Assembly: GCA_016188575.1 (NCBI GenBank)
Contig: JACPHN010000268.1
Coordinates: 916 to 64,915, forward strand
Source: Candidatus Schekmanbacteria bacterium
GTDB taxonomy: Bacteria > CSSED10-310 > JACPHN01
Direction: 5' to 3'
DNA: 64,000 nucleotides
The translations under genes and the position numbers were made by a program. Position 1 is the first letter of the stretch; each line of letters begins with the position of its first letter. Below are positions 1 to 64,000 of this stretch, piece by piece. Under the pieces are notes generated by a model. That model saw nothing but the letters and a program-made list of their open reading frames with translations, had not been told where the DNA came from and ran no database searches.

Positions 1-139
1 CAGGAGAAACCGGATGGCGCTCACGTCGCCGTAGTAGGCGCACCACTCGATCAGGCGCACGGCGCGATGGGTCGCGGTCGCCGGCTGGCCTGACGCCACG
101 TACGGCCACACCAGGTCGGTCCGGCCCGCTTCGATCCGC

Positions 140-2077
140 TCAAGCAGCTCTTCCATCGCCATTTTCCACCCCGCACCCCGCGCGCTGCAATCGCGTCGCC
201 TCCCCGTGCGCGCCCACCGCCGCGCCGTCCAGGAACGCCCGGCACCACAGCTCGAACGACATCATCGTCCACAGGTGCAGGTCGAGCTCGCGGCCGCGCT
301 GGTGGCGCGCAATCAGCGTCTCGACGTAGCGCCGATCGAACCAGCCCCGCCCGAGGCAGGACGGCGACAGCAGCAGCTCGCGCACGAAGCCGCCGAGCTC
401 GCCGCGGAACCAGCGCCCCAGCGGGATCGCAAACCCCGACTTGGGCCGGTCCAGGATCGCGTCGGGCAGAATGCCGCGCAGCGCCTCCTTGAAAACGTGC
501 TTGCGGACTCCGCCGGCAACCTGCAGCTCGGGCGGGATCGCCGCCGCGAGCTCCACGATCTTGTGATCGAGCAACGGCACGCGCGCCTCGATCGAGCACG
601 CCATGCTCATGCGGTCGACCTTTGTCAGGATGTCGAGCGGCAGGTAGTTTTTCAGATCCAGATACTGCAGCGCCGACAGCCAGCTCCCCGGGACGCGGCC
701 GAGCGACTCCAGAGCAGGCGTCCGCGGATCCGTTCCCAGGAGCTCCGACCACAGCTCCGGGCGAAAGAGCCGGCGCAGCGATTCCGCGCGGAAGAGCGTA
801 CCGGCGTCCAGATACCGCTGGGCGCCGCGCAGCGACTTGTGATGCAGGTAGTTGTGGCCGCGAACGCCCTCCGGCACCACCGCCGCGAGCCAACCGAAGA
901 CCTTGCGCCTCGCCTCGGGACGCCGATCCCACTCCCGCTCGCGCGCCTCGACCGCGTATTTGTCGTAGCCCGCGAACAGCTCGTCGCCGCCGTCTCCCGA
1001 CAGTGCCACCGTGACGTGCTCCGACGCGAGCTTGGAGACCATGTAGGTGGGAATCGCCGAGGTGTCGCCGAACGGTTCGTCCAGATACCACGCGAGATTC
1101 TCCACGATGTCGAGCACGTCGGGCTCCAGCACGAGCTCGGTGTGGATGGTCTGAAACTGCTGGGCGACGGCGCGGGCCGCGGCGAGCTCGTTGTAATCCG
1201 CCTCGGGGAAGCCGATGGAAAAGGTGCGCACGGGTTCGCCGCCGAGGCGGGCCATGGTGGCGACGACGGCAGACGAATCGACGCCGCCGCTCAAGAAGGC
1301 GCCGAGCGGCACGTCGCTCACGAGGTGTAGGCGCACGGACTCCTCGAGCAGCGCGCGCAGCTCGGCGACGTAGTCGTCGAGGCGACGGCCGGGACGGGGC
1401 TGGAAGTCGACGTCCCAGTACGACCGCGCCGCGGGCTCGCGGTCCGGGTCGGCAGCGAGCAGGTGCCCGGCCTCCAGCTTGTGGACGCCCGCGATGATGC
1501 TTTCCTGTCGCGGCGTCGTCAAGAACGTGAACAGATGCCGCACCGCCGCCCAGTTGAGCTCCCGGCCGACCTCGCGAACCTGCAGCATCGCCTTGAGCTC
1601 GGACGCGAACACGACGCTGTCGTTCACCCGCGCCCAGAACAGCGGCTTGATTCCGAGCCGGTCGCGGGCCAACAGCAGGTGCCGCCGGCGCTCGTCCCAC
1701 AGCGCGAACGCGAACATGCCGCGCAGCTCCTGCACGCAGTCTTCGCCGTAGTCTTCGTAGAGGTGCACGATGCACTCGGTATCCGTCCCGGTGCGAAACA
1801 CGTGCCCGCGCGCCTCGAGCTCGCGGCGCAGCTCCTTGAAGTTGTAAATCTCCCCGTTGAAGACGACCCAGATGGTGCCGTCCTCGTTGGCGATCGGCTG
1901 CTCGCCGGTGCAGAGGTCGATGATGCTCAGCCGGCACATCCCCAGGGCGACGTTGCCCGCGACGCGAAAGCCGCGGTGATCGGGCCCCCGGTGGCTCAGC
2001 GTCGCCGCCATGGCCTCCAGCTCGCCGGCGCTCGCCGGCCTACCGTCGAAGTTGATACGGCCTACGATGCCACACAT
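140..2077 (-). CDS. asnB: Asparagine synthetase (glutamine-hydrolysing), AsnB-like amidotransferase; terminal gene of the EPS operon (exosortase-system-associated amidotransferase type)
   Basis: Protein begins MCGIVGRINFDG, the N-terminal Cys nucleophile of class-II glutamine amidotransferases, followed by an Asn-synthetase domain (646 aa). Start placed at the internal ATG (cat at 2075-2077). The 267 upstream codons of the stop-to-stop ORF are Arg/Gly-rich noise and overlap the flippase gene. Confidence 0.85.
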   Translation of the reverse strand: MCGIVGRINFDGRPASAGELEAMAATLSHRGPDHRGFRVAGNVALGMCRLSIIDLCTGEQPIANEDGTIWVVFNGEIYNFKELRRELEARGHVFRTGTDTECIVHLYEDYGEDCVQELRGMFAFALWDERRRHLLLARDRLGIKPLFWARVNDSVVFASELKAMLQVREVGRELNWAAVRHLFTFLTTPRQESIIAGVHKLEAGHLLAADPDREPAARSYWDVDFQPRPGRRLDDYVAELRALLEESVRLHLVSDVPLGAFLSGGVDSSAVVATMARLGGEPVRTFSIGFPEADYNELAAARAVAQQFQTIHTELVLEPDVLDIVENLAWYLDEPFGDTSAIPTYMVSKLASEHVTVALSGDGGDELFAGYDKYAVEAREREWDRRPEARRKVFGWLAAVVPEGVRGHNYLHHKSLRGAQRYLDAGTLFRAESLRRLFRPELWSELLGTDPRTPALESLGRVPGSWLSALQYLDLKNYLPLDILTKVDRMSMACSIEARVPLLDHKIVELAAAIPPELQVAGGVRKHVFKEALRGILPDAILDRPKSGFAIPLGRWFRGELGGFVRELLLSPSCLGRGWFDRRYVETLIARHQRGRELDLHLWTMMSFELWCRAFLDGAAVGAHGEATRLQRAGCGVENGDGRAA

Positions 2078-3657
2078 CGCGAATCTCCTTTGCGTTTTTC
2101 CGCCGGCGGGGCGGGGGTCCCGGGATGGAGCGCCGCGCCGCGACGCGGGCGGCCGCGGCCACGGCCACAAGCCGAGGCGAAACGCCGTGCGAGCGACGTG
2201 ACTCTCGTCACCAGCTCGCGGTCGAGCAAGCTCATCCACGACAGCACCGGGAGCGCACAGCCCACGAACGTCACTGCCGTCGCCACCAGGGAGAGCGCGG
2301 GGCCGCCTCCCAACAGCGCCCGCACGGCCAGCGCCGGCACGGCGAGCAGCGCGCACGCGAGCGCCAACCGGCCCAGGTCGCGCCAGGGCAATACCCGGCT
2401 CGCAGGCACGCCCAGCATCTGCCGCAGGTGCCACAGCGTCATGGTCTTGGCAAAAGCGTTGCCGAGCACCGTGACCAGCACCGCGCCGGCGAGCCCCAGC
2501 CCGAGCAGCAGCGGCACCAGCAGCGCCGCGACGAACAGGAGGCGCGCCAGGTTTTGCACGAGCAGGAAACGGGTCTGCGCGTACGCCCGCAACACAGCAT
2601 CGGTTTGCAGCGCCGAGAGCGGCAAGAGCGCGAGCCAGATCATGAAGATGGGAACGCTGCCCTGATAGCGCTCCGTAAAGAGCAGGACGATGAGGTCGGG
2701 CGCCGTCAGCAGGAGCAGCGCGGCGACCGGAAAAAAGACCATGGCGAGCTTGCGGGTCGTGTCGTGCCAGATCGCCCGCGCCGCCTCCTGGTCCCCCTGG
2801 TGCACGGCCTTGCTCATCCCCACCATCAGCACGTTGCCACCCGACTGCGCCAGGAAGTCGACGAGCGGCACTTGCAGGCACCCTACCGAGTAGACCGCGA
2901 AGACCGCGGCCGAAAACTGGTAGGCGACCGCATACTGGTGAAGATTGACGATGAGCGTGTCGACGATGATCGCGAGCTGAAAGGGGATCGTGTACGCGAG
3001 CTGCTCCCCGAGGATGGCGCCGCGGCGCGGGGCGGCGTCGCGGGCCGGGACCCCGTGCACCACGCCGAGCGTCGTGACGAGCCGCAGCACCCCGTGAGCG
3101 ATCGCGCCCAGCAGCACGCCGCGCAGCCCGCCGAGAACCAGTCCCACGGACAGCAACAGCGCCGCCCGCGCGACGTCCGACAGCGCGTACGCCGCCGACG
3201 CTCGCCAGTGCTGGCCGCTAGCCACCAGCACGATCTCCAGCGGCGCCGACATCAGGGTCAGCGCCAGATACACGCCGATGAGCGGCAGATACGGGCCGAG
3301 CCGGGGGTTGGCGAACAGGCCCGCGATCGCCTCGCTCCCCGCCCACAGCGCCGCGAGGCAGCAGAGCCCCGACAGCCCGAGCACGGCGACGGCGTTGCTC
3401 GCGAAGCGCCTGCGCCCCGCGCTTGCCCGGGGGACGAAGTAATACAGACTCTCCGCCATCCCGAGCTGCGCGAGCGCGAACAGCGTCGTGAATACCAGAA
3501 AGAGCTGGCGATAGGTGCCGAACTCGGTCTGGTCGAAGACGCGCGCGAGCACCACGGGGATGAAGAAGGTCGCCGCGAATCCTACCGCGCGCCCGGCCAT
3601 GAGCAGATACGCCGGCCCGAAGCTCCAGGGGCGGTTGCCGCGGTCCTCGTCACTCAT
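2062..3657 (-). CDS. Polysaccharide/oligosaccharide flippase of the MOP (Wzx-like) family
   Basis: 531-aa protein, hydrophobic throughout with ~12 predicted TM segments, typical of Wzx/MOP flippases. ATG at 3657 (cat 3655-3657). It overlaps the upstream ligase-like gene by 8 bp and the asnB start by 16 bp, consistent with an operon. Confidence 0.7.
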   Translation of the reverse strand: MSDEDRGNRPWSFGPAYLLMAGRAVGFAATFFIPVVLARVFDQTEFGTYRQLFLVFTTLFALAQLGMAESLYYFVPRASAGRRRFASNAVAVLGLSGLCCLAALWAGSEAIAGLFANPRLGPYLPLIGVYLALTLMSAPLEIVLVASGQHWRASAAYALSDVARAALLLSVGLVLGGLRGVLLGAIAHGVLRLVTTLGVVHGVPARDAAPRRGAILGEQLAYTIPFQLAIIVDTLIVNLHQYAVAYQFSAAVFAVYSVGCLQVPLVDFLAQSGGNVLMVGMSKAVHQGDQEAARAIWHDTTRKLAMVFFPVAALLLLTAPDLIVLLFTERYQGSVPIFMIWLALLPLSALQTDAVLRAYAQTRFLLVQNLARLLFVAALLVPLLLGLGLAGAVLVTVLGNAFAKTMTLWHLRQMLGVPASRVLPWRDLGRLALACALLAVPALAVRALLGGGPALSLVATAVTFVGCALPVLSWMSLLDRELVTRVTSLARRFASACGRGRGRPRRGAALHPGTPAPPAEKRKGDSRCVAS

Positions 3658-5107
3658 GAACGCCCCGGTCGGCCGCCGGCTCCGGCTGCGGTTGCCGGCT
3701 CACCGCCCGAGTCGCCGCAACCAGCGCGATGAGCAGGTAGGGGAACCAGCTCAGCACGAAGCCGCCTGCCAGGCCACACGCCAGAAAACCCCACAGCGAG
3801 GCGTGCAGCGCGAAGGCGAGCGGGGCGATCAGGTGCGCGTTTCGCCCGCCCCCCACGCCGCCCACACCGCCCACACCGCCCAGCCCGGCGCGCTCGCCGC
3901 CCGCGCGGCCCCGCCGCGCCAGGCGGCCCGTGCCGACCAGCGCCGCCGCCAGCATCCCGGCAAACGGCACGAACCCCGCCAGACCCGTCTCGGCAAGCGC
4001 CTGAACCAGCGTGTTGTGGCTGTGCAGCCAGCCGTTGGACGGCGCGTCCGCCGGCGCATACAGCGGCCAGCCAAGCATGGAGCAACCCAGCCCGACCCCG
4101 GTCAACGGCCGATCCGCGAACATCTCCAGCCCCACGCGAATCGTCCACAGCCGTTCCTGAACCGTCGTATCCGCCCGCAACCCGGAAAACCCCTCGTCGC
4201 GCGTCCACAGCCGGTCTGCGAACGCCAGGCAGACGATCCCCCCGGCAACCGCCAGGACCCACACGGAGAGCTTGCGCGAGCGCAGCACGCTCAGCCCGAT
4301 CACCACCGCCAGCGCCAGCAGCCCGCCGCGCGAAAACGTCACGAAGATCGCCGGCAGGTAGATCGCCGCGACGCCATACAGGGCCGCGCGCCGCGGCAAG
4401 CTGCCGTCGCGCGCCAGGTACAGCGCCAGCGGCAGGAGAATGACCAGACTGTAGGCGAGCTCGTTGGGGTTTTCGAAAATCCCGATCCAGCCGGCGCGGG
4501 ACCCCTCTACAAGCTGACCGGTCGCGTAGTGCTGCAAGGTGCCGAGGGCGGGAAACAAGCCCCCGACGACCATCACGGTCGCGATGCCGCGGAGGCGTCC
4601 GAGATCCGTGGCGACATTCAGCACGAGCAAGGACACGGCGGCCATCTTTGCCAGATCCGCGAGCTGCTCGGCGGCATACCCCGGCCACAGCGCGCCGGCG
4701 ACCGACAGCGCGGCGGCGGCGACGAAGCCGAGCAACAGGTAGCTTTCCGGCCACACCAGGCGGAACGCACGTTCCGCCACCACCAGCTCGACGGCCAGCA
4801 CGACGAGCGCCAGCAACGCCACCGCCTGCGCCGGCCGCACCGCTTCCAGCGCCGGGACCAGCAGCGCCGCATTGGAGTAGAGCAGGGCCAAAAAGAGCAG
4901 CACGAGCCAGTAGGACAGGCGCCCGCGACGGGCGCCGTGCCGCCGGTCGCTCCCCAGCGGCCCCTCCACCTCACCTCCCCGCGCTTGCGGGGGGCGGCCT
5001 CCAAGCTCTCTCTCTCCCCCCGCTTGCCGGGGAAGGAAGGCAGCGGGGTATGATCGCAGTGGTCGCGTGGCCGCGTCCTGCCGATATTTGACACCGCTTG
5101 CCGTCAT
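3650..5107 (-). CDS. O-antigen ligase / polymerase family protein (Wzy_C; exosortase-associated O-glycosylation ligase type)
   Basis: Multi-TM protein carrying the ligase-family motif (…WLHSHNTLVQALAETGLAG…) in a large periplasmic loop. ATG at 5107 forms an ATGA overlap with the wecB stop. The first ~60 codons are low-complexity and coincide with a GC-rich palindromic repeat, so the true start may be further downstream (~4930). A Gly-rich GGVGGVGGVGGG loop is encoded by a 9-bp tandem repeat. Confidence 0.7.
   Translation of the reverse strand: MTASGVKYRQDAATRPLRSYPAAFLPRQAGGERELGGRPPQARGGEVEGPLGSDRRHGARRGRLSYWLVLLFLALLYSNAALLVPALEAVRPAQAVALLALVVLAVELVVAERAFRLVWPESYLLLGFVAAAALSVAGALWPGYAAEQLADLAKMAAVSLLVLNVATDLGRLRGIATVMVVGGLFPALGTLQHYATGQLVEGSRAGWIGIFENPNELAYSLVILLPLALYLARDGSLPRRAALYGVAAIYLPAIFVTFSRGGLLALAVVIGLSVLRSRKLSVWVLAVAGGIVCLAFADRLWTRDEGFSGLRADTTVQERLWTIRVGLEMFADRPLTGVGLGCSMLGWPLYAPADAPSNGWLHSHNTLVQALAETGLAGFVPFAGMLAAALVGTGRLARRGRAGGERAGLGGVGGVGGVGGGRNAHLIAPLAFALHASLWGFLACGLAGGFVLSWFPYLLIALVAATRAVSRQPQPEPAADRGVHE
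4961..5048. repeat. GC-rich imperfect-palindromic dispersed repeat, copy A (two adjacent units in opposite orientation)
   Basis: 4961-4994 reads cccctccacctcacctccccgcgcttgcgggggg and 5011-5048 reads ctctccccccgcttgccggggaaggaaggcagcgggg. Both share the ccccccgc(N4-8)ggaggtgaggtgggg core with copies at 8786, 12426 and 22447. Confidence 0.6.
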
Positions 5108-6267
5108 GCCCGCACTCCCGGCTCCCGAGCGCGCACCTGTCTGCTGCGCACGCCGCGGTACAGCTCCCGGATCTCGGTGCGGTGCTCGTATAGCGCGCTC
5201 ACGATGCGTTCGGCGGCGTGGCCGTCCCACTTTTCGGGGGTCCGCCGGAGCTTCGGCGGGCCCGACAAGATGGCCCGGGCGCTTTCGAGAATGAGGCCGC
5301 CGTCGAAGCCGACCAGCTCGTTGGTGCCCAGGGTCACGGTGATGGGCCGTTCCGTGTTTTCGCGCAGCGTCAGACAGGGCACCCGCAGCATGGTGGATTC
5401 CTCCTGAACGCCGCCGGAATCGGTCATCACGAATCGGCAATCGCGGAGCAGTCGGATGAAGTCGACGTAGTTGAGCGGCGGGATCCTGCGCACGTGGTCG
5501 AGACTTGCGGTCAGCCCGAGACCGCCAAGCTGGGCCGCCGTGCGCGGATGCACCGGAAAGACGATGGGGACGCGTTTGCCGAGCTCTTCTATGATCGCCG
5601 CCAGGTGCGCAAGGCGGCGGGGATCGTCGACGTTCGCGGGGCGGTGCAGTGTGAGCATGGCGTAGTCGCCGTCCTCGAGCTCGAGCCGACTGTGCACGTC
5701 GGACGACGCGATGCTCGGCCACGACCGCCGGAGCGTGTCGGCAAGCACGTTGCCGGTAAAGAAGATCTTCTCGGCGGCGATCCCTTCCTGGCGCAGATTG
5801 GTGATGGCCTGGGGTTCCGTGACGAAGAGGTAATCGGCGATGGCGTCGGTCAGGACGCGGTTGATCTCCTCGGGCATCTCGCGGTCGAAGCTGCGCAGGC
5901 CCGCCTCGACGTGTGCCACCGGGATGCCGAGGCGCGTGGCCGTCAAGGCCGCCGCGAACGTCGAGGCCACGTCGCCGACCACCAGCACCAGGTCGGGGGG
6001 AACGGCCTCCAGATAGTCCTCCAGGCCCTCGAGCAGGCGCGCGGTCTGGTGGCCGGGTGAGCCGGAACCGACGCCGAGGTGGACATCGGGCTCGGGAATG
6101 TGCAGGCCGCGGAAAAAAGAGCTGGAGAGCGACTCGTCGTAGTGCTGGCCAGTGTGGACCAGACGGGGAGCGATGCCCCGATGGCTGGTCATGGCGTCCA
6201 TGAGCGGCGCGATCTTGACGAAGTTTGGCCGGCAACCGACGACACTGACGATGCTCAACGCGTCCAT
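5104..6267 (-). CDS. wecB: UDP-N-acetylglucosamine 2-epimerase (non-hydrolysing)
   Basis: 388-aa protein MDALSIVSVVGCRPNFVKIAPL…HTGQHYD…DSGGVQEE, the characteristic WecB/MnaA family signature. ATG at 6267 (cat 6265-6267); stop at 5104-5106. Confidence 0.85.
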   Translation of the reverse strand: MDALSIVSVVGCRPNFVKIAPLMDAMTSHRGIAPRLVHTGQHYDESLSSSFFRGLHIPEPDVHLGVGSGSPGHQTARLLEGLEDYLEAVPPDLVLVVGDVASTFAAALTATRLGIPVAHVEAGLRSFDREMPEEINRVLTDAIADYLFVTEPQAITNLRQEGIAAEKIFFTGNVLADTLRRSWPSIASSDVHSRLELEDGDYAMLTLHRPANVDDPRRLAHLAAIIEELGKRVPIVFPVHPRTAAQLGGLGLTASLDHVRRIPPLNYVDFIRLLRDCRFVMTDSGGVQEESTMLRVPCLTLRENTERPITVTLGTNELVGFDGGLILESARAILSGPPKLRRTPEKWDGHAAERIVSALYEHRTEIRELYRGVRSRQVRAREPGVRA

Positions 6268-7544
6268 AGCTCGGTCCTCCTGAGGACTGCGTGCGTCGTT
6301 TCGGCCAGGGGTCGACTCTCTGCCAGACCGGCCGAATCGGTGGACGAGGTCATTGTGAGTGACTGCGTCGCAGCGCCCCCCGCCGCAAGCGGGGGGAGGC
6401 AAGGCAGGGGGTCCTGGCGAACGGGCGCTTGATCCAGGTCCGCCGGTCGCTCGGCGTGGCGGTCTGAGCAGGCGCGCAGAACCTCGAAAATGCCGTTGAT
6501 CTGAGCGCTCATGACCGCGCCCGAGAACTGCCCGTCCGCGCCCTTGCAGCAGTTTTCCCACAGGTGTTTGCGCGGCACGGTAAGCTGCGGGAACGCGGCG
6601 TGGCGGTGCCGGCAGGTGGTACAGGCGTGGGCATAGCCGGCCGCCGCGACGGCCTCGACGTCCGCGGCGCTGAACCGGCCGGCGGGGTAGGCGAAGCAGT
6701 CGACGCCGTGGCCGAGCTCGGCGGCGAGCTCCTGGCGCGACTCCGCAAGCTCCCGCCGCACGCGCGCGCGTGATTCGAGCGGCAGGATGATGTGGGTTTG
6801 CGTGTGGGAACCAATGGTGACCCCGGCGCGGTCGAGCGCACGGATGGCCGGCCAGTCCAGGATGCGCAGCTCGTCGAGGTCGCTCTCGTCGACGCCGACT
6901 GCGGACTCCAGCGCCGCGACGAGCTCGCCGAGAGCGGCGCAGGTGACCCGGGCGCAGAGCAGCTCGGTGAGGGTCGCCGCCGACCCGGATCCCGCGGGCA
7001 CCGCCCCAAGGAGCACCTCCGGCGACACGCCGAGTTCCCGCAGCGCCGCAAGCGACAAACAACCGCCTTTCCCCCACCGCGCCGCCGCGGTGTGGAGCAG
7101 CCGGTAGAGGCGGTCGTGCAGCGGAATGCCCGCGCCGCCCGCCAGGTCGGTCACGACGAACACGGTCGCCGGGACGCCGAGCGCGCGGAGGACCGGCAAG
7201 CCGTGCTCGGCCACGTCGCGGTAGCCGTCGTCGAAGGTGACGGCGGCGACGGGGGCGGCGCCTGCCTGATCCGCCCCCTGGTGCGCCGCCGCGAGCTCGT
7301 CCAGCGCGACGAAGCGATGGGAACGCCCCACCCAGCGCAGTTGCCGGGCGAGCATGTCCTGGGTGATCTGCATCGCCGGCATGGCGTGCGCTTCGGACTG
7401 CATCCGCTGCACGACGCGATGGTAGCACAGCACCAGTGGTCGATAGCGCCGCCGCGACACCGCGCCGATTGCCTCCGCGAGGCCCAACGCGTGCAGGCTG
7501 CGCGCCACTGTGCTCTTTATCGTGCGCCGCCAGGGTGCGCTCAT
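6255..7544 (-). CDS. Polysaccharide deacetylase (NodB-homology domain) with a ~150-aa Cys-rich C-terminal extension
   Basis: N-terminal …LVLCYHRVV… and …VTFDDGYRD… motifs are typical of PF01522 deacetylases (PgaB/IcaB-like). ATG at 7544 gives an ATGA overlap with the upstream FemAB-like gene stop. 429 aa. Confidence 0.7.
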   Translation of the reverse strand: MSAPWRRTIKSTVARSLHALGLAEAIGAVSRRRYRPLVLCYHRVVQRMQSEAHAMPAMQITQDMLARQLRWVGRSHRFVALDELAAAHQGADQAGAAPVAAVTFDDGYRDVAEHGLPVLRALGVPATVFVVTDLAGGAGIPLHDRLYRLLHTAAARWGKGGCLSLAALRELGVSPEVLLGAVPAGSGSAATLTELLCARVTCAALGELVAALESAVGVDESDLDELRILDWPAIRALDRAGVTIGSHTQTHIILPLESRARVRRELAESRQELAAELGHGVDCFAYPAGRFSAADVEAVAAAGYAHACTTCRHRHAAFPQLTVPRKHLWENCCKGADGQFSGAVMSAQINGIFEVLRACSDRHAERPADLDQAPVRQDPLPCLPPLAAGGAATQSLTMTSSTDSAGLAESRPLAETTHAVLRRTELWTR

Positions 7545-8755
7545 GGCCGTCCCTCGCGCTGCCGGCGCGCGAGCGCCCGGTCAAGCAGCTTCCGCGCCAT
7601 CCTGCGCGCCCGCCGCTTGAGCTCGCCGGCGCTCCGGCGCAGGCGCCCGCTCATGCCGGGCGGGTAAAGGCGCAAGCATTCGAGCGTCCGCCGCTCTCCC
7701 GCCCACAGATACTTGTAGGGCTCCTCACCGTGAAGAAAGTCGAATTCGGTCACGCCCTCTTCCATGCAGTGCCGGATGACCAGCCCCGCCATGACCAGGC
7801 CGACCCCGCGATCCGCGAGCGCGGGGTCAAAACCGGCCTGGTAATAGAGAAACCTGTGCCCAAAGCGGAACCCGTACACGGCGGCCGCGGGACGCCCGTC
7901 CAGACGCATGAGGAACAGGCGCAACCAGCCCCGTTCCAGCGCCTCCCGGCTCAGCTCCTCATGGAAGTCGCGCAGACTTCGGGTGTGAAAGGCATCGGAG
8001 CCGCCGCGCTCTTGCCAGCGTTTGAAGTGCAGCACCAGCAGATCCTCGAGCGCCTCACGGCGTTCCTGGTCGGTGCCCGCCAGCGCGAAGGAAACCGCGT
8101 AACGCTGCTGCAGCTTGCGGCAGCGGGCGCGGAAGTTCTGCCGATGCCGCGGCCCGAGCGAGGCGATGTAGTCTTCGAACGTCGGCTGCTCGAGGCGGAC
8201 AATGGGGCAGACGTTGGTGGTTGTCGCCGACTGGTGCCATCCCCGCCCGACCAGCCGGGCGGCCAGCCGGCGCGCGAACGATTCTCCGGCAGCGAGCTGC
8301 CCGAGCACCAGCGCTCGGCGCCGCACGGTCACGTGTTTCGCGAGCGCCTCCAGCACCTCCTCTTCGCACCCGTCGCGGACGATGATGTCGAGGTAGTCCG
8401 AGCCGACGCTCCCGGTGCCCAGCAGCTCGAGCGGCGAGAAGGGCCAGCGCTTTCTCATCAGCGGCGCCAGGGCCACCAGCTCCTCGCGACGCCACAGCGC
8501 GATCAGGCGCATGCAGCGCCCCTCGGACAGGTGCTGCCACCACGCCGACATCCACTCCCAGGTCAGGAAGAGCTCCCGGCTCTTGCTATTCTCAAGCAGA
8601 TCGTGCCAGTCGTGGTACAGCCGCAAGAAGGCCAGGCGGCTGCCGATACGTTCCGCCACCAGCCCGCCGGGGGGACTGCTCCGATTCGCCACGAAGGCGG
8701 CTCTGACCTGTTCCGCTGCGAGGATCGGCGGGATATCTACGTTGGCAACGCTCAT
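7541..8755 (-). CDS. FemAB/CelD-like GNAT acyltransferase (PEP-CTERM-locus FemAB-related type)
   Basis: 404-aa protein from MSVANVDIPPILAAEQ…. It is a paralogue of the gene at 10173-11375 (conserved …FLMRLDGRPAAAVYGFRFGHRFLYYQAGFDP… block). Start at 8755 (cat 8753-8755), preceded by GGAAGGGAG 5 nt upstream. The longer stop-to-stop ORF (to 8977) runs through an intergenic palindromic repeat and is rejected. Confidence 0.65.
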   Translation of the reverse strand: MSVANVDIPPILAAEQVRAAFVANRSSPPGGLVAERIGSRLAFLRLYHDWHDLLENSKSRELFLTWEWMSAWWQHLSEGRCMRLIALWRREELVALAPLMRKRWPFSPLELLGTGSVGSDYLDIIVRDGCEEEVLEALAKHVTVRRRALVLGQLAAGESFARRLAARLVGRGWHQSATTTNVCPIVRLEQPTFEDYIASLGPRHRQNFRARCRKLQQRYAVSFALAGTDQERREALEDLLVLHFKRWQERGGSDAFHTRSLRDFHEELSREALERGWLRLFLMRLDGRPAAAVYGFRFGHRFLYYQAGFDPALADRGVGLVMAGLVIRHCMEEGVTEFDFLHGEEPYKYLWAGERRTLECLRLYPPGMSGRLRRSAGELKRRARRMARKLLDRALARRQREGRP

Positions 8756-8785
8756 GGCGACTCCCTTCCTGAATCCACTACTTTC

Positions 8786-8819
8786 CACGCCTCCCCCCGC
8801 TTGTGGAGGTGAGGTGGGG
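8786..8819. repeat. GC-rich imperfect-palindromic dispersed repeat, copy B (intergenic)
   Basis: cacgcctccccccgcttgtggaggtgaggtgggg. A C-rich arm pairs with a G-rich arm (ggaggtgaggtgggg is the reverse complement of ccccacctcacctcc). Confidence 0.6.
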
Positions 8820-8973
8820 TGGAATGCTCCCCTCTGTGGATCCTGAGTAAGGTGGCCCCGCCGAGCTCTTCGAGCAACGGTCCCCCCAGCCTCCGGGAGA
8901 GGGGCCTCGGAAGTGTAGTAGAGGAACCGGCTTCCGAGCTCATTGGGGCCACCTATGTAAACACGTGCGGTGC

Positions 8974-10176
8974 TCATGCCGGCTTCGCCTCCGGAGCGAG
9001 CAGCCGGAGACCGCGCGTGCGATGCGTGTCGTCCGCATGCCAGCGGTGCAAACCGAGCATGCGAATCTGTTTGGCGATGTGCTCGATGACCTCCAGCGTC
9101 ACGTACTGGTGAATGGGGATCTCGAGGAGGTGCTCGCGAAGAAAGCGGACGGCGGGCGAGATCTCCGTGAGCGACGGGTCACCGACGTTCCAGAACTGGA
9201 CGGTCTGGATGCCCGCTGCCTCCAGCGCCGCCGCGGCCGCCGCCTTGTCGGGAACGAGCAGGGGAAAGAAGAGCGGACAGACGCCGTCGTCGATGGTGCT
9301 GCGCAGCAGCGGCGCCTGGCCATCCAGAAGCTGCACCAGGAGCTGAAAGTTCGCTCGCCGCCGCGGCCGGATCTCGGCGTAGGGCAGGCGCTCGAGGATG
9401 CGCCGCGACAGGTCGGAAAGCGCGATGTCGGCGACCGAGCGATCGAAGCCCGCATCGCCGACGGGAATCCGCGGCCCCCACGTCGCGCTCAGCAGGCGGC
9501 CGGTAGCGCGTTTCGCCGCCGCCAGCACCTGGCCCGCGCCGCCGGCCCGGCTGCGAAACCACTCCACCAGCAGCTCGCTCGCCCTGCCCGCGGTCGACAG
9601 CCGGTCACAAGGGCGCAACGGCATGGCCGCGAGCCCCGGAATCGGCCAGCGGTTCTGTGCCAGGATCGCGCCGTTGGGAACCGGTAGCGTCTTGTACAGG
9701 CAGAACACCGAGAAGTCCCCAAACGTGCCGAGCGGCTGTCCCTCCAGCTCGCTCAAGAGCGCCAGAGCACAATCCTCCACCAGCACGAGGTCGCGCTCCC
9801 GGCAAATCTCCGCGAGCTCCCGGATCGGCTGCGGCCAGCCGATGTAGTGGATCGATAGCAGCGCCCGGGCACCCGACCGCGCGAGCCGCGAGACCTGGTC
9901 CAGATCCGGCTGCAGGTGCCGGTCCACGCGGTAGAACCGCAAGCGGGCACCTGCCGCCAGAATCGCCTTGATCTCATTACCGTGGTGGTAATCCGGAACG
10001 AGAACGGTCTCGTCCGGCCGCAACATGAGTTGCGAAAACAGATGGTAGAGCGCGTTGCGCGCGCGGTACCGGTAGATGACGTCCGGACTGCCCAGCGGGA
10101 AGGGCCTGGGAGCAGCGGACGGCGGCGACAGGAAGAGGCGCGGATCGAGACCTGGCCCCGCGGATGCGTACATCAT
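8974..10176 (-). CDS. DegT/DnrJ/EryC1/StrS-family PLP-dependent sugar aminotransferase
   Basis: 400-aa protein from MMYASAGPGL… with the fold-type I aminotransferase architecture shared by WbpE/ArnB-type enzymes. Start at the double ATG 10176/10173, abutting the stop of the upstream FemAB-like gene (10173). The upstream 50 codons of the ORF are low-complexity. Confidence 0.7.
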   Translation of the reverse strand: MMYASAGPGLDPRLFLSPPSAAPRPFPLGSPDVIYRYRARNALYHLFSQLMLRPDETVLVPDYHHGNEIKAILAAGARLRFYRVDRHLQPDLDQVSRLARSGARALLSIHYIGWPQPIRELAEICRERDLVLVEDCALALLSELEGQPLGTFGDFSVFCLYKTLPVPNGAILAQNRWPIPGLAAMPLRPCDRLSTAGRASELLVEWFRSRAGGAGQVLAAAKRATGRLLSATWGPRIPVGDAGFDRSVADIALSDLSRRILERLPYAEIRPRRRANFQLLVQLLDGQAPLLRSTIDDGVCPLFFPLLVPDKAAAAAALEAAGIQTVQFWNVGDPSLTEISPAVRFLREHLLEIPIHQYVTLEVIEHIAKQIRMLGLHRWHADDTHRTRGLRLLAPEAKPA

Positions 10177-11375
10177 GCCTGGGTCCTCCTCATTGCATGG
10201 TTCAAGAGCGCACGTGCCTCGCTCATCGGGCGATAAAGCCGACTCGCGCGCAGCCGCGGCAGGATGTGGAACTTGAGCTGGCGGACCGCGCGGCTGCGCC
10301 AGCCGTGCGGGAAGAGAAACAGCCATTCATGGCGGCGCGTCGTCGCCGTCCACTCCCGCTTCCACGGCTCGTCGTCGCCGAGAAAGTCGAGCTCGCTCAA
10401 CCCGCGCTCGTAGCAGTGCTTGAGCACGTGAAAAACCAGAAGGTTGGTCGGCGAATACTGCCGGTACAGTGGGTCGAAGCCCGTCTTGACCAGGAAAAAA
10501 CGACCGCCGTACTCGAGCGCGAAGGCGAAGGCGATGCGCCGCCCGCCGGCCGTGAGAAAACAGAGGCGGAGCCAGCCGTGGCGCGCCGCCTCGGGGACGA
10601 GCTGGGCATAGAACTGCCGGCAGCTCTCAGTCGACGCGATCGCGGTGCCCGCGTCCTGCTTCCACGCGGCGCCCTCGATCTGGATGCCTTCCGCGAGCGC
10701 GCTTTCAACTTCGGAACCGGAGGTGACGATCTCCATGTCCAGGCTGGCGCTGCGCATGAGGCGGCCCAGGCGGTTGCGCAGATTGGCGCGGTGTTTGGCG
10801 GAGAGCGACCGCAGGTAGCCGTCGAAGGTCCCTTCCAGCTCCAGGTACGGAGCGTCGGCGGCGTGCCATAGCTCGCCGGCGACCGCGTCCGCGCGGGCGA
10901 GGGCCGGAAGTCTGCGCAGCGTCGGCGAGTCCGCGGGGAGCTGGCAGAGGGTCACGTAGTCCAGCTCGTCGAACATCTCGGTCACCTGCTGCCAGAGGGC
11001 CAGGTAGACGCGGTCGCTGCGCTCGCCGGCGAGATCGAAGCGAGAGGTGTGGGCATTGGCGAGAAACTCGAGCGTGACGGTCCTGAGCCCGTAGACGCGG
11101 CGCACCGACAGCATCATGGGGGCGACGGCGACAAGCTCGGTGCCGTCGCGGAAAACGAAAACCCGCAGCGCGTGTCCCGAGCCGAAGCTGTCCCACCAGC
11201 AACTGACCCAGGCGTGAGTATTGAAGGGATGATCGCCAGGTGAGCGGCGGGTCAGCGCGGACCATTCGGGTGCGAGCGCCGCCAGCCCGGCGCTGCTCTG
11301 CACCACCTCGACCGCGAGCCGGCCGCGCCGCGGCGCCAGCCGTTCAGTCGCTATCTCAAGCACGATCGCGCTCAT
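10173..11375 (-). CDS. FemAB/CelD-like GNAT acyltransferase, second paralogue
   Basis: 400-aa protein MSAIVLEIATERL… containing …GWLRLCFLTAGGRRIAFAFALEYGGRFFLVKTGFDP… (Acetyltransf_6-like). ATG at 11375 makes an ATGA overlap with the GT2 stop. Confidence 0.7.
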   Translation of the reverse strand: MSAIVLEIATERLAPRRGRLAVEVVQSSAGLAALAPEWSALTRRSPGDHPFNTHAWVSCWWDSFGSGHALRVFVFRDGTELVAVAPMMLSVRRVYGLRTVTLEFLANAHTSRFDLAGERSDRVYLALWQQVTEMFDELDYVTLCQLPADSPTLRRLPALARADAVAGELWHAADAPYLELEGTFDGYLRSLSAKHRANLRNRLGRLMRSASLDMEIVTSGSEVESALAEGIQIEGAAWKQDAGTAIASTESCRQFYAQLVPEAARHGWLRLCFLTAGGRRIAFAFALEYGGRFFLVKTGFDPLYRQYSPTNLLVFHVLKHCYERGLSELDFLGDDEPWKREWTATTRRHEWLFLFPHGWRSRAVRQLKFHILPRLRASRLYRPMSEARALLNHAMRRTQA

Positions 11376-12799
11376 AGTCGGAGCTCCCGAGGTTTCGCAT
11401 GGAGTAATCGCGGCCGCGCGGGGCGCGGCCGCCGCGGATCGCCGGCAGCCGGCGCCACCGCCACCGCCGCGCCTGACGCCTGCCAGAGATCCTGAGGATG
11501 GGTCACGTAGCGGTAGAGGCCGAGCACGGCGGCCCAGTTCAGCATGACGAAGTGGTAGGGAACGGACAGCAGCCGATCAAGCAGCCGCTGGGGTCCGCCG
11601 CCGCCGCCGGACAGGTGCGCGCGGCGATCGCCGCGCAAGCGATAGGCCCCGACCACCGCGAGCAGGTAGGCAGCGGTCTGCGCCACCAGGAATGCGGTAT
11701 AGAGCTCGCCCCGCAGCATCCAGCTCGACGCGTACAGCGCCGGCAGGAGAAAGGCGACGACGAGGCGCCCTACCTTGTGCGAGGCGAACTGCAGGAAGAT
11801 CGGATCACGCCACGGCATCAGCAGCTCGGGCATGCGCGCCAGGAGCTGGTAGTTTCCGGCGAGCGTGCGCACCTTGCGGCGCAGCTCCGCGCTCGACGGC
11901 TGCTCGCGGTCGTAGGCGCGCGCGGCCGGGTCGAGGACGGCGCGCTTGCCGCGCAGAACGGCCCCCATGGGAATCGCGACGTCGTCGAGAATGGTGTCGG
12001 CGGGCAGCGGTGTGTACAGGTCCCGGCGCACGGCATGCAGCGCGCCGGTGGCGCCCGGCAGCGAGTGAATGTCGCTCTCCAGTGCGCGCAGCCACCGGTC
12101 GTAGCGCCAGTACAGGCCGATGCCGTCGCCGGCCACGTTGCCGTTTTCGTCCAGCACGATGACCTCACCGCTCACCGCGCCCACCTCGGGGTCGTGGAAG
12201 TTGGCGATGAGCTCGCGCACGGCGGCGCTTTCCAGCCGCTGCCGGGCATCGGCAAAGACGATGACGTCGCCGCGAGCCGCCGCCACGCCGCGATTCAACG
12301 CCCCCGCCTTGCCCTCGTGGCGCGGCGACCGCACTACAGTGAGGCGCGGTGCCGGCCACGCGCGGCGCGGCGACCGCAGCGGCGACCACGGGTGGTCGCC
12401 TAATCCCAGAAACGCCCGGTGCGGCCCCCTACCCCTCCCCCCGCGCGCGGGGGCAGGTGTGGTGGGGCGTCTTCGCGATGCGTCCCAGGCGCTCGTGAGC
12501 CGCCGGTGGGCGCTCGCCCAACGTTCCACCACGCGATCCGTGCCGTCGCTCGGACCATCGAGCGCGATGACGATCTCCAGCTTGCTCGGCGGGTAAACCT
12601 GGCGCAGGCAGTCCTCGAGCTTGTCCACGATCGCCTCGCGCTCGTTGTAGGCGGCGATGACGATGCTCACCGACAGGCGACAGGGTTGCTTGTCCACCGG
12701 CGCCAGGCCATACCGCCGCCGGGCGAGCAAGTAGAGCGGATAGCCCACATACACGTAGGCGATGATCGCCAAACTGCTCCAAAAAACGACCTGCGCCAC
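11372..12799 (-). CDS. Family-2 glycosyltransferase (membrane GT2) carrying an in-frame ~51-codon insertion derived from a palindromic repeat
   Basis: The protein has an N-terminal TM helix, then SVSIVIAAYNE…LEIVIALDGPSDGT…[insertion]…GKAGALNRGV…DVIVFADAR… (DxD-type GT2 core), then C-terminal TM helices. GTG start at 12799, with GGAGG 8 nt upstream. Confidence 0.75.
   Translation of the reverse strand: MAQVVFWSSLAIIAYVYVGYPLYLLARRRYGLAPVDKQPCRLSVSIVIAAYNEREAIVDKLEDCLRQVYPPSKLEIVIALDGPSDGTDRVVERWASAHRRLTSAWDASRRRPTTPAPARGGRGRGPHRAFLGLGDHPWSPLRSPRRAWPAPRLTVVRSPRHEGKAGALNRGVAAARGDVIVFADARQRLESAAVRELIANFHDPEVGAVSGEVIVLDENGNVAGDGIGLYWRYDRWLRALESDIHSLPGATGALHAVRRDLYTPLPADTILDDVAIPMGAVLRGKRAVLDPAARAYDREQPSSAELRRKVRTLAGNYQLLARMPELLMPWRDPIFLQFASHKVGRLVVAFLLPALYASSWMLRGELYTAFLVAQTAAYLLAVVGAYRLRGDRRAHLSGGGGGPQRLLDRLLSVPYHFVMLNWAAVLGLYRYVTHPQDLWQASGAAVAVAPAAGDPRRPRPARPRLLHAKPRELRL
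12346..12499. repeat. In-frame repeat-derived insertion inside the GT2 gene (contains palindromic repeat copy C at 12426-12467 and a second palindrome ggcgaccacccgtggtcgcc)
   Basis: Codons 101-152 of the GT2 (TSAWDASRRRPTTPAPARGGRGRGPHRAFLGLGDHPWSPLRSPRRAWPAPRL) lie between the DGxxDGT and GKAxALN motifs, which are normally ~25 residues apart. The DNA carries cccctacccctccccccgcgcgcgggggcaggtgtggtgggg plus the perfect palindrome ggcgaccac-cc-gtggtcgcc. Confidence 0.6.
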
Positions 12800-12802
12800 G
12801 GC

Positions 12803-14152
12803 CTACAGCCTCCTGAGGTTCGACGCCTCGATGCCGCGCGTCGCGTTGCGGGTATCGAACACCAGCGGCGCCTGTCGGGTAATCTCCTCGTAGTCGAAGC
12901 CCGAATGGTCCGTCAGGATCAGCGCGAGGTGGCAGAGCTCCAGGAGCTGCGGCGTTGGCCGTTTGGACTCCAGAAGCTCGTCGCCGATGGTGATGGAGTC
13001 CACAAACGGGTCGCTATAGGAGACCGTCGCCCCGCGCTCCCTGAGCAGCTTGATGACCTCGAGAGCCGGCGATTCCCGGGTGTCGCAAACGTCCTTCTTG
13101 TAGGCCACGCCGAGCACGTGGATCCAGGTGCGGCTCAGGGGTCTGCCCGCCTCGCTCAAGATCTCCATCACCCGCATCACCACGTAACGGGGCATGCCGC
13201 GATTGATCTTGTCGGCAAGGTGAATGAGCTCCGGCACAAACCCATCGATCGTGGCCTTCCACTGCAAGTAGATGGGATCGACGGGGATGCAGTGCCCGCC
13301 GAGACCGGGACCCGGGAAAAACGGCATGAACCCGAACGGCTTGGTCGCCGCCGCGTCGATCACCTCCCACACGTCGATGTCCATGTGCTTGCACATCTGC
13401 GCCAGCTCGTTGACCAGCGCGATGTTTACGGCGCGGAAGGTGTTCTCCAGCAGCTTGACCATTTCGGCCACGCGCGTGTTGGAGACTTCCATCACGCCGC
13501 CCACGACCTGGCTGTACAGCGACGCCGCCAACCGCCGGCACCGGGGCGTCACCCCGGCGACGATCTTCGCGATGTTCTCGGTCTTGAACCTGGCATTGCC
13601 CGGGTCGACCCGTTCCGGCGAGTATGCCAGGAAGAAGTCCTCTCCGACCTTCAATCCGTGCGCCTGCAAGCGCGGCAGGACGATGTCCTCGGTGCTTCCC
13701 GGGTAGGTCGTGCTCTCCAGGATCACGAGCTGTCCGGGGCGCAGATGCGCCGCGACCTCTTCCGCCGCAGACAGCACGAAGGTCAGGTCCGGGTCGCGGC
13801 TCTTGCGCAACGGCGTGGGCACGCAGATGATGAGCACGTCCATATCCGGTAAGGCCGAAAAGTCGGTCGTCGCGGCAAACTTGCCTTCGTGGAGCGCCTG
13901 CATCACCCGGCGGCTGTGCACGTCGGTGATCTCGGAAACGCCATTCACCAGCCCGTCGACGCGCTCGGGGTTGATGTCGAAGCCGGTGGCGCGGAACCCG
14001 GCATCGGCACAAGCCATCGCCAGGGGTAGACCGACGTAGCCGAGGCCGAGCACACCGACGCGGGCGGTGCGCGTCTGCAAGCGGCCGGCGAGGGTTTCAA
14101 ACGAGTTGGTGACCTGAGTAGTTGGAACCTGCAGGACAGCGGTAGTGCTCAC
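12803..14152 (-). CDS. UDP-N-acetyl-D-glucosamine / -mannosamine 6-dehydrogenase (nucleotide-sugar dehydrogenase family, WbpA/WecC-like)
   Basis: 449-aa protein with an N-terminal Rossmann motif (VGVLGLGYVGLPLAMA), a catalytic-Cys region (…GGHCIPVDP…) and a UDPG_MGDP_dh C-terminal domain. GTG start at 14152 with AGGAGA 7 nt upstream. Confidence 0.85.
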   Translation of the reverse strand: MSTTAVLQVPTTQVTNSFETLAGRLQTRTARVGVLGLGYVGLPLAMACADAGFRATGFDINPERVDGLVNGVSEITDVHSRRVMQALHEGKFAATTDFSALPDMDVLIICVPTPLRKSRDPDLTFVLSAAEEVAAHLRPGQLVILESTTYPGSTEDIVLPRLQAHGLKVGEDFFLAYSPERVDPGNARFKTENIAKIVAGVTPRCRRLAASLYSQVVGGVMEVSNTRVAEMVKLLENTFRAVNIALVNELAQMCKHMDIDVWEVIDAAATKPFGFMPFFPGPGLGGHCIPVDPIYLQWKATIDGFVPELIHLADKINRGMPRYVVMRVMEILSEAGRPLSRTWIHVLGVAYKKDVCDTRESPALEVIKLLRERGATVSYSDPFVDSITIGDELLESKRPTPQLLELCHLALILTDHSGFDYEEITRQAPLVFDTRNATRGIEASNLRRL

Positions 14153-14163
14153 TGGTGCTTCTC

Positions 14164-16014
14164 CTATTCTACGGTGACGCTCTTGGCGAGGTTGCGGGGT
14201 TTGTCGACGTCGCAGCCGCGGCGCACGCCGATGTGGTAGGCGAGGAGCTGCAGCGGCAGAACCGTCAGCAGCGGTGAAAGCAACGGGTGCGTCGGCGCGA
14301 CAAAGATGGTTTCGTCCGCCTTTTCCTGCACCTCGTTGTCGCCTTCGGTAGCGATGGCGATGACCTTGCCGTCTCGCCCTTTCGCCTCCTCGACGTTCCC
14401 CATCGTCTTGCGGTAGACGTGATCTTGTGGGGCGACCACGACGACGGGCATCTGCGCGTCGATCAGGGCGATCGGACCGTGCTTCATCTCGCCGGCAGGG
14501 TAGCCCTCTGCGTGGGCATACGAGATTTCCTTCAGCTTCAAGGCGCCCTCCAGGGCAATCGGGTAGCTGATGCCGCGGCCCAGGAAGAGAAAGCTCGCGT
14601 GGTCGTGGAATCGCTCACAAAGCGGTTCGATCGCCTTGCGGGTGGCAAGGAATCGCTCCATGTCCTCGCTGAGCCGGTCGAGCCCGGCCACGTGCTCGGC
14701 GATCTGCTGGCGCGACAGCGCGCCGCGCAGCCCGCCGAGGTAGACCCCAAGCGCGAAGAGCAGCGCCACCTGGGTGGTGAACGCCTTGGTCGACGCCACG
14801 CCGATCTCGGGGCCGGCGTGGGTGTAGAGCACCGCGTCGGATTCGCGGGCGATCGAGCTGCCGACGACATTGCAAATCGACAGCACCACGGCGCCATGAT
14901 CGCGCGCCTCTCGCAAGCCGGCCAGAGTATCTGCCGTCTCGCCGGATTGGCTGATGCCCAGCACGAGGCTGTTCTTGCCCATCACGGGGTTGCGATAGCG
15001 AAACTCGCTGGCATAGTCGACGTCCACGGGCATCCGCGCCAGCGACTCGATCATGAGCTTGCCGATGAGGCCCGCGTGCAGGGAGGTGCCGCACGCGAGA
15101 ATCTGCAACCGCGGCGCCTTCCGGAGACGCTGCGTCAGGGCGCCGTTGAGGCGCGAGCAGAGATCGTCCTCGAGCACCACGCGGTCGCCGCGCACGCGAC
15201 CGCACAAGGTATCTCGCAGGGCACGCGGCTGCTCGAGAATCTCCTTGAGCATGAAGTGCGGGTAGCCCTCCTTTTCCGCCATTTCCGCGGTCCACTCCAG
15301 ATGCTGGCGGCGACATTCGATCGTTCTGGCCGCGGCATCCTGGAGCTCGACGTGGTCCGCTCGCAGCACGACAATCTCGCCATCGGCCAGGAAATGAACG
15401 TCGCGCGTGTAGGGCAGAATGGCGGGAACGTCCGATGCCACGATCATCTCGTGCTCGCCGAGCCCGACCACGAGCGGCAGGCCGCGGCGCACCGCAACGA
15501 TCTTGGAGGGCTCTGTCGTCGCGATGACCACCAGCCCGAAGACCCCCTCGATCTCGGCGATCGCGCCCCGCACCGCGTCTTCCAGCTTGCCGTTCAGGCG
15601 GGCCTCGATGAGGTGCGCGAGGACCTCGGAGTCGGTTTCGCTGTGGAAGATGTGCCCTTCAGCAATGAGGCGCCGCCGCAGCTCCACGTAGTTCTCGATG
15701 ATGCCGTTATGCGCGACCAGCACCCGGCCGGTGCAATCCGCGTGGGGATGCGCGTTGGCCTCCGTCGGCCGGCCGTGAGTCGCCCACCGGGTGTGTCCAA
15801 TGCCACAATGCCCTGCGGCCAGCGCCTGACCGAGAGTCGCCACCTTTTCCTCGAGCCCGCCGATGCGACCCGCGTAACGCAACAGGTGCATCGTGCCGTT
15901 GAGGGTGACGGCGATCCCGCAGGAGTCGTAGCCGCGGTATTCGAGCCGCTTGAGAGCGGAGACCAGCACGGGAGCGCTCTGCCGGTCGCCAACGTAGCCG
16001 ATGAGTCCACACAT
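14164..16014 (-). CDS. glmS: Glutamine--fructose-6-phosphate aminotransferase (isomerising)
   Basis: 616-aa protein MCGLIGYVG… (N-terminal Cys), two SIS domains (…SQSGETADTL…), C-terminus …KSVTVE. Canonical GlmS throughout. Confidence 0.95.
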   Translation of the reverse strand: MCGLIGYVGDRQSAPVLVSALKRLEYRGYDSCGIAVTLNGTMHLLRYAGRIGGLEEKVATLGQALAAGHCGIGHTRWATHGRPTEANAHPHADCTGRVLVAHNGIIENYVELRRRLIAEGHIFHSETDSEVLAHLIEARLNGKLEDAVRGAIAEIEGVFGLVVIATTEPSKIVAVRRGLPLVVGLGEHEMIVASDVPAILPYTRDVHFLADGEIVVLRADHVELQDAAARTIECRRQHLEWTAEMAEKEGYPHFMLKEILEQPRALRDTLCGRVRGDRVVLEDDLCSRLNGALTQRLRKAPRLQILACGTSLHAGLIGKLMIESLARMPVDVDYASEFRYRNPVMGKNSLVLGISQSGETADTLAGLREARDHGAVVLSICNVVGSSIARESDAVLYTHAGPEIGVASTKAFTTQVALLFALGVYLGGLRGALSRQQIAEHVAGLDRLSEDMERFLATRKAIEPLCERFHDHASFLFLGRGISYPIALEGALKLKEISYAHAEGYPAGEMKHGPIALIDAQMPVVVVAPQDHVYRKTMGNVEEAKGRDGKVIAIATEGDNEVQEKADETIFVAPTHPLLSPLLTVLPLQLLAYHIGVRRGCDVDKPRNLAKSVTVE

Positions 16015-16018
16015 GGTC

Positions 16019-17074
16019 CTACCTCGCGATCAGGGTCAGAGGGGGAGTCGGCGATCTCTTCACCGCAAGCTCGGGACGCTGGCGGCGGGCAAGCAGGAGC
16101 AGGAGCTCACCGAGGCGATCGCAATCGTGTTTCACCTCGTCGCAGTCCTCGCGCGACAGCAGGTTGGCGGCCAGCGGCGCCGTTCCCATCTGGCCGATCT
16201 CGCGCACGTCGTTGCGCACCGGCGCGGCGCCGAGCGCGGCGTAGCGGGCGCGCCGATCGTCCGGAATGGCCCCCGAGCTCAAGATACAGACGTCGATCAG
16301 GCCTCCTTCCAGGTATTCGGAGAGCACGCGCAGGTGGTCGGCGGCCGTGAAACCGTCCGTCTCGCCGGGCTGGGTCATGAGATTGCAAACGTACACCTTG
16401 AGCGCCGACGACAGGCGAATGGCGTCGGCAACGCCGTCCACGAGCAGGTTGGGCACGACGCTGGTGTACAGGCTGCCCGGCCCGAGCACGATCAGGTCGG
16501 AAAAGACCAGGGATTGCAGCACCCCACCCGACGCCGGCGGCGTGCAGGGTTCGAGCCACACCCGCGTGATCCGGCCGCGTTGCAGCGGGATCTGCGCCTC
16601 GCCGCGGACCACGCTGCCGTCGGCGAAGGCGGCGCAGAGGGTCACCGGGCTATCGGTGACGGGGAGCACGCGACCGCTGGCGTGCAGCAGCCCCGATGCC
16701 TGTTGGCTCGCCTTCGCCAGGCTGCCGTGCTCCTCGCAGTAGGCGGCGAGGATGAGGTTGCCGACAACCTGTCCCTGCAGCCCGTTGCCGCCGCGGAACC
16801 GGTACTGGAACAGGTCGCATAGCGGCGGCTCGCTGTCGGACAGCGCCGCCATGCAGTTGCGGATATCACCCACCGCGGGGATGCCGAGGTGTCTGCGAAG
16901 CCGACCCGTGGAGCCGCCGTTGTCAGCGGTGGTCACCACGGCCGAAATTTGCACGTCCCAGTCCGCGCCGCCGGCCCCCTGCTTGATCGCTGCGCGCTTC
17001 AAGCCTCGCAATACGGTTGACAATCCGTGTCCGCCGCCGACACCGACAATCCTGACGATGGTATTGGTTTTCAT
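16019..17074 (-). CDS. YvcK/GlmR-type gluconeogenesis factor (UPF0052, CofD-like fold)
   Basis: 351-aa protein MKTNTIVRIVGVGGGHGLS…VVTTADNGGSTGRLR…, the signature of the YvcK/UPF0052 family. Lies 4 nt upstream of glmS on the same strand. Confidence 0.8.
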   Translation of the reverse strand: MKTNTIVRIVGVGGGHGLSTVLRGLKRAAIKQGAGGADWDVQISAVVTTADNGGSTGRLRRHLGIPAVGDIRNCMAALSDSEPPLCDLFQYRFRGGNGLQGQVVGNLILAAYCEEHGSLAKASQQASGLLHASGRVLPVTDSPVTLCAAFADGSVVRGEAQIPLQRGRITRVWLEPCTPPASGGVLQSLVFSDLIVLGPGSLYTSVVPNLLVDGVADAIRLSSALKVYVCNLMTQPGETDGFTAADHLRVLSEYLEGGLIDVCILSSGAIPDDRRARYAALGAAPVRNDVREIGQMGTAPLAANLLSREDCDEVKHDCDRLGELLLLLARRQRPELAVKRSPTPPLTLIAR

Positions 17075-17077
17075 TTG

Positions 17078-18172
17078 TTACCCGTCCTGTCGATGATCCA
17101 AGCCGAAGATGACAACTTTGATGGTGCGAAGAAGAATGAAGACATCAAACCACACAGAAGCGTGCTTCGCGTAGTACAGGTCGTATTGCAGCTTCTCGTA
17201 GGCATCTTCAATCGAGTTGCCATAGTCGTAGCTGACCTGTGCCCAACCGGTAATACCCGGTTTGATGTAGTGTCTGAGGTCGTAGTAGGGGATCTGTTCT
17301 CCCAACATGCGCACGAAGCAGGGGCGCTCGGGCCTGGGTCCGACGAAGGTCATGTCGCCGCGCAGGACGTTGATGACCTGCGGGACCTCGTCGAGGTGCA
17401 GGCGGCGCAGGATGCGGCCGACCCGGGTAACGCGGTCATCGACGTCGCGCGCCCACATCGGTCCGGTATCCTGCTCAGCATCATGGCGCATGGAGCGGAA
17501 CTTGTACATCATGAAGGTGTCGCCATCCTTGCCGACGCGGTCCTGCGCGAACAGCACGGGGCCGCGGGATTCGAGCTTGATCGCCAGAGCGATCAGGAGC
17601 AGAATGGGCGCGGCCAGGACGAGGAGGGCGGCGGCGCAGACGATGTCGAGCCAGCGTTTGAGGCGGTCATGGCGAGCTGAGAAATGAAAGCCGTCGCAGA
17701 AGATCAGCCAGTCCGGCCGCACCGCATCGAGCCACACCTTGTGATGGCGGTGCTCGTAGAAGTCCGCCGCTTCTTCGATCTCGATGCCCAGCAGCTTGCC
17801 TTCGATCAGCGTCGAGGCGATGTCGGCAGCGCCATAGGCGTTGGGTTCGGTAATGACGATGCGCGAGACGCGCCCGGCGCGAATCAGGTCGCGAAGGCGT
17901 TCAGAGCTCAGCTCTTCGCTCGCGCCGCTACTGCGCGCGGAACGCATGGCCGTGGGCGTTCGCCCGTTGCCGTTGCGGTAGGCCGAGGTGCTCAGCATCG
18001 CGCCCTCGCCGCGGCCGTTGCGGGCGGCCTCCGCGGCAGGCGGCGCGGCGCCATCGAGCTCGCGGTGCAGCGTCGCCGCCAGGGCGCCGTTGCCGAGAAT
18101 AACGATGCCGGCCGAAGGGCGCTCGCGAGTCGGGTGCCAGAATTCGGTTCGGGGCACTTCAGTTCTTATCAT
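17078..18172 (-). CDS. Undecaprenyl-phosphate sugar phosphotransferase (bacterial sugar transferase, WbaP/EpsB type with N-terminal CoA-binding-like domain)
   Basis: 365-aa protein from MIRTEVPRTEF… with a C-terminal …PVLFAQDRVGKDGDTFMMYKFRSM…DEVPQVINVLRGDMTFVGPRPERP… block (Bac_transf). ATG at 18172 overlaps the Wzc-like gene end by 14 nt. The longer ORF upstream is out-of-frame noise. Confidence 0.8.
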   Translation of the reverse strand: MIRTEVPRTEFWHPTRERPSAGIVILGNGALAATLHRELDGAAPPAAEAARNGRGEGAMLSTSAYRNGNGRTPTAMRSARSSGASEELSSERLRDLIRAGRVSRIVITEPNAYGAADIASTLIEGKLLGIEIEEAADFYEHRHHKVWLDAVRPDWLIFCDGFHFSARHDRLKRWLDIVCAAALLVLAAPILLLIALAIKLESRGPVLFAQDRVGKDGDTFMMYKFRSMRHDAEQDTGPMWARDVDDRVTRVGRILRRLHLDEVPQVINVLRGDMTFVGPRPERPCFVRMLGEQIPYYDLRHYIKPGITGWAQVSYDYGNSIEDAYEKLQYDLYYAKHASVWFDVFILLRTIKVVIFGLDHRQDG

Positions 18173-20267
18173 GAACAGATTCCTCCGATGTTGCCGAGAC
18201 CAGGTAGCGCTCGGAGTAATACCGGTACGCATAGGCATAGGGTGCCGCGACGAAGCTGACGTCGTTGAGCACCACACCGAGCAGCTTCGTGGTGTCGAAG
18301 CTCTCGAAGGCGCGCTGAACCAGCTCGCGCCGGGTTGTCCGGGCGCGCACCACGAACAGCGTGCCGTCCACCAGCCGTTCCAGCACGTGGCTGTCCACCA
18401 TCGGCAGGACGGGGGGGGAATCGATGACGATGCAGGCGAAGCGCCGGCGCAGGCGGCCGAGGAGGCGCTCCAGGGAAGTGCGCAGCAACGAGCCGCCGGG
18501 CACGGACTGGCGCGCGCCACCGGTCAGGACGTAGAGGTTTCCTTGGCGGTGGATGTACTCCCAGAGGTCGGCGTCGGCGTTGCTGAGTAGCTCGGAAAGA
18601 CCTTTTTCCAGCGGCAGATGGAGATACGCGTGGAGGTGGGGCTTGCGCACGTCGGCGTCGACGAGCAGCACGGGACCCTCGAGGCTTTGTGAAAGGGCCA
18701 CCCCGAGGTTGATCGCGGTCGTCGATTTTCCTTCAGCCCCGGCGGCGCTCGTCACCATCACGGTCGTGCTTGGGGCTGCGGCCAGGCGCCGGGAAACGGC
18801 GTGAGCGAGGATGCGGTATTGCTCGGACTCCACGGAAGCCGGATTGGTGATCGTGACGACGTTCGGTGCCACGCCCAGAGGGACGCCGTTGCGCCGCGGC
18901 GGCACGATCGTGGGGATGGCGAGCAGCACCGGAGCGTCGCTGGCGGCGCGAAAGTCTTCGAGGTCGCGAAACGTGGTGTCCAGATGCTCCCGCGCGAGAC
19001 CGGCGCCGAGGCCGCAGCACAGCCCGGCGACAAGGCCCATCGCCAGGATCCTCAGGCGGCGCGGGCTCACGGGCTGGATCGGGGTGACGGCGGCCTCCGC
19101 AATGGTGAGCACCGCGCCGGTCCCGACGCCGAAGCGCTCGCCGAGCCTGGCCATCTGCAGCTCCTCGACCAGGCGTTGCCGTTGGGCGACGGCGGCGTCG
19201 TACTCGCGCACGAGCTGCGCCTCGGCGGGGGACAGCGCCTCCGTAGCCGCGGTCCCCCGGTTGATCGCTGCCTGCAGCGAGGTGTCTCCGCGCTCGCTCT
19301 GATACGGGGCAAGCTGCTGATTGACCGTGGCGAGCTCCTCCTGGAGGCGCGCCTGGCGGGATCGCAAGCCACGCAGCGTCCGGCCGGTCTGCCGTTCATG
19401 GCCCGCGGTTTCCTTCTCGAGGGCGGCCATTTCTTGCTGCACGGCGACCACTTCCGGGTGCGCGATGGTGTAGCGGCTCAGCAGCTCCCGGAACTGGGTG
19501 CGCAGCGCGGCAAGGCGTCCCTCTGCGGACTGCATGGCGGTGCCCGTGTCCGCGGCACGCGCGACGCGACGTTCCTGCTCGAGCTCACTGTCGATGTCCC
19601 GCAACGCACTCTCGAGGTTCGCCCGGCGGGCGCGCAGCACCGCGAGCTCGGAGTTCGTCCGCGAGCTCAACGCCTGCAGCTTTTGCTCCTGGCTCTCCAG
19701 GTTCCGTTCCGCTGCGGCCAGCTCCGCCTCGAGTCCGGCGATCGTCCATTGCGCCTGCCGGCGGGCACCGCCGCCTTGACCGGTGACGAGAATTTGGCCG
19801 AGGTGGTTTGCTACCTGCGCGGCGCGCCGCGGGCTCGTATCCTTGAAGCCGATGGCGACCGTCTGGGTCCCCTGGACCTGCACGGTGATGCGGTTGCGCA
19901 TCTCGGTGAGCTGCTGCTCGCTGAAGCCGCCGAGCTCGGGCTCGTAAAGGCGATATTCGCGCATGATGTCCGCCAGGACGGAACGACGCAGGAGTCGCTC
20001 GCCAATCGCGCCCAGCGCCCGCTGTGCGTCATCCGGTGTGCGGAAGCGATCCAGCGCCTCCGGTCCACCCATGGTTTCGGCAACCACCAGGAGCTCCGCG
20101 CGGTACTGGTCGGGCAGCCGCATCTGCCATCCCGCGGCTGCTGCCTCGAGAAGCAGGATTCCGGCCAACACCCAGACGCGGCGGCGTTTCAGCGTCTCCA
20201 GCAGGTACCTCACGGAGAGCTCGGTGCCGGCGTCTTTCTTGGACAGGCACTGATGATGTTTACTCAT
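18159..20267 (-). CDS. Polysaccharide co-polymerase fused to a BY-kinase (Wzc-like; chain-length determinant plus tyrosine autokinase)
   Basis: 702-aa protein with an N-terminal TM helix, long coiled-coil periplasmic region, second TM helix (…LRILAMGLVAGLCCGLGAGLA…), then a P-loop ATPase (…VTSAAGAEGKSTTAINLGVAL…VLLVDADVRKP…) and a Tyr-containing C-terminal tail (…YAYAYRYYSERY…). Confidence 0.8.
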   Translation of the reverse strand: MSKHHQCLSKKDAGTELSVRYLLETLKRRRVWVLAGILLLEAAAAGWQMRLPDQYRAELLVVAETMGGPEALDRFRTPDDAQRALGAIGERLLRRSVLADIMREYRLYEPELGGFSEQQLTEMRNRITVQVQGTQTVAIGFKDTSPRRAAQVANHLGQILVTGQGGGARRQAQWTIAGLEAELAAAERNLESQEQKLQALSSRTNSELAVLRARRANLESALRDIDSELEQERRVARAADTGTAMQSAEGRLAALRTQFRELLSRYTIAHPEVVAVQQEMAALEKETAGHERQTGRTLRGLRSRQARLQEELATVNQQLAPYQSERGDTSLQAAINRGTAATEALSPAEAQLVREYDAAVAQRQRLVEELQMARLGERFGVGTGAVLTIAEAAVTPIQPVSPRRLRILAMGLVAGLCCGLGAGLAREHLDTTFRDLEDFRAASDAPVLLAIPTIVPPRRNGVPLGVAPNVVTITNPASVESEQYRILAHAVSRRLAAAPSTTVMVTSAAGAEGKSTTAINLGVALSQSLEGPVLLVDADVRKPHLHAYLHLPLEKGLSELLSNADADLWEYIHRQGNLYVLTGGARQSVPGGSLLRTSLERLLGRLRRRFACIVIDSPPVLPMVDSHVLERLVDGTLFVVRARTTRRELVQRAFESFDTTKLLGVVLNDVSFVAAPYAYAYRYYSERYLVSATSEESVHDKN

Positions 20268-21561
20268 AAGGCAACACCGTGCGAAGCCGGTCGACTTCCT
20301 CGTCCCAGGCGCGGGACGCGGTGTCCGAGGCTGTCAGGTTGAGGCGCAAGCCGAGCGCGAAGCGCCGTGCGGTCAGGGCCGCAAGCTCCGGGGTGGAAAG
20401 CTGCTGATCGAGGAGCTGCGCGTCCAGGAAGGCGTCGAGGTTGTTGCGCAGGCGCACGTTCAGGTGGGCTCGCGAGCTGAGGGTAGTAAGCTCGCCGCCG
20501 GTGCTGAGCGCGGCGCGCGCCCGCTGCAGCCGCGCCTGGTAGCGAAGGCGGCTGCCGAGACGGCCCGCGAAGGCCAGGCTATAGATGCGCGCCGTGGCAC
20601 TTCCGGAAACGGCGCCGCCATAGGGGTCTGGCGCTCCACCTTCGCCCGCGTCGGGGCCGCTGGACAGACCGGCGCCTTCGAGCGCCAACACTCTGCGGTC
20701 AGCGGCGCCGCTGAGCACGTGGCGGCCGCCGCGGAGCCGCACGGAGGCCTCGACGCCCATCACGATCTCGACCTCTGCCGTGCGCTCGTAGCGCGCCACG
20801 CCGCTGCGGATGCGAGCCGCCAGGGCGGGGCGCGGAGCGAGGGAGCAGGTGGCCTCGACCTGGTGCACCGGCTCCGAGGTCTCGGCGAGGCCGGCGCCGG
20901 CGCCCGCGGCGTCGGTCCGCGTCGCCGCGTACAGATAGGTATAGCCAAGGCCGACGCTCGTCGAGCTCGCGAGCTGCCACGTCAGGCTCAGGTTTCCCGT
21001 TCCCGCGCCCTGATCGATGGGCACGTCGGCGGATTCCAACAGGAGTCGGCCGTGGCTCACACTGGCCTCGAGGCTTGCCGCCAGATCCGTGCGGCGGGTC
21101 AGCTCGTGGCGAGCGCCCACGGCGAGCCGCCCCTGCCAGAATGGGCTGCTGGCTACCGCCAGTAGCGGTTGACCGAGCTCTCTGCCGGCGTCGCGGCTGG
21201 AGAAGACGGAGCCAAATACGGTAAAACCCGCGCGGCCCACGTCGGTCCCATAGCGCAGCCCCGCCTGTTGGCGCGCGGCGAGCACGCGCCCCGTCTCCCG
21301 CACCCACTCCACGTGCGGCTCATAGGCGGCGATCAGCTCGCTCACGGCGCGGCGGTACGACACCAGGACGCTTTGCCGCAATGTCAGGTAGGAGCGGGCT
21401 TCGCCCTCGGGCGTCCGCTCGGACGTGCGGGACTCGTGAGCGACGCTCACCGCCGCGGGCAGCAGCCAACGCGCCGCTGCCCCGGAACCAGTGGGGCTCG
21501 CCAGGGCGGCGAGCATTGCCAGCGTCGCCCCGAGGAACCTCAGCACCGTCGATGTCGTCAT
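20260..21561 (-). CDS. Predicted outer-membrane beta-barrel protein of EPS loci (uncharacterised, signal peptide)
   Basis: 433-aa protein with N-terminal signal peptide MTTSTVLRFLGATLAMLAALASP, then an alternating hydrophobic/polar, Gly/Ala/Ser/Thr/Arg-rich sequence with no TM helices. Sits between the Wza-like and Wzc-like genes. Confidence 0.5.
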   Translation of the reverse strand: MTTSTVLRFLGATLAMLAALASPTGSGAAARWLLPAAVSVAHESRTSERTPEGEARSYLTLRQSVLVSYRRAVSELIAAYEPHVEWVRETGRVLAARQQAGLRYGTDVGRAGFTVFGSVFSSRDAGRELGQPLLAVASSPFWQGRLAVGARHELTRRTDLAASLEASVSHGRLLLESADVPIDQGAGTGNLSLTWQLASSTSVGLGYTYLYAATRTDAAGAGAGLAETSEPVHQVEATCSLAPRPALAARIRSGVARYERTAEVEIVMGVEASVRLRGGRHVLSGAADRRVLALEGAGLSSGPDAGEGGAPDPYGGAVSGSATARIYSLAFAGRLGSRLRYQARLQRARAALSTGGELTTLSSRAHLNVRLRNNLDAFLDAQLLDQQLSTPELAALTARRFALGLRLNLTASDTASRAWDEEVDRLRTVLPYE

Positions 21562-21572
21562 ACCAGAGCTCC

Positions 21573-22175
21573 TCAGCGCACGTAAATGACGTCCGCCGGC
21601 TGGATGTCGAAGGGGTTTTCCGCACCATTGAGCATGGCCTTGATATTCACTGTGATCTTGCGCTCGGCGTCCGATCCCTGGCTGCGGATGACGATGACGC
21701 TCGCGCGGCGCGCGAACTCCGTGAATCCGCCGGCGAGAGCGATGGCGTCGAGCACCGAGAGGCGCTGCCGGACCACGTACCAGTCAGGACGCGTCACCTC
21801 GCCGAAAACGGCGATGCGGTGGCTGTTGATTTCCTTGACCACGACGGTGACGATCGGGTGCTCGATATACTTCTGCAGCCGCCTGGCGATCTCCTCCTGG
21901 AGGTCTTGCGGGATGCGTCCGCTGGCGCGGATCTCGCCTGCGAGGGGCACCGAGAGGTAGCCATCCGGGCGCACGATGACCGTTCGGGAAATGTCGGGCT
22001 CGCGCCAGACGAAGACCTCCACGACGTCCTCGGGTCCCAGGCGGTAGGTGTCTGTGGCGAGGAGCTCGTCTGCGGGCGCCGCATCGTCCGCTCCGGCGGC
22101 GGCGGCGAGGAGCGACGGAGCGGCGAGAGTCAGCGCGAAGAAGAGCGACAAGCAATGGCGTATAAGGAGATACAT
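21573..22175 (-). CDS. Periplasmic polysaccharide export protein (short Wza/Poly_export + SLBB type)
   Basis: 200-aa protein with a signal peptide (MYLLIRHCLSLFFALTLAAPSLLAAAAG) and a …YRLGPEDVVEVFVWREPDISRTVIVRPDGYLSVPLAGEIRASG… Poly_export motif. First gene downstream of the sigma-54 promoter. Confidence 0.75.
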   Translation of the reverse strand: MYLLIRHCLSLFFALTLAAPSLLAAAAGADDAAPADELLATDTYRLGPEDVVEVFVWREPDISRTVIVRPDGYLSVPLAGEIRASGRIPQDLQEEIARRLQKYIEHPIVTVVVKEINSHRIAVFGEVTRPDWYVVRQRLSVLDAIALAGGFTEFARRASVIVIRSQGSDAERKITVNIKAMLNGAENPFDIQPADVIYVR

Positions 22176-22233
22176 AAGAACCGTTTACTCTTTGTTAGAC
22201 CGATGTTGTTTTGCTGGCGTCCGCGGAAGAGCT

Positions 22234-22250
22234 TGCAAGGTCTATGCCAC
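22234..22250 (-). promoter_or_regulatory. Sigma-54 (RpoN) promoter for the EPS operon
   Basis: The minus strand reads G-TGGCAT-AGACC-TTGCA-A. This matches the TGGCAC-N5-TTGCA consensus with correct GG/GC spacing and a single mismatch at a weakly conserved position. Predicted TSS is ~48 nt upstream of the Wza-like ATG. Confidence 0.55.
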
Positions 22251-22297
22251 CGCGAGAGATGCGGCTTGGACGGCCATTTGCCGCGGTTCTGGGGCCG

Positions 22298-22334
22298 TGC
22301 AATGGACCCCCTTCCATGGAAGGGTCGTTCCGCA
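22298..22334. promoter_or_regulatory. Two adjacent inverted repeats ~60-110 bp upstream of the sigma-54 promoter; candidate enhancer (UAS) for the bEBP
   Basis: Perfect 16-bp palindrome CCCTTCCATGGAAGGG (22298-22313), followed by the imperfect GTTCCGCAAGTGGAATG (22318-22334). Both have the TTCC-N4-6-GGAA form. Confidence 0.35.
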
Positions 22335-22446
22335 AGTGGAATGTCGGTTCAACTCTCAGTACAGGTCTCTAGGGACTTGTCCCGGCACAGCATCGGCAGA
22401 CACCTGACAGGGCAGTTGCCAGGGGCACGATCTCCGTCTCCTTCTG

Positions 22447-22525
22447 CCCTCCGTTCCCCCCGCTGGCGAAGGGAGGTGAGGTGGGGGGAGGGCAGGGGTG
22501 GGGGGAGAGCTGGAGGGTGGGGGAG
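22447..22525. repeat. GC-rich imperfect-palindromic dispersed repeat, copy D, followed by a G-rich run
   Basis: ccctccgttccccccgctggcgaagggaggtgaggtgggggg then gagggcaggggtggggggagagctggagggtggggg. Intergenic between the Wza-like gene and the LuxR regulator. Confidence 0.6.
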
Positions 22526-22539
22526 AAACCGCAGCCCGC

Positions 22540-23247
22540 CTATTGTTCCCGCGCCGCTGCGGTCAGGCCGTGCTCAATGGCCTGAAGAACCGCCTGCGCG
22601 GTGCTCTGGACGCCCATCTTGGTGCGGATTCGCGTTTTGTGGGCGTCGACGGTGCTGGTGGTGATGCCCAGTCGGGTGCCGATTTCCCGACTCTTCATGC
22701 CCTGGATGAGCAAGGTCAGAACCTCGCGCTCGCGCTCGGAGAGCTCGGTGGGGGCCGGCACCTGCCGCTGCAGAACGCACTTCAGCATGGCGTCCGAGAT
22801 ACTTGGACTGAGGTGAACGAGTCCACTGGCGACCTCCGCGAGCGCCTGGGAAAGGTCACCGGCAGGGTCCGAGGTGAGCACGACACCTCTGGCGCCGGCG
22901 CGCAGCCCATCCACGAGCTTCTGCTGCAGGGCGGCTTCGGTGCTGACCAGGATGACCTGGGTGGCAGGAGAGTGGCGGCGGATCTGCCTGGCCGTGGCAA
23001 TGCTGTCGGCAGTCGCGTCGAGGTCGATGATGGCGACGTCCGGGTGCGCGGCCGCGGCAAGAGCGATGGCGTTCCGCGCGCCGTCGGCCTCCCCGATGAT
23101 CGTGGCGAAGCTGGTATCCAGTGCTGCGCAAATGGCGGTTCGCATGGCCGAGTGAGCGCTCACCACGGCGACGCGGAGCACGGCTCTACCGCCAGGTCGC
23201 GGCTTGACCGCGAGCACTGGACGGCCGAGCGGAGGCCGAAATCTCAT
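22540..23247 (-). CDS. LuxR/NarL-family response regulator with a degenerate (probably non-phosphorylatable) receiver domain
   Basis: 235-aa protein from MRFRPPLGRP…. C-terminal HTH_LuxR (…LSEREREVLTLLIQGMKSREIGTRLGITTSTVDAHKTRIRTKMGV…). The N-terminal REC-like domain has the acidic pair replaced (VAVVSAHS instead of DD) and the conserved Lys position reads VVLTSD. The upstream 121 codons of the ORF are low-complexity and rejected. Confidence 0.65.
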   Translation of the reverse strand: MRFRPPLGRPVLAVKPRPGGRAVLRVAVVSAHSAMRTAICAALDTSFATIIGEADGARNAIALAAAAHPDVAIIDLDATADSIATARQIRRHSPATQVILVSTEAALQQKLVDGLRAGARGVVLTSDPAGDLSQALAEVASGLVHLSPSISDAMLKCVLQRQVPAPTELSEREREVLTLLIQGMKSREIGTRLGITTSTVDAHKTRIRTKMGVQSTAQAVLQAIEHGLTAAAREQ

Positions 23248-23604
23248 CGTCGCGTCCTCTCGTGCGTGTTCCCGGTGCGGGCGAGACCAGAGTGGTTCTC
23301 CCGGGAGGGAGCTCTGCGGTTGCTTTATGCAATCGCCATACCATGCCGCCCTGGCGGCGAAACGCCCATCGTAAGTACCACCGGCGCGGCCGGCGGTGCC
23401 TCCGAATGGAAGTAGCGTTCCCCTTCGTGAACGCGGGTGGCGCCGTCGTGCTCCGACTCCTTCCTGCCCCGCTCGCGGCAGGGTTGGGGTGGGGGCTACG
23501 CAGTATTGCCGAGGGGCTCCTCGGGGTTTTTCCGCAGAACCCAGGGGTTTCACAGGAGCTCGTCTAGGGTTTCGGGCGGGCCGTCCGTAGGCGGCCCACC
23601 GGAT

Positions 23605-23632
23605 TGTCAACGATGGCCGCGCTACTTATCTT
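23605..23632 (+). promoter_or_regulatory. Candidate sigma-70-type promoter for the bEBP gene
   Basis: TTGTCA (23605-23610), 16-bp spacer, TATCTT (23627-23632). This is the only AT-rich patch in the divergent intergenic region. Gene ATG is at 23710, preceded by AGGAGAGGGG. Confidence 0.3.
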
Positions 23633-23709
23633 CATAGAAGTGCTTATGGAAGGAACCGCGGCACCTCATACCAGGCGCCCGCTCGGCGGGCAAGCAGGAG
23701 AGGGGAAAA

Positions 23710-24747
23710 ATGGCAAGTTTTAAGCCAGGCGGGAGTCCATACCCTGCGGATGGGCTCGTTACGGTAGATCACCAGATGCATCACATCGAGGCCATAGCCC
23801 GACAGGTCGCCGATGTCGATGTGCCCATATTGCTTCTCGGCGAATCAGGCGTCGGCAAAGGCGTCGTCGCCCGTTACATTCACCGTTTCTCGGCGCGCGC
23901 GCGCGCCCCGTTTGTCGACGTAAACTGCGCTGCTGTGCCTCGCGACCTCTTGGAGTCAGAGTTTTTCGGCCACGAACGCGGCGCGTTCACGGGAGCGGTA
24001 CAGCAGCAGATCGGGCAGTTCGAGCTCGCCGAAAACGGTACGATCTTTCTCGACGAGATCGGCGAGATGGACCCGGCGGTCCAGGCCAAGCTGCTGCACG
24101 TCTTGCAGGACGGCGAGCTCCGGCGCGTCGGCGGCGCCGGAACCACCAAGGTACAGTGCCGAGTCATCGCGGCAACCAACTGCGATTTGAAGGACGCAGT
24201 GCGAGAAGGGCGATTCCGCGCCGACTTGTACTATCGACTGGCGGTCATCAAGCTCGAAATACCGCCGCTGCGTGAACGCCCGGACGACGTTGTGCTGCTT
24301 TCGCGGTACTTCTTGGGCAAGTACGCAAGCGAGTACCGCCGCCCGGTACCCGAGCTGCCGAGATCCATGGAGGAAACCTTTCGGCACTATCGGTGGCCGG
24401 GCAACGTGCGCGAGCTAGAGAATGCCATCAAGCGGTACGTCCTGCTGCCGGATGCCGCGGAAATCTGCGCGGATCTGAGCGAATCGATGGATCCGCATAC
24501 GAACGGTACCACCGCCATGGTCGCGCGCGTCGCCGGAGCGGAAGGGCCGATGTCGCTGCTGGACATCGGCGCGCAGGCGGCGGATGAGGCGGAACGACAA
24601 GCCGTCGTGCGGATGCTGGAAGCTACCAACTGGAATCGGAAAGCGGCGGCAGAGCGCCTGAACGTCTGCTACAAGACACTGCTGAACAAACTGCGCAGGT
24701 GGGAGATCGACGACCGCGCGCCGGTGTGGACGCTCGCCGATCGGTAG
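23710..24747 (+). CDS. Sigma-54-dependent transcriptional activator (bEBP) consisting only of AAA+ central domain plus HTH, with no receiver or sensor domain
   Basis: 345-aa protein with …ILLLGESGVGKGVVARYIH… (Walker A), GAFTGA, …RELENAIKRYVL… and a C-terminal Fis-type HTH (…RKAAAERLNVCYKTLLNKLRRW…). ATG at 23710 with a strong SD. The AAA+ domain starts ~20 residues after Met1, so there is no room for a regulatory domain. Confidence 0.85.
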   Translation: MASFKPGGSPYPADGLVTVDHQMHHIEAIARQVADVDVPILLLGESGVGKGVVARYIHRFSARARAPFVDVNCAAVPRDLLESEFFGHERGAFTGAVQQQIGQFELAENGTIFLDEIGEMDPAVQAKLLHVLQDGELRRVGGAGTTKVQCRVIAATNCDLKDAVREGRFRADLYYRLAVIKLEIPPLRERPDDVVLLSRYFLGKYASEYRRPVPELPRSMEETFRHYRWPGNVRELENAIKRYVLLPDAAEICADLSESMDPHTNGTTAMVARVAGAEGPMSLLDIGAQAADEAERQAVVRMLEATNWNRKAAAERLNVCYKTLLNKLRRWEIDDRAPVWTLADR

Positions 24748-24824
24748 GCATCTGCCGCCACGGGGCGCCAGATGCCTTGCATTGACGGTGCGATGAAGCT
24801 TGCTCTCGCCTCCTACGGCAAGCT

Positions 24825-25838
24825 TCAGCGTTCCTTCACCGCCAAAACCATGCGATAACGAGCGCGATTGGCGCGCACCTTGTCCAGCGCGTCGTTCACC
24901 TGTCGCAGCGGCAGGATCTCGATTTGCGGCACAACTTCGTTGCGGGCTGCGAAGGACAGCATTTCGCGAATGAGCGGTGGGCTGCCGATCGCGCTGCCGC
25001 GGATCGATCGCCTGCCAAGGATCAGCGCCGTGGCCGACACCTGAACCGGCCCTGGCGAGGCGCCGACGATGCACAGCGTCCCGTTTGGGCGGAGCAAATC
25101 CACGTAGTCCGGCCAGCTCAGGTCGGCGCTCGCTGTGGAAATCAGAAAGTCCACGGTTCCCGCCGCCTTCTTCAGCCCCCCATCGCCCTGAGTCGTGACG
25201 AAATCATGAGCACCGAACCGTGCCGCCTCCGCCGCCTTTTCCGGAGAGCTCGAAAACGCCGTCACGCGACAGCCGAACGCTCTCGCGAACCGAATCGCCA
25301 GGTGCCCGAGACCGCCGATACCAATCACGCCGACGCTGTGCGCCGGCCGCACCCCGAACTGGACCAGTGGCGCGTAGACAGTGACGCCACCGCACAGCAG
25401 CGGCGCGGCCATGGCCGGCGCGAGCGCCCCCGGAATGGGGACGGCAAACGCCGCATCGCAGCGCACCCGCGTCGCGTAACCGCCGTGATGCCCCACGCAG
25501 GTCGCGCGACTGGCAGGGCACAGGTTCTGGTCCCCCGTCAGGCACCACTCGCAGGAGCCGCAGCAGCCGCGCTGCCAGCCGATTCCCACGCGGGCACCGA
25601 GCTCCGGCGTCACCACGCGGTCGCCCAGCGCCACCACGGTGCCGACAATTTCGTGCCCGGCAACCAGCGGATAGGAGCTGATCCCCCAATCGTTGTCAAT
25701 GAGGTGGATGTCGGAGTGACAGACGCCGCAGTATTCGACCTCGACCTCGACCTCGCCCGCGGCGAGCGGGCCGGCCTCGAAGGTGAACGTGGCAAGTGCC
25801 TCGGCAGCGGCGTACGCGGCAAAAGCATTGATCTTCAT
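24825..25838 (-). CDS. Zn-dependent NAD(P)-alcohol dehydrogenase (cinnamyl-alcohol-DH / YahK-like MDR)
   Basis: 337-aa protein MKINAFAAYAA… with …GVCHSDIHLIDNDWG… (catalytic Zn), the structural-Zn Cys cluster …CGSCEWCLTGDQNLC… and …GVIGIGGLGH… (NADP Rossmann). ATG at 25838 with GGAGGA upstream. Confidence 0.85.
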   Translation of the reverse strand: MKINAFAAYAAAEALATFTFEAGPLAAGEVEVEVEYCGVCHSDIHLIDNDWGISSYPLVAGHEIVGTVVALGDRVVTPELGARVGIGWQRGCCGSCEWCLTGDQNLCPASRATCVGHHGGYATRVRCDAAFAVPIPGALAPAMAAPLLCGGVTVYAPLVQFGVRPAHSVGVIGIGGLGHLAIRFARAFGCRVTAFSSSPEKAAEAARFGAHDFVTTQGDGGLKKAAGTVDFLISTASADLSWPDYVDLLRPNGTLCIVGASPGPVQVSATALILGRRSIRGSAIGSPPLIREMLSFAARNEVVPQIEILPLRQVNDALDKVRANRARYRMVLAVKER

Positions 25839-25933
25839 ACGGTCCTCCTGTGCACGTAGCGTTGGCAACAGAGCGCTAGAATGATTATAATGACGCCATC
25901 CCGATTGCCAATCCTCGCGGACCGGAGGCCAAG

Positions 25934-26656
25934 ATGACGAACACCCGCCTCGACTGCGGAGCCACAATTACCTGGCTCGGTCACTCTACCTTCACGATCG
26001 AGTCGCCCGCCGGCAAGATCCTCATCGTCGACCCGTGGATCCAAGGGAATCCCGCGTGCCCGCCGGCACTGAAGAACCCCGCGCGCGCCGACGTGATGCT
26101 GATCACGCACGGGCATTTCGATCACATTGGCGACGCCGTGGCGCTCGGCAAGGCACTGTCGCCGGCCGTCGTGGGGATCTACGAAACGTGCCACTGGCTC
26201 GAGAGCAAAGGCGTTCAGGGCTGCAGCGCCATGAACAAGGGCGGCGCGCAGACTGTGCAGGGCATCAAGGTCACGATGACGCACGCCATTCACTCGTGTG
26301 GCATCCTCGACGACGGCAAGATCATCTACGGCGGCGAAGCCGCCGGCTACGTCATCGAGCTCGAAAACGGCTATCGCATCTACCATGCGGGAGATACCGC
26401 ACTGTTTTCCGACATGACGATCATCGGCAAGCTGTGGAAGCCCGATCTCGCGCTGTTGCCGATCGGCGATCACTTCACGATGGATCCCGTGCAGGCCGCG
26501 GAAGCCCTCCGCTACCTCGGCGTAAAAACCGTGATCCCGATGCATTTTGGCACGTTTCCGCTGTTGCGCGGAACGCCCGGAGCACTGCGCGACGCGGCCG
26601 CCGACATCGAGGGCCTGCGCGTCATCGATCTGAAACCCGGCGAATCGATCCGGTAG
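25934..26656 (+). CDS. Metallo-beta-lactamase-fold metal-dependent hydrolase (UPF0173-like)
   Basis: 240-aa protein with …MLITHGHFDHIGD… (HxHxDH motif) and a downstream …IPMHFGTFP… His. Confidence 0.8.
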   Translation: MTNTRLDCGATITWLGHSTFTIESPAGKILIVDPWIQGNPACPPALKNPARADVMLITHGHFDHIGDAVALGKALSPAVVGIYETCHWLESKGVQGCSAMNKGGAQTVQGIKVTMTHAIHSCGILDDGKIIYGGEAAGYVIELENGYRIYHAGDTALFSDMTIIGKLWKPDLALLPIGDHFTMDPVQAAEALRYLGVKTVIPMHFGTFPLLRGTPGALRDAAADIEGLRVIDLKPGESIR

Positions 26657-26668
26657 AAGAGATACATA

Positions 26669-26911
26669 ATGGATGCATTGCGACAGTTTCTGAACCAGGA
26701 CGTGGAGGTTTCGGCCAATCGCACCGTATACGCGGGAACGCTCACCGGGATCGGGGAGAGCGAGCTCTACCTGCGCGCTTCCGGCCGGTGGATGGCAATC
26801 CCCCTGTCGGCGGTCAAGAGCATTCGGCCACGGGCGAGCTATACGCAGATGCCGTTTACGGACGACATCTTCGCGGGCCTGGAAGAGGAAGAGAAAGAGC
26901 CGAAGGAGTAG
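26669..26911 (+). CDS. Small hypothetical protein (80 aa), acidic C-terminus
   Basis: ORF with AAGAGA 8 nt upstream of the ATG. Starts 12 nt after the hydrolase stop. No recognisable motif. Low GC relative to flanks. Confidence 0.35.
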   Translation: MDALRQFLNQDVEVSANRTVYAGTLTGIGESELYLRASGRWMAIPLSAVKSIRPRASYTQMPFTDDIFAGLEEEEKEPKE

Positions 26912-26936
26912 CGCCGCCCGGCTGGTCGCGCAGCGC

Positions 26937-28268
26937 CTATTCCGGGGTTACCTGCAGCACCTCGCGGACCTCCGGAATTCCCCGCAGCGCCGCGGTGAAC
27001 CCTTTCGCCAGCCAGCCGGCGCGGGCGATTGCCGCGCCAACACCGGGATCATCGTAAAGCTGGCGCGTCATCATGACATCGCGCCCCGCCGAGAGGCCCT
27101 GGACCCGAGACGCCAGGTTGACCGTCCGCCCGAAGTAATCCAGCGCGTCGTTTGAGGTGACGGCGATGCACGCCCCCCGGTGGGCGCCAACCTTGATCAG
27201 GATTTCGCTACCGTGCTCGCTGTTGCGGTTGAGATCGTCGAAGACCCCGTGCATGGCGAGCAACGCCGCGGCCGCGTCCTCAGACGTCACGAACGTCGCC
27301 ATGATGGCGTCCCCGATGGTCTTGACTACGGCCCCGTGATGGTCCCGGACGATTCGCGTGAGAATGCGGAAGTGCTCGCGCACCAACCCGTACGCCAGGG
27401 AGTCGCCCAACCGCTCGTACAGCGCTGTGGAACCCTTGATATCCGTGAATGCAAACACGAGGTTGCGGATGGCGAAGGATTCGTCCGCGGCGATGAGCTC
27501 GGAGGTGAAAAAGTCACGAAAGCTCTGATTGGACGTCACATCCAGCCCCGTCACCCAGGGCGAATCCGCGACCCGCAGCAACATGACCTCAAGCGGCTCG
27601 CTGCTCGTATTGACGATGCGGAGGTCGAATCGCCCCGGCGCAAGCCGCTCACAACTCTCGCGCCTCATGCAAGTGCCATCGGTAGTGAAGGTCAGCGCGC
27701 GCGTACCGTCCCCAGATTCCCCTTCCACGAGCAGCGGCGAGCCGAAGCCGAGATCCGTGCGCATGAGATGATGCCTGCCCTCGCCGAGCTCCACGGACAG
27801 GACCGTTTCCCCAGGAGCCGCCACGGCGGTGGCGAGCCGTTCGTAGGAGATCCAGTAGCGAATGATCTCCGGGAGCGAGACGTCGGGGTAGCGACGAGCT
27901 TCCTGGCTGACGCGAAACGTGACCTCGACCGCCTCGTCCAGGGTTCCGGTGATATCGATGTTGCAGTGACCGCAGTGGGATTGGGGTTTGAGCAGCGAGA
28001 GCGAATCCACACGTTGGGTCGACCCCGTGCAGCTCGGGCAACGGATGTCCCACTCCATGTCGAAGACGCCGTGGCGGGTAGCGAACAGGAACGCCTCCAG
28101 GGTTTCGTACCTGTCGACGCCCCAGTCCCTGGCAAGGCGAAAGGGCGGTATCTTGACGAGCCCGGGCGGGGCAGCGGTGAGCACATGATCGGTCATCTGG
28201 GCGATCAGCCGGGGTGAAACGCCGAGCCGCTCCAGATCCTGCGTCGCCTTCCTGAGTCGTGTGGTCAA
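26937..28268 (-). CDS. Class-III nucleotidyl (adenylate/guanylate) cyclase with a ~230-aa N-terminal Cys4-containing domain of unknown function
   Basis: The C-terminal domain has all catalytic features: metal Asp residues (…FAFTDIKGSTALYE…, …VVKTIGDAIMATF…) and transition-state Asn/Arg (…GRTVNLASRVQ…). The N-terminal domain contains …RCPSCTGS…(21 aa)…CGHCN…. Start is uncertain: TTG 28268, 6 nt after the upstream stop, or ATG 28196. Confidence 0.75.
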   Translation of the reverse strand: MTTRLRKATQDLERLGVSPRLIAQMTDHVLTAAPPGLVKIPPFRLARDWGVDRYETLEAFLFATRHGVFDMEWDIRCPSCTGSTQRVDSLSLLKPQSHCGHCNIDITGTLDEAVEVTFRVSQEARRYPDVSLPEIIRYWISYERLATAVAAPGETVLSVELGEGRHHLMRTDLGFGSPLLVEGESGDGTRALTFTTDGTCMRRESCERLAPGRFDLRIVNTSSEPLEVMLLRVADSPWVTGLDVTSNQSFRDFFTSELIAADESFAIRNLVFAFTDIKGSTALYERLGDSLAYGLVREHFRILTRIVRDHHGAVVKTIGDAIMATFVTSEDAAAALLAMHGVFDDLNRNSEHGSEILIKVGAHRGACIAVTSNDALDYFGRTVNLASRVQGLSAGRDVMMTRQLYDDPGVGAAIARAGWLAKGFTAALRGIPEVREVLQVTPE

Positions 28269-28274
28269 CGGTCG

Positions 28275-28994
28275 TCAGTCCGCGCCGTAGACGTCTGTCT
28301 CGTGGATAGCGCTCACGATCCGCTGCCAGGCCGACTCGATCATTGTCACCGCGGTGTCCAGGCCGATGTTGGCGGTGTTCAGGACGACGTCGAAGTTCTC
28401 GGGGTCCAGCCACTCCTTCCCGAAGAGCGTCCTGACAAACCGCTTCCGCTCGCCGTCGGACCGTCGAATCGCGTCCTGGGCCGCCGAGCGGGTGTAGCCC
28501 TCCCGATCCATGAGCCGCTGCATCCGATGTTCAAGCGGCGCGATCACGCTGACATCCAAACGCGGTCGCAGCCGCGGCACGAACGCCGCTCCTCGACCGA
28601 GGATCACTACCGATCCCAGCCGCGAAAGCGACTCGACCGTCTCCAGCAGGAAGTGGTAGTAATCCCCGTGTCCAAACACCTTGCCGGCCAGCAGCGATTC
28701 GAGCCAGTTGTGAACCTCGGAACGCGCCTTTTCGTCCATCGCGTCCACGAGCTCTCGCCGCACGTCGCCGCGATTGGCGATCTCGTCGATGAGCTTCACC
28801 CCCATGAGCTGACAGCCCAACCGCTCCGCCACGCCTCTTGCGATATCCGCGCCGCCGCTGCCAAGCATTCGCGATACCGTCACCACCGGCTTGAGGACCG
28901 ATGGCTGATCGAGAGGCTTGTGGTACCGATTCTTCTCCGCAATCCAGCGCGCGATCTGCTGCTCGACGATCTGATTCACGTTCGGGCTCATCAT
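28275..28994 (-). CDS. Cytidylate-kinase-like family P-loop protein (Cytidylate_kin2)
   Basis: ~239-aa protein …VVTVSRMLGSGGADIARGVAERLG…. Starts at the double ATG 28994/28991 with GGAGG 5 nt upstream of the second. Immediately upstream of the cyclase on the same strand. Confidence 0.6.
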   Translation of the reverse strand: MMSPNVNQIVEQQIARWIAEKNRYHKPLDQPSVLKPVVTVSRMLGSGGADIARGVAERLGCQLMGVKLIDEIANRGDVRRELVDAMDEKARSEVHNWLESLLAGKVFGHGDYYHFLLETVESLSRLGSVVILGRGAAFVPRLRPRLDVSVIAPLEHRMQRLMDREGYTRSAAQDAIRRSDGERKRFVRTLFGKEWLDPENFDVVLNTANIGLDTAVTMIESAWQRIVSAIHETDVYGAD

Positions 28995-29159
28995 GGCCTC
29001 CTTTCCGCTGATTCCAGCATTCCCCTCGGAGGCGGGCATGCGTCTTGGCCTGGGATGCCCCGCGTACCCTTGCTATAGGAGCGCCCCGCGGCAGTGTCAA
29101 GGAATGGCAAGACGCCAACGCGCTTGCGTCCCCAGGCATGTCGAGCTACGGTCAGGTTC

Positions 29160-30665
29160 ATGAACGCGGAGTTGCTCATCGTCGGCCGCGCCCGGGAGCA
29201 CGCGTCGCGCTGCGCGATTGCCGATGCTGGGGGTCGCTTCTCGTACACGGAGCTGCTCGCCGCAAGTGAGCGCATCGCCAGTGTCTTGCTCGGCGGCGCT
29301 CCGGACCTGGCGGAGCAGCGGGTGGCCTATCTCGCCCCGCCGGGCTTCGACTGGGTTGCCGCGCAATGGGGCATCTGGCGCGCAGGAGGTGTCGCCGTGC
29401 CACTGGCCACGAGTCATCCGCCGGCCGAGCTCGCCTTTGTCCTCCGCGACTCGGGCGCGCGCGCGACGATCAGTCATCCCACCTATTCCTACCTGCTGCG
29501 GCCACTCGCCGGCGGCCTCGGCATTCGGCACCTGGAGCTCTCCGCGGCCCTGAGCGCCGCGCCGAGGCCGCTGCCGGACCTCCACGGCGATCGACGCGCG
29601 CAGGTTTTCTATACCAGCGGCACCTCGGCCCGACCCAAAGGTGTCGTCCTGACGCACCGCAATATCGCGGCGCAAGTCCAGAGCCTGACCGCCGCCTGGG
29701 AATGGACCGCCGCCGACCGTATCCTCGGGGTGTTGCCGCTGCATCACGTTCACGGCGTGATCAACGTGCTGACGTGCGCCCTGTGGTCCGGTGCTACCTG
29801 CGAGCTGGTCGCGAAGTTCGACGCGGCACCCGTTTGGGATCGCCTCGCATCGGCGGAAATCACGCTGTTCATGGCGGTTCCCACCGTGTACGCCTTGCTG
29901 ATTTCCGCCTGGGAGCAAGCCGACGGGCACACGCGAGCCCGCTGGTCCGCGGGAGCGCGAACCGTTCGACTGATGGTTTCGGGGTCCGCGGCTCTCCCCG
30001 TAGGTGTCCTGCGCAAATGGCGGGAGCTCACCGGTCAGGTGCTCCTGGAGCGATACGGCATGACCGAGATCGGCATGGCGCTCGCAAATCCCCTGCATGG
30101 CCCGCGTACCGCCGGCTCGGTCGGGACGCCACTTCCCGGCGTCGACGTGCGCCTCGTAGGGGATGATGGCGCGGCGGTACCGCCGGGCACTCCCGGCGAG
30201 ATCGAAGTGCGCGGGGAGACCGTGTTCCTGGAGTATCTGGGCAATGCCGCGGCCACCGCCGCCGCCTTTCGCGACAGATGGTTTCGCACGGGCGATGTGG
30301 CCGTCCTCGAGGAGGAGCGCTACCGAATCCTCGGCCGAAAGAGCGTTGACATCATCAAGACCGGTGGCTACAAGGTGTCGGCCCTGGAGATCGAGGAGGT
30401 CCTGCGCGCTCACCCCGAAGTCCGCGACTGCGCGGTCGTCGCGATGCCCGATCCGGTCTGGGGAGAACGCGTGGCCGCGGCCATCGTGGCGGCGCCGGGA
30501 GCGCGGCCGGACGCCGATGAGCTACAGGCCTGGAGCCGTGAGCGGCTCGCCCCCTACAAGGTTCCCTCGCGCCTCACGCTCGTCGACGAGCTACCCCGCA
30601 ATGCCCTCGGCAAGGTCCAGAAGAACCGCGTAGCACGGCTCCTGTCGGGCTCTGGGGACGGCTGA
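29160..30665 (+). CDS. AMP-dependent acyl-CoA synthetase/ligase (malonyl-CoA-synthetase-like)
   Basis: 501-aa protein from MNAELLIVGRA… with …FYTSGTSARPKGVVLTHRN… (AMP-binding P-loop), …YGMTEIG…, …GDVAVLEEERYRILGRKSVDIIKTGGYKV…. Confidence 0.8.
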   Translation: MNAELLIVGRAREHASRCAIADAGGRFSYTELLAASERIASVLLGGAPDLAEQRVAYLAPPGFDWVAAQWGIWRAGGVAVPLATSHPPAELAFVLRDSGARATISHPTYSYLLRPLAGGLGIRHLELSAALSAAPRPLPDLHGDRRAQVFYTSGTSARPKGVVLTHRNIAAQVQSLTAAWEWTAADRILGVLPLHHVHGVINVLTCALWSGATCELVAKFDAAPVWDRLASAEITLFMAVPTVYALLISAWEQADGHTRARWSAGARTVRLMVSGSAALPVGVLRKWRELTGQVLLERYGMTEIGMALANPLHGPRTAGSVGTPLPGVDVRLVGDDGAAVPPGTPGEIEVRGETVFLEYLGNAAATAAAFRDRWFRTGDVAVLEEERYRILGRKSVDIIKTGGYKVSALEIEEVLRAHPEVRDCAVVAMPDPVWGERVAAAIVAAPGARPDADELQAWSRERLAPYKVPSRLTLVDELPRNALGKVQKNRVARLLSGSGDG

Positions 30666-30804
30666 TTGCCGAGCACAACCGGCGCCTGTGTCCTGAATCC
30701 ACCGAGGGCTCGACGTCGATGCGCCTTCCGCGCAGCTTTCAGCCGCACAGGCGGTGGATTGAGATGTGTGGCAGGCCTGGTGCAGAATCAGGGATCAGCA
30801 GACG

Positions 30805-33144
30805 TTACACGCGGCCTTCGAGTTTGGGGCGAGACGCTTGCAGATCCTGTGCGGCCCGCTCCGCCATGCGCAGCAGCACTCTGGATCGCAAGAATTCGAG
30901 AATGTCGCCGGTGATCCGCTCCTGGTCTCCGCGCCGGGCCGCGATCGTGGTGGCCGCGGCGAATCCCGCGGGGACCTCCACCACCGCCACCTGGCCCTCG
31001 ACATCCCAAACACGGGCGACGCCCGACATCTTCCCGGAAACCGCCAGCCGGTCGTCGCCCACAATATTGATGTCGACGACATATTCGCGAATCTCCAGCG
31101 CCAGCAGAACGGCGCAGCCCATCGCCTTGGCGCGAGCCACGAGGCGCGCCGGGTCGAGCTCGGCGATTCCTCCCTCGATCGGCTCTCGCGCGATGAGCTC
31201 GGAAAAACGCTCGGCCACCGCGCCATCGCCCAGCCCATCGGCTTCGAACGGAGCGAAGAATGTCATTTCCGGGGGAAGCGCGGCGCGTTCGGGCGCGACG
31301 CTGAGCCCAAACACCAACCCGGCGTCCCTGGTGCACCCGCGGCGTTCGGCCTGGAGCTCGACATAGCGGTCTCGCCCCGCTCGCAGGAGCGACAGATCCA
31401 GAAGCTCTGCAACATCCGCCGGAAGGCGCAGGCTCACCGCCGCCAACACGCCGGCGTCGTCGTCCGCGAGCAGCGCCGAAGTCGCCGCCACGTGGAGCGG
31501 CGCCGAGCCCCCCTGGCCCGCTGTCGTCCCACTGTCTTCGGAGCCGCGACGGCCGGTATCTGCCAGCGCCAGCCACAGCGCGAGAACCATCGCGCCGACA
31601 ACCACCGCCGCGGCGCTCGTGAGACCTCGCCGGGTGCGCCAAAACGCGCCGGACGGCGCCGCGAGCGCGGAGACGGCTCGGTCCTCCGGCGGCGTGACCG
31701 TAACCGGCGCAGCAACAGGTGCGGCCGCCGGCGCAGCAGCGACCACGGGGCGGCGGCGCTGCGCGAGCCACAAGGCGCGCTGGTGCTGGGAGGGGCGCGC
31801 CAGCATGTCCTGGATCGCCCTGAGGCGATCGGAAACTTCCAGCAGCGAAACCGCGCGCGCGTCAGGATCCTCCGCCAGGAGCTCGTCCAGAAGCGGCTGC
31901 AGGCTCGCGATCAGAAACCCATCGAGCTCGTAGTGCTCCAGGGGCGGGGCTGGGCGATTGGCGCGCTTTTCAAGTCCCGTGGCGCTCGGCTCCAGGAGCG
32001 GGTGCTCACCTGTGATCATCTGCTGCAACAGGATCCCGAAGGCATAGATGTCCGTTGCCGGCGACGGCGGCAGGCCGCGAAACTGTTCGGGAGCCCTGTA
32101 GAGGGGGCTGCCGACCCACTCTTCCGCGGCCGCGTTTTCCTGTCCGTGCATTCGCAGCGTCAGCCCAAAGTCCGCGATCTTGGCCTGCAAATCCTCGGCG
32201 ACAAAGACGTTCCCCGGTTTGAGGTCGCCGTGGACACAACCGTGGCCGTGAAGATAGGCGAGCGCCTCCGCGATCTGGCGCCCGACAGGAAGTGCCTCCT
32301 GCCAGGAAAGCCGCCCGCGATCTTCCAATAGCGCGGCCAGTGTCCGTCCCGAGCTCTGCTCCAGAACCAGGCAAGGGCTGCCGTCTCCGTCGACGAACGC
32401 ATCCAGAGGCGCGATCGCATTCACATGGTGCAGGCCGATCAGTGCTTTCCAGTCATCCGTGATCCGCACCGCCGCGCTCTTGTCTCCCAGCAGGAACCGC
32501 TTCAGGCGCTTGACCGCGACGCGCCGCTCTGCGCGCTCGTCGCGGCAGGAAAAGACGCCCGCCGCCGCGCTTTCACCGAGCTGTTCCAGGACACGATATC
32601 GGCCGCCCAGAAGCGTTCCGGTCGCGCCGGGTAGCCGCGGCGGTCGGACGGGGACCTCCTTCGCTTCGCCTCCCGCCAAAGCCGACGGGATCGGTCCCCC
32701 CTCCGCGTCTCCCCTCGCAGGCGCGCGATGCATACTGTCTTGCTCGCTCGGATGTTGCGGCGCAATGGCGTCACTATCGTCATCCCGGCGAAAGCTGGCA
32801 GCCATGCTCCTGCTGCCATCGGATACAGGGACCGCGGCTTTCGCCGGGATGACGGAATCCTGTGGATCACCCGTCGGGGGCGGGGGAAGCTGGGTTGGAG
32901 GGGCTTCACGTCGCGCTTCCAGCGGCGCGACGGAGGGTGCCGGAGAGGATTCGCCCGCTTCCGCCCCCACCTCAGGCATCTCTGGCTCCGGCTCCTCGCG
33001 CGGCGCCAGCCCCATGATCTTCACGGGGCCTCCGCACCGCGGGCACCGCATACGGGCGGGATCCACCGTGCGGCCACTCCGCAAGCGCAGCCGTTTACCG
33101 CAGCTCTGACACCGAAACCCGGACTCGTCCGTCGCGCTCACCAC
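30805..33144 (-). CDS. Hanks-type Ser/Thr protein kinase with N-terminal zinc ribbon, central TM helix and large C-terminal extracytoplasmic domain
   Basis: 779-aa protein with an N-terminal C-x2-C…C-x2-C (CQSCGKRL…RCPRCGGP). Kinase subdomains VAVKRL, HRD-like HGDLKPGNVFV, DFG, SPLYRAPE. TM helix …AAAVVVGAMVLALWLALA…. GTG start at 33144 with GGAG 7 nt upstream. Confidence 0.85.
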   Translation of the reverse strand: MVSATDESGFRCQSCGKRLRLRSGRTVDPARMRCPRCGGPVKIMGLAPREEPEPEMPEVGAEAGESSPAPSVAPLEARREAPPTQLPPPPTGDPQDSVIPAKAAVPVSDGSRSMAASFRRDDDSDAIAPQHPSEQDSMHRAPARGDAEGGPIPSALAGGEAKEVPVRPPRLPGATGTLLGGRYRVLEQLGESAAAGVFSCRDERAERRVAVKRLKRFLLGDKSAAVRITDDWKALIGLHHVNAIAPLDAFVDGDGSPCLVLEQSSGRTLAALLEDRGRLSWQEALPVGRQIAEALAYLHGHGCVHGDLKPGNVFVAEDLQAKIADFGLTLRMHGQENAAAEEWVGSPLYRAPEQFRGLPPSPATDIYAFGILLQQMITGEHPLLEPSATGLEKRANRPAPPLEHYELDGFLIASLQPLLDELLAEDPDARAVSLLEVSDRLRAIQDMLARPSQHQRALWLAQRRRPVVAAAPAAAPVAAPVTVTPPEDRAVSALAAPSGAFWRTRRGLTSAAAVVVGAMVLALWLALADTGRRGSEDSGTTAGQGGSAPLHVAATSALLADDDAGVLAAVSLRLPADVAELLDLSLLRAGRDRYVELQAERRGCTRDAGLVFGLSVAPERAALPPEMTFFAPFEADGLGDGAVAERFSELIAREPIEGGIAELDPARLVARAKAMGCAVLLALEIREYVVDINIVGDDRLAVSGKMSGVARVWDVEGQVAVVEVPAGFAAATTIAARRGDQERITGDILEFLRSRVLLRMAERAAQDLQASRPKLEGRV

Positions 33145-33198
33145 GCTGTCACTCCGAGGCGCCGTCTTGAGTTGCCGCCGCGCTGTCTGTGACGCGAC

Positions 33199-34077
33199 CT
33201 ACCATCCCATCCTACCGCGTTCCCGCAGCCGGAGCCCAACCTCGTCGACCAGGGCTCGGTAATCCGTGCTGCCGCGCGAATCCGGAGCAAAATCATAGAT
33301 CGATTCTCCTGCGAACTGTGCCCGCGCGATGGCCGTGTTGACGCCGATCCGCGTGTCAAGCAGCGCCGGACCGTAGTGCGCCTCCAGCATGGACTCGACT
33401 TCCCGGTTGAGGCCCTTGGTGCGACTATCGAGCTGGGTGACGAGGATTCCGAGGATTTCCACCGCCGCTCGCAGACGCTCGCGCACGAGTTGGACGGCGT
33501 CGATGAGGTCGGCCACACCCTGAAAGCTGAGCAGCGAATACTCGCAAGGTACGAGCAGATAGTCAGCAGCGACAAGCGCATTCACCGTAAGGTTACCGAG
33601 GCTCGGCGGGCAGTCCAGCACGATGCAGTCGTAGTGTGTCCGCGTCACGTGTAACGCCTGTTGCAAGACGAACTCCTTGCCGATTCGTGCGCTCAGGAGC
33701 TGTTCGCTCTCCGTGAGACTCTTGTCGGGGGCGGTGATGTCCAGGCCACAAACCCGCGTTGGGATCGCTGCGTCGAGCACTTCGCGCTGCCGTTCGGCCA
33801 TCACGGCGGAAAGCTGCTTTGCGGCGCTTCCCCCGCGGATCCCCAGGCTCGAACCGACGTGGCCTTGAGGGTCGAGGTCGACGACCAGGACTCGCCGGGA
33901 GCCGTACCGGGCCAGTCCCGCGCCAAGGTTGACGGCCGTCGTCGTCTTGCCGACTCCGCCCTTGCTGGCGGCAACGGCGATGACGGTCGCGGTCTTCGTG
34001 CCGAGCTGGGGCGCCGGGGCAGCGCCCATCATTTGCTTGAAGCGACTCGCCAGAAACGAGGTGAGATCGACGGCCAT
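33199..34077 (-). CDS. ParA/MinD-family P-loop ATPase (orphan, upstream of the Ser/Thr kinase)
   Basis: …ATVIAVAASKGGVGKTTTAVNLGAGLA… (deviant Walker A KGGxGKT) and …VLVVDLDPQG…. Start chosen at MAVDLTSF (34077); alternative ATG at 34113. Confidence 0.75.
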   Translation of the reverse strand: MAVDLTSFLASRFKQMMGAAPAPQLGTKTATVIAVAASKGGVGKTTTAVNLGAGLARYGSRRVLVVDLDPQGHVGSSLGIRGGSAAKQLSAVMAERQREVLDAAIPTRVCGLDITAPDKSLTESEQLLSARIGKEFVLQQALHVTRTHYDCIVLDCPPSLGNLTVNALVAADYLLVPCEYSLLSFQGVADLIDAVQLVRERLRAAVEILGILVTQLDSRTKGLNREVESMLEAHYGPALLDTRIGVNTAIARAQFAGESIYDFAPDSRGSTDYRALVDEVGLRLRERGRMGW

Positions 34078-34320
34078 GAGGGCTGCTCCTTGTGCCTGTG
34101 CCGTTCCTTGCACATATGCCGCTATTCTGTAGCAGGCGCAGCCCGGGAGTGCAACGCCTCCTGCAGGGGCGCATGCCCCACCGAGTAGTCAGGCGATTCT
34201 TGCCAGTTCGACATCGAGACACTAGGTTAAGATCAGGATCGGTTGTGACCAGCCGCAGCGGCTCTGTCCGTACGACAGAGACGTTGCGGGAGACAGAGCT
34301 CTACGGCGGAAGGAAATGCC

Positions 34321-34668
34321 ATGGCCCAAGTGGGAACACGCGGTGCCACCGCTTTGGACAATCGGCGAAAGTCCGACCGCATGAGTGTCCATCCGGACAC
34401 GGAGGTGGTTCTGTACCTCCACAACAAGGACCCGGCGATGGCCAATGCTGGCCGGTTCCTCGGTCGGCTGCTACGAACGAACTTGCGAGCAACAGACGCG
34501 ATACTGGTGGCTACGGCGAGCGGTGGGCAGGTGTGCACGATCGACCTGCCGGCTACCGATAGCAGCGGTGCTGCCGTTGTCGCGGACAAGCTTGCCGACA
34601 TTGCCACTGAAGCCTCCTGGACCGTCACGTCGTATCGAACACGCCGGAAAGCCGTCCGGCTCCACTGA
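34321..34668 (+). CDS. Small protein (115 aa) with an N-terminal RRxxxR motif; possible PilZ-like c-di-GMP-binding domain
   Basis: …DNRRKSDRMSVHPDTEVVLYL… followed by …DAILVATASGGQV…, a weak match to the PilZ RxxxR / DxSxxG pattern. GGAAGGA 6 nt upstream of the ATG. Divergent from parA. Confidence 0.35.
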   Translation: MAQVGTRGATALDNRRKSDRMSVHPDTEVVLYLHNKDPAMANAGRFLGRLLRTNLRATDAILVATASGGQVCTIDLPATDSSGAAVVADKLADIATEASWTVTSYRTRRKAVRLH

Positions 34669-34746
34669 GCGGTCCGGCCGGCGCCGGGCGATCCGTTGGA
34701 TCGCCCGGTTGCTCGCAAGCATGCCAACCGCCGAAGCGAAACGATT

Positions 34747-35997
34747 ATGAGAATTGCCATCATCGGCGGGGGCATTGCCGGGCTGACCGCTGGCCACCTG
34801 CTTCACTCGCGCCACCAAGTCACCTTGTTCGAACGCGCCGCGCGCCTGGGCGGCAATGCGTACACGATTACCACGCACGACGGGGAGGAAGTCGATATCG
34901 CGGTCGCCGCGTTTGGCAAGGCCGGCTACCCAAACTTTTACAAGCTGCTCGACCGGCTCGGTATCGAAACGCGGTGGTGCGCGGATTCCTATATCAGCAT
35001 GCACGATCTGGGCAGCGGCACCGGTCTGTACATGACGCCGTTCAGCCTCAGGGGCCTGGTGCGCCAACGCTTCGACCTGTTCAGCCCCGCAAACTGCGCC
35101 GCCTTTCTTGAGCTGGGCCGCGCCCTGCGGGCCGGCCGCGGCATGCTCGAGCATGGACGCCTTCCCGGGCTCACCCTCCAGCAGGCACTCGATCGCATCG
35201 GCCTGGGCCGCGGCCAGGCGCGACGCCTGCTGCTGTGCGCCTTGTGTCTGATGTCTTCGATGTCCGGGGACGAGGTCATGCACGGGCCCGCCGAGTTTTT
35301 CTTCAGAAAGCTGAGGATCAACAACGACGTTCTCTCGCCGCGCTCGACGTGGTCGGTGCGCTGCGTGGCAACCAGGACGAAGAGCTACGTGGAGGCGCTG
35401 GTGCGGCCGTTTCGCGACCGCGTCGTCCTGCAGTCCGAGATCAGAGCGGTCGAGCGCGATGAAACCGGCATCGAGATCGTCCATGCCGGGGGGCACCGGC
35501 AACGATTCGACAAGGTCATCTTCGCTTGCCCTCCCGACAACGCCCTGGCGCTGATACCGCGGCCGACCGCGAGTGAATCCGAGCTGCTCGGCGCCTGGCG
35601 CTACAAGGACGGAACCGTCGTCGTCCACCGCGACTGCTCCTCGTTTCCCCGACGGGAGCTCATGCAAGCGTACACGTTCCTCTTTCGCGAACACGAGGAC
35701 CGCTTCGAAACGTCGGTGAACGGCAGTTTGTGGCACGAACCTGGGGTATCCCGGTCGTCGCCCTATGTCAGCTCGCAACATCCGAACTTCCCGATCGAGA
35801 AGCGACTGATCGAGTTTGAGACGGTGTTGCGCACGCCCATCTTCGACTTTACCTCCTATCCAACGATGGAGCGCCTGCCGGCGCTCAACGGCGTGCAGGG
35901 TTCGTACTATTGTGGTAGTTACTGGGGCCACGGGCTGCACGAGGATGCCGTCACCTCCGCGATCAGCGTGGCGCGACAACTCGGAGCAGTCTGGTAA
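34747..35997 (+). CDS. FAD/NAD(P)-binding amine-oxidase-like oxidoreductase
   Basis: 416-aa protein from MRIAIIGGGIAGLTAGHLL… (GxGxxG dinucleotide fold) through …RLGGNAYT… to C-terminal …SYYCGSYWGHGLHEDAV…. Confidence 0.75.
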   Translation: MRIAIIGGGIAGLTAGHLLHSRHQVTLFERAARLGGNAYTITTHDGEEVDIAVAAFGKAGYPNFYKLLDRLGIETRWCADSYISMHDLGSGTGLYMTPFSLRGLVRQRFDLFSPANCAAFLELGRALRAGRGMLEHGRLPGLTLQQALDRIGLGRGQARRLLLCALCLMSSMSGDEVMHGPAEFFFRKLRINNDVLSPRSTWSVRCVATRTKSYVEALVRPFRDRVVLQSEIRAVERDETGIEIVHAGGHRQRFDKVIFACPPDNALALIPRPTASESELLGAWRYKDGTVVVHRDCSSFPRRELMQAYTFLFREHEDRFETSVNGSLWHEPGVSRSSPYVSSQHPNFPIEKRLIEFETVLRTPIFDFTSYPTMERLPALNGVQGSYYCGSYWGHGLHEDAVTSAISVARQLGAVW

Positions 35998-36046
35998 CGT
36001 ACCCGCCGCGTGCCAGGTTCCAGCACTTTTTGCCGAGGAGGTCAGC

Positions 36047-36907
36047 GTGTTCAGCAGACGTCAATTGCGCCACAATCGGATCGTCGTCACCGGCGCTGCC
36101 GGAGGCATCGGGAGCGCTCTCGCTCGGCTTCTGGTCACGCGCGAGGAGGCGTCGGTGATTCTGCTCGACCGCAACGCAGCAGCGCTGGCGGCGTTGCAGG
36201 CGGAGCTCCCCGTTCCCACGAGCCCAAACGGGGGACGCGGTCACCGCGTCGCCTGTGTCGATATTACGGACGCCGCTGCCATCGACGCGTTCGCGGACAG
36301 CGTCGCCTCCGAGCCCCTCGACGGCCTCATCAACAATGCCGGAGTGGCGTATGGCGGCACGTTTGAAACCATGAGCATGCACGACTTCCGCAAGGTGATG
36401 GAAGTCAATCTGATGGGTGCCGTCCACCTCACCAACCGCCTCCTGCCACAGCTTATCGACCGCCGGGGGTTCATCGCCAACATCGCCTCCGGCGCCGGGC
36501 TCGTGGCGCCCGCCGGCCTCGCGGCGTATGCGACGTCGAAGTTCGCCCTCGTCGGCTTCTCGGAGGCTTTGCGCGCCGAGCTCCGCGGCCGCGTGAGCGT
36601 CACGGCAATCTGTCCGGCGTTCATCGCCACCGACATCGGCAAGCGCGCCATGGCGCCCTCGACCCTTACTGGTGAAGCAGAGCTCCACTTCCGGGAAACC
36701 GTCGAGTCGCTCCTGCACCGGTCCGGCAAGGACCCGAGCGACGCCGCCGAGACAATTTTGGCCGCCATCCGGCGCGAGCGCGGCACCGTGCCGATGTGCG
36801 CGCTGACGCATGTGATTTTCAATGCCAAGAAGCTCGCCCCGGCACTCGTCGATCTCGCCAATCACCTGCAGTTCCGCCACCTGGTCGGCCTTGGCGTGAT
36901 GCGGTAG
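36047..36907 (+). CDS. Short-chain dehydrogenase/reductase (SDR)
   Basis: GTG start with GAGGAGG 6 nt upstream. …IVVTGAAGGIGSALA… (TGxxxGxG), …NNAG…, catalytic …YATSKFALVGFSEAL… (YxxxK). Confidence 0.8.
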   Translation: MFSRRQLRHNRIVVTGAAGGIGSALARLLVTREEASVILLDRNAAALAALQAELPVPTSPNGGRGHRVACVDITDAAAIDAFADSVASEPLDGLINNAGVAYGGTFETMSMHDFRKVMEVNLMGAVHLTNRLLPQLIDRRGFIANIASGAGLVAPAGLAAYATSKFALVGFSEALRAELRGRVSVTAICPAFIATDIGKRAMAPSTLTGEAELHFRETVESLLHRSGKDPSDAAETILAAIRRERGTVPMCALTHVIFNAKKLAPALVDLANHLQFRHLVGLGVMR

Positions 36908-36931
36908 ACGATGGCGCCGGGAGGGTTGACA

Positions 36932-38050
36932 ATGATCGATGAAGCTGAGCACGGGGCCCGCATCGTCCTTTTCGGCGCGACCGGATATACCGGGAGGCTC
37001 ACCGCCGAGGCTATGGTGGCGCGGGGGCTGCGGCCCTTGCTCCTCGGCCGCTCGCGGCAAAAGGTCGAGGCACTCGCGCGTGAGCTCGGCGGCTTGGGCC
37101 ATGGGGTTGCCGACGTGGAACGTCCCGCGGAGCTCGCTGGTCATCTTCGCTCGGGAGACGTGCTGGTGACGACGGTCGGGCCGTTTTCGCGTCACGGTCA
37201 GGTCGCTCTGGCCGCGGCGGTTGCCGCGGGCGCCCACTACGTCGACTCCACTGGGGAGATCGGGTTCGCGCGCACGGTGGTGGAGACCTACGACGCTCCG
37301 GCGCGCGATCGCGGCATCGCCCTACTGACCACGAGCGGCTACGACTTCGTGCCAGGTCATTGCGCGGCTGCGGAGGCCGTGCGGCGGTCGCAGGGGCGCG
37401 CCCGGCGGGTGGACGTCGGCTACTTCGGCGTTGGCGACGGACCGCTCGGGCTGAGCGAGGGAACGCGCGCTTCGATGGCCGAAGTGTCGCTCGCGCCCGG
37501 CGTCTTTTGGGAGGGCGGCCGGCTCACCGAGCATCGCGCCGGTCACAAGGTCCGCCGCTTCGACGTCGCTGGCCGTTCGCGACCGGCAGTCGCGATTTCG
37601 AGCAGCGAAGCGCTCTTTCTCCCGCGACTATTCCCCGACCTCCGTGACCTCACGGTGTACCTCGGCTGGTTTGGGGAGCTGTCGTACCTGATGCCGGCCG
37701 CTTCCCTGGTCACGGCCGCGGTGCAGCGCCTGCCGCTAGTGCACCAGGTGGTCGGCACCGCGCTGCGGTGGACGCTGTCCAGCAGTGGCCGCGGCCCTGG
37801 ACCGGACCGGCGCGAGCGAATCGGGTCGTACATTGTCGCCGAGACCTACGACGGGCGCGGCGACAAGGTGGCCGAGGCGGCACTGTCGGGGGTCAACGGC
37901 TATACCTTTACGGCAAACATCCTGGCGTTGCTCGCGGAGCGCGCGGCAGCCGGGCGTATCTTCGGCACCGGAGCGATCAGCCCGATTACGGCGCTCGGCC
38001 TCGATGGCCTCATCGAAGCGTGTGCCGACGCCGGCCTCACGCTCGCCTGA
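36932..38050 (+). CDS. Saccharopine-dehydrogenase-like NAD(P)-binding protein (trans-acting enoyl-reductase-like family)
   Basis: …RIVLFGATGYTGRL… Rossmann start, …VLVTTVGPF…. Start taken at MIDEAEH (36932); ORF begins at 36911. Confidence 0.6.
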   Translation: MIDEAEHGARIVLFGATGYTGRLTAEAMVARGLRPLLLGRSRQKVEALARELGGLGHGVADVERPAELAGHLRSGDVLVTTVGPFSRHGQVALAAAVAAGAHYVDSTGEIGFARTVVETYDAPARDRGIALLTTSGYDFVPGHCAAAEAVRRSQGRARRVDVGYFGVGDGPLGLSEGTRASMAEVSLAPGVFWEGGRLTEHRAGHKVRRFDVAGRSRPAVAISSSEALFLPRLFPDLRDLTVYLGWFGELSYLMPAASLVTAAVQRLPLVHQVVGTALRWTLSSSGRGPGPDRRERIGSYIVAETYDGRGDKVAEAALSGVNGYTFTANILALLAERAAAGRIFGTGAISPITALGLDGLIEACADAGLTLA

Positions 38051-38108
38051 GCCCGGCAAGAGGCTATCAGGCAAGAAGCGCTACATGCTGCCGGCGGCGA
38101 AGGACCGG

Positions 38109-38939
38109 TCACCGCGGCGGGCCATCCGCCTCCGACATCGACAGGATCATCTCGCACCGGGGCGCATAAATAAGCTCGACCGCGTGGCCCAGGCGGAGCG
38201 CGCGGAGCTGTCGCGCCTTGCCGTGCTCGCCCAGGCGCAGCGCGACCCCGCGCGGGAGCCAGGACGTGGCCGAGTCGATCAGGTTTACCTTCAGCTCGGC
38301 GCGCAGGGTGCGCCCGCCCTTGACAGGGTAGCTGGCGAGCTCCATGACGCGAAGCGGCGCGACGTCGCGGGCGCGCGCTGAATGGTGGGCGCGCGCCGGT
38401 AACGACGGGACCGCGAGCGTAAAGAGCTCCGGGCCGCCGCGCTCGTCACCATACACGGTGACGATGAGCTGCCCGCCGCGCTCCTGAAACGCCATGCGCG
38501 CCATGTATTTGGGGACATTCAGGTAATCGATACCGCCCGCCATGGCGACTTCCGAATCTACCGGCAACTGAAAAACGTAGGCCTCATACCGCTCGCTCAG
38601 CACGGAGCGCACGAGGTGCAGCGCGCCGTGAGCCCATGCGTCGCGAGTGTACGAGATGCCGGCCGACAGCGAGACCTCACAGTATGCCCCGAGCTGGGAG
38701 GCGCGGTATTGAAAGCAGTGAATGGCGACGAGCGCGGTTCCCGGCAGCGGCCGCAGCGGGCGATGACGCGGCGTCGGCATCAGCGCCTGCACCGCCGCCG
38801 CGTCCGCGGTAAAAACAACCGCCGTCATGGAGGCATCGTAGTAAAAGAGCGGCGAATAGCCGCGCCACTGCCGAATCGGGATCTCCCGCTGCTCCACGCC
38901 GCGGAAAAACTCGCTTGTTGTGCGCTGCTCCCCGCTCAC
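38109..38939 (-). CDS. Acetoacetate-decarboxylase (ADC) family protein
   Basis: 276-aa protein. Length, a Lys at …PVKGGRTLRAELKVNL… and the overall ADC-like beta-cone pattern. Last gene of the minus-strand ACAD / thiolase / ligase / ADC operon. Confidence 0.55.
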   Translation of the reverse strand: MSGEQRTTSEFFRGVEQREIPIRQWRGYSPLFYYDASMTAVVFTADAAAVQALMPTPRHRPLRPLPGTALVAIHCFQYRASQLGAYCEVSLSAGISYTRDAWAHGALHLVRSVLSERYEAYVFQLPVDSEVAMAGGIDYLNVPKYMARMAFQERGGQLIVTVYGDERGGPELFTLAVPSLPARAHHSARARDVAPLRVMELASYPVKGGRTLRAELKVNLIDSATSWLPRGVALRLGEHGKARQLRALRLGHAVELIYAPRCEMILSMSEADGPPR

Positions 38940-40684
38940 CGTTGCAGGTCCACGGTGCGCGGCGTCACCCCGCGCGCCTTGAGCTCCTCCTTCATGACCC
39001 GGTGGGTGGCGGTCTTCGGCAACGCGTCGACAACCTCGACGTAGCGTGGCAGAGCATATTTTGGCAGGCGGGGTGCGAGAAAGGCGGCGAGCGCCTGGGG
39101 GTCGACGGTGCGCCCCTCGACCGGCACCACACAGACCATGATCTCCTCTTCCGCCAGCTCGCTGGGGACGCCGAACGCGGCGCTCTCGAGCACGTCGGGG
39201 TGGGCATCGACTTCCTTTTCGACCTCGTATGCCGAAACGTTTTCACCGCGGCGGCGCATCGAGTCGGTCCGGCGGCCGACGAAATAGAGAAAGCCGCCGG
39301 CGTCGCGCCGCATGACGTCGCCCGTGCGAAGCCACCCGTCACGCGTCTTGTCTGCGCTCGCCGCCTCGTTCTTGTAGTACGTTACCGGGGCGTCGGCGCT
39401 GCGTGCCGCGTGGAACATCAGCTCGCCGGCCTCGCCCACAGCGGCGTCCGCGCCGCTCGCGGTGACCAGGCGGTAGCGCGCGCCGAACGAGGGCCGGCCA
39501 ATGGAACCTACGGGGGCATTGCCCGCGTTGAAGACCACGAATCCGCCACCATCGACCGCGCCGTACGCTTCCCAGATGCGCACGCCAAAGCGCTCCTCGA
39601 ACGGCCGCCAGGCGTCCGCGGGGCAGGCCGAGCTGATGACCTTCCTGACGCGATGCTCGCGCTCGAAAACGCTCGGGGGCGTCTTCAACAGGATCGGAAT
39701 CATGGCACCCAGAGCGTTGAAGGTCGTCGCTCCGCTTTCGCTCACCTCGCGCCAGAAGCGGGAAGCCCGGAACCGCCGCGCGAGCGCGACCGGAATCCCC
39801 CGCCAGAGCGCTTGCACGACCGTGACCAGCAAGGCGTTGGCGTGAAAAAGCGGCAAACAGGTGTAGATCTTGTCGTCGGGATCGTAGAACACGTGGCTGG
39901 CGAAACCGAGCTTCTTGACTCCGGCACTTCCGGAGCGATAGACCACCGCCTTCGGCAGACCCGTCGTGCCCGAAGTGTACATCAGCAGCGAAGGCGCATG
40001 CGCGTCGGGCCGCGTCCCGAGGTCCGCGTCGCAGCGCTCGCGCCGCTCGAGCTCGGCGTACGGAAGCAAGCGCAGCCGAGCGGAGGGAGGCATCGCCGCC
40101 AGGGATTCGCGATCGCCGCCGCCATCGTCATCCACCACGAACACCGTGAGCGGCCGCGCGAGCCGGTCCGCTATCGCCCGCAGCTTGTCGAGCGCCGGAC
40201 CATCAGCGCCGACAATCGCTACTTCCGAGTGGTTCACGATGTAGGCCAGGCCGTCACCTACGAGGTGCGTGTTGATCGGTACGCAGTAGGCCCCCACTTT
40301 CTGCGAAGCGAAGAAGAGCTCCAGGAAGCTCGGGCGATTATCCATCATGATGGCCACGCCGGCACCGGCCGCGGCGCCGTGCGCCTGCAGGCCGCGCGCG
40401 ACCTGGTTGGCGCGCCGATTCAGCAGGTCAAAGCTCAGGCAATCGCCAGCGAAATCGATAAACGGGTTTCCGCCGAAGCGGCGCGCAGCCCATTCCAGCA
40501 GCTCCGCAAAGGTCCAGTCGCGTGCGAAAGCGAGCGTCCCGCGCCGGCGCGCGGCTGCGAGCGTTGCCCCCAGCTCACCCGCTTGCCACTCCAACCCCAG
40601 ACTGAACGCCGCCGCACCCAAGACGCGGCGCGCCAGCGCCAGATCTCCGAGTCTGTGGGTCAGCGCTGCCGGCAGTCGCGCCAT
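38936..40684 (-). CDS. Long-chain/medium-chain acyl-CoA synthetase (FadD-like AMP-binding enzyme)
   Basis: …LLMYTSGTTGLPKAVVYRS… (AMP-binding motif I), …EAYGAVDGGG…, …GWLRTGDVMRRDAGGFLYFVGRRTDSMRRRGENVS…. Start placed at MARLPAALTH; the ORF begins 34 codons earlier with GTG. Coordinates ±1. Confidence 0.75.
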   Translation of the reverse strand: MARLPAALTHRLGDLALARRVLGAAAFSLGLEWQAGELGATLAAARRRGTLAFARDWTFAELLEWAARRFGGNPFIDFAGDCLSFDLLNRRANQVARGLQAHGAAAGAGVAIMMDNRPSFLELFFASQKVGAYCVPINTHLVGDGLAYIVNHSEVAIVGADGPALDKLRAIADRLARPLTVFVVDDDGGGDRESLAAMPPSARLRLLPYAELERRERCDADLGTRPDAHAPSLLMYTSGTTGLPKAVVYRSGSAGVKKLGFASHVFYDPDDKIYTCLPLFHANALLVTVVQALWRGIPVALARRFRASRFWREVSESGATTFNALGAMIPILLKTPPSVFEREHRVRKVISSACPADAWRPFEERFGVRIWEAYGAVDGGGFVVFNAGNAPVGSIGRPSFGARYRLVTASGADAAVGEAGELMFHAARSADAPVTYYKNEAASADKTRDGWLRTGDVMRRDAGGFLYFVGRRTDSMRRRGENVSAYEVEKEVDAHPDVLESAAFGVPSELAEEEIMVCVVPVEGRTVDPQALAAFLAPRLPKYALPRYVEVVDALPKTATHRVMKEELKARGVTPRTVDLQR

Positions 40685-40861
40685 CTCGCTCTCCTTGGGA
40701 CCCGTAACGAAATAACCGTTGCATTCGGCCGGCTGCGAAGGCCGCCGGCTTCGTCTCTCCTCCTCACCGTATTGCTCCATTGACACGCTTCGTCGTCGTT
40801 CCTCGAAAGCGGCCTTCTCGCTCGGCCTCGGTGCTTGACACAGTGATTTCGCTACGGGTCC

Positions 40862-42293
40862 TCACATCCGGTCAATGATGTGAATGGCCATCGCCGCCTC
40901 CTCCACGCCCAGTGCCCCGCCGCCATTCACCGCCATGCCGATAGTGGCGCCCTCCACTTGTCGCGCACCGGCTTCACCCCGGAGCTGGCACACGAGCTCG
41001 TGGACCTGCGCGAGACCCGAAGCCGCGATGGGATGGCCCCGGCACTCCAGACCCCCGCTCGGGTTCACCGGCCGAGCGCCACCGATGCGCGTGGCTCCGG
41101 ACGCCGCATAAGCCCCCCCTTCACCTTCGCGGCAAAACCCGAGTGTCTCGCATTGGTGGAGCTCGCCAAAGGCTGTCGCGTCGTGCACCTCGGCCACGTC
41201 GATCGCCTCGGGGCCGACGCCGGCCCGCTCATACGCCGCCGCCGCCAGCCGCGCGCTGATGTCCGGCTCCCCATCACCGCGCGCCTTGCCCGATCCAAGC
41301 ACGCTCGCGCGAATCCGCACCGGCCGGGAACCCGAACGCCGCCGCCGCCAGACATTCCGGCTGCAGACCACGACCGCCGCCGCACCGTCGCCGATCGGCG
41401 CGCACATGGCTCGCGTCAACGGAAAACTGACCGGCCGATCCGCCAGGACCTCCTGCACCGTCAGCGGAAACCGATACTGCGCCAACGGGTTGTGAACGCT
41501 GTGCTCATGGTTCTTGGCCGCGACCGCGGCGAGCTGCTCGATGGTCGTTCCGTAGCGCTTCATGTGGCGGCGCGCGTTGAGCGAGTACACATCCATGAAG
41601 GGGCTCTGATCGCCAGCGCCGCGGCTCGCGAACGCCTTCCGCATCGACCACAGGCGCTCCCAGCCGAAGGTGTGGCCGATCGTGACGAGGTCCTGCGCGA
41701 GCTGCAGCGCGTCGTTTGCGGCGCGCGTCGCGGTGCGCAGCGCGAGCACGTCGCGCCAGGATTGGGCCGGCGGGGACACCGGGCGCCGATTTCCCGGATG
41801 TGCGACTGTCCAGTCCGCGGGAAACGCCGCCGGTATCCCGAGCTCCCGCTCCGCTTCGAGGTAGCGCGCGAGCGAGGCCGGAAGGTCGGCGACGTCGAGC
41901 CCGCCCAGGAAACCGGCAAACATGAAAAGCCGATTCGGTGAGTAGATCTTCTCCGCGCCCACCGCCAGGGCGACTTCGTACTGGCCCGCGGCGACTCCCA
42001 TCCACGCCCCATGCAGGGCGGTGGAACCACCTGCGCACGCGTTCTCCACGTTGACGATGGGGATCGTGTCGATGCCGGCGGCGCGCAACGCGACCTGGCC
42101 GCGAATGCAGAGCTGCCCGTCGCTGCGCCCCCAGTTGCTGTTCGCGAACCACGCGGCCTGCACGTCCTCACGCGCCAACCCGGCGTCGCGAAGGGCGTTG
42201 TCGACGACCTCCGCCGTCATGTCCTTGATCGTGCGCTGCGGATACTTCGCAAACCGCAGCATCTGGCTGCCCGCGATCAGTGCTTCCCTCACG
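40862..42293 (-). CDS. Thiolase-family protein (SCP-x / lipid-transfer-protein-type thiolase)
   Basis: …IVNVENACAGGSTAL… (active-site Cys) and C-terminal …CRGHPIAASGLAQVHELVCQLRGEAG…. Start chosen at GTG 42293 (VREALIAGS…) with GGAGG 9 nt upstream; ATG at 42262 is the alternative. The upstream 130 codons of the ORF are noise. Confidence 0.7.
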
Positions 42294-43740
42294 GCTCCCG
42301 CGCCTCCATCGCAAACAGCCCCCTGAAGACGTGCAGTCGGTTCACTTCGTTGGTTCCCTCGTAGATTTGCGTCAGCTTGGCATCCCGCAGGCATTTTTCG
42401 ACGCCCCAGGCCGGCTCGCAGGCATCCTCGCCGAGGATTCGCATCGCGGCACGGCAGATGTCCATGGCCAGGTCGCTGCACGTTTGCTTCGCCAGAGAAG
42501 CGAGGCCGAGCACAAAATCCAGCTCCCTTTCCGGCACGGCGTGGGCGAGCCACGCGCGCATGGCGCCGGTGACGAGGCGCGACGATAACGCTCCGCGCAG
42601 CGGCGAGGCACGGAGCAGCGGGCGGGGCACGGCCGCCATGGCGTCCTGGAGTCGCGGGCTCAAAGCTTTCATGAAGCCGCACGATTCCACGGCCATGGCG
42701 GCGTCAAAATAGAGCTGCCTGCCGCTCTGGAGCTTGCCGATCATGTCGGCGAGCGCGAGCTGCACCCACTGGGCCTCGAACCGCCACCGGCCGTTTTCCC
42801 TCTTCTCCGCCAGGTAGGCGAGAGCTCGTTCGATCGCGCCCCGGGCGATGCCCATCGCGATCGCGCCGACCGGGCCGCGCGTCATGGACAAGGCGTGTTT
42901 GACGAGCGGGATCGGGCTGCCCTTGCCGCCCAGGCAGTCCGAGAAGGGGACGAAGAGATCGTCGAACACGAGCTCGGCAGCAGGACAGAGGCGTTGTCCG
43001 AGCTTGTGCTCGATGCGCCCTACCGAGAATCCGGCGGCATTGGTGGGCACCACGAACTGGATCGTGCTTTCCACGGGGCGGGACGGATCGGTAATGGCCG
43101 AGGCCCAGGCGTAGCGGGCGATGCTGCCATTGGAGATGAACACCTTGCGGCCGGTAACGCGATAGCCGCCCGGGACCTCGCGGGCGACCGTGCGCAGCCG
43201 CGCGGAATGGATATGCACCTCATCCTCGATGTCGCTACCGGCCTCCGGTTCCGTGTAGGCGAGCGCGAAGATGACGGGGGTGCCGGCGCGTTCACCGTCT
43301 GCGATTTCGGCAAGGTGGCGATAGAACCAGTCCAGCTCGAGACTGTAGATCAGTGGCACGATGCCGAGGTTGTGAGCGCCAAAGATGTTGGCGATGCCGG
43401 CGTCGGCCGCGCATAGCTCCTCCATCATGAAGGCCACGGCGGGGAGCCGCTGGCCCAGGCCGCCAAAGGCGCGCGGGATCACCGCACTGAGAAAGCGGTA
43501 GGGGAGCGCGCCGCGGATCGCTTCCCAGGCGACGAAGGTGTGGTCGTCGCCGGCGCGGCGATCCCAGTCGGCCGCGTACGGGCGCACGTGCTCGTCGCTG
43601 AAGCGTCGCGCCGCGGCTTGTAGCCGCGCGCACTGATCGATGAGCTCCGGATCCCCTTTCGCGAGGCCGGCGGCACGCGGAAAGGCGCGCGGGAGCTCGT
43701 GCAGGATCGGGCTATAGACGTGCGGTGCGGAAGTCCCCAC
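42289..43740 (-). CDS. Acyl-CoA dehydrogenase with an ~80-aa N-terminal extension
   Basis: …FALAYTEPEAGSDIEDEVHIHSARL… (ACAD middle-domain motif), C-terminal …QIYEGTNEVNRLHVFRGL…. GTG start at 43740 has a textbook SD (GGAGG-N5-GTG); the in-frame ATG 43788 lacks one. Confidence 0.75.
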   Translation of the reverse strand: MGTSAPHVYSPILHELPRAFPRAAGLAKGDPELIDQCARLQAAARRFSDEHVRPYAADWDRRAGDDHTFVAWEAIRGALPYRFLSAVIPRAFGGLGQRLPAVAFMMEELCAADAGIANIFGAHNLGIVPLIYSLELDWFYRHLAEIADGERAGTPVIFALAYTEPEAGSDIEDEVHIHSARLRTVAREVPGGYRVTGRKVFISNGSIARYAWASAITDPSRPVESTIQFVVPTNAAGFSVGRIEHKLGQRLCPAAELVFDDLFVPFSDCLGGKGSPIPLVKHALSMTRGPVGAIAMGIARGAIERALAYLAEKRENGRWRFEAQWVQLALADMIGKLQSGRQLYFDAAMAVESCGFMKALSPRLQDAMAAVPRPLLRASPLRGALSSRLVTGAMRAWLAHAVPERELDFVLGLASLAKQTCSDLAMDICRAAMRILGEDACEPAWGVEKCLRDAKLTQIYEGTNEVNRLHVFRGLFAMEAREP

Positions 43741-43947
43741 GAGAGCCTCCTGGTGATGCGGGCGAGCGGGCGGCGTGACGCAGAGCATCGTAGCAGCCCG
43801 CCGCGCCGCGGTCAACCGCCGCCATGAAGTGTGCGGCGCCACGGGGCGGCCCGGGTCTTGCTTACTTCGCTCGGGTCCCAGTTTGCACCGTGGGCGGTAT
43901 AAAGGAGTAGATACTGGGAATTCAGGAGCACGCGGGAGGATCGCACC

Positions 43948-44868
43948 ATGGATTCGTCCTGTGGACCCCTCGTTTTCGGTGAAGCGCTGTATGACAGCTT
44001 CCCTGACGGCAGCGCGGTGTTGGGCGGCGCGCCATTCAACGTCGCCTGGCACTTGCAGGGGTTCGGGCTGGCACCCTTGTTCATCACCCGCGTCGGCCGT
44101 GATGAGCTGGGCGAGCGAATGATCGCGGCGATGCGCGCCTGGGGAATGGACACGCGCGGTGTACAGACGGACCCGCGCCACCCCACGGGCAGCGTTGCGG
44201 TCAGCTTCCGAGGCCACGAGCCGAGCTTCTCGATCGTGCCCGAGCAAGCCTACGATTTCATCGACGGCGAGCTCGCGGCGGCGCTCATGCAGGACGGTAG
44301 CCCCGGGCTGCTCTACCATGGCAGTCTCATTGCCCGACATTCTGCCTCGCGTGACGCCCTGGCGAGGCTGCGCTCAGCAGGGCTCTCTGTTTTCCTCGAC
44401 GTCAATCTTCGCGCTCCGTGGTGGCAACGACCCTGGCTCGACGACGCCTTGCGAAGCGCTCGCTGGGGGAAAGTCAACGAGCACGAGCTGCGGGTGCTGG
44501 CCGCGCCTGACGCGACCGGCGACGATGGCGACGACGGCGACGACGACGTGTCGGCCCGCGGCCAGCGCCTGCGCCGAGAATACGGCCTGGAGCTGCTGGT
44601 GGTAACGCGCGGCGCCGCAGGCGCGCTGCTCCTGACCGCTGCCGGCGCGACCGCTGCGGCGCCCCACGACACCGCCGCGATCGTCGACACCGTAGGGGCC
44701 GGCGATGCCTTCAGCGCGGTGACGATACTCGGACTCTTGCGTGGCTGGTCGTTGCCACAGATGGCGGTGCGGGCCGTGGAGCTCGCCGGGGCGGTATGCC
44801 GCATGCGCGGCGCCACGGGTCACGACCGCGCGCTCTATCAGAAACACTTACTGAGGTGGGCAACATGA
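43948..44868 (+). CDS. PfkB-family carbohydrate kinase, probable fructokinase
   Basis: …LVFGEALYD…GGAPFNVAWHL… N-terminus and C-terminal …DTVGAGDAFSAVTILGLL… (PfkB signature 2). Contains a GDDGDDGDDD acidic insert. The stop overlaps the sps ATG (ATGA). Confidence 0.7.
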   Translation: MDSSCGPLVFGEALYDSFPDGSAVLGGAPFNVAWHLQGFGLAPLFITRVGRDELGERMIAAMRAWGMDTRGVQTDPRHPTGSVAVSFRGHEPSFSIVPEQAYDFIDGELAAALMQDGSPGLLYHGSLIARHSASRDALARLRSAGLSVFLDVNLRAPWWQRPWLDDALRSARWGKVNEHELRVLAAPDATGDDGDDGDDDVSARGQRLRREYGLELLVVTRGAAGALLLTAAGATAAAPHDTAAIVDTVGAGDAFSAVTILGLLRGWSLPQMAVRAVELAGAVCRMRGATGHDRALYQKHLLRWAT

Positions 44869-47135
44869 CCGCTTCCCCTGACTCCACCGCCACTTCGCCT
44901 GCAAGCTGCGCGGAAAGCGCATCACGAACACCCCCCACCTCTCCTTCCCCCGCCAGCGGCGGGAGGGACGGAGCGGGGCTTTCCACTTCCGATGCCGGCT
45001 TGTACCTGATGCTTCTCAGCATCCACGGACTGATCCGCGGCCATGACCTGGAGCTCGGCCGCGATGCGGACACCGGCGGGCAAACCAAATACGTCGTCGA
45101 GCTGACCCGGGCGCTCGCTGCGCATCCCCGCATCTGGCGCGTAGATCTGCTGACGCGGCTCATTGACGACCCGCGGGTCGACGACGACTATTCGAGCGAG
45201 CAAGAACCCGTAGCGGAAAATGCCTTCATCACACGCATCCCCTGTGGCCCGCGCCGCTATCTCCGCAAGGAAACCCTGTGGACCTATCTTGACGGCTTTG
45301 CCGACAACGCCCTGCTCCACATCCGCCGCGTGGGCAGACTGCCGGATGTGATCCACAGCCACTATGCCGACGCCGGCTACGTCGGAGCTCGGCTCGCAGG
45401 TCTCCTCGGCGTGCCGCTGGTTCACACCGGGCACTCGCTCGGAAGAGAGAAAAAGAGACGCCTGCTCGTGCAGGGTATGGATGCGGAGGAGATCGAAAAG
45501 ACGTACAACATGTCGCAACGTATCGAGGCCGAGGAGCTCGCCATGGACAATGCTGCCATGGTGATCGCCAGCACGACGCAAGAAGTCGAGAAGCAATACA
45601 GCGTATACGACAACTATCAGCCGCAAAGCATGGTGGTGATTCCGCCAGGTGTTGCCTTGGACCGCTTCTATCCCCCGCGCCGTGGCTGGTTCGCCACTCC
45701 GGATCCTCTGGAGCTCGGGCGCTTCTTGCGCGAGCCGCGCAGGCCCATGATCCTGGCGCTCGCTCGGCCCGACGAACGCAAGAACATCGCTACGTTGCTA
45801 CACGCCTACGGCCAGCACCCCCGCCTGCAGCGCGCCGCGAATCTGGTGCTGATCGCCGGCATCCGCGACGACATCAGCGCCATGGAGAGGGGACCGCGCG
45901 CCGTGCTCAACGAGATCCTCTTGTTGATCGACCGCTACGACCTCTATGGCCGCGTGGCATGCCCCAAGCACCATCATGCCGATGATGTGCCGCTCCTGTA
46001 CCGCCTGGCAGCCAAGCGCGGCGGCATCTTCGTCAATCCCGCGCTCACCGAGCCTTTCGGCCTGACCCTGATTGAGGCCGCGGCAAGCGGGCTTCCCATC
46101 GTAGCCACGGAGGACGGGGGCCCGCGCGACATCATCGCGCACTGCCGAAACGGCGTGCTGATCGATCCCCTGGATCACGCGCGCCTGGGCGACGTGCTCT
46201 ATGCGGCCATCAGCAATCGCCGCCAATGGCGCCGCTGGGCCAAGAATGGCGTCGCCGGCGCCCACAGGCGTTTCTCGTGGAGCAGCCACGTCAGCCGATA
46301 CCTGTCCGAGGTGGAAAAGTTGATGAAGAAATGGCGACGCAAGCGCCCGGCGGCGGCGCCCAGGAGCAAGTTGCCAACCCTGACGAGGATCCTGATCACG
46401 GATATCGACAACACGCTGATCGGCGACCGCGCAGCGCTACAGACGCTGCTCGAGAGGATGCGTAGGCACGGCGAAAAACTCGGTTTCGGTGTCGCTACCG
46501 GGCGACGCCTCGAAAGTGTCGCCCGCGTCCTCAAGGAATGGGACGTGCCGACTCCGGACGTGCTGATTACCTCGGTGGGCACCGAGATTCACTACGGCAA
46601 GCGCCTGGAGCCGGATCTGGGCTATCAGGACCACCTGGAATACCGTTGGGCTCCGCAGGCGCTCCCGGAAGTGCTGAATGAGCTCCCGGGCTTGCGCTTG
46701 CAGGCCGCCGTGGAACAGCGACGGTTCAAGGTCAGCTTTCTTCTGGATCCCGGGAAGGCACCCAGCGTGCGGGTGATCAAGAAGCAGTTGCGGCGGCATG
46801 GCATACATGCCACCGTGGTATTGTCTAACGGCATTTATCTTGACGTCATTCCGGTGCGCGCCTCCAAGGGTAAGGCGATACGATATATAGCCAATAAGTG
46901 GGGGATTCCAATAGATAGTATTCTTGTTGCAGGTGATTCCGGAAATGATGAAGAAATGCTGACAGGGAATACCCTCGGCGTCGTCGTTGGCAACCATTGC
47001 GAGGAGCTGAAGGTCCTGCGCGGCCAAGAGCGCGTTTACTTCGCCCGCGGTCAATATGCGCTGGGTATTCTGGAAGGAGTAGAGTTTTATAACTTCTTTG
47101 ATGACATTAACAGTATCCATGAAAGTGTCGGATAG
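44865..47135 (+). CDS. sps: Sucrose-phosphate synthase with fused C-terminal sucrose-phosphatase-like (HAD) domain
   Basis: 756-aa protein. Its GT-B domain (…[29 protein letters not shown]…, …[30 protein letters not shown]…) is followed by …[13 protein letters not shown]… (HAD DxDxT) and …[12 protein letters not shown]…. Confidence 0.85.
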
Positions 47136-47136
47136 T

Positions 47137-49533
47137 ATGAACGAAGACCTTAGTTTATGTATGGATGAGCACAGAGAGGTTGTTTATCTGCTTTTGCGTC
47201 GCTATTCGTCACTCGGACGACCCTTCCTGTTGCGATCTGAATTGTGGGACCAGTTTTCCGCGTTTTGTCAGGAAAACGATCTGGAGGCCCTGCTCGATTC
47301 CGCCCTTGCCGACACCATACGCAGCGTCCAGGAGGCGGCCGTGGCCGCCCCGTGGGTCTATTTTGCCAGTCGGCGACACGTGGCTCGCTGGCGGTACTTT
47401 CGCATCCATGCGGAATCGCCCCAGTTGGAAGCGATCTCGGCGTCGGAGTATCTGCGCTTCAAGGAGCAGCTCGTCACCGGCGGTGGGCCGGAACCGTGGG
47501 TGCTGGAATTCGACATTGGGCCCTTCAACCGCGAGTTTCCCAAGCTCCAGGAGGCGCGCTCCATCGGCCGCGGTGTCGAGTTCCTCAATCGCCACCTCTC
47601 CAGCCAGCTTTTTCAGGAACTGGGCAAGGGAGATCAGCTCCTGCTCGATTTCTTGCGTCTGCACCAATGCCAGGGCCAGCAACTCATGCTCAGTGGCCGG
47701 ATCAAGGAGCTGGCCGAGCTGCGGCGGTGTTTGCGCGAGGCGGATGACTATCTGGCGCGCAAACCTGGCGAGGCCGGTTGGGACCTCGTGGGGCCGGAGC
47801 TGCAGCGCCTGGGTTTGGAGCCGGGCTGGGGCCGAACCGCCGCGCGCATGCGCGATACCCTCGGCCTGCTGTCCGATATCCTCGAGGCACCCGAGCCGGG
47901 GACCCTGGGGCGCTTCTTGGGTCGGATACCGATGATCTTTAGCGTGGTCATCCTTTCGCCACACGGCTACTTTGGACAGGCCAACGTCCTGGGGCTGCCG
48001 GACACGGGTGGACAGGTCGTCTACATTCTCGATCAGGTGCGCGCTCTGGAGCATGAGATGCGCACGCGGCTCCATGAACAAGGTCTGGGTATCGAACCGC
48101 GGATCCTGGTCGTGACCCGTCTGATCCCGGAGGCACCGCCGGGAAGCACCTGCAATCAACGTGTGGAGAGCATCGCGGGAACGCAGGGCGCGCTGATCTT
48201 GCGGATTCCGTTTCGTGGCCCTGGCGGGGAAGTAATTCCCCACTGGCTTTCGCGCTTCGATTTGTGGCCGTATCTGGAGCGGTACAGCCGCGAAGTCGAA
48301 AGGGAGGTCGTCGCGGAGTTGCGCGGGCGCCCCGATCTCATCGTCGGTAACTATTCCGACGGCAATCTCGTGGCAACCTTGCTCGCACAGCGCCTGCACG
48401 TGACGCAGTGCAATATCGCTCACGCCTTGGAGAAGACCAAATACCTCATGTCGGACCTGTATTGGCGTGACAACGATCCGCAATACCACTTCGGCTGCCA
48501 GTTCACCGCCGACCTCATTGCCATGAACGCCGCCGATTTCATCATTACGAGCACCTATCAAGAAATCGCAGGCCACCGTGACAGCATGGGACAGTATGAG
48601 AGTTACGGTGTTTTCACTCTGCCCGGTCTGTATCGCGTCGTGAATGGCATGGATCCTTTCGAACCGAAGTTCAACATCGTCTCGCCCGGCGCGGACGCAC
48701 AGGTCTATTTCCCATACACGGAGTCGGAGCGACGCCTGAGCAGGCTGCATGACGAAATCAGAGCGATCCTGTATCAGCCCGACCTCCCCGGCGCCCGCGG
48801 CGCCTTGCGAGACCCCGGCAAGCCCCTCCTGTTCACCATGGCTCGTCTCGACCGGATCAAGAACATCACGGGGCTGGTAGAGTGGTATGGCCGGAGCCGG
48901 CAGCTTCGCGACCGCGCCAACCTGTTGGTGGTCGCGGGCCACATCGATCCCGGAAGCTCGACGGATGCCGAAGAGCAACAGCAGATCGCGCGCATGCACG
49001 AGCTTATGGATCAGTATCACCTCGACGCCGAGCTGCGCTGGCTCGGAGCGCGTCTGGAAAGGAATGTCACTGGCGAGCTATATCGATACGTCGCCGATGG
49101 CCGCGGCGCTTTTGTGCAGCCGGCCTTGTTCGAGGCCTTTGGTCTGACCGTGGTCGAAGCGATGACCTCGGGGCTGCCGACGTTCGCAACGGTATACGGC
49201 GGCCCACTCGAGATCATCGAAGATGGGGTGTCGGGGTTTCATATCGATCCCAACCACGGCGATCGTGCGGCCCAGCGCATGGCGGAATTTCTTGATCGCT
49301 GCACCGTGGAACCCGATTATTGGGAGAGGATCTCGACGGGTGCGATGGAGCGGGTGGCGGCGCGTTACACCTGGAAGCTCTACGCGGAACGTATCATGAC
49401 CTTGTCGCGCATCTACGGGTACTGGAAGTACGTGACTGATTTGGAGCGGGACGAGACGCGGCGTTACCTGGAGATGTTCTACGGCTTGCAGTTCCGGCCC
49501 CTGGCCGAAAAGATCAGGGAGGAGGCGCGATAA
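47137..49533 (+). CDS. sus: Sucrose synthase (NDP-glucose:fructose glucosyltransferase)
   Basis: ~800-aa protein with the SuS N-terminal regulatory/CTD region (…VVYLLLRRY…) and a GT-B core (…[35 protein letters not shown]…, …[33 protein letters not shown]…). ATG 47137 lies 2 nt after the sps stop; ATG 47119 is an alternative. Confidence 0.85.
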
Positions 49534-49657
49534 AGCGGCTGTGGGCTGAGCACCCGACTCCCGTGAGCACGCGGCGCGGGTTTCGAATCCGCCGCCAATG
49601 CGCTAAACTGCGGCATCTTGTCGGTGCGCGCGGAAAACCTCGAGGGGAGACGATAAC

Positions 49658-50455
49658 GTGTCGTATGCAACCGCTTTTGCTAACAAGGTCGCGCTCGTAA
49701 CGGGCGCTTCCTCGGGAATCGGTCGCGAGCTGTCGCTGCGGTTGGGCCGGGCGGGCGCCCGCATCGGGCTCCTGGCGCGCAGCGCGGACAAGCTCGCGGC
49801 AGCTCGCGATGCCATCGACGGCGGCGAGAACGTGCTGCTCTTGCCCGCCGACGTCGCCGACGAGGCGGCCTGCCGGGACGCCGTGGACAGGCTTGCCGCG
49901 ACCTTCGGCGGCATCGATCTGGTCATCAATAACGCCGGGCTCTCCATGTACGCACCGTTCGCGGAGACGGAGACCGCGGTCTTTCATCGGCTCATGGACG
50001 TGAACTATTTCGGCTCGCTCTACATCGCGAAGCGCGCCTATCCCCATTTGTTGCGCAGCAAGGGCAGCATGGTGTTCGTGTCGAGTGTTGTCGGCAAGCG
50101 CGGTTTCCCGACGCGGAGCGGCTACTCTGCGGCGAAGTTCGCGGTCCACGGTCTGTTCGAATGCTTGCGAACGGAATGGGCGGCCACCGGGATCCATGTG
50201 GGCATCGTCGCTCCCGGTTTCACCGACACCGGGATTCGCGCCGCGGCCCTATCCGCCGATGGCACCATCCGGGGTGAGGACAGCAAGATCCGGGGATCGG
50301 CCATGTCCGCCGCAGACGCCGCGGAGGCCATTCTCGAGGCCGCTGCCCGGCGCCGGCGGGAGGTAGTCTTGACGCCTGCCGGAACTTTCATGGTGTGGCT
50401 GAACAAGCTGCTGCCGGGGCTGGCAGATCGGCTCGCCGCGCGCGCCATCGGCTGA
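49658..50455 (+). CDS. Short-chain dehydrogenase/reductase (SDR)
   Basis: GTG start with GGGGAG 8 nt upstream. …VALVTGASSGIGREL…, …NNAG…, …YSAAKFAVHGLFECL… (YxxxK). Confidence 0.75.
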   Translation: MSYATAFANKVALVTGASSGIGRELSLRLGRAGARIGLLARSADKLAAARDAIDGGENVLLLPADVADEAACRDAVDRLAATFGGIDLVINNAGLSMYAPFAETETAVFHRLMDVNYFGSLYIAKRAYPHLLRSKGSMVFVSSVVGKRGFPTRSGYSAAKFAVHGLFECLRTEWAATGIHVGIVAPGFTDTGIRAAALSADGTIRGEDSKIRGSAMSAADAAEAILEAAARRRREVVLTPAGTFMVWLNKLLPGLADRLAARAIG

Positions 50456-50515
50456 CCGCCTGCCCAAGCAGCGCGGCTGCCTTGGGAACGTGGACGTAAC
50501 CTGTTGGAGGGAACA

Positions 50516-51523
50516 ATGCGCGTTTTCATGACGGGTGGCACCGGGTTTCTCGGAAAAGCCGTGACGACTCGCCTCATCGCGGCCGGGCACGAGGTCACGC
50601 TGCTGTGCCTTCCCCGGGAATCGGTCGCCGCGCGCGCCGGGCTGCACCTCGTCACCGGAGACATCACGCGCCCGGACACGCTCGTGGGCCTGTTCGCCGA
50701 CCACGACGCCGTGGTGCACCTCGCGGGGGCGGTTGGGTATGGGCAGAAAATGAGCGTCTGTCTGGCGGTGAATCGCGACGGCACCCGCAACGTCGCCGCC
50801 GCCGCCGTGGCCGCGGGGACCCGGCGCTTCATTCACCTGAGCTCGGTGTCAGTCTACGGCCGTGTGGCCGGCGTCCCGATTACGGAGAACGCGCCGCGCC
50901 TGCGCACGGGGGAACCCTACGGCGATACCAAGATCGACGCCGAGGAGGTGCTCGAGGACTTTGTCGCGCGGGGCGAGCTCGCGGTAACCATGCTGCGCCC
51001 GACGGTGATCTATGGGCCGGGCGACGAGAAGTTTCTCCCGAAGCTCGCGCAAAACCTGCTTTCGGGCAAGGCGCGGATCATCGGGGACGGCGACAACTCG
51101 GTGGACCTCATTCACGTCGACGACGTGGCGCTCATCGTCGAGCAGCTCCTGAGGCGCGAGGATACGATTGGCGCCGTATTCAATGTCACCAATCCGGACA
51201 ACTGCACCTGGCGCGAGCTGCTGGCCGCGGTGGCGGACGAGCTCGGCGTGTCGCCGCCGCGTACCCGGCTTCCGTACGGCGCGGCGTTGATCGTCGCCGG
51301 CGCCCTGGAATGGATCGCCGCGATCCGCGGTAAGGAGCCGGCGCTCACGCGCTATGCCGTGCGCGTCATCGGGCGGCAGTACTATTATGTGGTCGATCGC
51401 CTGCAGCGCGATCTCGGGTTCGTCCCTTGTGTCGAGGTGCGCGACGGCGTTCGGGAGTGCGTGCGCGAGCTTGCGGCGGCCGGCCGGTTGCAGCCCGGAA
51501 CGCGAGCGCGCCGGGCTCGGTGA
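50516..51523 (+). CDS. NAD-dependent epimerase/dehydratase (extended SDR, 3-beta-HSD-like)
   Basis: MRVFMTGGTGFLGKAV… (GxxGxxG), …YGDTKIDAE… (YxxxK). ATG 50516 with GGAGGG 5 nt upstream. Confidence 0.75.
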   Translation: MRVFMTGGTGFLGKAVTTRLIAAGHEVTLLCLPRESVAARAGLHLVTGDITRPDTLVGLFADHDAVVHLAGAVGYGQKMSVCLAVNRDGTRNVAAAAVAAGTRRFIHLSSVSVYGRVAGVPITENAPRLRTGEPYGDTKIDAEEVLEDFVARGELAVTMLRPTVIYGPGDEKFLPKLAQNLLSGKARIIGDGDNSVDLIHVDDVALIVEQLLRREDTIGAVFNVTNPDNCTWRELLAAVADELGVSPPRTRLPYGAALIVAGALEWIAAIRGKEPALTRYAVRVIGRQYYYVVDRLQRDLGFVPCVEVRDGVRECVRELAAAGRLQPGTRARRAR

Positions 51524-51560
51524 GCACGCTCCAGCAGGAAAGCGAGCTACACAGAAAACC

Positions 51561-52427
51561 ATGAGACCACAAAAGAATACCGTGACCAGGCAGTTCATGA
51601 CCTGGTTTTTCAAGTACCCTCACAATCCCTATGTGTCGTGCTCGGTGTCGCTTGATTTCGGTTCGGCGCAGGCCTACTTGCGGTCGCTGAACGACGACGA
51701 TGCTCGCCCTCGGGTCTCCATCCAGCACTTGCTGACCGCTGCAGTCGCGCGCGTGTACCGCGAGTTTCCCGCGGCCAACGCGACGATCATCGGCTCGCGA
51801 ATCTACCGGCACGAGCACGTGGGCGTGGCGATGCCGGTTAACATGCTCGAGACAGGCGGCTCCTTGGGCCTGGAGACGAGCCTGATCTTCGTCGAACGGG
51901 TGGACTGTCTCAGCCTGCGGGGGCTGGCGCTGGCGACGCAGGAACGCGTGGCGTCGCTGCGCGATGGCGAGGGGAAAAGCAACGTGTGGCGCAACCTCGC
52001 ACCCCTGGTGGGAAAGCTCCCCGACGCCGTGATCCACGCGACTCTGGATGCTTTTGAGGCGATCTGCACCATCCCGTTCGTCGGCGAAGCGGTGCACCGT
52101 TCACTGCCCATCACCGTGGCCGTGTCCAACCCGGGCGCGGCGTTTTCGATGCCGGCGGGTGGCGCCTTTCGAGCCGCCTCGTTTGCACCCCCCAATCGAC
52201 TGTTCGCGGTCGGCTCGGTGCTCGGCGTGTCCGCGCTGCAGGATGAAGTGGTTCCGATCGCTGGCCGTCCCGAGGTGCGAACCATGTTGCCGCTCATCTA
52301 TGTTTTCGACCACCGGCTGTTCGACGGGGTGATGTGTGCCCGCATCCTCAATCGCCTGGGCACGGTGTTGCTCTCGCCGGAGGACTGCTTCGGCCCCGCT
52401 GGTGACGATGGCGGAGCGGCGGCATGA
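51561..52427 (+). CDS. Stand-alone 2-oxoacid-dehydrogenase-E2-type acyltransferase catalytic domain (CAT-like fold), no lipoyl or E1/E3-binding domains
   Basis: 288-aa protein ending …LIYVFDHRLFDGVMCARILNRL…. DHRxxDG is the catalytic His-Asp motif of E2 / chloramphenicol-acetyltransferase-like enzymes. Confidence 0.5.
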   Translation: MRPQKNTVTRQFMTWFFKYPHNPYVSCSVSLDFGSAQAYLRSLNDDDARPRVSIQHLLTAAVARVYREFPAANATIIGSRIYRHEHVGVAMPVNMLETGGSLGLETSLIFVERVDCLSLRGLALATQERVASLRDGEGKSNVWRNLAPLVGKLPDAVIHATLDAFEAICTIPFVGEAVHRSLPITVAVSNPGAAFSMPAGGAFRAASFAPPNRLFAVGSVLGVSALQDEVVPIAGRPEVRTMLPLIYVFDHRLFDGVMCARILNRLGTVLLSPEDCFGPAGDDGGAAA

Positions 52428-52717
52428 GTGACGAAGAGGAGCGGCGCACGCGACGCCAGGAGCTTACGGACTACCTCCGCCACGGCCCGACGCCGCTGCG
52501 CGAGCTGGCGGCGGCCATCAAGGCCGGACTGCGGGAAACCGTCGAGGAGTTGGAGCACGTCGCTCGTAGCCTCCGCCCGGAACGGATCAACATCCAGGCG
52601 GCAAGCTGCCAGACCTGCGACTTTGTGTTTCGCGAACGGCGCCGCTTCACTACCCCGAGCCGGTGTCCGCTCTGCAAATCCCAGCGCATCAACGAACCAC
52701 TATTCTGGCTGGAGTAG
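52424..52717 (+). CDS. Small protein (97 aa) with a C-terminal C-x2-C…C-x2-C zinc ribbon
   Basis: ATGA overlap with the preceding gene. …ASCQTCDFVF…(12 aa)…RCPLCKSQRI…. Confidence 0.45.
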   Translation: MSDEEERRTRRQELTDYLRHGPTPLRELAAAIKAGLRETVEELEHVARSLRPERINIQAASCQTCDFVFRERRRFTTPSRCPLCKSQRINEPLFWLE

Positions 52718-52767
52718 ACCCGCAGGTACTCGCGTGCCGGCCCCCGTGCACCGCGGGTATCTTCTCC

Positions 52768-54414
52768 TCACAGCACGCGCCCGATCTCGGCCAGCGACGT
52801 CGTGCCGCTGGCAATCTTCGCCAGGCCGTCCTCGAGCAGCGTCAGCATCCCCTGTGCCCGTGCAGTTTCGTGAAGCTGCGAGGTTGTCACCTTGGAGATG
52901 ATCTGATCGCGAAACGAATCGTCCACGGTGAGCACCTCGAAAAGCGCCGTCCTGCCGCGATAGCCGATGCCGCCGCACTGGTGGCAACCCACCGGGCCGA
53001 GAAATCGCATGGGGCTGTCGGCGGGAATCCCCAACTGGCGCAACAGAGAGAGCGGCGGAATCTCCTCCGCCTTGCAAGCGCTGCACAGGACGCGCACGAG
53101 CCGCTGGGAGACAATTGCCAGCACCGACGAGGCGAGCAGGAAAGGCTCGATCCCCATCTGCAGCAGGCGGGTGATGACTCCCGCGGCACTGTCGGCGTGA
53201 ATGCTCGTGTAGAGCAAGTGTCCGGTCAGACCGGCCTGGGTGGCGATTTGCGCCGTCTCCAGGTCGCGAATCTCGCCAACCATGATGACATCGGGATCCT
53301 GGCGCAGGATCGTGCGCAGCCCGCGAGCAAACGTCAGCCCTTTTGCGACGTTTACTTGCGTCTGGTTGAAGATGCCGAGATCCATCTCGATTGGATCCTC
53401 GATGGTCACGATGTTGACCGTCTTGTTGCGGACCTCCCAGGTCCGGCGCATGGCGGCGTAGATTGTGGTCGTCTTGCCGCTGCCGGTAGGACCCGTGAGG
53501 ATAATCATGCCTTGGGGCCGGCGCACCAGTTGCTCGGCCGCGGCCAACGCCGGACCGTTCATGCCGAGCTCGGGCAGGGCGAGAACCCGGTCGGCAGTGG
53601 CCTCGAACAGTCTGAGCACACCTTTTTCGCCGTGCAGCGTGGGCAGCAAGGAGACGCGGACGTCGTATTCCTTGGCGCCGACCGCAGCGGACATACGCCC
53701 GTCTTGCGGGACGTCGCGCTGGTAGACGGTGAGGTGGGAAAGCACCTTGATGCGGCTGATGAGCCTGCCATAGAGCTCGTCGGGGATCCGGCAAACGTCG
53801 TGTAGCAGGCCATCGACGCGGAACTTCAGAGTGTGGGCGTTTTCACCGGGCTCGAAGTGGATGTCGCGGGCGGCCGCCTTGTCCCCTGACGCAAAGACCC
53901 GGTCGAGGATGGGCGAGACCTCGACCTCGGCGTCCTTGGCCTCGGCCGCGGCCCGGCGCAGCAGTGGCCTGAGGTTGGTCGCCGCTTCCTGTGGAGACAT
54001 GCGGAGAACGGCGCCCGGCAGGTCGCGCGCGGCAGCGGGTGCGGTCCCTCGCGAAGGGCGGCTCGAGGCAACCGTCTGGTCGGCGGCCAGCGCCGTGGGA
54101 TCGTTTTCCATGCCGTGCTCGGCAGCGGCAAGCGCCGCGGCTCTCTTCTGCCGCAACTGGCGTTGCTCCTCCGAAACCGTCCGGCGCGCGCGAAAATCGC
54201 TCGCATAGGCCGTTCCGACCTTCGCTCCGATGACGAGGAGCAGGAGAAGCGACAGCACGGCGATCACGACCGGGCGGCGCAGCAGGCTCCAGACGACGTC
54301 GAGTGCCTCGGGCAGCAGATCCGGCGCGACGGCGGCCAGGAATGAGAGTGTAAACGATCCGACGATCGCGACGAGAACAGCGGTATTGATCGACGTGGCG
54401 GTATCTCTGCCCAT
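52768..54414 (-). CDS. GspE/PilB-family secretion-type ATPase with two N-terminal transmembrane helices (orphan)
   Basis: ATPase core …GMIILTGPTGSGKTTTIYA… (Walker A), …DPDVIMVGEIRDLETAQIA… (Walker B / Asp box), …GHLLYTSIHA… (His box) and a C-terminal tetra-Cys motif (CSAC…CHQC). The N-terminus (MGRDTATSINTAVLVAIVGSFTLSFLAAV…VVIAVLSLLLLLVIGA) predicts 2 TM helices. Start at ATG 54414; upstream ORF codons rejected. Confidence 0.8.
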   Translation of the reverse strand: MGRDTATSINTAVLVAIVGSFTLSFLAAVAPDLLPEALDVVWSLLRRPVVIAVLSLLLLLVIGAKVGTAYASDFRARRTVSEEQRQLRQKRAAALAAAEHGMENDPTALAADQTVASSRPSRGTAPAAARDLPGAVLRMSPQEAATNLRPLLRRAAAEAKDAEVEVSPILDRVFASGDKAAARDIHFEPGENAHTLKFRVDGLLHDVCRIPDELYGRLISRIKVLSHLTVYQRDVPQDGRMSAAVGAKEYDVRVSLLPTLHGEKGVLRLFEATADRVLALPELGMNGPALAAAEQLVRRPQGMIILTGPTGSGKTTTIYAAMRRTWEVRNKTVNIVTIEDPIEMDLGIFNQTQVNVAKGLTFARGLRTILRQDPDVIMVGEIRDLETAQIATQAGLTGHLLYTSIHADSAAGVITRLLQMGIEPFLLASSVLAIVSQRLVRVLCSACKAEEIPPLSLLRQLGIPADSPMRFLGPVGCHQCGGIGYRGRTALFEVLTVDDSFRDQIISKVTTSQLHETARAQGMLTLLEDGLAKIASGTTSLAEIGRVL

Positions 54415-54569
54415 GCTCTTTGCGAAACCCGTGGGCTCCTCTCTATGCTTGCGTGTACCTGGTGGTCCGCTTCTGGCTCGGCACCGGGAAGGATCGCCGG
54501 CAAGGAGTCGCCAGCGATCATACCAATCGTGCGCACGCAGGGTCAAGATCAACCTCGGACTCGGAACGA

Positions 54570-55285
54570 CACCAAAGTCGCGCCGCGGTTGCCCCGGGCT
54601 TTGGCCCTGGGGCGGACGCGGCTCTTCTCTTGCACTGGATGACCGCGCACGGTATAGTTGGGCCGATGCGCTTCGATCTCGAGTACAAGTCCAACCTGAA
54701 TGTCGTTTTCTCCTGCAAGTACCATGTCGTGTGGTGCCCGAAGTACCGTCGCAGTGTCCTCGTAGGCGGAGTTGATAGCAGGCTGAAGGAAATTATCTCC
54801 GAGGTTATCCAGGAGTGCCGCGCCGAGCTTTTCGAGCTCGAGGTCATGGCCGATCACGTCCAACTTCTTGTCGAGGTCGATCCTCAGTTCGGCATCCATA
54901 CCCTCGTCAAGCGCATCAAAGGGAGATCCTCGCGGTTGCTTCGTCAAGAATTCCCATGGTTGCGCAGCCGCCTGCCCAGCCTCTGGACCCATAGCTATTT
55001 CGTCTCGACCGTCGGCGGCGCTCCGCTCGCCGTGATCAAGCAGTACGTCGAGAACCAGAAAAACGTCTGATTCATGGCAAACAGCCGCGGCCCCAGCTTT
55101 ATCCTCCAGCTCGACCTCGCGACCACCGCAAGAGCCGGAGAAGAGCTGTACAAGCGCGTCGAGCAAGCTGCACGCAACCCTGCAACGCCTGTCTCGGCGA
55201 AGCCTTGCGCCGTCTTGGGTTGCGCGATCAGTCGCGCGACTTTCCGTTTAGAACCCCCCGGCTTTGACCGCGGGGAGGCTCAGCG
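54570..55285 (+). mobile_element. IS200-like insertion sequence (IS200/IS605 family, tnpA only), ~0.7 kb, with similar subterminal hairpins at both ends
   Basis: Left-end hairpin gccccgggctttggccctggggc (54591-54613) and right-end hairpin ccccccggctttgaccgcgggg (55255-55276) share a GGCTTTG loop region. The Y1 transposase lies between. Size matches IS200 (~707 bp). Boundaries are approximate. Confidence 0.6.
54666..55070 (+). CDS. tnpA: IS200/IS605-family Y1 (HUH) transposase TnpA
   Basis: 134-aa protein with …DHVQLLVEV… (HuH motif) and …SLWTHSYFVSTVGGAP… (catalytic Tyr region). Typical Y1_Tnp length. Confidence 0.85.
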   Translation: MRFDLEYKSNLNVVFSCKYHVVWCPKYRRSVLVGGVDSRLKEIISEVIQECRAELFELEVMADHVQLLVEVDPQFGIHTLVKRIKGRSSRLLRQEFPWLRSRLPSLWTHSYFVSTVGGAPLAVIKQYVENQKNV

Positions 55286-56685
55286 TGACAGCAGATCGCA
55301 TCGTTGAATGTCTGACCAAGGGGCTGGAGCTCCACGAAAACGGTGACCGCGACGGCGCAGCGCAAGCCTTTGCGGCGATTCTCGAGATGGACCCGCGCTA
55401 CGAGCCGGCGCGCCGCTACTTGCGGCTGTTGAGCAAGGTCCCGCCGGGTGGTGACGGCCAGGTCGAGGTCGATAGCGACGAGCGCGCGGCGCCGGCGGCC
55501 CCTCCCGGGCGCCATTTTCGAGGCGGCGACAAGCCGCGAGGCGAAATCGCAGGGTCACCGGCCGTCGCCGTATGGCCAGTAGGCGGTGGACCGGATCGCG
55601 CGACGCGCGCACGGGCGCGCAGCCACGAGCTGGAGCCGGAGAATGCGGATGAGCGACCCCTGACATGGTGGCAAGCGCTGGCGAATCCGACCCGAGCGAC
55701 GCTGTACGTGTACCTCTGGGGAGGCGTGCTCGTCGTCTGCGTCATCATGGTTGTCACCGCCATCTCCACCCGGTTCGCGACTACGCTCAGCACCACCGTC
55801 GGTGAGCTCGGCGAAGTGGTTACCGCAGGCTCGGAAGCCGAGCGCGTCACGGCAATCGTCGTCTACGCGACCAAAGACGAGCCCGCGCGGGCGCAGGAAG
55901 TGGTGAGCTCGCTGGATGGTGGAGCGACCAAGGCGCTGGCGGAGCGATACCTGGCTGCGGAAAAGAAGGCCATGGACGCCGAGGACCGGCTGCTGCTGCG
56001 CCTGCTCGCCGGGCCGCGGCGAAGCACGCAGGCCGACACGCCCCAGCAGATGGCCGCCCACGGGGCGGCGCCGGCCGACAAAGAGGGTGGCCTGGAGCGG
56101 GTCGCAGCGGCCCTGGAGGCTACCTCCGTAGGCCACTATGTGGATGCGATCCCCGAGCTGCTTGGCCTGGGGAAGGCGCCGTACGCGGCGGAGCTCCCGG
56201 ACCTGGACTTTCACCTCGGGGTGGCGATGCTCGGGGCAGGAAGGCAAGATGACGCCGCGCCGTTACTGCAGGCGGCCATCGCGAGCGACATTCACGCCCG
56301 GCGCGCCCGGCGCCTCGCGGCCGCCACGGCGCTCGAACGGCACGATCTGGCCGCCGCACTCTCGCTCAGCAATGAGCTTCTTGAAGCGCCTGCGGACGCT
56401 GCCGAGAAAGCTCTGCTCAACTATTTGAAGGGGGTCGTCATGATGGAAGGTGGCAATGCCGAGACGGCGCTGCCGCTTCTCAAAGCGGCCCAGACCGGAG
56501 CACTGGCCGAGAACGCGGGACTGGCGGCCGCGATTGCGCGTGCCTATGAAGTCAGCGGCAGGCTCGAGGACGCCCGCACCGCCTACCTGCGCGCCACGCG
56601 ATTGGACCCGGGAAACGAAACCGTGCGACAGGCGATCGTCACCCTTGACCGCCAGCTCGGGCTGTCGCCGGGGAAGTCGCGGTAG
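55285..56685 (+). CDS. TPR-repeat protein with one TM helix
   Basis: TPR-like Ala-rich helical repeats at the N-terminus (…AQAFAAILEMDPRYEPARRYL…) and C-terminus (…ARAYEVSGRLEDARTAYLRATRLDPGNE…). TM helix …ATLYVYLWGGVLVVCVIMVVTAI…. Start is ambiguous (GTG 55285 with GGGGAGG, or TTG 55264), and both lie inside the IS right-end hairpin. Confidence 0.65.
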   Translation: MTADRIVECLTKGLELHENGDRDGAAQAFAAILEMDPRYEPARRYLRLLSKVPPGGDGQVEVDSDERAAPAAPPGRHFRGGDKPRGEIAGSPAVAVWPVGGGPDRATRARARSHELEPENADERPLTWWQALANPTRATLYVYLWGGVLVVCVIMVVTAISTRFATTLSTTVGELGEVVTAGSEAERVTAIVVYATKDEPARAQEVVSSLDGGATKALAERYLAAEKKAMDAEDRLLLRLLAGPRRSTQADTPQQMAAHGAAPADKEGGLERVAAALEATSVGHYVDAIPELLGLGKAPYAAELPDLDFHLGVAMLGAGRQDDAAPLLQAAIASDIHARRARRLAAATALERHDLAAALSLSNELLEAPADAAEKALLNYLKGVVMMEGGNAETALPLLKAAQTGALAENAGLAAAIARAYEVSGRLEDARTAYLRATRLDPGNETVRQAIVTLDRQLGLSPGKSR

Positions 56686-56700
56686 GCGAGCACGCCGCCG

Positions 56701-57693
56701 ATGAGCGAGCTGCGCCACGATCCGATCTCCCAGCGCTGGGTCATCATCGCTCCAGCGCGCGCCAGCCGGCCGACAGACTTCGGCGGCACGTCGTCGAGCC
56801 GACCGCGCGCTCCGCGCTGCCCGTTCTGCCCGGGGAACGAGGATGATACGCCGCCGCCCGTCGCCGTGACCGGCCCCGAGATGCAGGGAGAGAGCCCGCA
56901 CGCGCCGTGGCTCGTTCGCGTGGTTCCCAACAAGTACCCTGCCGTCGGACCTGAAATCTCGGCGCGTTTTTCCGCCGGACCTCGCCCAGCCCTGCCTGCC
57001 CAGGGAATCCACGAGGTCATTGTGGAAACACCGTTGCACGATCGTCCGCTCACGATGATGTCCGACCCGGAGGTCACGGCAGTCGCCATGGCCTATCGCT
57101 CGCGCGTCGCCGACGCGGCGAGCGCACCGTTCGCGCGGTCCGTCATGCTCTTCAAGAACCACGGCGCCGATGCCGGAGCTTCGCTCGCGCATCCGCACGC
57201 CCAGCTCATCTCGCTGCCGATCGTCCCGGAGCTGCTGGCGACCGAGCTGCGCGGCACGGCTGCCTATCACGCGGCAAACGGCGTATGCCCGTACTGCGCC
57301 GCGGCCGCAGCGAGCCCGGATCTACTGGTCGCCGAAAACGAGCTCTTCCTGGCCTATTGCCCCTGGGTATCGCGCGTGCCCTACGAGGTCTGGCTGCAGC
57401 CCCGCCGGCACGATCCCGACTTTGCCGCCATGACCGAGCACGAGCCGGCAGCGCTCGGCCGACTGCTGCGGGACGTGCTGATTCGCATCGGGAGCGCGCT
57501 ACAGACGCCGGCCTATAACTACTTTCTGCATACGGCACCGGTACACGGCCAAGCCCACCCCACCTACCACTGGCATCTGGAGATCCTGCCGCGGCTTTGT
57601 CGTTTCGCCGGCTTTGAATGGGGCAGCGGGTTTTCGATGAACCACGTGCCGCCGGAGCTTGCCGCGGAGCGGCTGCGCGCGGTCTCGACATGA
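56701..57693 (+). CDS. galT: Galactose-1-phosphate uridylyltransferase-family (GalT, HIT-superfamily) nucleotidyltransferase
   Basis: …CPFCPGNE… (zinc-binding CxxC), …HPHAQLI… (HxH active-site motif), second half-domain …HWHLEILPR…. 330 aa. Confidence 0.75.
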   Translation: MSELRHDPISQRWVIIAPARASRPTDFGGTSSSRPRAPRCPFCPGNEDDTPPPVAVTGPEMQGESPHAPWLVRVVPNKYPAVGPEISARFSAGPRPALPAQGIHEVIVETPLHDRPLTMMSDPEVTAVAMAYRSRVADAASAPFARSVMLFKNHGADAGASLAHPHAQLISLPIVPELLATELRGTAAYHAANGVCPYCAAAAASPDLLVAENELFLAYCPWVSRVPYEVWLQPRRHDPDFAAMTEHEPAALGRLLRDVLIRIGSALQTPAYNYFLHTAPVHGQAHPTYHWHLEILPRLCRFAGFEWGSGFSMNHVPPELAAERLRAVST

Positions 57694-58571
57694 TCCGCGG
57701 TGACGAGCCGCCGCCGCGGGCGTGCCCCAACTGCGGCCACGAGAACGATCGCGCGGACCTCTATTGCCAGCTTTGTCATGAGGTCCTCGGGCCGGAGCGG
57801 CGGCCGGGGACCGCGCCGCCGTGGGGCACCATCACCGTCGGCGCTGGTGCCGGCAACCCGGCGCTGCCGGTCCACCGCGCTGGGGAGCGGGTGGAGAACT
57901 ATTCGCGAGCGCCGCGCCGCGACCACGCGGATGCGGCACGACCGCGGTACAGCAAGACCATCCTGTCGGCGTTTTTCGTCATCGGCGTCGCCAGCGTGGC
58001 ATCGCTGTTCCTTTTCATGGCGCGCCGGCATTCCGCCACTGCCGACCGCGCCGGCTCCCGCGAGCTCGCCATCGCCGCGCTCGGCATCAAGGCCGTGTCG
58101 CCGCCGGGCGGCGACTACTATGTAATCGATCGGCGGGACATCGCTGAAACTGCCGCTCCCCGCGTCCCCGCGGACCGATTTTTCGTCGGCCTGATCGGCA
58201 AGCGCGGGGCGGGCGGCGCGCTCATGCTGTTTTCCTATGATCGCGGCGCGGCCTCGCGCGCGCCGGAGGACATGCTCTCGCAGCTCAGGGCCACGGTCAT
58301 CAGCGCCAGCTTCTCCACCTTCATAGCCGCGGATCCCGCACCCATGCGTCTGGGCGATGCGGTCGCCGCCTGGTCGAGCAGTTGGCGGGGCGAGACGCGC
58401 GAGGAAGGTGCCGCCGGCCGTGGGCGGCTCAACGTGGTGGGCCGGGTCTTGTGGATTCCGCGCGCGAATGGCGCGGCCGCCGTCGTCGTCTATACGGTGG
58501 CGGGGGCGCCCGAGGCGGTCGCGCGCGAGCTCGATGGCTTCCTCGCACTGCTCGCGTTCACGGGGGAATAG
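57690..58571 (+). CDS. Membrane protein with N-terminal zinc ribbon and one TM helix, function unknown
   Basis: ATGA overlap with galT. …CPNCGHENDRADLYCQLCH…, then TM …ILSAFFVIGVASVASLFLFMA…, then a ~190-aa extracytoplasmic domain. Confidence 0.5.
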   Translation: MIRGDEPPPRACPNCGHENDRADLYCQLCHEVLGPERRPGTAPPWGTITVGAGAGNPALPVHRAGERVENYSRAPRRDHADAARPRYSKTILSAFFVIGVASVASLFLFMARRHSATADRAGSRELAIAALGIKAVSPPGGDYYVIDRRDIAETAAPRVPADRFFVGLIGKRGAGGALMLFSYDRGAASRAPEDMLSQLRATVISASFSTFIAADPAPMRLGDAVAAWSSSWRGETREEGAAGRGRLNVVGRVLWIPRANGAAAVVVYTVAGAPEAVARELDGFLALLAFTGE

Positions 58572-58658
58572 CCGCGCTGCCGGGCGCGATCCGCATTGCC
58601 GAGACCCGCTACCTACCGCCCCGGCGGCTCAACACCCCGGCGACCCGGCGCAGCGGAG

Positions 58659-58687
58659 TTGACTTCGCGGGGGCTCGGCCGTAGCGT
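58659..58687 (+). promoter_or_regulatory. Candidate sigma-70 promoter upstream of the Liv-type ABC transporter genes
   Basis: TTGACT (58659-58664), 17-bp spacer, TAGCGT (58682-58687). ~60 nt upstream of the SBP ATG. Confidence 0.3.
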
Positions 58688-58748
58688 CGAACAGGCGGGC
58701 GCCGGTGCGCGGCGACGCCGCGAATACCACTGTCGCCGGGGGACACAG

Positions 58749-60032
58749 ATGAGAACAGGGTTTCGGCCATCAGTCGGGCTCGCACTTGCCGCTCTCGTCC
58801 TGGCCTGTCCGTCATGCTCGAGCAAGCCGGCGGAGGCACCCGGTGAACGGAGCGAGAGCAGCTCCCCGCCGTCGAACGCCCCCACAGTGGTCGTGGGCTA
58901 CACCGCCTCGGCAAGCGGCAAGCTCAACGTCGAATCGATCCGCCAAAGAAACGGCCTCGAGCTCTGGCGGGAGCACGTCAACGCGACTGGCGCGTGGCGC
59001 GTCGAAACCCGCTGGTACGACGACGAGTCGCGCAGCGATCGCATCCAGGAGCTGTACACCCGCCTCGCCACGAACGACCACGCGAACTTTCTGATCAGCC
59101 CCTATTCGAGCGGCCTGACCGCGGCCGCTGCGGTGATCTCCGAGCAGTACGGAATCCCCATGATCAGCACCGGCGCTGCCTCGGACAGCACCTATCAGCA
59201 AGGATTGACCATGGTGTACCAGGTCTACACGCCCGCCAGCCAGTACTTGACCGGCGCCCTTGACCTGCTCGCTGCGCGCCTGCCGGATCTCAAGAAGCTC
59301 GCAATCCTGCATGAAGCGGATCGGTTTTCCAGCGACGTCGCCGCGGCGGTCAAGGCCCGGGCGGAGGCCTCCGGATATGCCGTCGTCCTGGACGAGGGGT
59401 ACGACTCGGCGACGACCGACTTCTCGCCGTTCATCAACAAGATCCAACAGGCGCGGCCGGACGCGGTTGTTGGCGGTGGCCATTTTCAGGACGGTAGCGC
59501 GCTGGCGCGGCAGCTCGCGGACAAACGCGTCGCCGTCCCGTTTGTCGCCTTGCTCGTGGCGCCGCCGGAGCCGAGCTTTGCGGAGCTTGGGAGCGCGGCC
59601 ATCGGCATCGTTGGGCCGAGCCAGTGGGAGCCGCAGGCGGCTTATGACGCCGCGGCGGCGCAGGCCGCCGGTACGCGTTGGGTTGGGCCGACCGGAGCAG
59701 AGTTTGCGCACGCCTATCTCCAGGCGTTCGGTGAGCAACCCTCCTATCACGCCGCGGGCGGATACGCGGCCGGGCTCGTGCTGCAGGACGCCTTGCAGCG
59801 CGCCGGCAGCGGCGAGGCGACGGCGTTGAAAACAGCGCTCGACGCCACCGACATCATGACGTTTTTTGGGCGAACCACCTTCGCTACTGCGCCGGAGTCG
59901 CACGGGCTGCAGGTCGGTCACCTCATGGTCTACGTACAATGGCAGCAGGGCGCCGGCGGCAAACCGGTCAAGCGTGTCGTGTGGCCCGCGGCGGCGGCGA
60001 GCGCCGAGCTGGCGGCGCGCCCCACCCCGTGA
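58749..60032 (+). CDS. Branched-chain-amino-acid-type (HAAT family) ABC transporter substrate-binding lipoprotein
   Basis: MRTGFRPSVGLALAALVLAC|PSCSS… (lipobox LAC) followed by a type-I periplasmic binding fold (Peripla_BP_6-like) of 427 aa. The 51 upstream ORF codons are rejected. Confidence 0.8.
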   Translation: MRTGFRPSVGLALAALVLACPSCSSKPAEAPGERSESSSPPSNAPTVVVGYTASASGKLNVESIRQRNGLELWREHVNATGAWRVETRWYDDESRSDRIQELYTRLATNDHANFLISPYSSGLTAAAAVISEQYGIPMISTGAASDSTYQQGLTMVYQVYTPASQYLTGALDLLAARLPDLKKLAILHEADRFSSDVAAAVKARAEASGYAVVLDEGYDSATTDFSPFINKIQQARPDAVVGGGHFQDGSALARQLADKRVAVPFVALLVAPPEPSFAELGSAAIGIVGPSQWEPQAAYDAAAAQAAGTRWVGPTGAEFAHAYLQAFGEQPSYHAAGGYAAGLVLQDALQRAGSGEATALKTALDATDIMTFFGRTTFATAPESHGLQVGHLMVYVQWQQGAGGKPVKRVVWPAAAASAELAARPTP

Positions 60033-60042
60033 GGAGCCGGTG

Positions 60043-60906
60043 GTGTGGAGCGAAACGCTGCTCGCCTCGACGGTTGACGGCCTGCTGATCGGCGTCGTCT
60101 ACGGTCTGGCGGCGCTCGGCCTGACGCTGATCTTCGGCGTCATGAACGTCGTCAACCTGGCGCACGGTCCAACCATGACCCTGGGCATGTTCGGCATCTA
60201 CCTGAGCGCCACCAAGCTCGGCCTGCATCCGTTCGCGGGTCTGGTCCTCGTTGCGGCGGGCGGTTTACTGCTTGGCGTCGGCATCTATGTCGTCGCGGTC
60301 AAGCGCGTGATCGATGCTCCGCATCTGGCGAGCCTGCTGGCCACGTTTTCGGTCAATCTGATGATCGTGGGCGTCGCCACCGCGATCTTCTCCACGTCCT
60401 TCCGCAACCTGAGCCACGATCTCGGCGTGCTACGCGCCGGGCCGATCGCCGTCCCGGGGACCCGAGTCGCGGCCGCACTGTTGGCGGTGGCGGTCGCCGC
60501 GGCGCTGCAGGTCTTCCTGACGCGCACCCGCCTGGGCAAATACGTGCGCGCCGTGGCGGCCAACCGCGCCGCCGCCGAGCTGGTCGGGATCCCGTCCGCT
60601 CGGGTCCTGGCGCTGAGCTTCGGGATCGGCACGATGCTCGCGGCTACGGCCGGCGGGCTGATCGCGTTGTCCCTGCCATTCACGGTGCTGTCGGGCGGTG
60701 TCTATGAGCTCAAGAGCTTCGTCATCGTGGTGCTGGGCGGCCTCGGCAATCCGTTGGGCGCGCTCGTCGGAGGAGTCGTGCTCGGGCTCATCGAGGGCAT
60801 CGTCCCCGTATTCGCGCGTGCCACATGGGTGCCGGTGCTCGAATACGGGCTATTCGTCCTGATCCTCCTGGTCCGGCCCAGCGGCCTCTTGGGGGGAGGT
60901 CGCTGA
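60043..60906 (+). CDS. livH: HAAT-family ABC transporter permease (LivH-like)
   Basis: GTG start with GAGGAG 6 nt upstream. 287 aa, ~8 TM helices, …LIFGVMNVVNLAHGP… typical of LivH. Confidence 0.8.
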   Translation: MWSETLLASTVDGLLIGVVYGLAALGLTLIFGVMNVVNLAHGPTMTLGMFGIYLSATKLGLHPFAGLVLVAAGGLLLGVGIYVVAVKRVIDAPHLASLLATFSVNLMIVGVATAIFSTSFRNLSHDLGVLRAGPIAVPGTRVAAALLAVAVAAALQVFLTRTRLGKYVRAVAANRAAAELVGIPSARVLALSFGIGTMLAATAGGLIALSLPFTVLSGGVYELKSFVIVVLGGLGNPLGALVGGVVLGLIEGIVPVFARATWVPVLEYGLFVLILLVRPSGLLGGGR

Positions 60907-61895
60907 TGGGCACGCAGCGGCGGCACGCGCCGACTGTGGTCGCGGCCTCGCTGCTCGTGCTGTCGGCGGCCCTCCCCGCGCTGGCGGGCAGCGCCAGCAT
61001 GCGCGAAACGATGTTTTCGGTGCTGCTGGCCATCGGCCTGGCAGCGAGCCTCAATATCCTGCTCGGCTATTGCGGGTATGCCAGCTTTGGCCACGTCGTG
61101 TTCTTTGGCATCGGCGGCTACGCCGGCTTCTACCTGGTTGCGGTGCAGGGGGCGCACCTGGCGACCGCGATTGCCGGCGGCGGGCTGGTGGCCGGAGCGT
61201 TTGCCGCCGGTCTGGGGGCGGCCATCCTGCGGCTGCGCGGGCCACACTTCGCGCTCGCCACGATCGGCGTGAACGAGGCCGTCAAGGCGCTGATCGTCAA
61301 TATCGAGCCGCTTGGCGGTCCGACCGGCATGAATCTGAACGTGAGCGTCTTTCGCGCCTATGGCGGCGCTGCCGGCATGCTTTGGGCCGCGTACGGCACC
61401 GCCGCGGCGATCGCCGTCGGTGCCGTGGTGTTGGGAGGCCTCGTGCGCACCTCGCGGTTCGGCCTCGGCCTGCTGGTGATCCGGGAGGACGAAGATGCCG
61501 CGGCGGTGCTCGGAGTGGTCGCCTGGCGATACAAGGTGGGGGCCTACGTGTTGTCGGCGGTTTTTCCGGGGATGCTGGGCGCTCTGTTCTTCTTCAAGCA
61601 GGGGGTGATCGAGCCGGCAGGTGCTTTTCGCCTGGACCTTTCGGTCGAGCTCCTCGTCATGGTGATGCTCGGGGGCGCGGGAACCGTGCTCGGACCCCTC
61701 GTGGGCGCCGGAAGCTACCAACTGCTGCGGTCAGGGCTGCTGACGAGCGACCTGGAGGTCCTGGGGGTGCGCATTCGTGACGTGCAGCTCGCCGTGGCGG
61801 GAGCACTGCTGCTCCTGGTGGTGCAGCTCGTGCCTGCCGGGCTCGTGGGGTGGGCGCGCGGTCGCTGGCTGGCATTGCGGAGCCGACCGGCATGA
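60906..61895 (+). CDS. livM: HAAT-family ABC transporter permease (LivM-like)
   Basis: ATGA overlap with livH. …LLGYCGYASFGHVVFFGIGGY… typical of LivM. 329 aa. Confidence 0.8.
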   Translation: MGTQRRHAPTVVAASLLVLSAALPALAGSASMRETMFSVLLAIGLAASLNILLGYCGYASFGHVVFFGIGGYAGFYLVAVQGAHLATAIAGGGLVAGAFAAGLGAAILRLRGPHFALATIGVNEAVKALIVNIEPLGGPTGMNLNVSVFRAYGGAAGMLWAAYGTAAAIAVGAVVLGGLVRTSRFGLGLLVIREDEDAAAVLGVVAWRYKVGAYVLSAVFPGMLGALFFFKQGVIEPAGAFRLDLSVELLVMVMLGGAGTVLGPLVGAGSYQLLRSGLLTSDLEVLGVRIRDVQLAVAGALLLLVVQLVPAGLVGWARGRWLALRSRPA

Positions 61896-62659
61896 TTCTG
61901 CATCTTCATCGCGTTACGAAGGCATTCGGCGGCCTCGTTGCCGTCCGCGACGTGACCTTCGCGGTGGCGCCGGGCCAGATCGCGGGGCTGATTGGGCCGA
62001 ACGGCGCCGGTAAGACCACGTTGTTCAACTGTATCAACGGGGTCGTGCCGATCACGGCGGGCCGTGTGGAGCTGGACGGCCGCGCGATTTCGGGATTGCC
62101 GCCGCACGCCGTCGCGCGGCTGGGACTGGCGCGGACGCACCAGATCGTACGGCCGCTCAAGGAGCTTACTGTCCGGGAAAACACGATCGCTGGCGCGTGT
62201 TTCGGGCGCGAGCGCCACGGGCTGAAGGCGGCGGCGCGCCTCGCCGACGAAGCGCTCGAGCGTCTGGAGCTTTCGTCGCTGGCGGCCGTCCCCGCTGGCA
62301 ACCTCACCATCGCCATGAAGAAGCGCCTGGAGCTCGCCCGCGCGCTGGCCGCACAACCGCGCCTGCTGCTGCTCGACGAGGTGCTCGCCGGCTTGAATGC
62401 GACCGAAGTCGGGCAGATGGTGCGGACCATCCGCTCCATTCGCGAGTCGGGGGTCACCATTGTGATGATCGAGCACATCATGCACGCGGTGATGGCGCTG
62501 TCGGATCGGGTCCTCGTGATCGACCGGGGGACGCTGATCGCCGACGGGGAGCCGAAGGCGGTGGCGCGGGATCCGGCCGTCATCGCGGCGTACTTGGGGA
62601 AGCCGAGCGAGCCAGCGGATGCGGATCAGGACGGCGTGTCGCCGGAAGCGCCGCGATGA
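61892..62659 (+). CDS. livG: HAAT-family ABC transporter ATP-binding protein (LivG-like)
   Basis: ATGA overlap. …[15 protein letters not shown]… (Walker A), …[11 protein letters not shown]… (Walker B), and an ABC signature region. Confidence 0.85.
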
Positions 62660-63417
62660 CGACCACGACGACGACAGCGGCGGCCCCGGCGGCACCCGCG
62701 GCGACGGCGGCGGTTTTGGAGGCGCACGAGGTGGAAACCGGCTACGGGGGGGTGCAGATTCTCTGGGGGATATCGATAGTGCTGGCGCCGGGCACGCTGA
62801 CCGCTCTGGTCGGGGCGAACGGCGGTGGCAAGACGACGCTGTTGCGGGCAATCGTCGGGCAGCTTCCCTTGTGGCGCGGCGCGGTGACCTTCGACGGGGC
62901 GGACCTCGGCCGGCTGCCGCCGCACGGGCGGGCGGCGCGGGGTCTCGTGCTCGTGCCGGAAGGCCGCCAGCTCTTCGCGACGATGACGGTTGCAGAGAAC
63001 CTCGAGCTGGGCGCCACGCCACGCCGTGCCCGAGCGGCGGCAAGGCGGAATCGCGAGCGCGTGCTCGAGCTCTTCCCGCGTCTCGGTGAGCGCCTGCGGC
63101 AGCGGGCGGGGAGTCTCAGCGGCGGCGAGCAGCAGATGCTGGCCGTGGCGCGCGGGATCATGGCCGATCCCCGCCTGCTCATCGTCGACGAGCTGTCCAT
63201 GGGGCTGGCGCCGCTGCTGGCGGCGTCGCTGTTTGCCGCGATGCGGCGATTGCGGGACGGCGGGTTATCGATTCTCCTTGTCGAGCAAAACGTTCAGCTC
63301 GCGCTCGCCGTGAGCGATGCCGCCATCGTGATGGAAAGCGGGCGGGTGGCACGGTCGGGTTCGGCGGCGGATCTCGCCGGCGACGACGGGGTGCGGAAGA
63401 GCTACCTCGGGGTGTAG
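62656..63417 (+). CDS. livF: HAAT-family ABC transporter ATP-binding protein (LivF-like)
   Basis: ATGA overlap. …ALVGANGGGKTTLLR… (Walker A), …LSGGEQQMLAVARGI… (ABC signature), …LLIVDELSMGL… (Walker B). Ala/Thr-rich N-terminal tail. Confidence 0.85.
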   Translation: MTTTTTTAAAPAAPAATAAVLEAHEVETGYGGVQILWGISIVLAPGTLTALVGANGGGKTTLLRAIVGQLPLWRGAVTFDGADLGRLPPHGRAARGLVLVPEGRQLFATMTVAENLELGATPRRARAAARRNRERVLELFPRLGERLRQRAGSLSGGEQQMLAVARGIMADPRLLIVDELSMGLAPLLAASLFAAMRRLRDGGLSILLVEQNVQLALAVSDAAIVMESGRVARSGSAADLAGDDGVRKSYLGV

Positions 63418-63436
63418 GGAGCGCGCGCAAAGCCCA

Positions 63437-64000
63437 TCACGAAGACCCCCCTCCGCTCCACCGGTGCTCCTGACGATCGGCCCATCGTATCGTGAGCCGG
63501 CGTAAGACACGTCTCGGGCGTAGAAACCGGAGCCCGAATATCCCGAGGAGCACCAGCAGGAGGGCAGCCCCGCTTGCCGGCACCGTGGAGCCCGGCTCGA
63601 GGTCCATCCAGGAAACGCCGGCCCCGTCGCTGCTCGCGTAGATCCGCGGCGGGGCGGATCGACCGATCGCCAGGAACCGTACGGTCCCGTAGACCAATCC
63701 TGCGCTGACTGCCGCCCAGGTCCCCCCGCCGTCCGTGGTCTTGAACACTCCGTTGGAGAAGGTGCCGGCATAGACCGTCTGCGGCGTCGTCGGATCGATC
63801 GCCACGTCGTAGACGGTGGTAGCGGTGAGTCCCGAGCTCACCGCCATCCACGTCGTCCCGCCGTCGGTGGTCTTGAACACGCCGTCGAAGGTGCCGGCAT
63901 AGACCGTCTGCGGCGTCGTCGGATCGAGCGCCAAGTCGTAGACGGTGGTAGCGGTGAGTCCGGAGCTCACCGCCGTCCACGTCGTCCCGCCGTCGGTGGT
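63437..64000 (-). CDS. BNR/Ycf48-like repeat protein (partial; N-terminus outside the window) with a PEP-CTERM-like C-terminal tail
   Basis: Tandem …TVYAGTF.GVFKTTDGG.TW.AVSSGL… repeats. The C-terminus reads …DLEPGSTVPASGAALLLVLLGIFGLRFLRPRR… (Pro/Glu-Pro motif, hydrophobic helix, Arg cluster), but continues 23 residues further, which is atypical for PEP-CTERM. Confidence 0.55.
   Translation of the reverse strand, partial: TTDGGTTWTAVSSGLTATTVYDLALDPTTPQTVYAGTFDGVFKTTDGGTTWMAVSSGLTATTVYDVAIDPTTPQTVYAGTFSNGVFKTTDGGGTWAAVSAGLVYGTVRFLAIGRSAPPRIYASSDGAGVSWMDLEPGSTVPASGAALLLVLLGIFGLRFLRPRRVLRRLTIRWADRQEHRWSGGGSS

Follow-up and report, generated by a model that had tools for sequence, protein, structure and literature searches.

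A frk-sps-sus sucrose module, most likely acquired from a gammaproteobacterium, in a high-GC uncultivated bacterium

A complete set of genes for the synthesis and recycling of sucrose occurs in the DNA of a high-GC, uncultivated bacterium, where it probably supports the build-up and recycling of an osmolyte, having most likely been acquired horizontally from a gammaproteobacterium near the lineage of two comparison loci, L001 and L002. Within the stretch analysed (64,000 nt in length, hereafter the window), positions 43948-49533 hold three same-strand ORFs that sequence and family models identify as a PfkB sugar kinase, a two-domain sucrose-phosphate synthase (SPS) and a full-length sucrose synthase (SuS). 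They form a self-contained frk-sps-sus module (Table 1), a type known first from Nitrosomonas europaea and frequent among Pseudomonadota that oxidise sulfur or ammonia. Such modules, their enzymes and their likely part in osmoprotection have been described before, a crystal structure exists for one SuS of the clade, and the cluster adds little as such; its interest lies in how it came to be where it is.

Table 1. Positions of the sucrose genes, their boundaries and the neighbouring genes in the window
Feature	Position	Strand	Description
acdh, acyl-CoA dehydrogenase	42289-43740	-	Host flank; 483 aa; GTG start after AGGAGG; Pfam Acyl-CoA_dh N, M and C
Intergenic acdh/frk	43741-43947	.	207 bp, divergent; left boundary of the acquired module
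frk	43948-44868	+	PfkB-family sugar kinase, 306 aa; putative fructokinase
sps	44865-47135	+	Two-domain sucrose-phosphate synthase, 756 aa
SPS N-terminal extension	44865-45002	+	About 45 aa, Pro/Ser/Thr/Ala-rich
sus	47137-49533	+	Sucrose synthase, 798 aa, full length
Intergenic after sus	49534-49657	.	124 bp; right boundary of the acquired module
SDR oxidoreductase	49658-50455	+	Host flank; first gene of the downstream group
Epimerase	50516-51523		Downstream group
2-oxoacid_dh-like acyltransferase	51597-52427		Downstream group
Zn-ribbon protein	52424-52717		Downstream group

Neither generic GT4 enzymes nor SPS have the SUS_N and EPBD/SSN-2 domains. Both domains are present in the window SuS (SUS_N, PF24861, 101.6 bits, residues 1-110; SUS_EPBD, PF24862, 94.6 bits, residues 145-233), where they align with N. 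europaea SuS (PDB 4RBN) from residue 4. A reading of the DNA made earlier from the sequence alone (the sequence-only reading) had named a generic GT4 glycosyltransferase without these domains as the outcome that would count against it; the protein is a full-length SuS that has both. The curated model TIGR02470 (sucrose synthase, EC 2.4.1.13, GT4) covers residues 16-795 of 798 with 1171.1 bits (cutoff 810.4), the Pfam model GT-B_Sucrose_synth matches as well, and the protein aligns end to end with N. europaea SuS (1050 bits) and A. thaliana SUS1 (936 bits). Residues H429, R570, K575, E666 and E674, which align with the His, Arg/Lys pair and E-X7-E of the N. europaea enzyme, are invariant in the SuS alignment (A1); R567, K572 and E663 of N. 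europaea SuS are presumably the counterparts of the window triad R570, K575 and E666. The catalytic His, Arg/Lys and E-X7-E residues are reportedly of functional importance, according to the work of Wu and colleagues. At the nucleotide site, L640 and N643 occupy the positions of L637 and T640 in the SuSy of A. caldus, which has a Km of 0.3 mM for ADP vs 7.8 mM for UDP (PMC11169191), and they are the same residues as in N. europaea SuS. Extrapolated from these two residues and from the work of Wu et al. 2015, the window SuS probably prefers ADP. An exact-sequence look-up found no record of the window SuS, though proteins encoded nearby on the contig are recorded.

The SPS consists of a GT-B glucosyltransferase domain (residues ~46-483) followed by a HAD-IIB sucrose-phosphatase domain (residues 509-744), with scores of 686.3 bits for TIGR02472 (cutoff 576), 310.4 bits for TIGR02471 (cutoff 209.75) and 272.7 bits for Pfam S6PP; solved relatives are the SPS of H. 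orenii (2R60) and the Synechocystis SPP (1S2O). Alignment with the catalytic residues of 1S2O finds all four HAD motifs intact, namely DIDNT (513-517), ATGR (T545), SKG (K668) and GDSGND (D691, D695), with D513, D515, T517, T545, K668, D691 and D695 all in place; in general form (DxDxT, S/T, K and GDxxxD), these motifs are required for sucrose-6-phosphate phosphatase activity. The protein is of the bifunctional type suspected earlier, and its phosphatase-like domain does keep its catalytic motifs. The gene identities given in the sequence-only reading are right, with the curated models exceeded for SuS and for both SPS domains. Fusion of glucosyltransferase and phosphohydrolase is likewise seen in cyanobacterial two-domain SPS; such proteins are bifunctional when the catalytic set is intact, as in Synechococcus elongatus PCC 7942 (PMC4390843), whereas in the Synechocystis PCC 6803 type the phosphatase domain is inactive.

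The kinase has the PfkB fold (PF00294, 126.9 bits) and the GAGD anion-hole/catalytic Asp motif, and its closest solved structure is the 'fructokinase' 2QHP (94 bits), with which its DTVGAGDAF motif aligns. Against the curated NCBIfam fructokinase model NF006957 it scored 82 bits, below the cutoff of 450. Fructose is assigned as its likely substrate from the name of this best PDB match and from conserved linkage, a kinase gene accompanying sps and/or sus in at least 49 of the 81 loci compared.

The frk ATG is preceded by a GGGAGGA Shine-Dalgarno sequence, and a separate gene call likewise gives 306 aa. The start of sps overlaps the stop of frk by 4 nt (ATGA), and the sps TAG (47133-47135) and sus ATG (47137-47139) are separated by 1 nt, an arrangement that favours coupled translation. 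Such coupling had been proposed in the sequence-only reading, and the overlap and tight spacing on which it rested are real and conserved in relatives; only its 2-nt gap needs correcting. Transcription of the three genes as a single unit would start in the divergent intergenic region ahead of frk, which presumably holds the promoter, although no Rfam match and no sigma-70-like consensus site on the plus strand were found there. Promoter and terminator scans upstream of frk and after sus gave nothing useful, with counts near the shuffled expectation, and an Rfam scan of 42-53 kb returned no riboswitch or other RNA family at gathering score. The spacer after sus contains a GC-rich hairpin (~49570-49602) without a T-run, the fold of which is not significant vs shuffles (z-score 0.30). 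A T-arm-like 'GGGTTTCGAATCC' at ~49575 was considered as a tRNA remnant at the right boundary and rejected, as ARAGORN found no tRNA and Rfam gave no tRNA match even with the threshold relaxed to E≤10; a GC-rich hairpin is the better reading.

The sequence-only reading held SuS to be rare outside cyanobacteria and a few proteobacteria. It is not, for genomes of at least 588 bacterial species, spread over many phyla, encode SuS, and matches at E≤1e-50 number more than 7,300 protein clusters. Among 81 loci compared, 26 have frk, sps and sus adjacent and in this order, 19 have the order sps-spp-frk-sus, and at least 49 have all three genes; the 4-nt overlap of the frk stop and sps start is common to most of the 26. 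An MscS channel gene, considered as a conserved partner, lies directly downstream of sus in only three of 71 loci and was rejected as such. The variant with spp, exemplified by Thiogranum (L042), Thiobacillus (L060) and Gallionellaceae (L070), has the same enzymes and overall pathway as the window; however, a stand-alone S6PP gene lies between its sps and frk, whereas the window cluster is of the other type, in which the fusion is intact. In all 11 SPS examined from loci with the separate gene, the fused domain has lost its HAD residues, including the motif I Thr and motif IV Asp (DLDQN, GGSGAD), while 24 of 29 SPS from frk-sps-sus loci keep them. Since the motifs are kept where there is no separate gene and lost where there is one, the fused HAD domain is predicted to be a working phosphatase in loci without a separate SPP.

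The best-known relative is the cluster of N. europaea (SuS PDB 4RBN; Wu et al. 2015, J Bacteriol 197:2734; Diricks et al. 2015, Appl Microbiol Biotechnol 99:8465), in which SuS, PfkB kinase and SPS are encoded in one operon (PMC6284046) and SuS has the same SUS_N, EPBD and GT-B architecture; sps and sus are also adjacent in N. eutropha (L081). However, identity to the N. europaea cluster is only ~60-65%, the window host is not a proteobacterium, the window cluster is a recent foreign insert, and the window SPS bears an extra Pro/Ser/Thr-rich N-terminal tail. Cyanobacteria are more distant still: the one cyanobacterial SuS compared, from a Pseudanabaena plasmid, is only 39% identical to the window SuS, and sucrose genes in cyanobacteria are usually scattered rather than clustered (PMC4390843). 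Much closer are uncultivated Gammaproteobacteria, the comparison loci being L001 (a 3.0 Mb genome, ENA ERZ25039495), L002 ('Biocath_Gamma_008') and relatives in Chromatiales, Thiohalomonadaceae and Thiohalobacter. These share with the window the gene order, orientation, 4-nt frk/sps overlap and intact HAD motifs. They differ in context, as L001 and L002 have glmS upstream and an MscS channel gene and uvrD downstream of the cluster, all absent around the window cluster.

Comparison with these loci indicates that the module was most likely acquired whole from a gammaproteobacterium near the L001/L002 lineage, of the sulfur-oxidiser type. Identities between the window and L001 are 60% for frk (60-61% for the kinases, which hold the same position), 74% for SPS and 79% for SuS, and those between L001 and L002 are 65%, 72% and 79%. 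For GlmS, by comparison, the window and L001 are 50% identical and L001 and L002 86%, although the window glmS, which lies within an EPS locus, could be a xenolog itself. The sucrose proteins are thus as close to L001 as L001 is to L002, with GlmS far more distant, and this is part of the transfer signal. Nucleotide similarity to L001 starts only at 43964 and ends at 49505, with 75.6% identity confined to 45003-49505 (~4.5 kb). In a SuS tree rooted on a cyanobacterial sequence, the window SuS and that of L001 come out as sisters (50 of 50 bootstraps), within a 33-taxon clade otherwise labelled Gammaproteobacteria. Composition also differs, with a GC content of 0.61-0.62 in sps and sus and 0.68 in frk (61-68% across the cluster), compared with 0.67-0.69 in the flanks and 59% in the L001/L002-type locus (L001, 0.59). 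That the genome is non-cyanobacterial was recognized in the sequence-only reading, with a GC of 70% that is slightly high (window mean, 67.1%); the horizontal origin of the cluster was missed.

The host is itself without close relatives among the markers compared (acdh ≤59% and GlmS ≤63% identical to anything else), its taxonomy being based on these two proteins and the NCBI MAG label Candidatus Schekmanbacteria. The acdh start was confirmed by a 100% full-length self match (P0121, 'Candidatus Schekmanbacteria bacterium'); apart from this match, the closest homolog is 59% identical and the others 42-50%, those named being from Myxococcales, Polyangiaceae and Hydrogenedentes. The Schekmanbacteria label looks odd for this host, since named members carry 38-48 in their names, which we read as %GC.

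A cluster unlike its flanks in GC and best-match taxonomy might be the product of faulty assembly or binning that attached gammaproteobacterial DNA to a contig of other origin. An independent assembly of run SRR12113422 makes such an artefact extremely unlikely, as both cluster/host junctions were reproduced at 100% identity by two separately assembled contigs. One (L082) corresponds to window 40815-44922, taking in a thiolase gene, acdh, frk and the first 58 nt of sps, and the other (L083) to 48589-53841, taking in the final 945 nt of sus and then the SDR, epimerase, acyltransferase and T2SSE genes. These contigs span the junctions and break inside the cluster, the interior (44923-48588) lying outside them, which is a point in favour of an artefact; however, frk has a host-like GC of 0.68, and the SPS has a high-GC N-terminal insertion not seen in the other loci. 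Horizontal acquisition accordingly remains the preferred reading, with the module inserted, as it would seem, between the divergent acdh and the SDR gene. At the insertion site, no mobile-element signature, tRNA or flanking repeat was found, and the only direct or inverted repeat shared by the two flanking intergenic regions was a 10-mer, consistent with chance. The nearest acdh homologs lie on short or non-syntenic contigs, which limits comparison with an empty site. Among PLSDB plasmids there was a single SuS, cyanobacterial and 39% identical, giving no evidence for a plasmid vehicle.

As to function, the SPS glucosyltransferase domain would convert NDP-glucose and fructose-6-phosphate to sucrose-6-phosphate, which the fused HAD domain would dephosphorylate to sucrose, a step that would render synthesis irreversible. 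SuS, acting reversibly, would turn sucrose and NDP (probably ADP) into NDP-glucose and fructose, and the PfkB kinase would return fructose to fructose-6-phosphate. In sum, sucrose could accumulate as a compatible solute and later be drawn down with its carbon conserved, the ADP-glucose/glycogen pool being the most likely destination. The compatible-solute and recycling role, proposed already in the sequence-only reading, would agree with what has been written on the N. europaea operon (PMC6284046, PMC4390843). That operon is treated as osmolyte-related, its SuS being up 2.7-fold at high salinity (PMC6284046), and cyanobacterial SuS supplies ADP-glucose for glycogen (PMC4390843), so that the cyanobacterial sucrose cycle has the same ties to ADP-glucose and glycogen as are proposed here.

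The same salinity data can be turned another way, for the N. europaea PfkB kinase falls by about half as SuS rises (PMC6284046), and the SuS reaction is freely reversible; SuS might then be mainly synthetic, giving the cell a further, salt-inducible way to make sucrose from ADP-glucose and fructose instead of serving as the degradative arm. This seems unlikely, given that cyanobacterial SuS acts in cleavage in vivo (PMC4390843), that a conserved neighbouring kinase which recycles fructose is more in keeping with cleavage, and that SPS with an intact SPP domain already provides an irreversible synthetic route. Cleavage by SuS followed by the fructokinase would also suffice to channel external sucrose into metabolism, but we find a catabolic operon of this kind scarcely credible: neither the cluster nor its immediate surroundings encode a sucrose transporter, porin or regulator, an SPS whose phosphatase domain is intact serves no purpose in catabolism, and this set of three genes is typically met in autotrophs, Nitrosomonas and sulfur oxidisers among them.

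Another destination for the sucrose, suggested in the sequence-only reading, is extracellular polysaccharide, with the cluster mainly re-mobilizing sucrose to NDP-glucose for the EPS locus in the window and forming one unit with the downstream SDR, epimerase and acyltransferase genes. SuS can in principle give UDP-glucose, and cyanobacterial SuS has been linked to the formation of insoluble polysaccharide (PMC4390843). However, the EPS-type locus (~1-22 kb) ends more than 21 kb upstream of the cluster, beyond ~15 unrelated genes (24-43 kb). It encodes a flippase, a polysaccharide deacetylase, two Acetyltransf_6 proteins, DegT, GT2, GlmS and an XrtA-like chain-length/tyrosine kinase protein, and it looks amino-sugar based, judging from the GlmS, deacetylase, aminotransferase and PgaC-like GT2. 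Moreover, the ADP-type nucleotide-site residues of SuS match those of ADP-preferring enzymes and would point sucrose carbon to glycogen rather than EPS, and the module, itself of foreign origin, occurs on its own in dozens of genomes. The downstream genes do not belong with it either, being set apart by a 124-nt gap and a shift in GC (65-68.5% in the SDR, epimerase, acyltransferase and Zn-ribbon genes vs 61% in sus). Across the 81 loci, with flanks up to 8 kb, no SDR or acyltransferase homolog adjoined sus, and the sole epimerase match near it (L029) was weak, at 23% identity, 3.5 kb away and on the opposite strand. The acdh gene, divergent from frk, is likewise outside the sucrose module. We therefore consider EPS feeding improbable and prefer osmolyte storage with return to ADP-glucose and glycogen.

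One feature sets the window SPS apart from that of its relatives. The SPS, 74% identical to that of L001 as noted, aligns with it only from window 44979, and ~37 codons of its N-terminal extension are without counterpart in relatives. The ATG at 44865 has a GAGGTG Shine-Dalgarno sequence as well as the ATGA overlap, and the next in-frame start is only a TTG at 45000. From the frk stop to the S.HGL motif there are 50 codons here, compared with 9-24 in 24 related frk-sps-sus loci (the outlier L003 has one). After capturing a complete gammaproteobacterial sucrose cycle, the host, taken as a deeply branching bacterium, could conceivably have added this disordered Ser/Thr/Pro tail of ~45 residues as a phosphorylation handle for its own Ser/Thr kinases, a 797-aa example of which is encoded at 30805-33198; we consider the idea very doubtful. 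Phospho-regulation of plant SPS likewise acts through N-terminal extensions, and phosphorylation of the tail, if true, would echo it.

For annotation, the 81-locus comparison may be of use in that the phosphatase residues of fused SPS track the absence of a separate SPP gene. More broadly, the window offers a clean, well-bounded case of a whole module for sucrose synthesis and recycling moving between phyla, and transfer of this kind helps to explain the presence of sucrose metabolism in many non-phototrophic lineages.

ORF calls place frk (PfkB-family sugar kinase, Frk), sps (two-domain sucrose-phosphate synthase, SPS) and sus (sucrose synthase, SuS) in one direction, at the positions given by the sequence-only reading of this DNA. 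That reading was also right about the ATGA overlap, in which the sps ATG lies across the frk TGA; its 2-nt gap between sps and sus shrinks to 1 nt, since sps ends with the TAG at 47133-47135 and sus begins with the ATG at 47137-47139. The GC content is high as described, although the figure of 70 % was slightly too high (window mean, 67.1 %; cluster, 61-68 %). Because the start codon at the frk/sps junction is at the same place in most relatives, the 4-nt overlap was inherited with the module. Together, the overlap and the 1-nt spacer suggest coupled translation and, from spacing alone, we infer that the three genes would be co-transcribed.

Features of the sucrose module, its surroundings and the independent contigs (window coordinates)
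Feature	Position	Strand	Remark
Polysacc_synt_3 flippase	2062-3699		polysaccharide locus
Polysaccharide deacetylase	6255-7580		polysaccharide locus
Acetyltransf_6/FemAB-like protein	7541-9178		polysaccharide locus
Acetyltransf_6/FemAB-like protein	10173-11576		polysaccharide locus
DegT aminotransferase, GT2			within polysaccharide locus
GlmS	14164-16029		polysaccharide locus
CofD	16019-17077		polysaccharide locus
XrtA-like chain-length determinant/tyrosine kinase fusion	18159-20333		polysaccharide locus
Sigma-54 activator	23638-24747		beyond the ~1-22 kb polysaccharide locus
Ser/Thr kinase	30805-33198		797 aa
AMP-ligase, thiolase-like protein, acyl-CoA dehydrogenase	38936-43740	-	left of insert
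frk	43948-44868	+	ATG after GGGAGGA Shine-Dalgarno sequence
sps	44865-47135	+	
SPS N-terminal tail	44865-45002	+	low complexity
sus	47137-49533	+	
SDR, epimerase-family reductase, acyltransferase, Zn-ribbon protein	49658-52717	+	right of insert
T2SSE-type ATPase	52768-54792	-	
GalT-like protein	56686-57693		~7 kb downstream of sus
Independent contig 1	40815-44922		thiolase, acdh, frk, first 58 nt of sps
Independent contig 2	48589-53841		last 945 nt of sus, SDR, epimerase, acyltransferase, Zn-ribbon, T2SSE genes

With 1171 bits, SuS is above the 810-bit cutoff of TIGR02470, an NCBIfam equivalog, and over its entire length it aligns with the Nitrosomonas europaea enzyme of known crystal structure (4RBN; 1050 bits) and with Arabidopsis SUS1 (936 bits), in keeping with its earlier description as full length. 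It contains the Pfam domains SUS_N, SUS_EPBD and first GT-B; it is not, therefore, a generic GT4 glycosyltransferase lacking the N-terminal domains, and its identity stands. The catalytic His, the Arg/Lys pair and the E-X7-E residues do not vary in an alignment with nine relatives. Frk is a PfkB-family protein with a GAGD motif, whose best solved relative, 2QHP, was deposited as a fructokinase. Since it falls below every curated fructokinase cutoff (82 bits vs 450), the name 'fructokinase' rests on context.

SuS had been considered rare outside cyanobacteria and a few proteobacteria, a view that gives way before >7,300 protein clusters at E<=1e-50 and at least 588 SuS-encoding species when each GTDB species is represented by a single genome. 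The best matches are 66-80 % identical to the window protein, and the named ones are nearly all from Gammaproteobacteria. The best 80 of the at least 588 loci belong mostly to Gammaproteobacteria (Chromatiales, Thiohalomonadaceae, Thiohalobacter, Ectothiorhodospira and Thioalkalivibrio), with several Betaproteobacteria (Nitrosomonas, Thiobacillus and Gallionellaceae) and single MAGs labelled as Desulfobulbaceae, Spirochaetota, Planctomycetota, Calditrichaceae, Acidobacteriota, Omnitrophota or Verrucomicrobiota. Across 81 loci, the order frk-sps-sus, with the genes adjacent, occurs in 26 and sps-X-frk-sus in 19, and at least 49 loci hold all three, whatever the arrangement. Gene X encodes a separate sucrose-6-phosphate phosphatase (SPP), confirmed by Pfam in locus L042 only (S6PP, 151 bits, 6239-7093).

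For SPS, two domain models score above cutoff: TIGR02472 for the glucosyltransferase domain (686 bits vs 576) and TIGR02471 for the bacterial SPP-like domain (310 bits vs 210). The sequence-only reading had left it to be checked whether the fused phosphatase (HAD) domain retains its catalytic motifs; alignment with the Synechocystis sucrose-phosphatase 1S2O finds all four, namely DIDNT (D513, D515, T517), ATGR (T545), SKG (K668) and GDSGND (D691, D695). Loci with and without a separate SPP gene provide an internal control for activity of the fused domain: in 11 of 11 with the separate gene, the motif I Thr and the first motif IV Asp are missing (DLDQN, GGSGAD), whereas 24 of 29 frk-sps-sus loci without it, the window among them, keep the full catalytic set. 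Two-domain SPSs with intact residues are bifunctional, and the Synechocystis type is not (PMC4390843). Based on the motif pattern and this precedent, the window SPS likely performs both the synthesis and the dephosphorylation of sucrose-6-phosphate. The loci grouped as the second type, sps-spp-frk-sus, in which the fused domain has decayed in the manner just described, are L034, L038, L042, L047-L050, L055, L058, L060, L061, L067, L070, L075, L076 and L079; gene order is 'other' in L034, L050, L058, L061 and L075, where the separate SPP gene is putative. The decay looks like it came after the separate SPP took over.

At its N-terminus, the SPS of the window has a low-complexity tail, ~45 residues in length and with a high content of Pro, Ser, Thr and Ala, which makes this end of the protein ~37 codons longer than its relatives. 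The conserved S.HGL motif is reached 50 codons after the frk stop, compared with 9-24 codons in 24 of the 25 frk-sps-sus relatives, which lack the tail, and 1 codon in L003. The tail may be a host-specific addition made after transfer. The window also encodes a Ser/Thr kinase of 797 aa.

The origin of the module emerges from comparison with two frk-sps-sus loci of uncultivated Gammaproteobacteria, L001 (ENA ERZ25039495, a 3.0 Mb genome) and L002 ('Biocath_Gamma_008', labelled Gammaproteobacteria). Identities between the window and L001 are 60 % for Frk, 74 % for SPS and 79 % for SuS, vs 65, 72 and 79 % between L001 and L002; for its sucrose genes, the window thus stands as near to L001 as a gammaproteobacterium of the same family would. 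The same does not hold for GlmS (50 % vs 86 %), and UvrD and MscS, 78 and 72 % identical between L001 and L002, are absent from the window. DNA identity to L001 is an unbroken 75.6 % over 45003-49505 and 71 % over 43964-44816, and the sole match beyond the three genes is a 170-bp piece within glmS, near 14.5 kb. The GC fraction of sps is 0.62, dropping to 0.565 in the part that codes for the phosphatase domain; sus has 0.61 and L001 0.59, vs 0.67-0.69 in the flanking genes. The SuS phylogeny called for by the earlier reading, a neighbour-joining tree of 82 sequences rooted on a cyanobacterial plasmid SuS (39 % identical), makes the window protein sister to that of L001 in 50 of 50 bootstraps, with L002 next, all within a 33-taxon clade whose other members are labelled Gammaproteobacteria. 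We conclude that the module came by horizontal transfer, with a gammaproteobacterial donor near the L001/L002 lineage, and that it landed in the intergenic region from which the acyl-CoA dehydrogenase gene (acdh) and the SDR gene diverge. Searches for an integrase, a tRNA, flanking repeats and a plasmid vehicle found none.

It is unlikely that the association of cluster and host is an artefact, as run SRR12113422, assembled independently (Logan), yields two contigs that are 100 % identical to the window and cross the module boundaries. These contigs do stop at 44922 and 48589, leaving the interior (44923-48588) outside them and some doubt in place; the break may be due to conserved sucrose genes of co-occurring Gammaproteobacteria tangling the assembly graph. 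The host clearly is no close relative of anything sampled, since, apart from 100 % matches on the Schekmanbacteria-labelled contig itself, the nearest acdh is 59 % and the nearest GlmS 63 % identical (other acdh homologs, 42-50 %); named matches are Myxococcales, Polyangiaceae and Hydrogenedentes for acdh and Terriglobia for GlmS. The Schekmanbacteria label of the contig is doubtful, because the window has 67 % GC vs the 38-48 (taken as % GC) in the names of named Schekmanbacteria.

The downstream SDR, epimerase and acyltransferase genes had been proposed as part of the same unit. However, none of the 81 loci has their homologs adjoining sus, a gap of 124 nt separates sus from the SDR gene and their GC is host-type, so they are host genes neighbouring the insertion by chance. 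To the right of the insert, the epimerase-family reductase is OleD/HpnA-like (154 bits against the 2-alkyl-3-oxoalkanoate reductase model, under cutoff), the acyltransferase 2-oxoacid_dh-like and the Zn-ribbon protein of PF0610 type; together with the genes to the left, these suggest a single neighbourhood related to lipids or acyl-CoA. Further on, a T2SSE-type ATPase and a TPR protein precede a GalT-like protein (UDP-glucose--hexose-1-phosphate uridylyltransferase family, under cutoffs). What comes after sus in the nearest relative is an MscS channel gene, an order found in only 3 of 71 loci. L001 (12424-13341) and L002 have this mechanosensitive channel gene 28-45 bp after sus and glmS just upstream of frk, a setting that fits an osmotic-stress neighbourhood but is not general.

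A polysaccharide biosynthesis locus does exist at ~1-22 kb of the window, its NCBIfam matches all being under curated cutoffs, and the sucrose module had been suggested to feed it with NDP-glucose. This is most improbable: ~15 unrelated genes lie between that locus and frk, the two differ in evolutionary origin, the gene content of the locus suggests amino-sugar chemistry and the nucleotide-site residues of SuS point elsewhere. The SuSy of A. caldus has a Km of 0.3 mM for ADP vs 7.8 mM for UDP, and its L637M-T640V mutant is shifted toward UDP (PMC11169191). Leu640 and Asn643 of the window SuS occupy the positions equivalent to L637 and T640, and N. europaea SuS has the same residues. Wu et al. 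2015 reportedly found that the N. europaea enzyme prefers ADP-glucose too. ADP-glucose would feed glycogen instead, as proposed for cyanobacteria (PMC4390843).

In the proposed pathway, SPS would form sucrose-6-phosphate and its fused HAD domain would release free sucrose; once the solute is unneeded or carbon is redirected, SuS would convert sucrose and ADP to ADP-glucose and fructose, and the kinase would recycle fructose to fructose-6-phosphate. By analogy with N. europaea, SuS could conceivably contribute to sucrose synthesis under salt stress, since there SuS rises (2.7-fold at high salinity) while the kinase falls (PMC6284046). With reference to Diricks et al. 2015, that paper regards the sucrose genes of N. 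europaea as a single operon that lets sucrose be produced at the right time. This kind of cluster is already known, and what is new in the window is only its host and its being a well-bounded inter-lineage transfer. Decay of the SPS phosphatase domain alongside a separate SPP could become an annotation rule.
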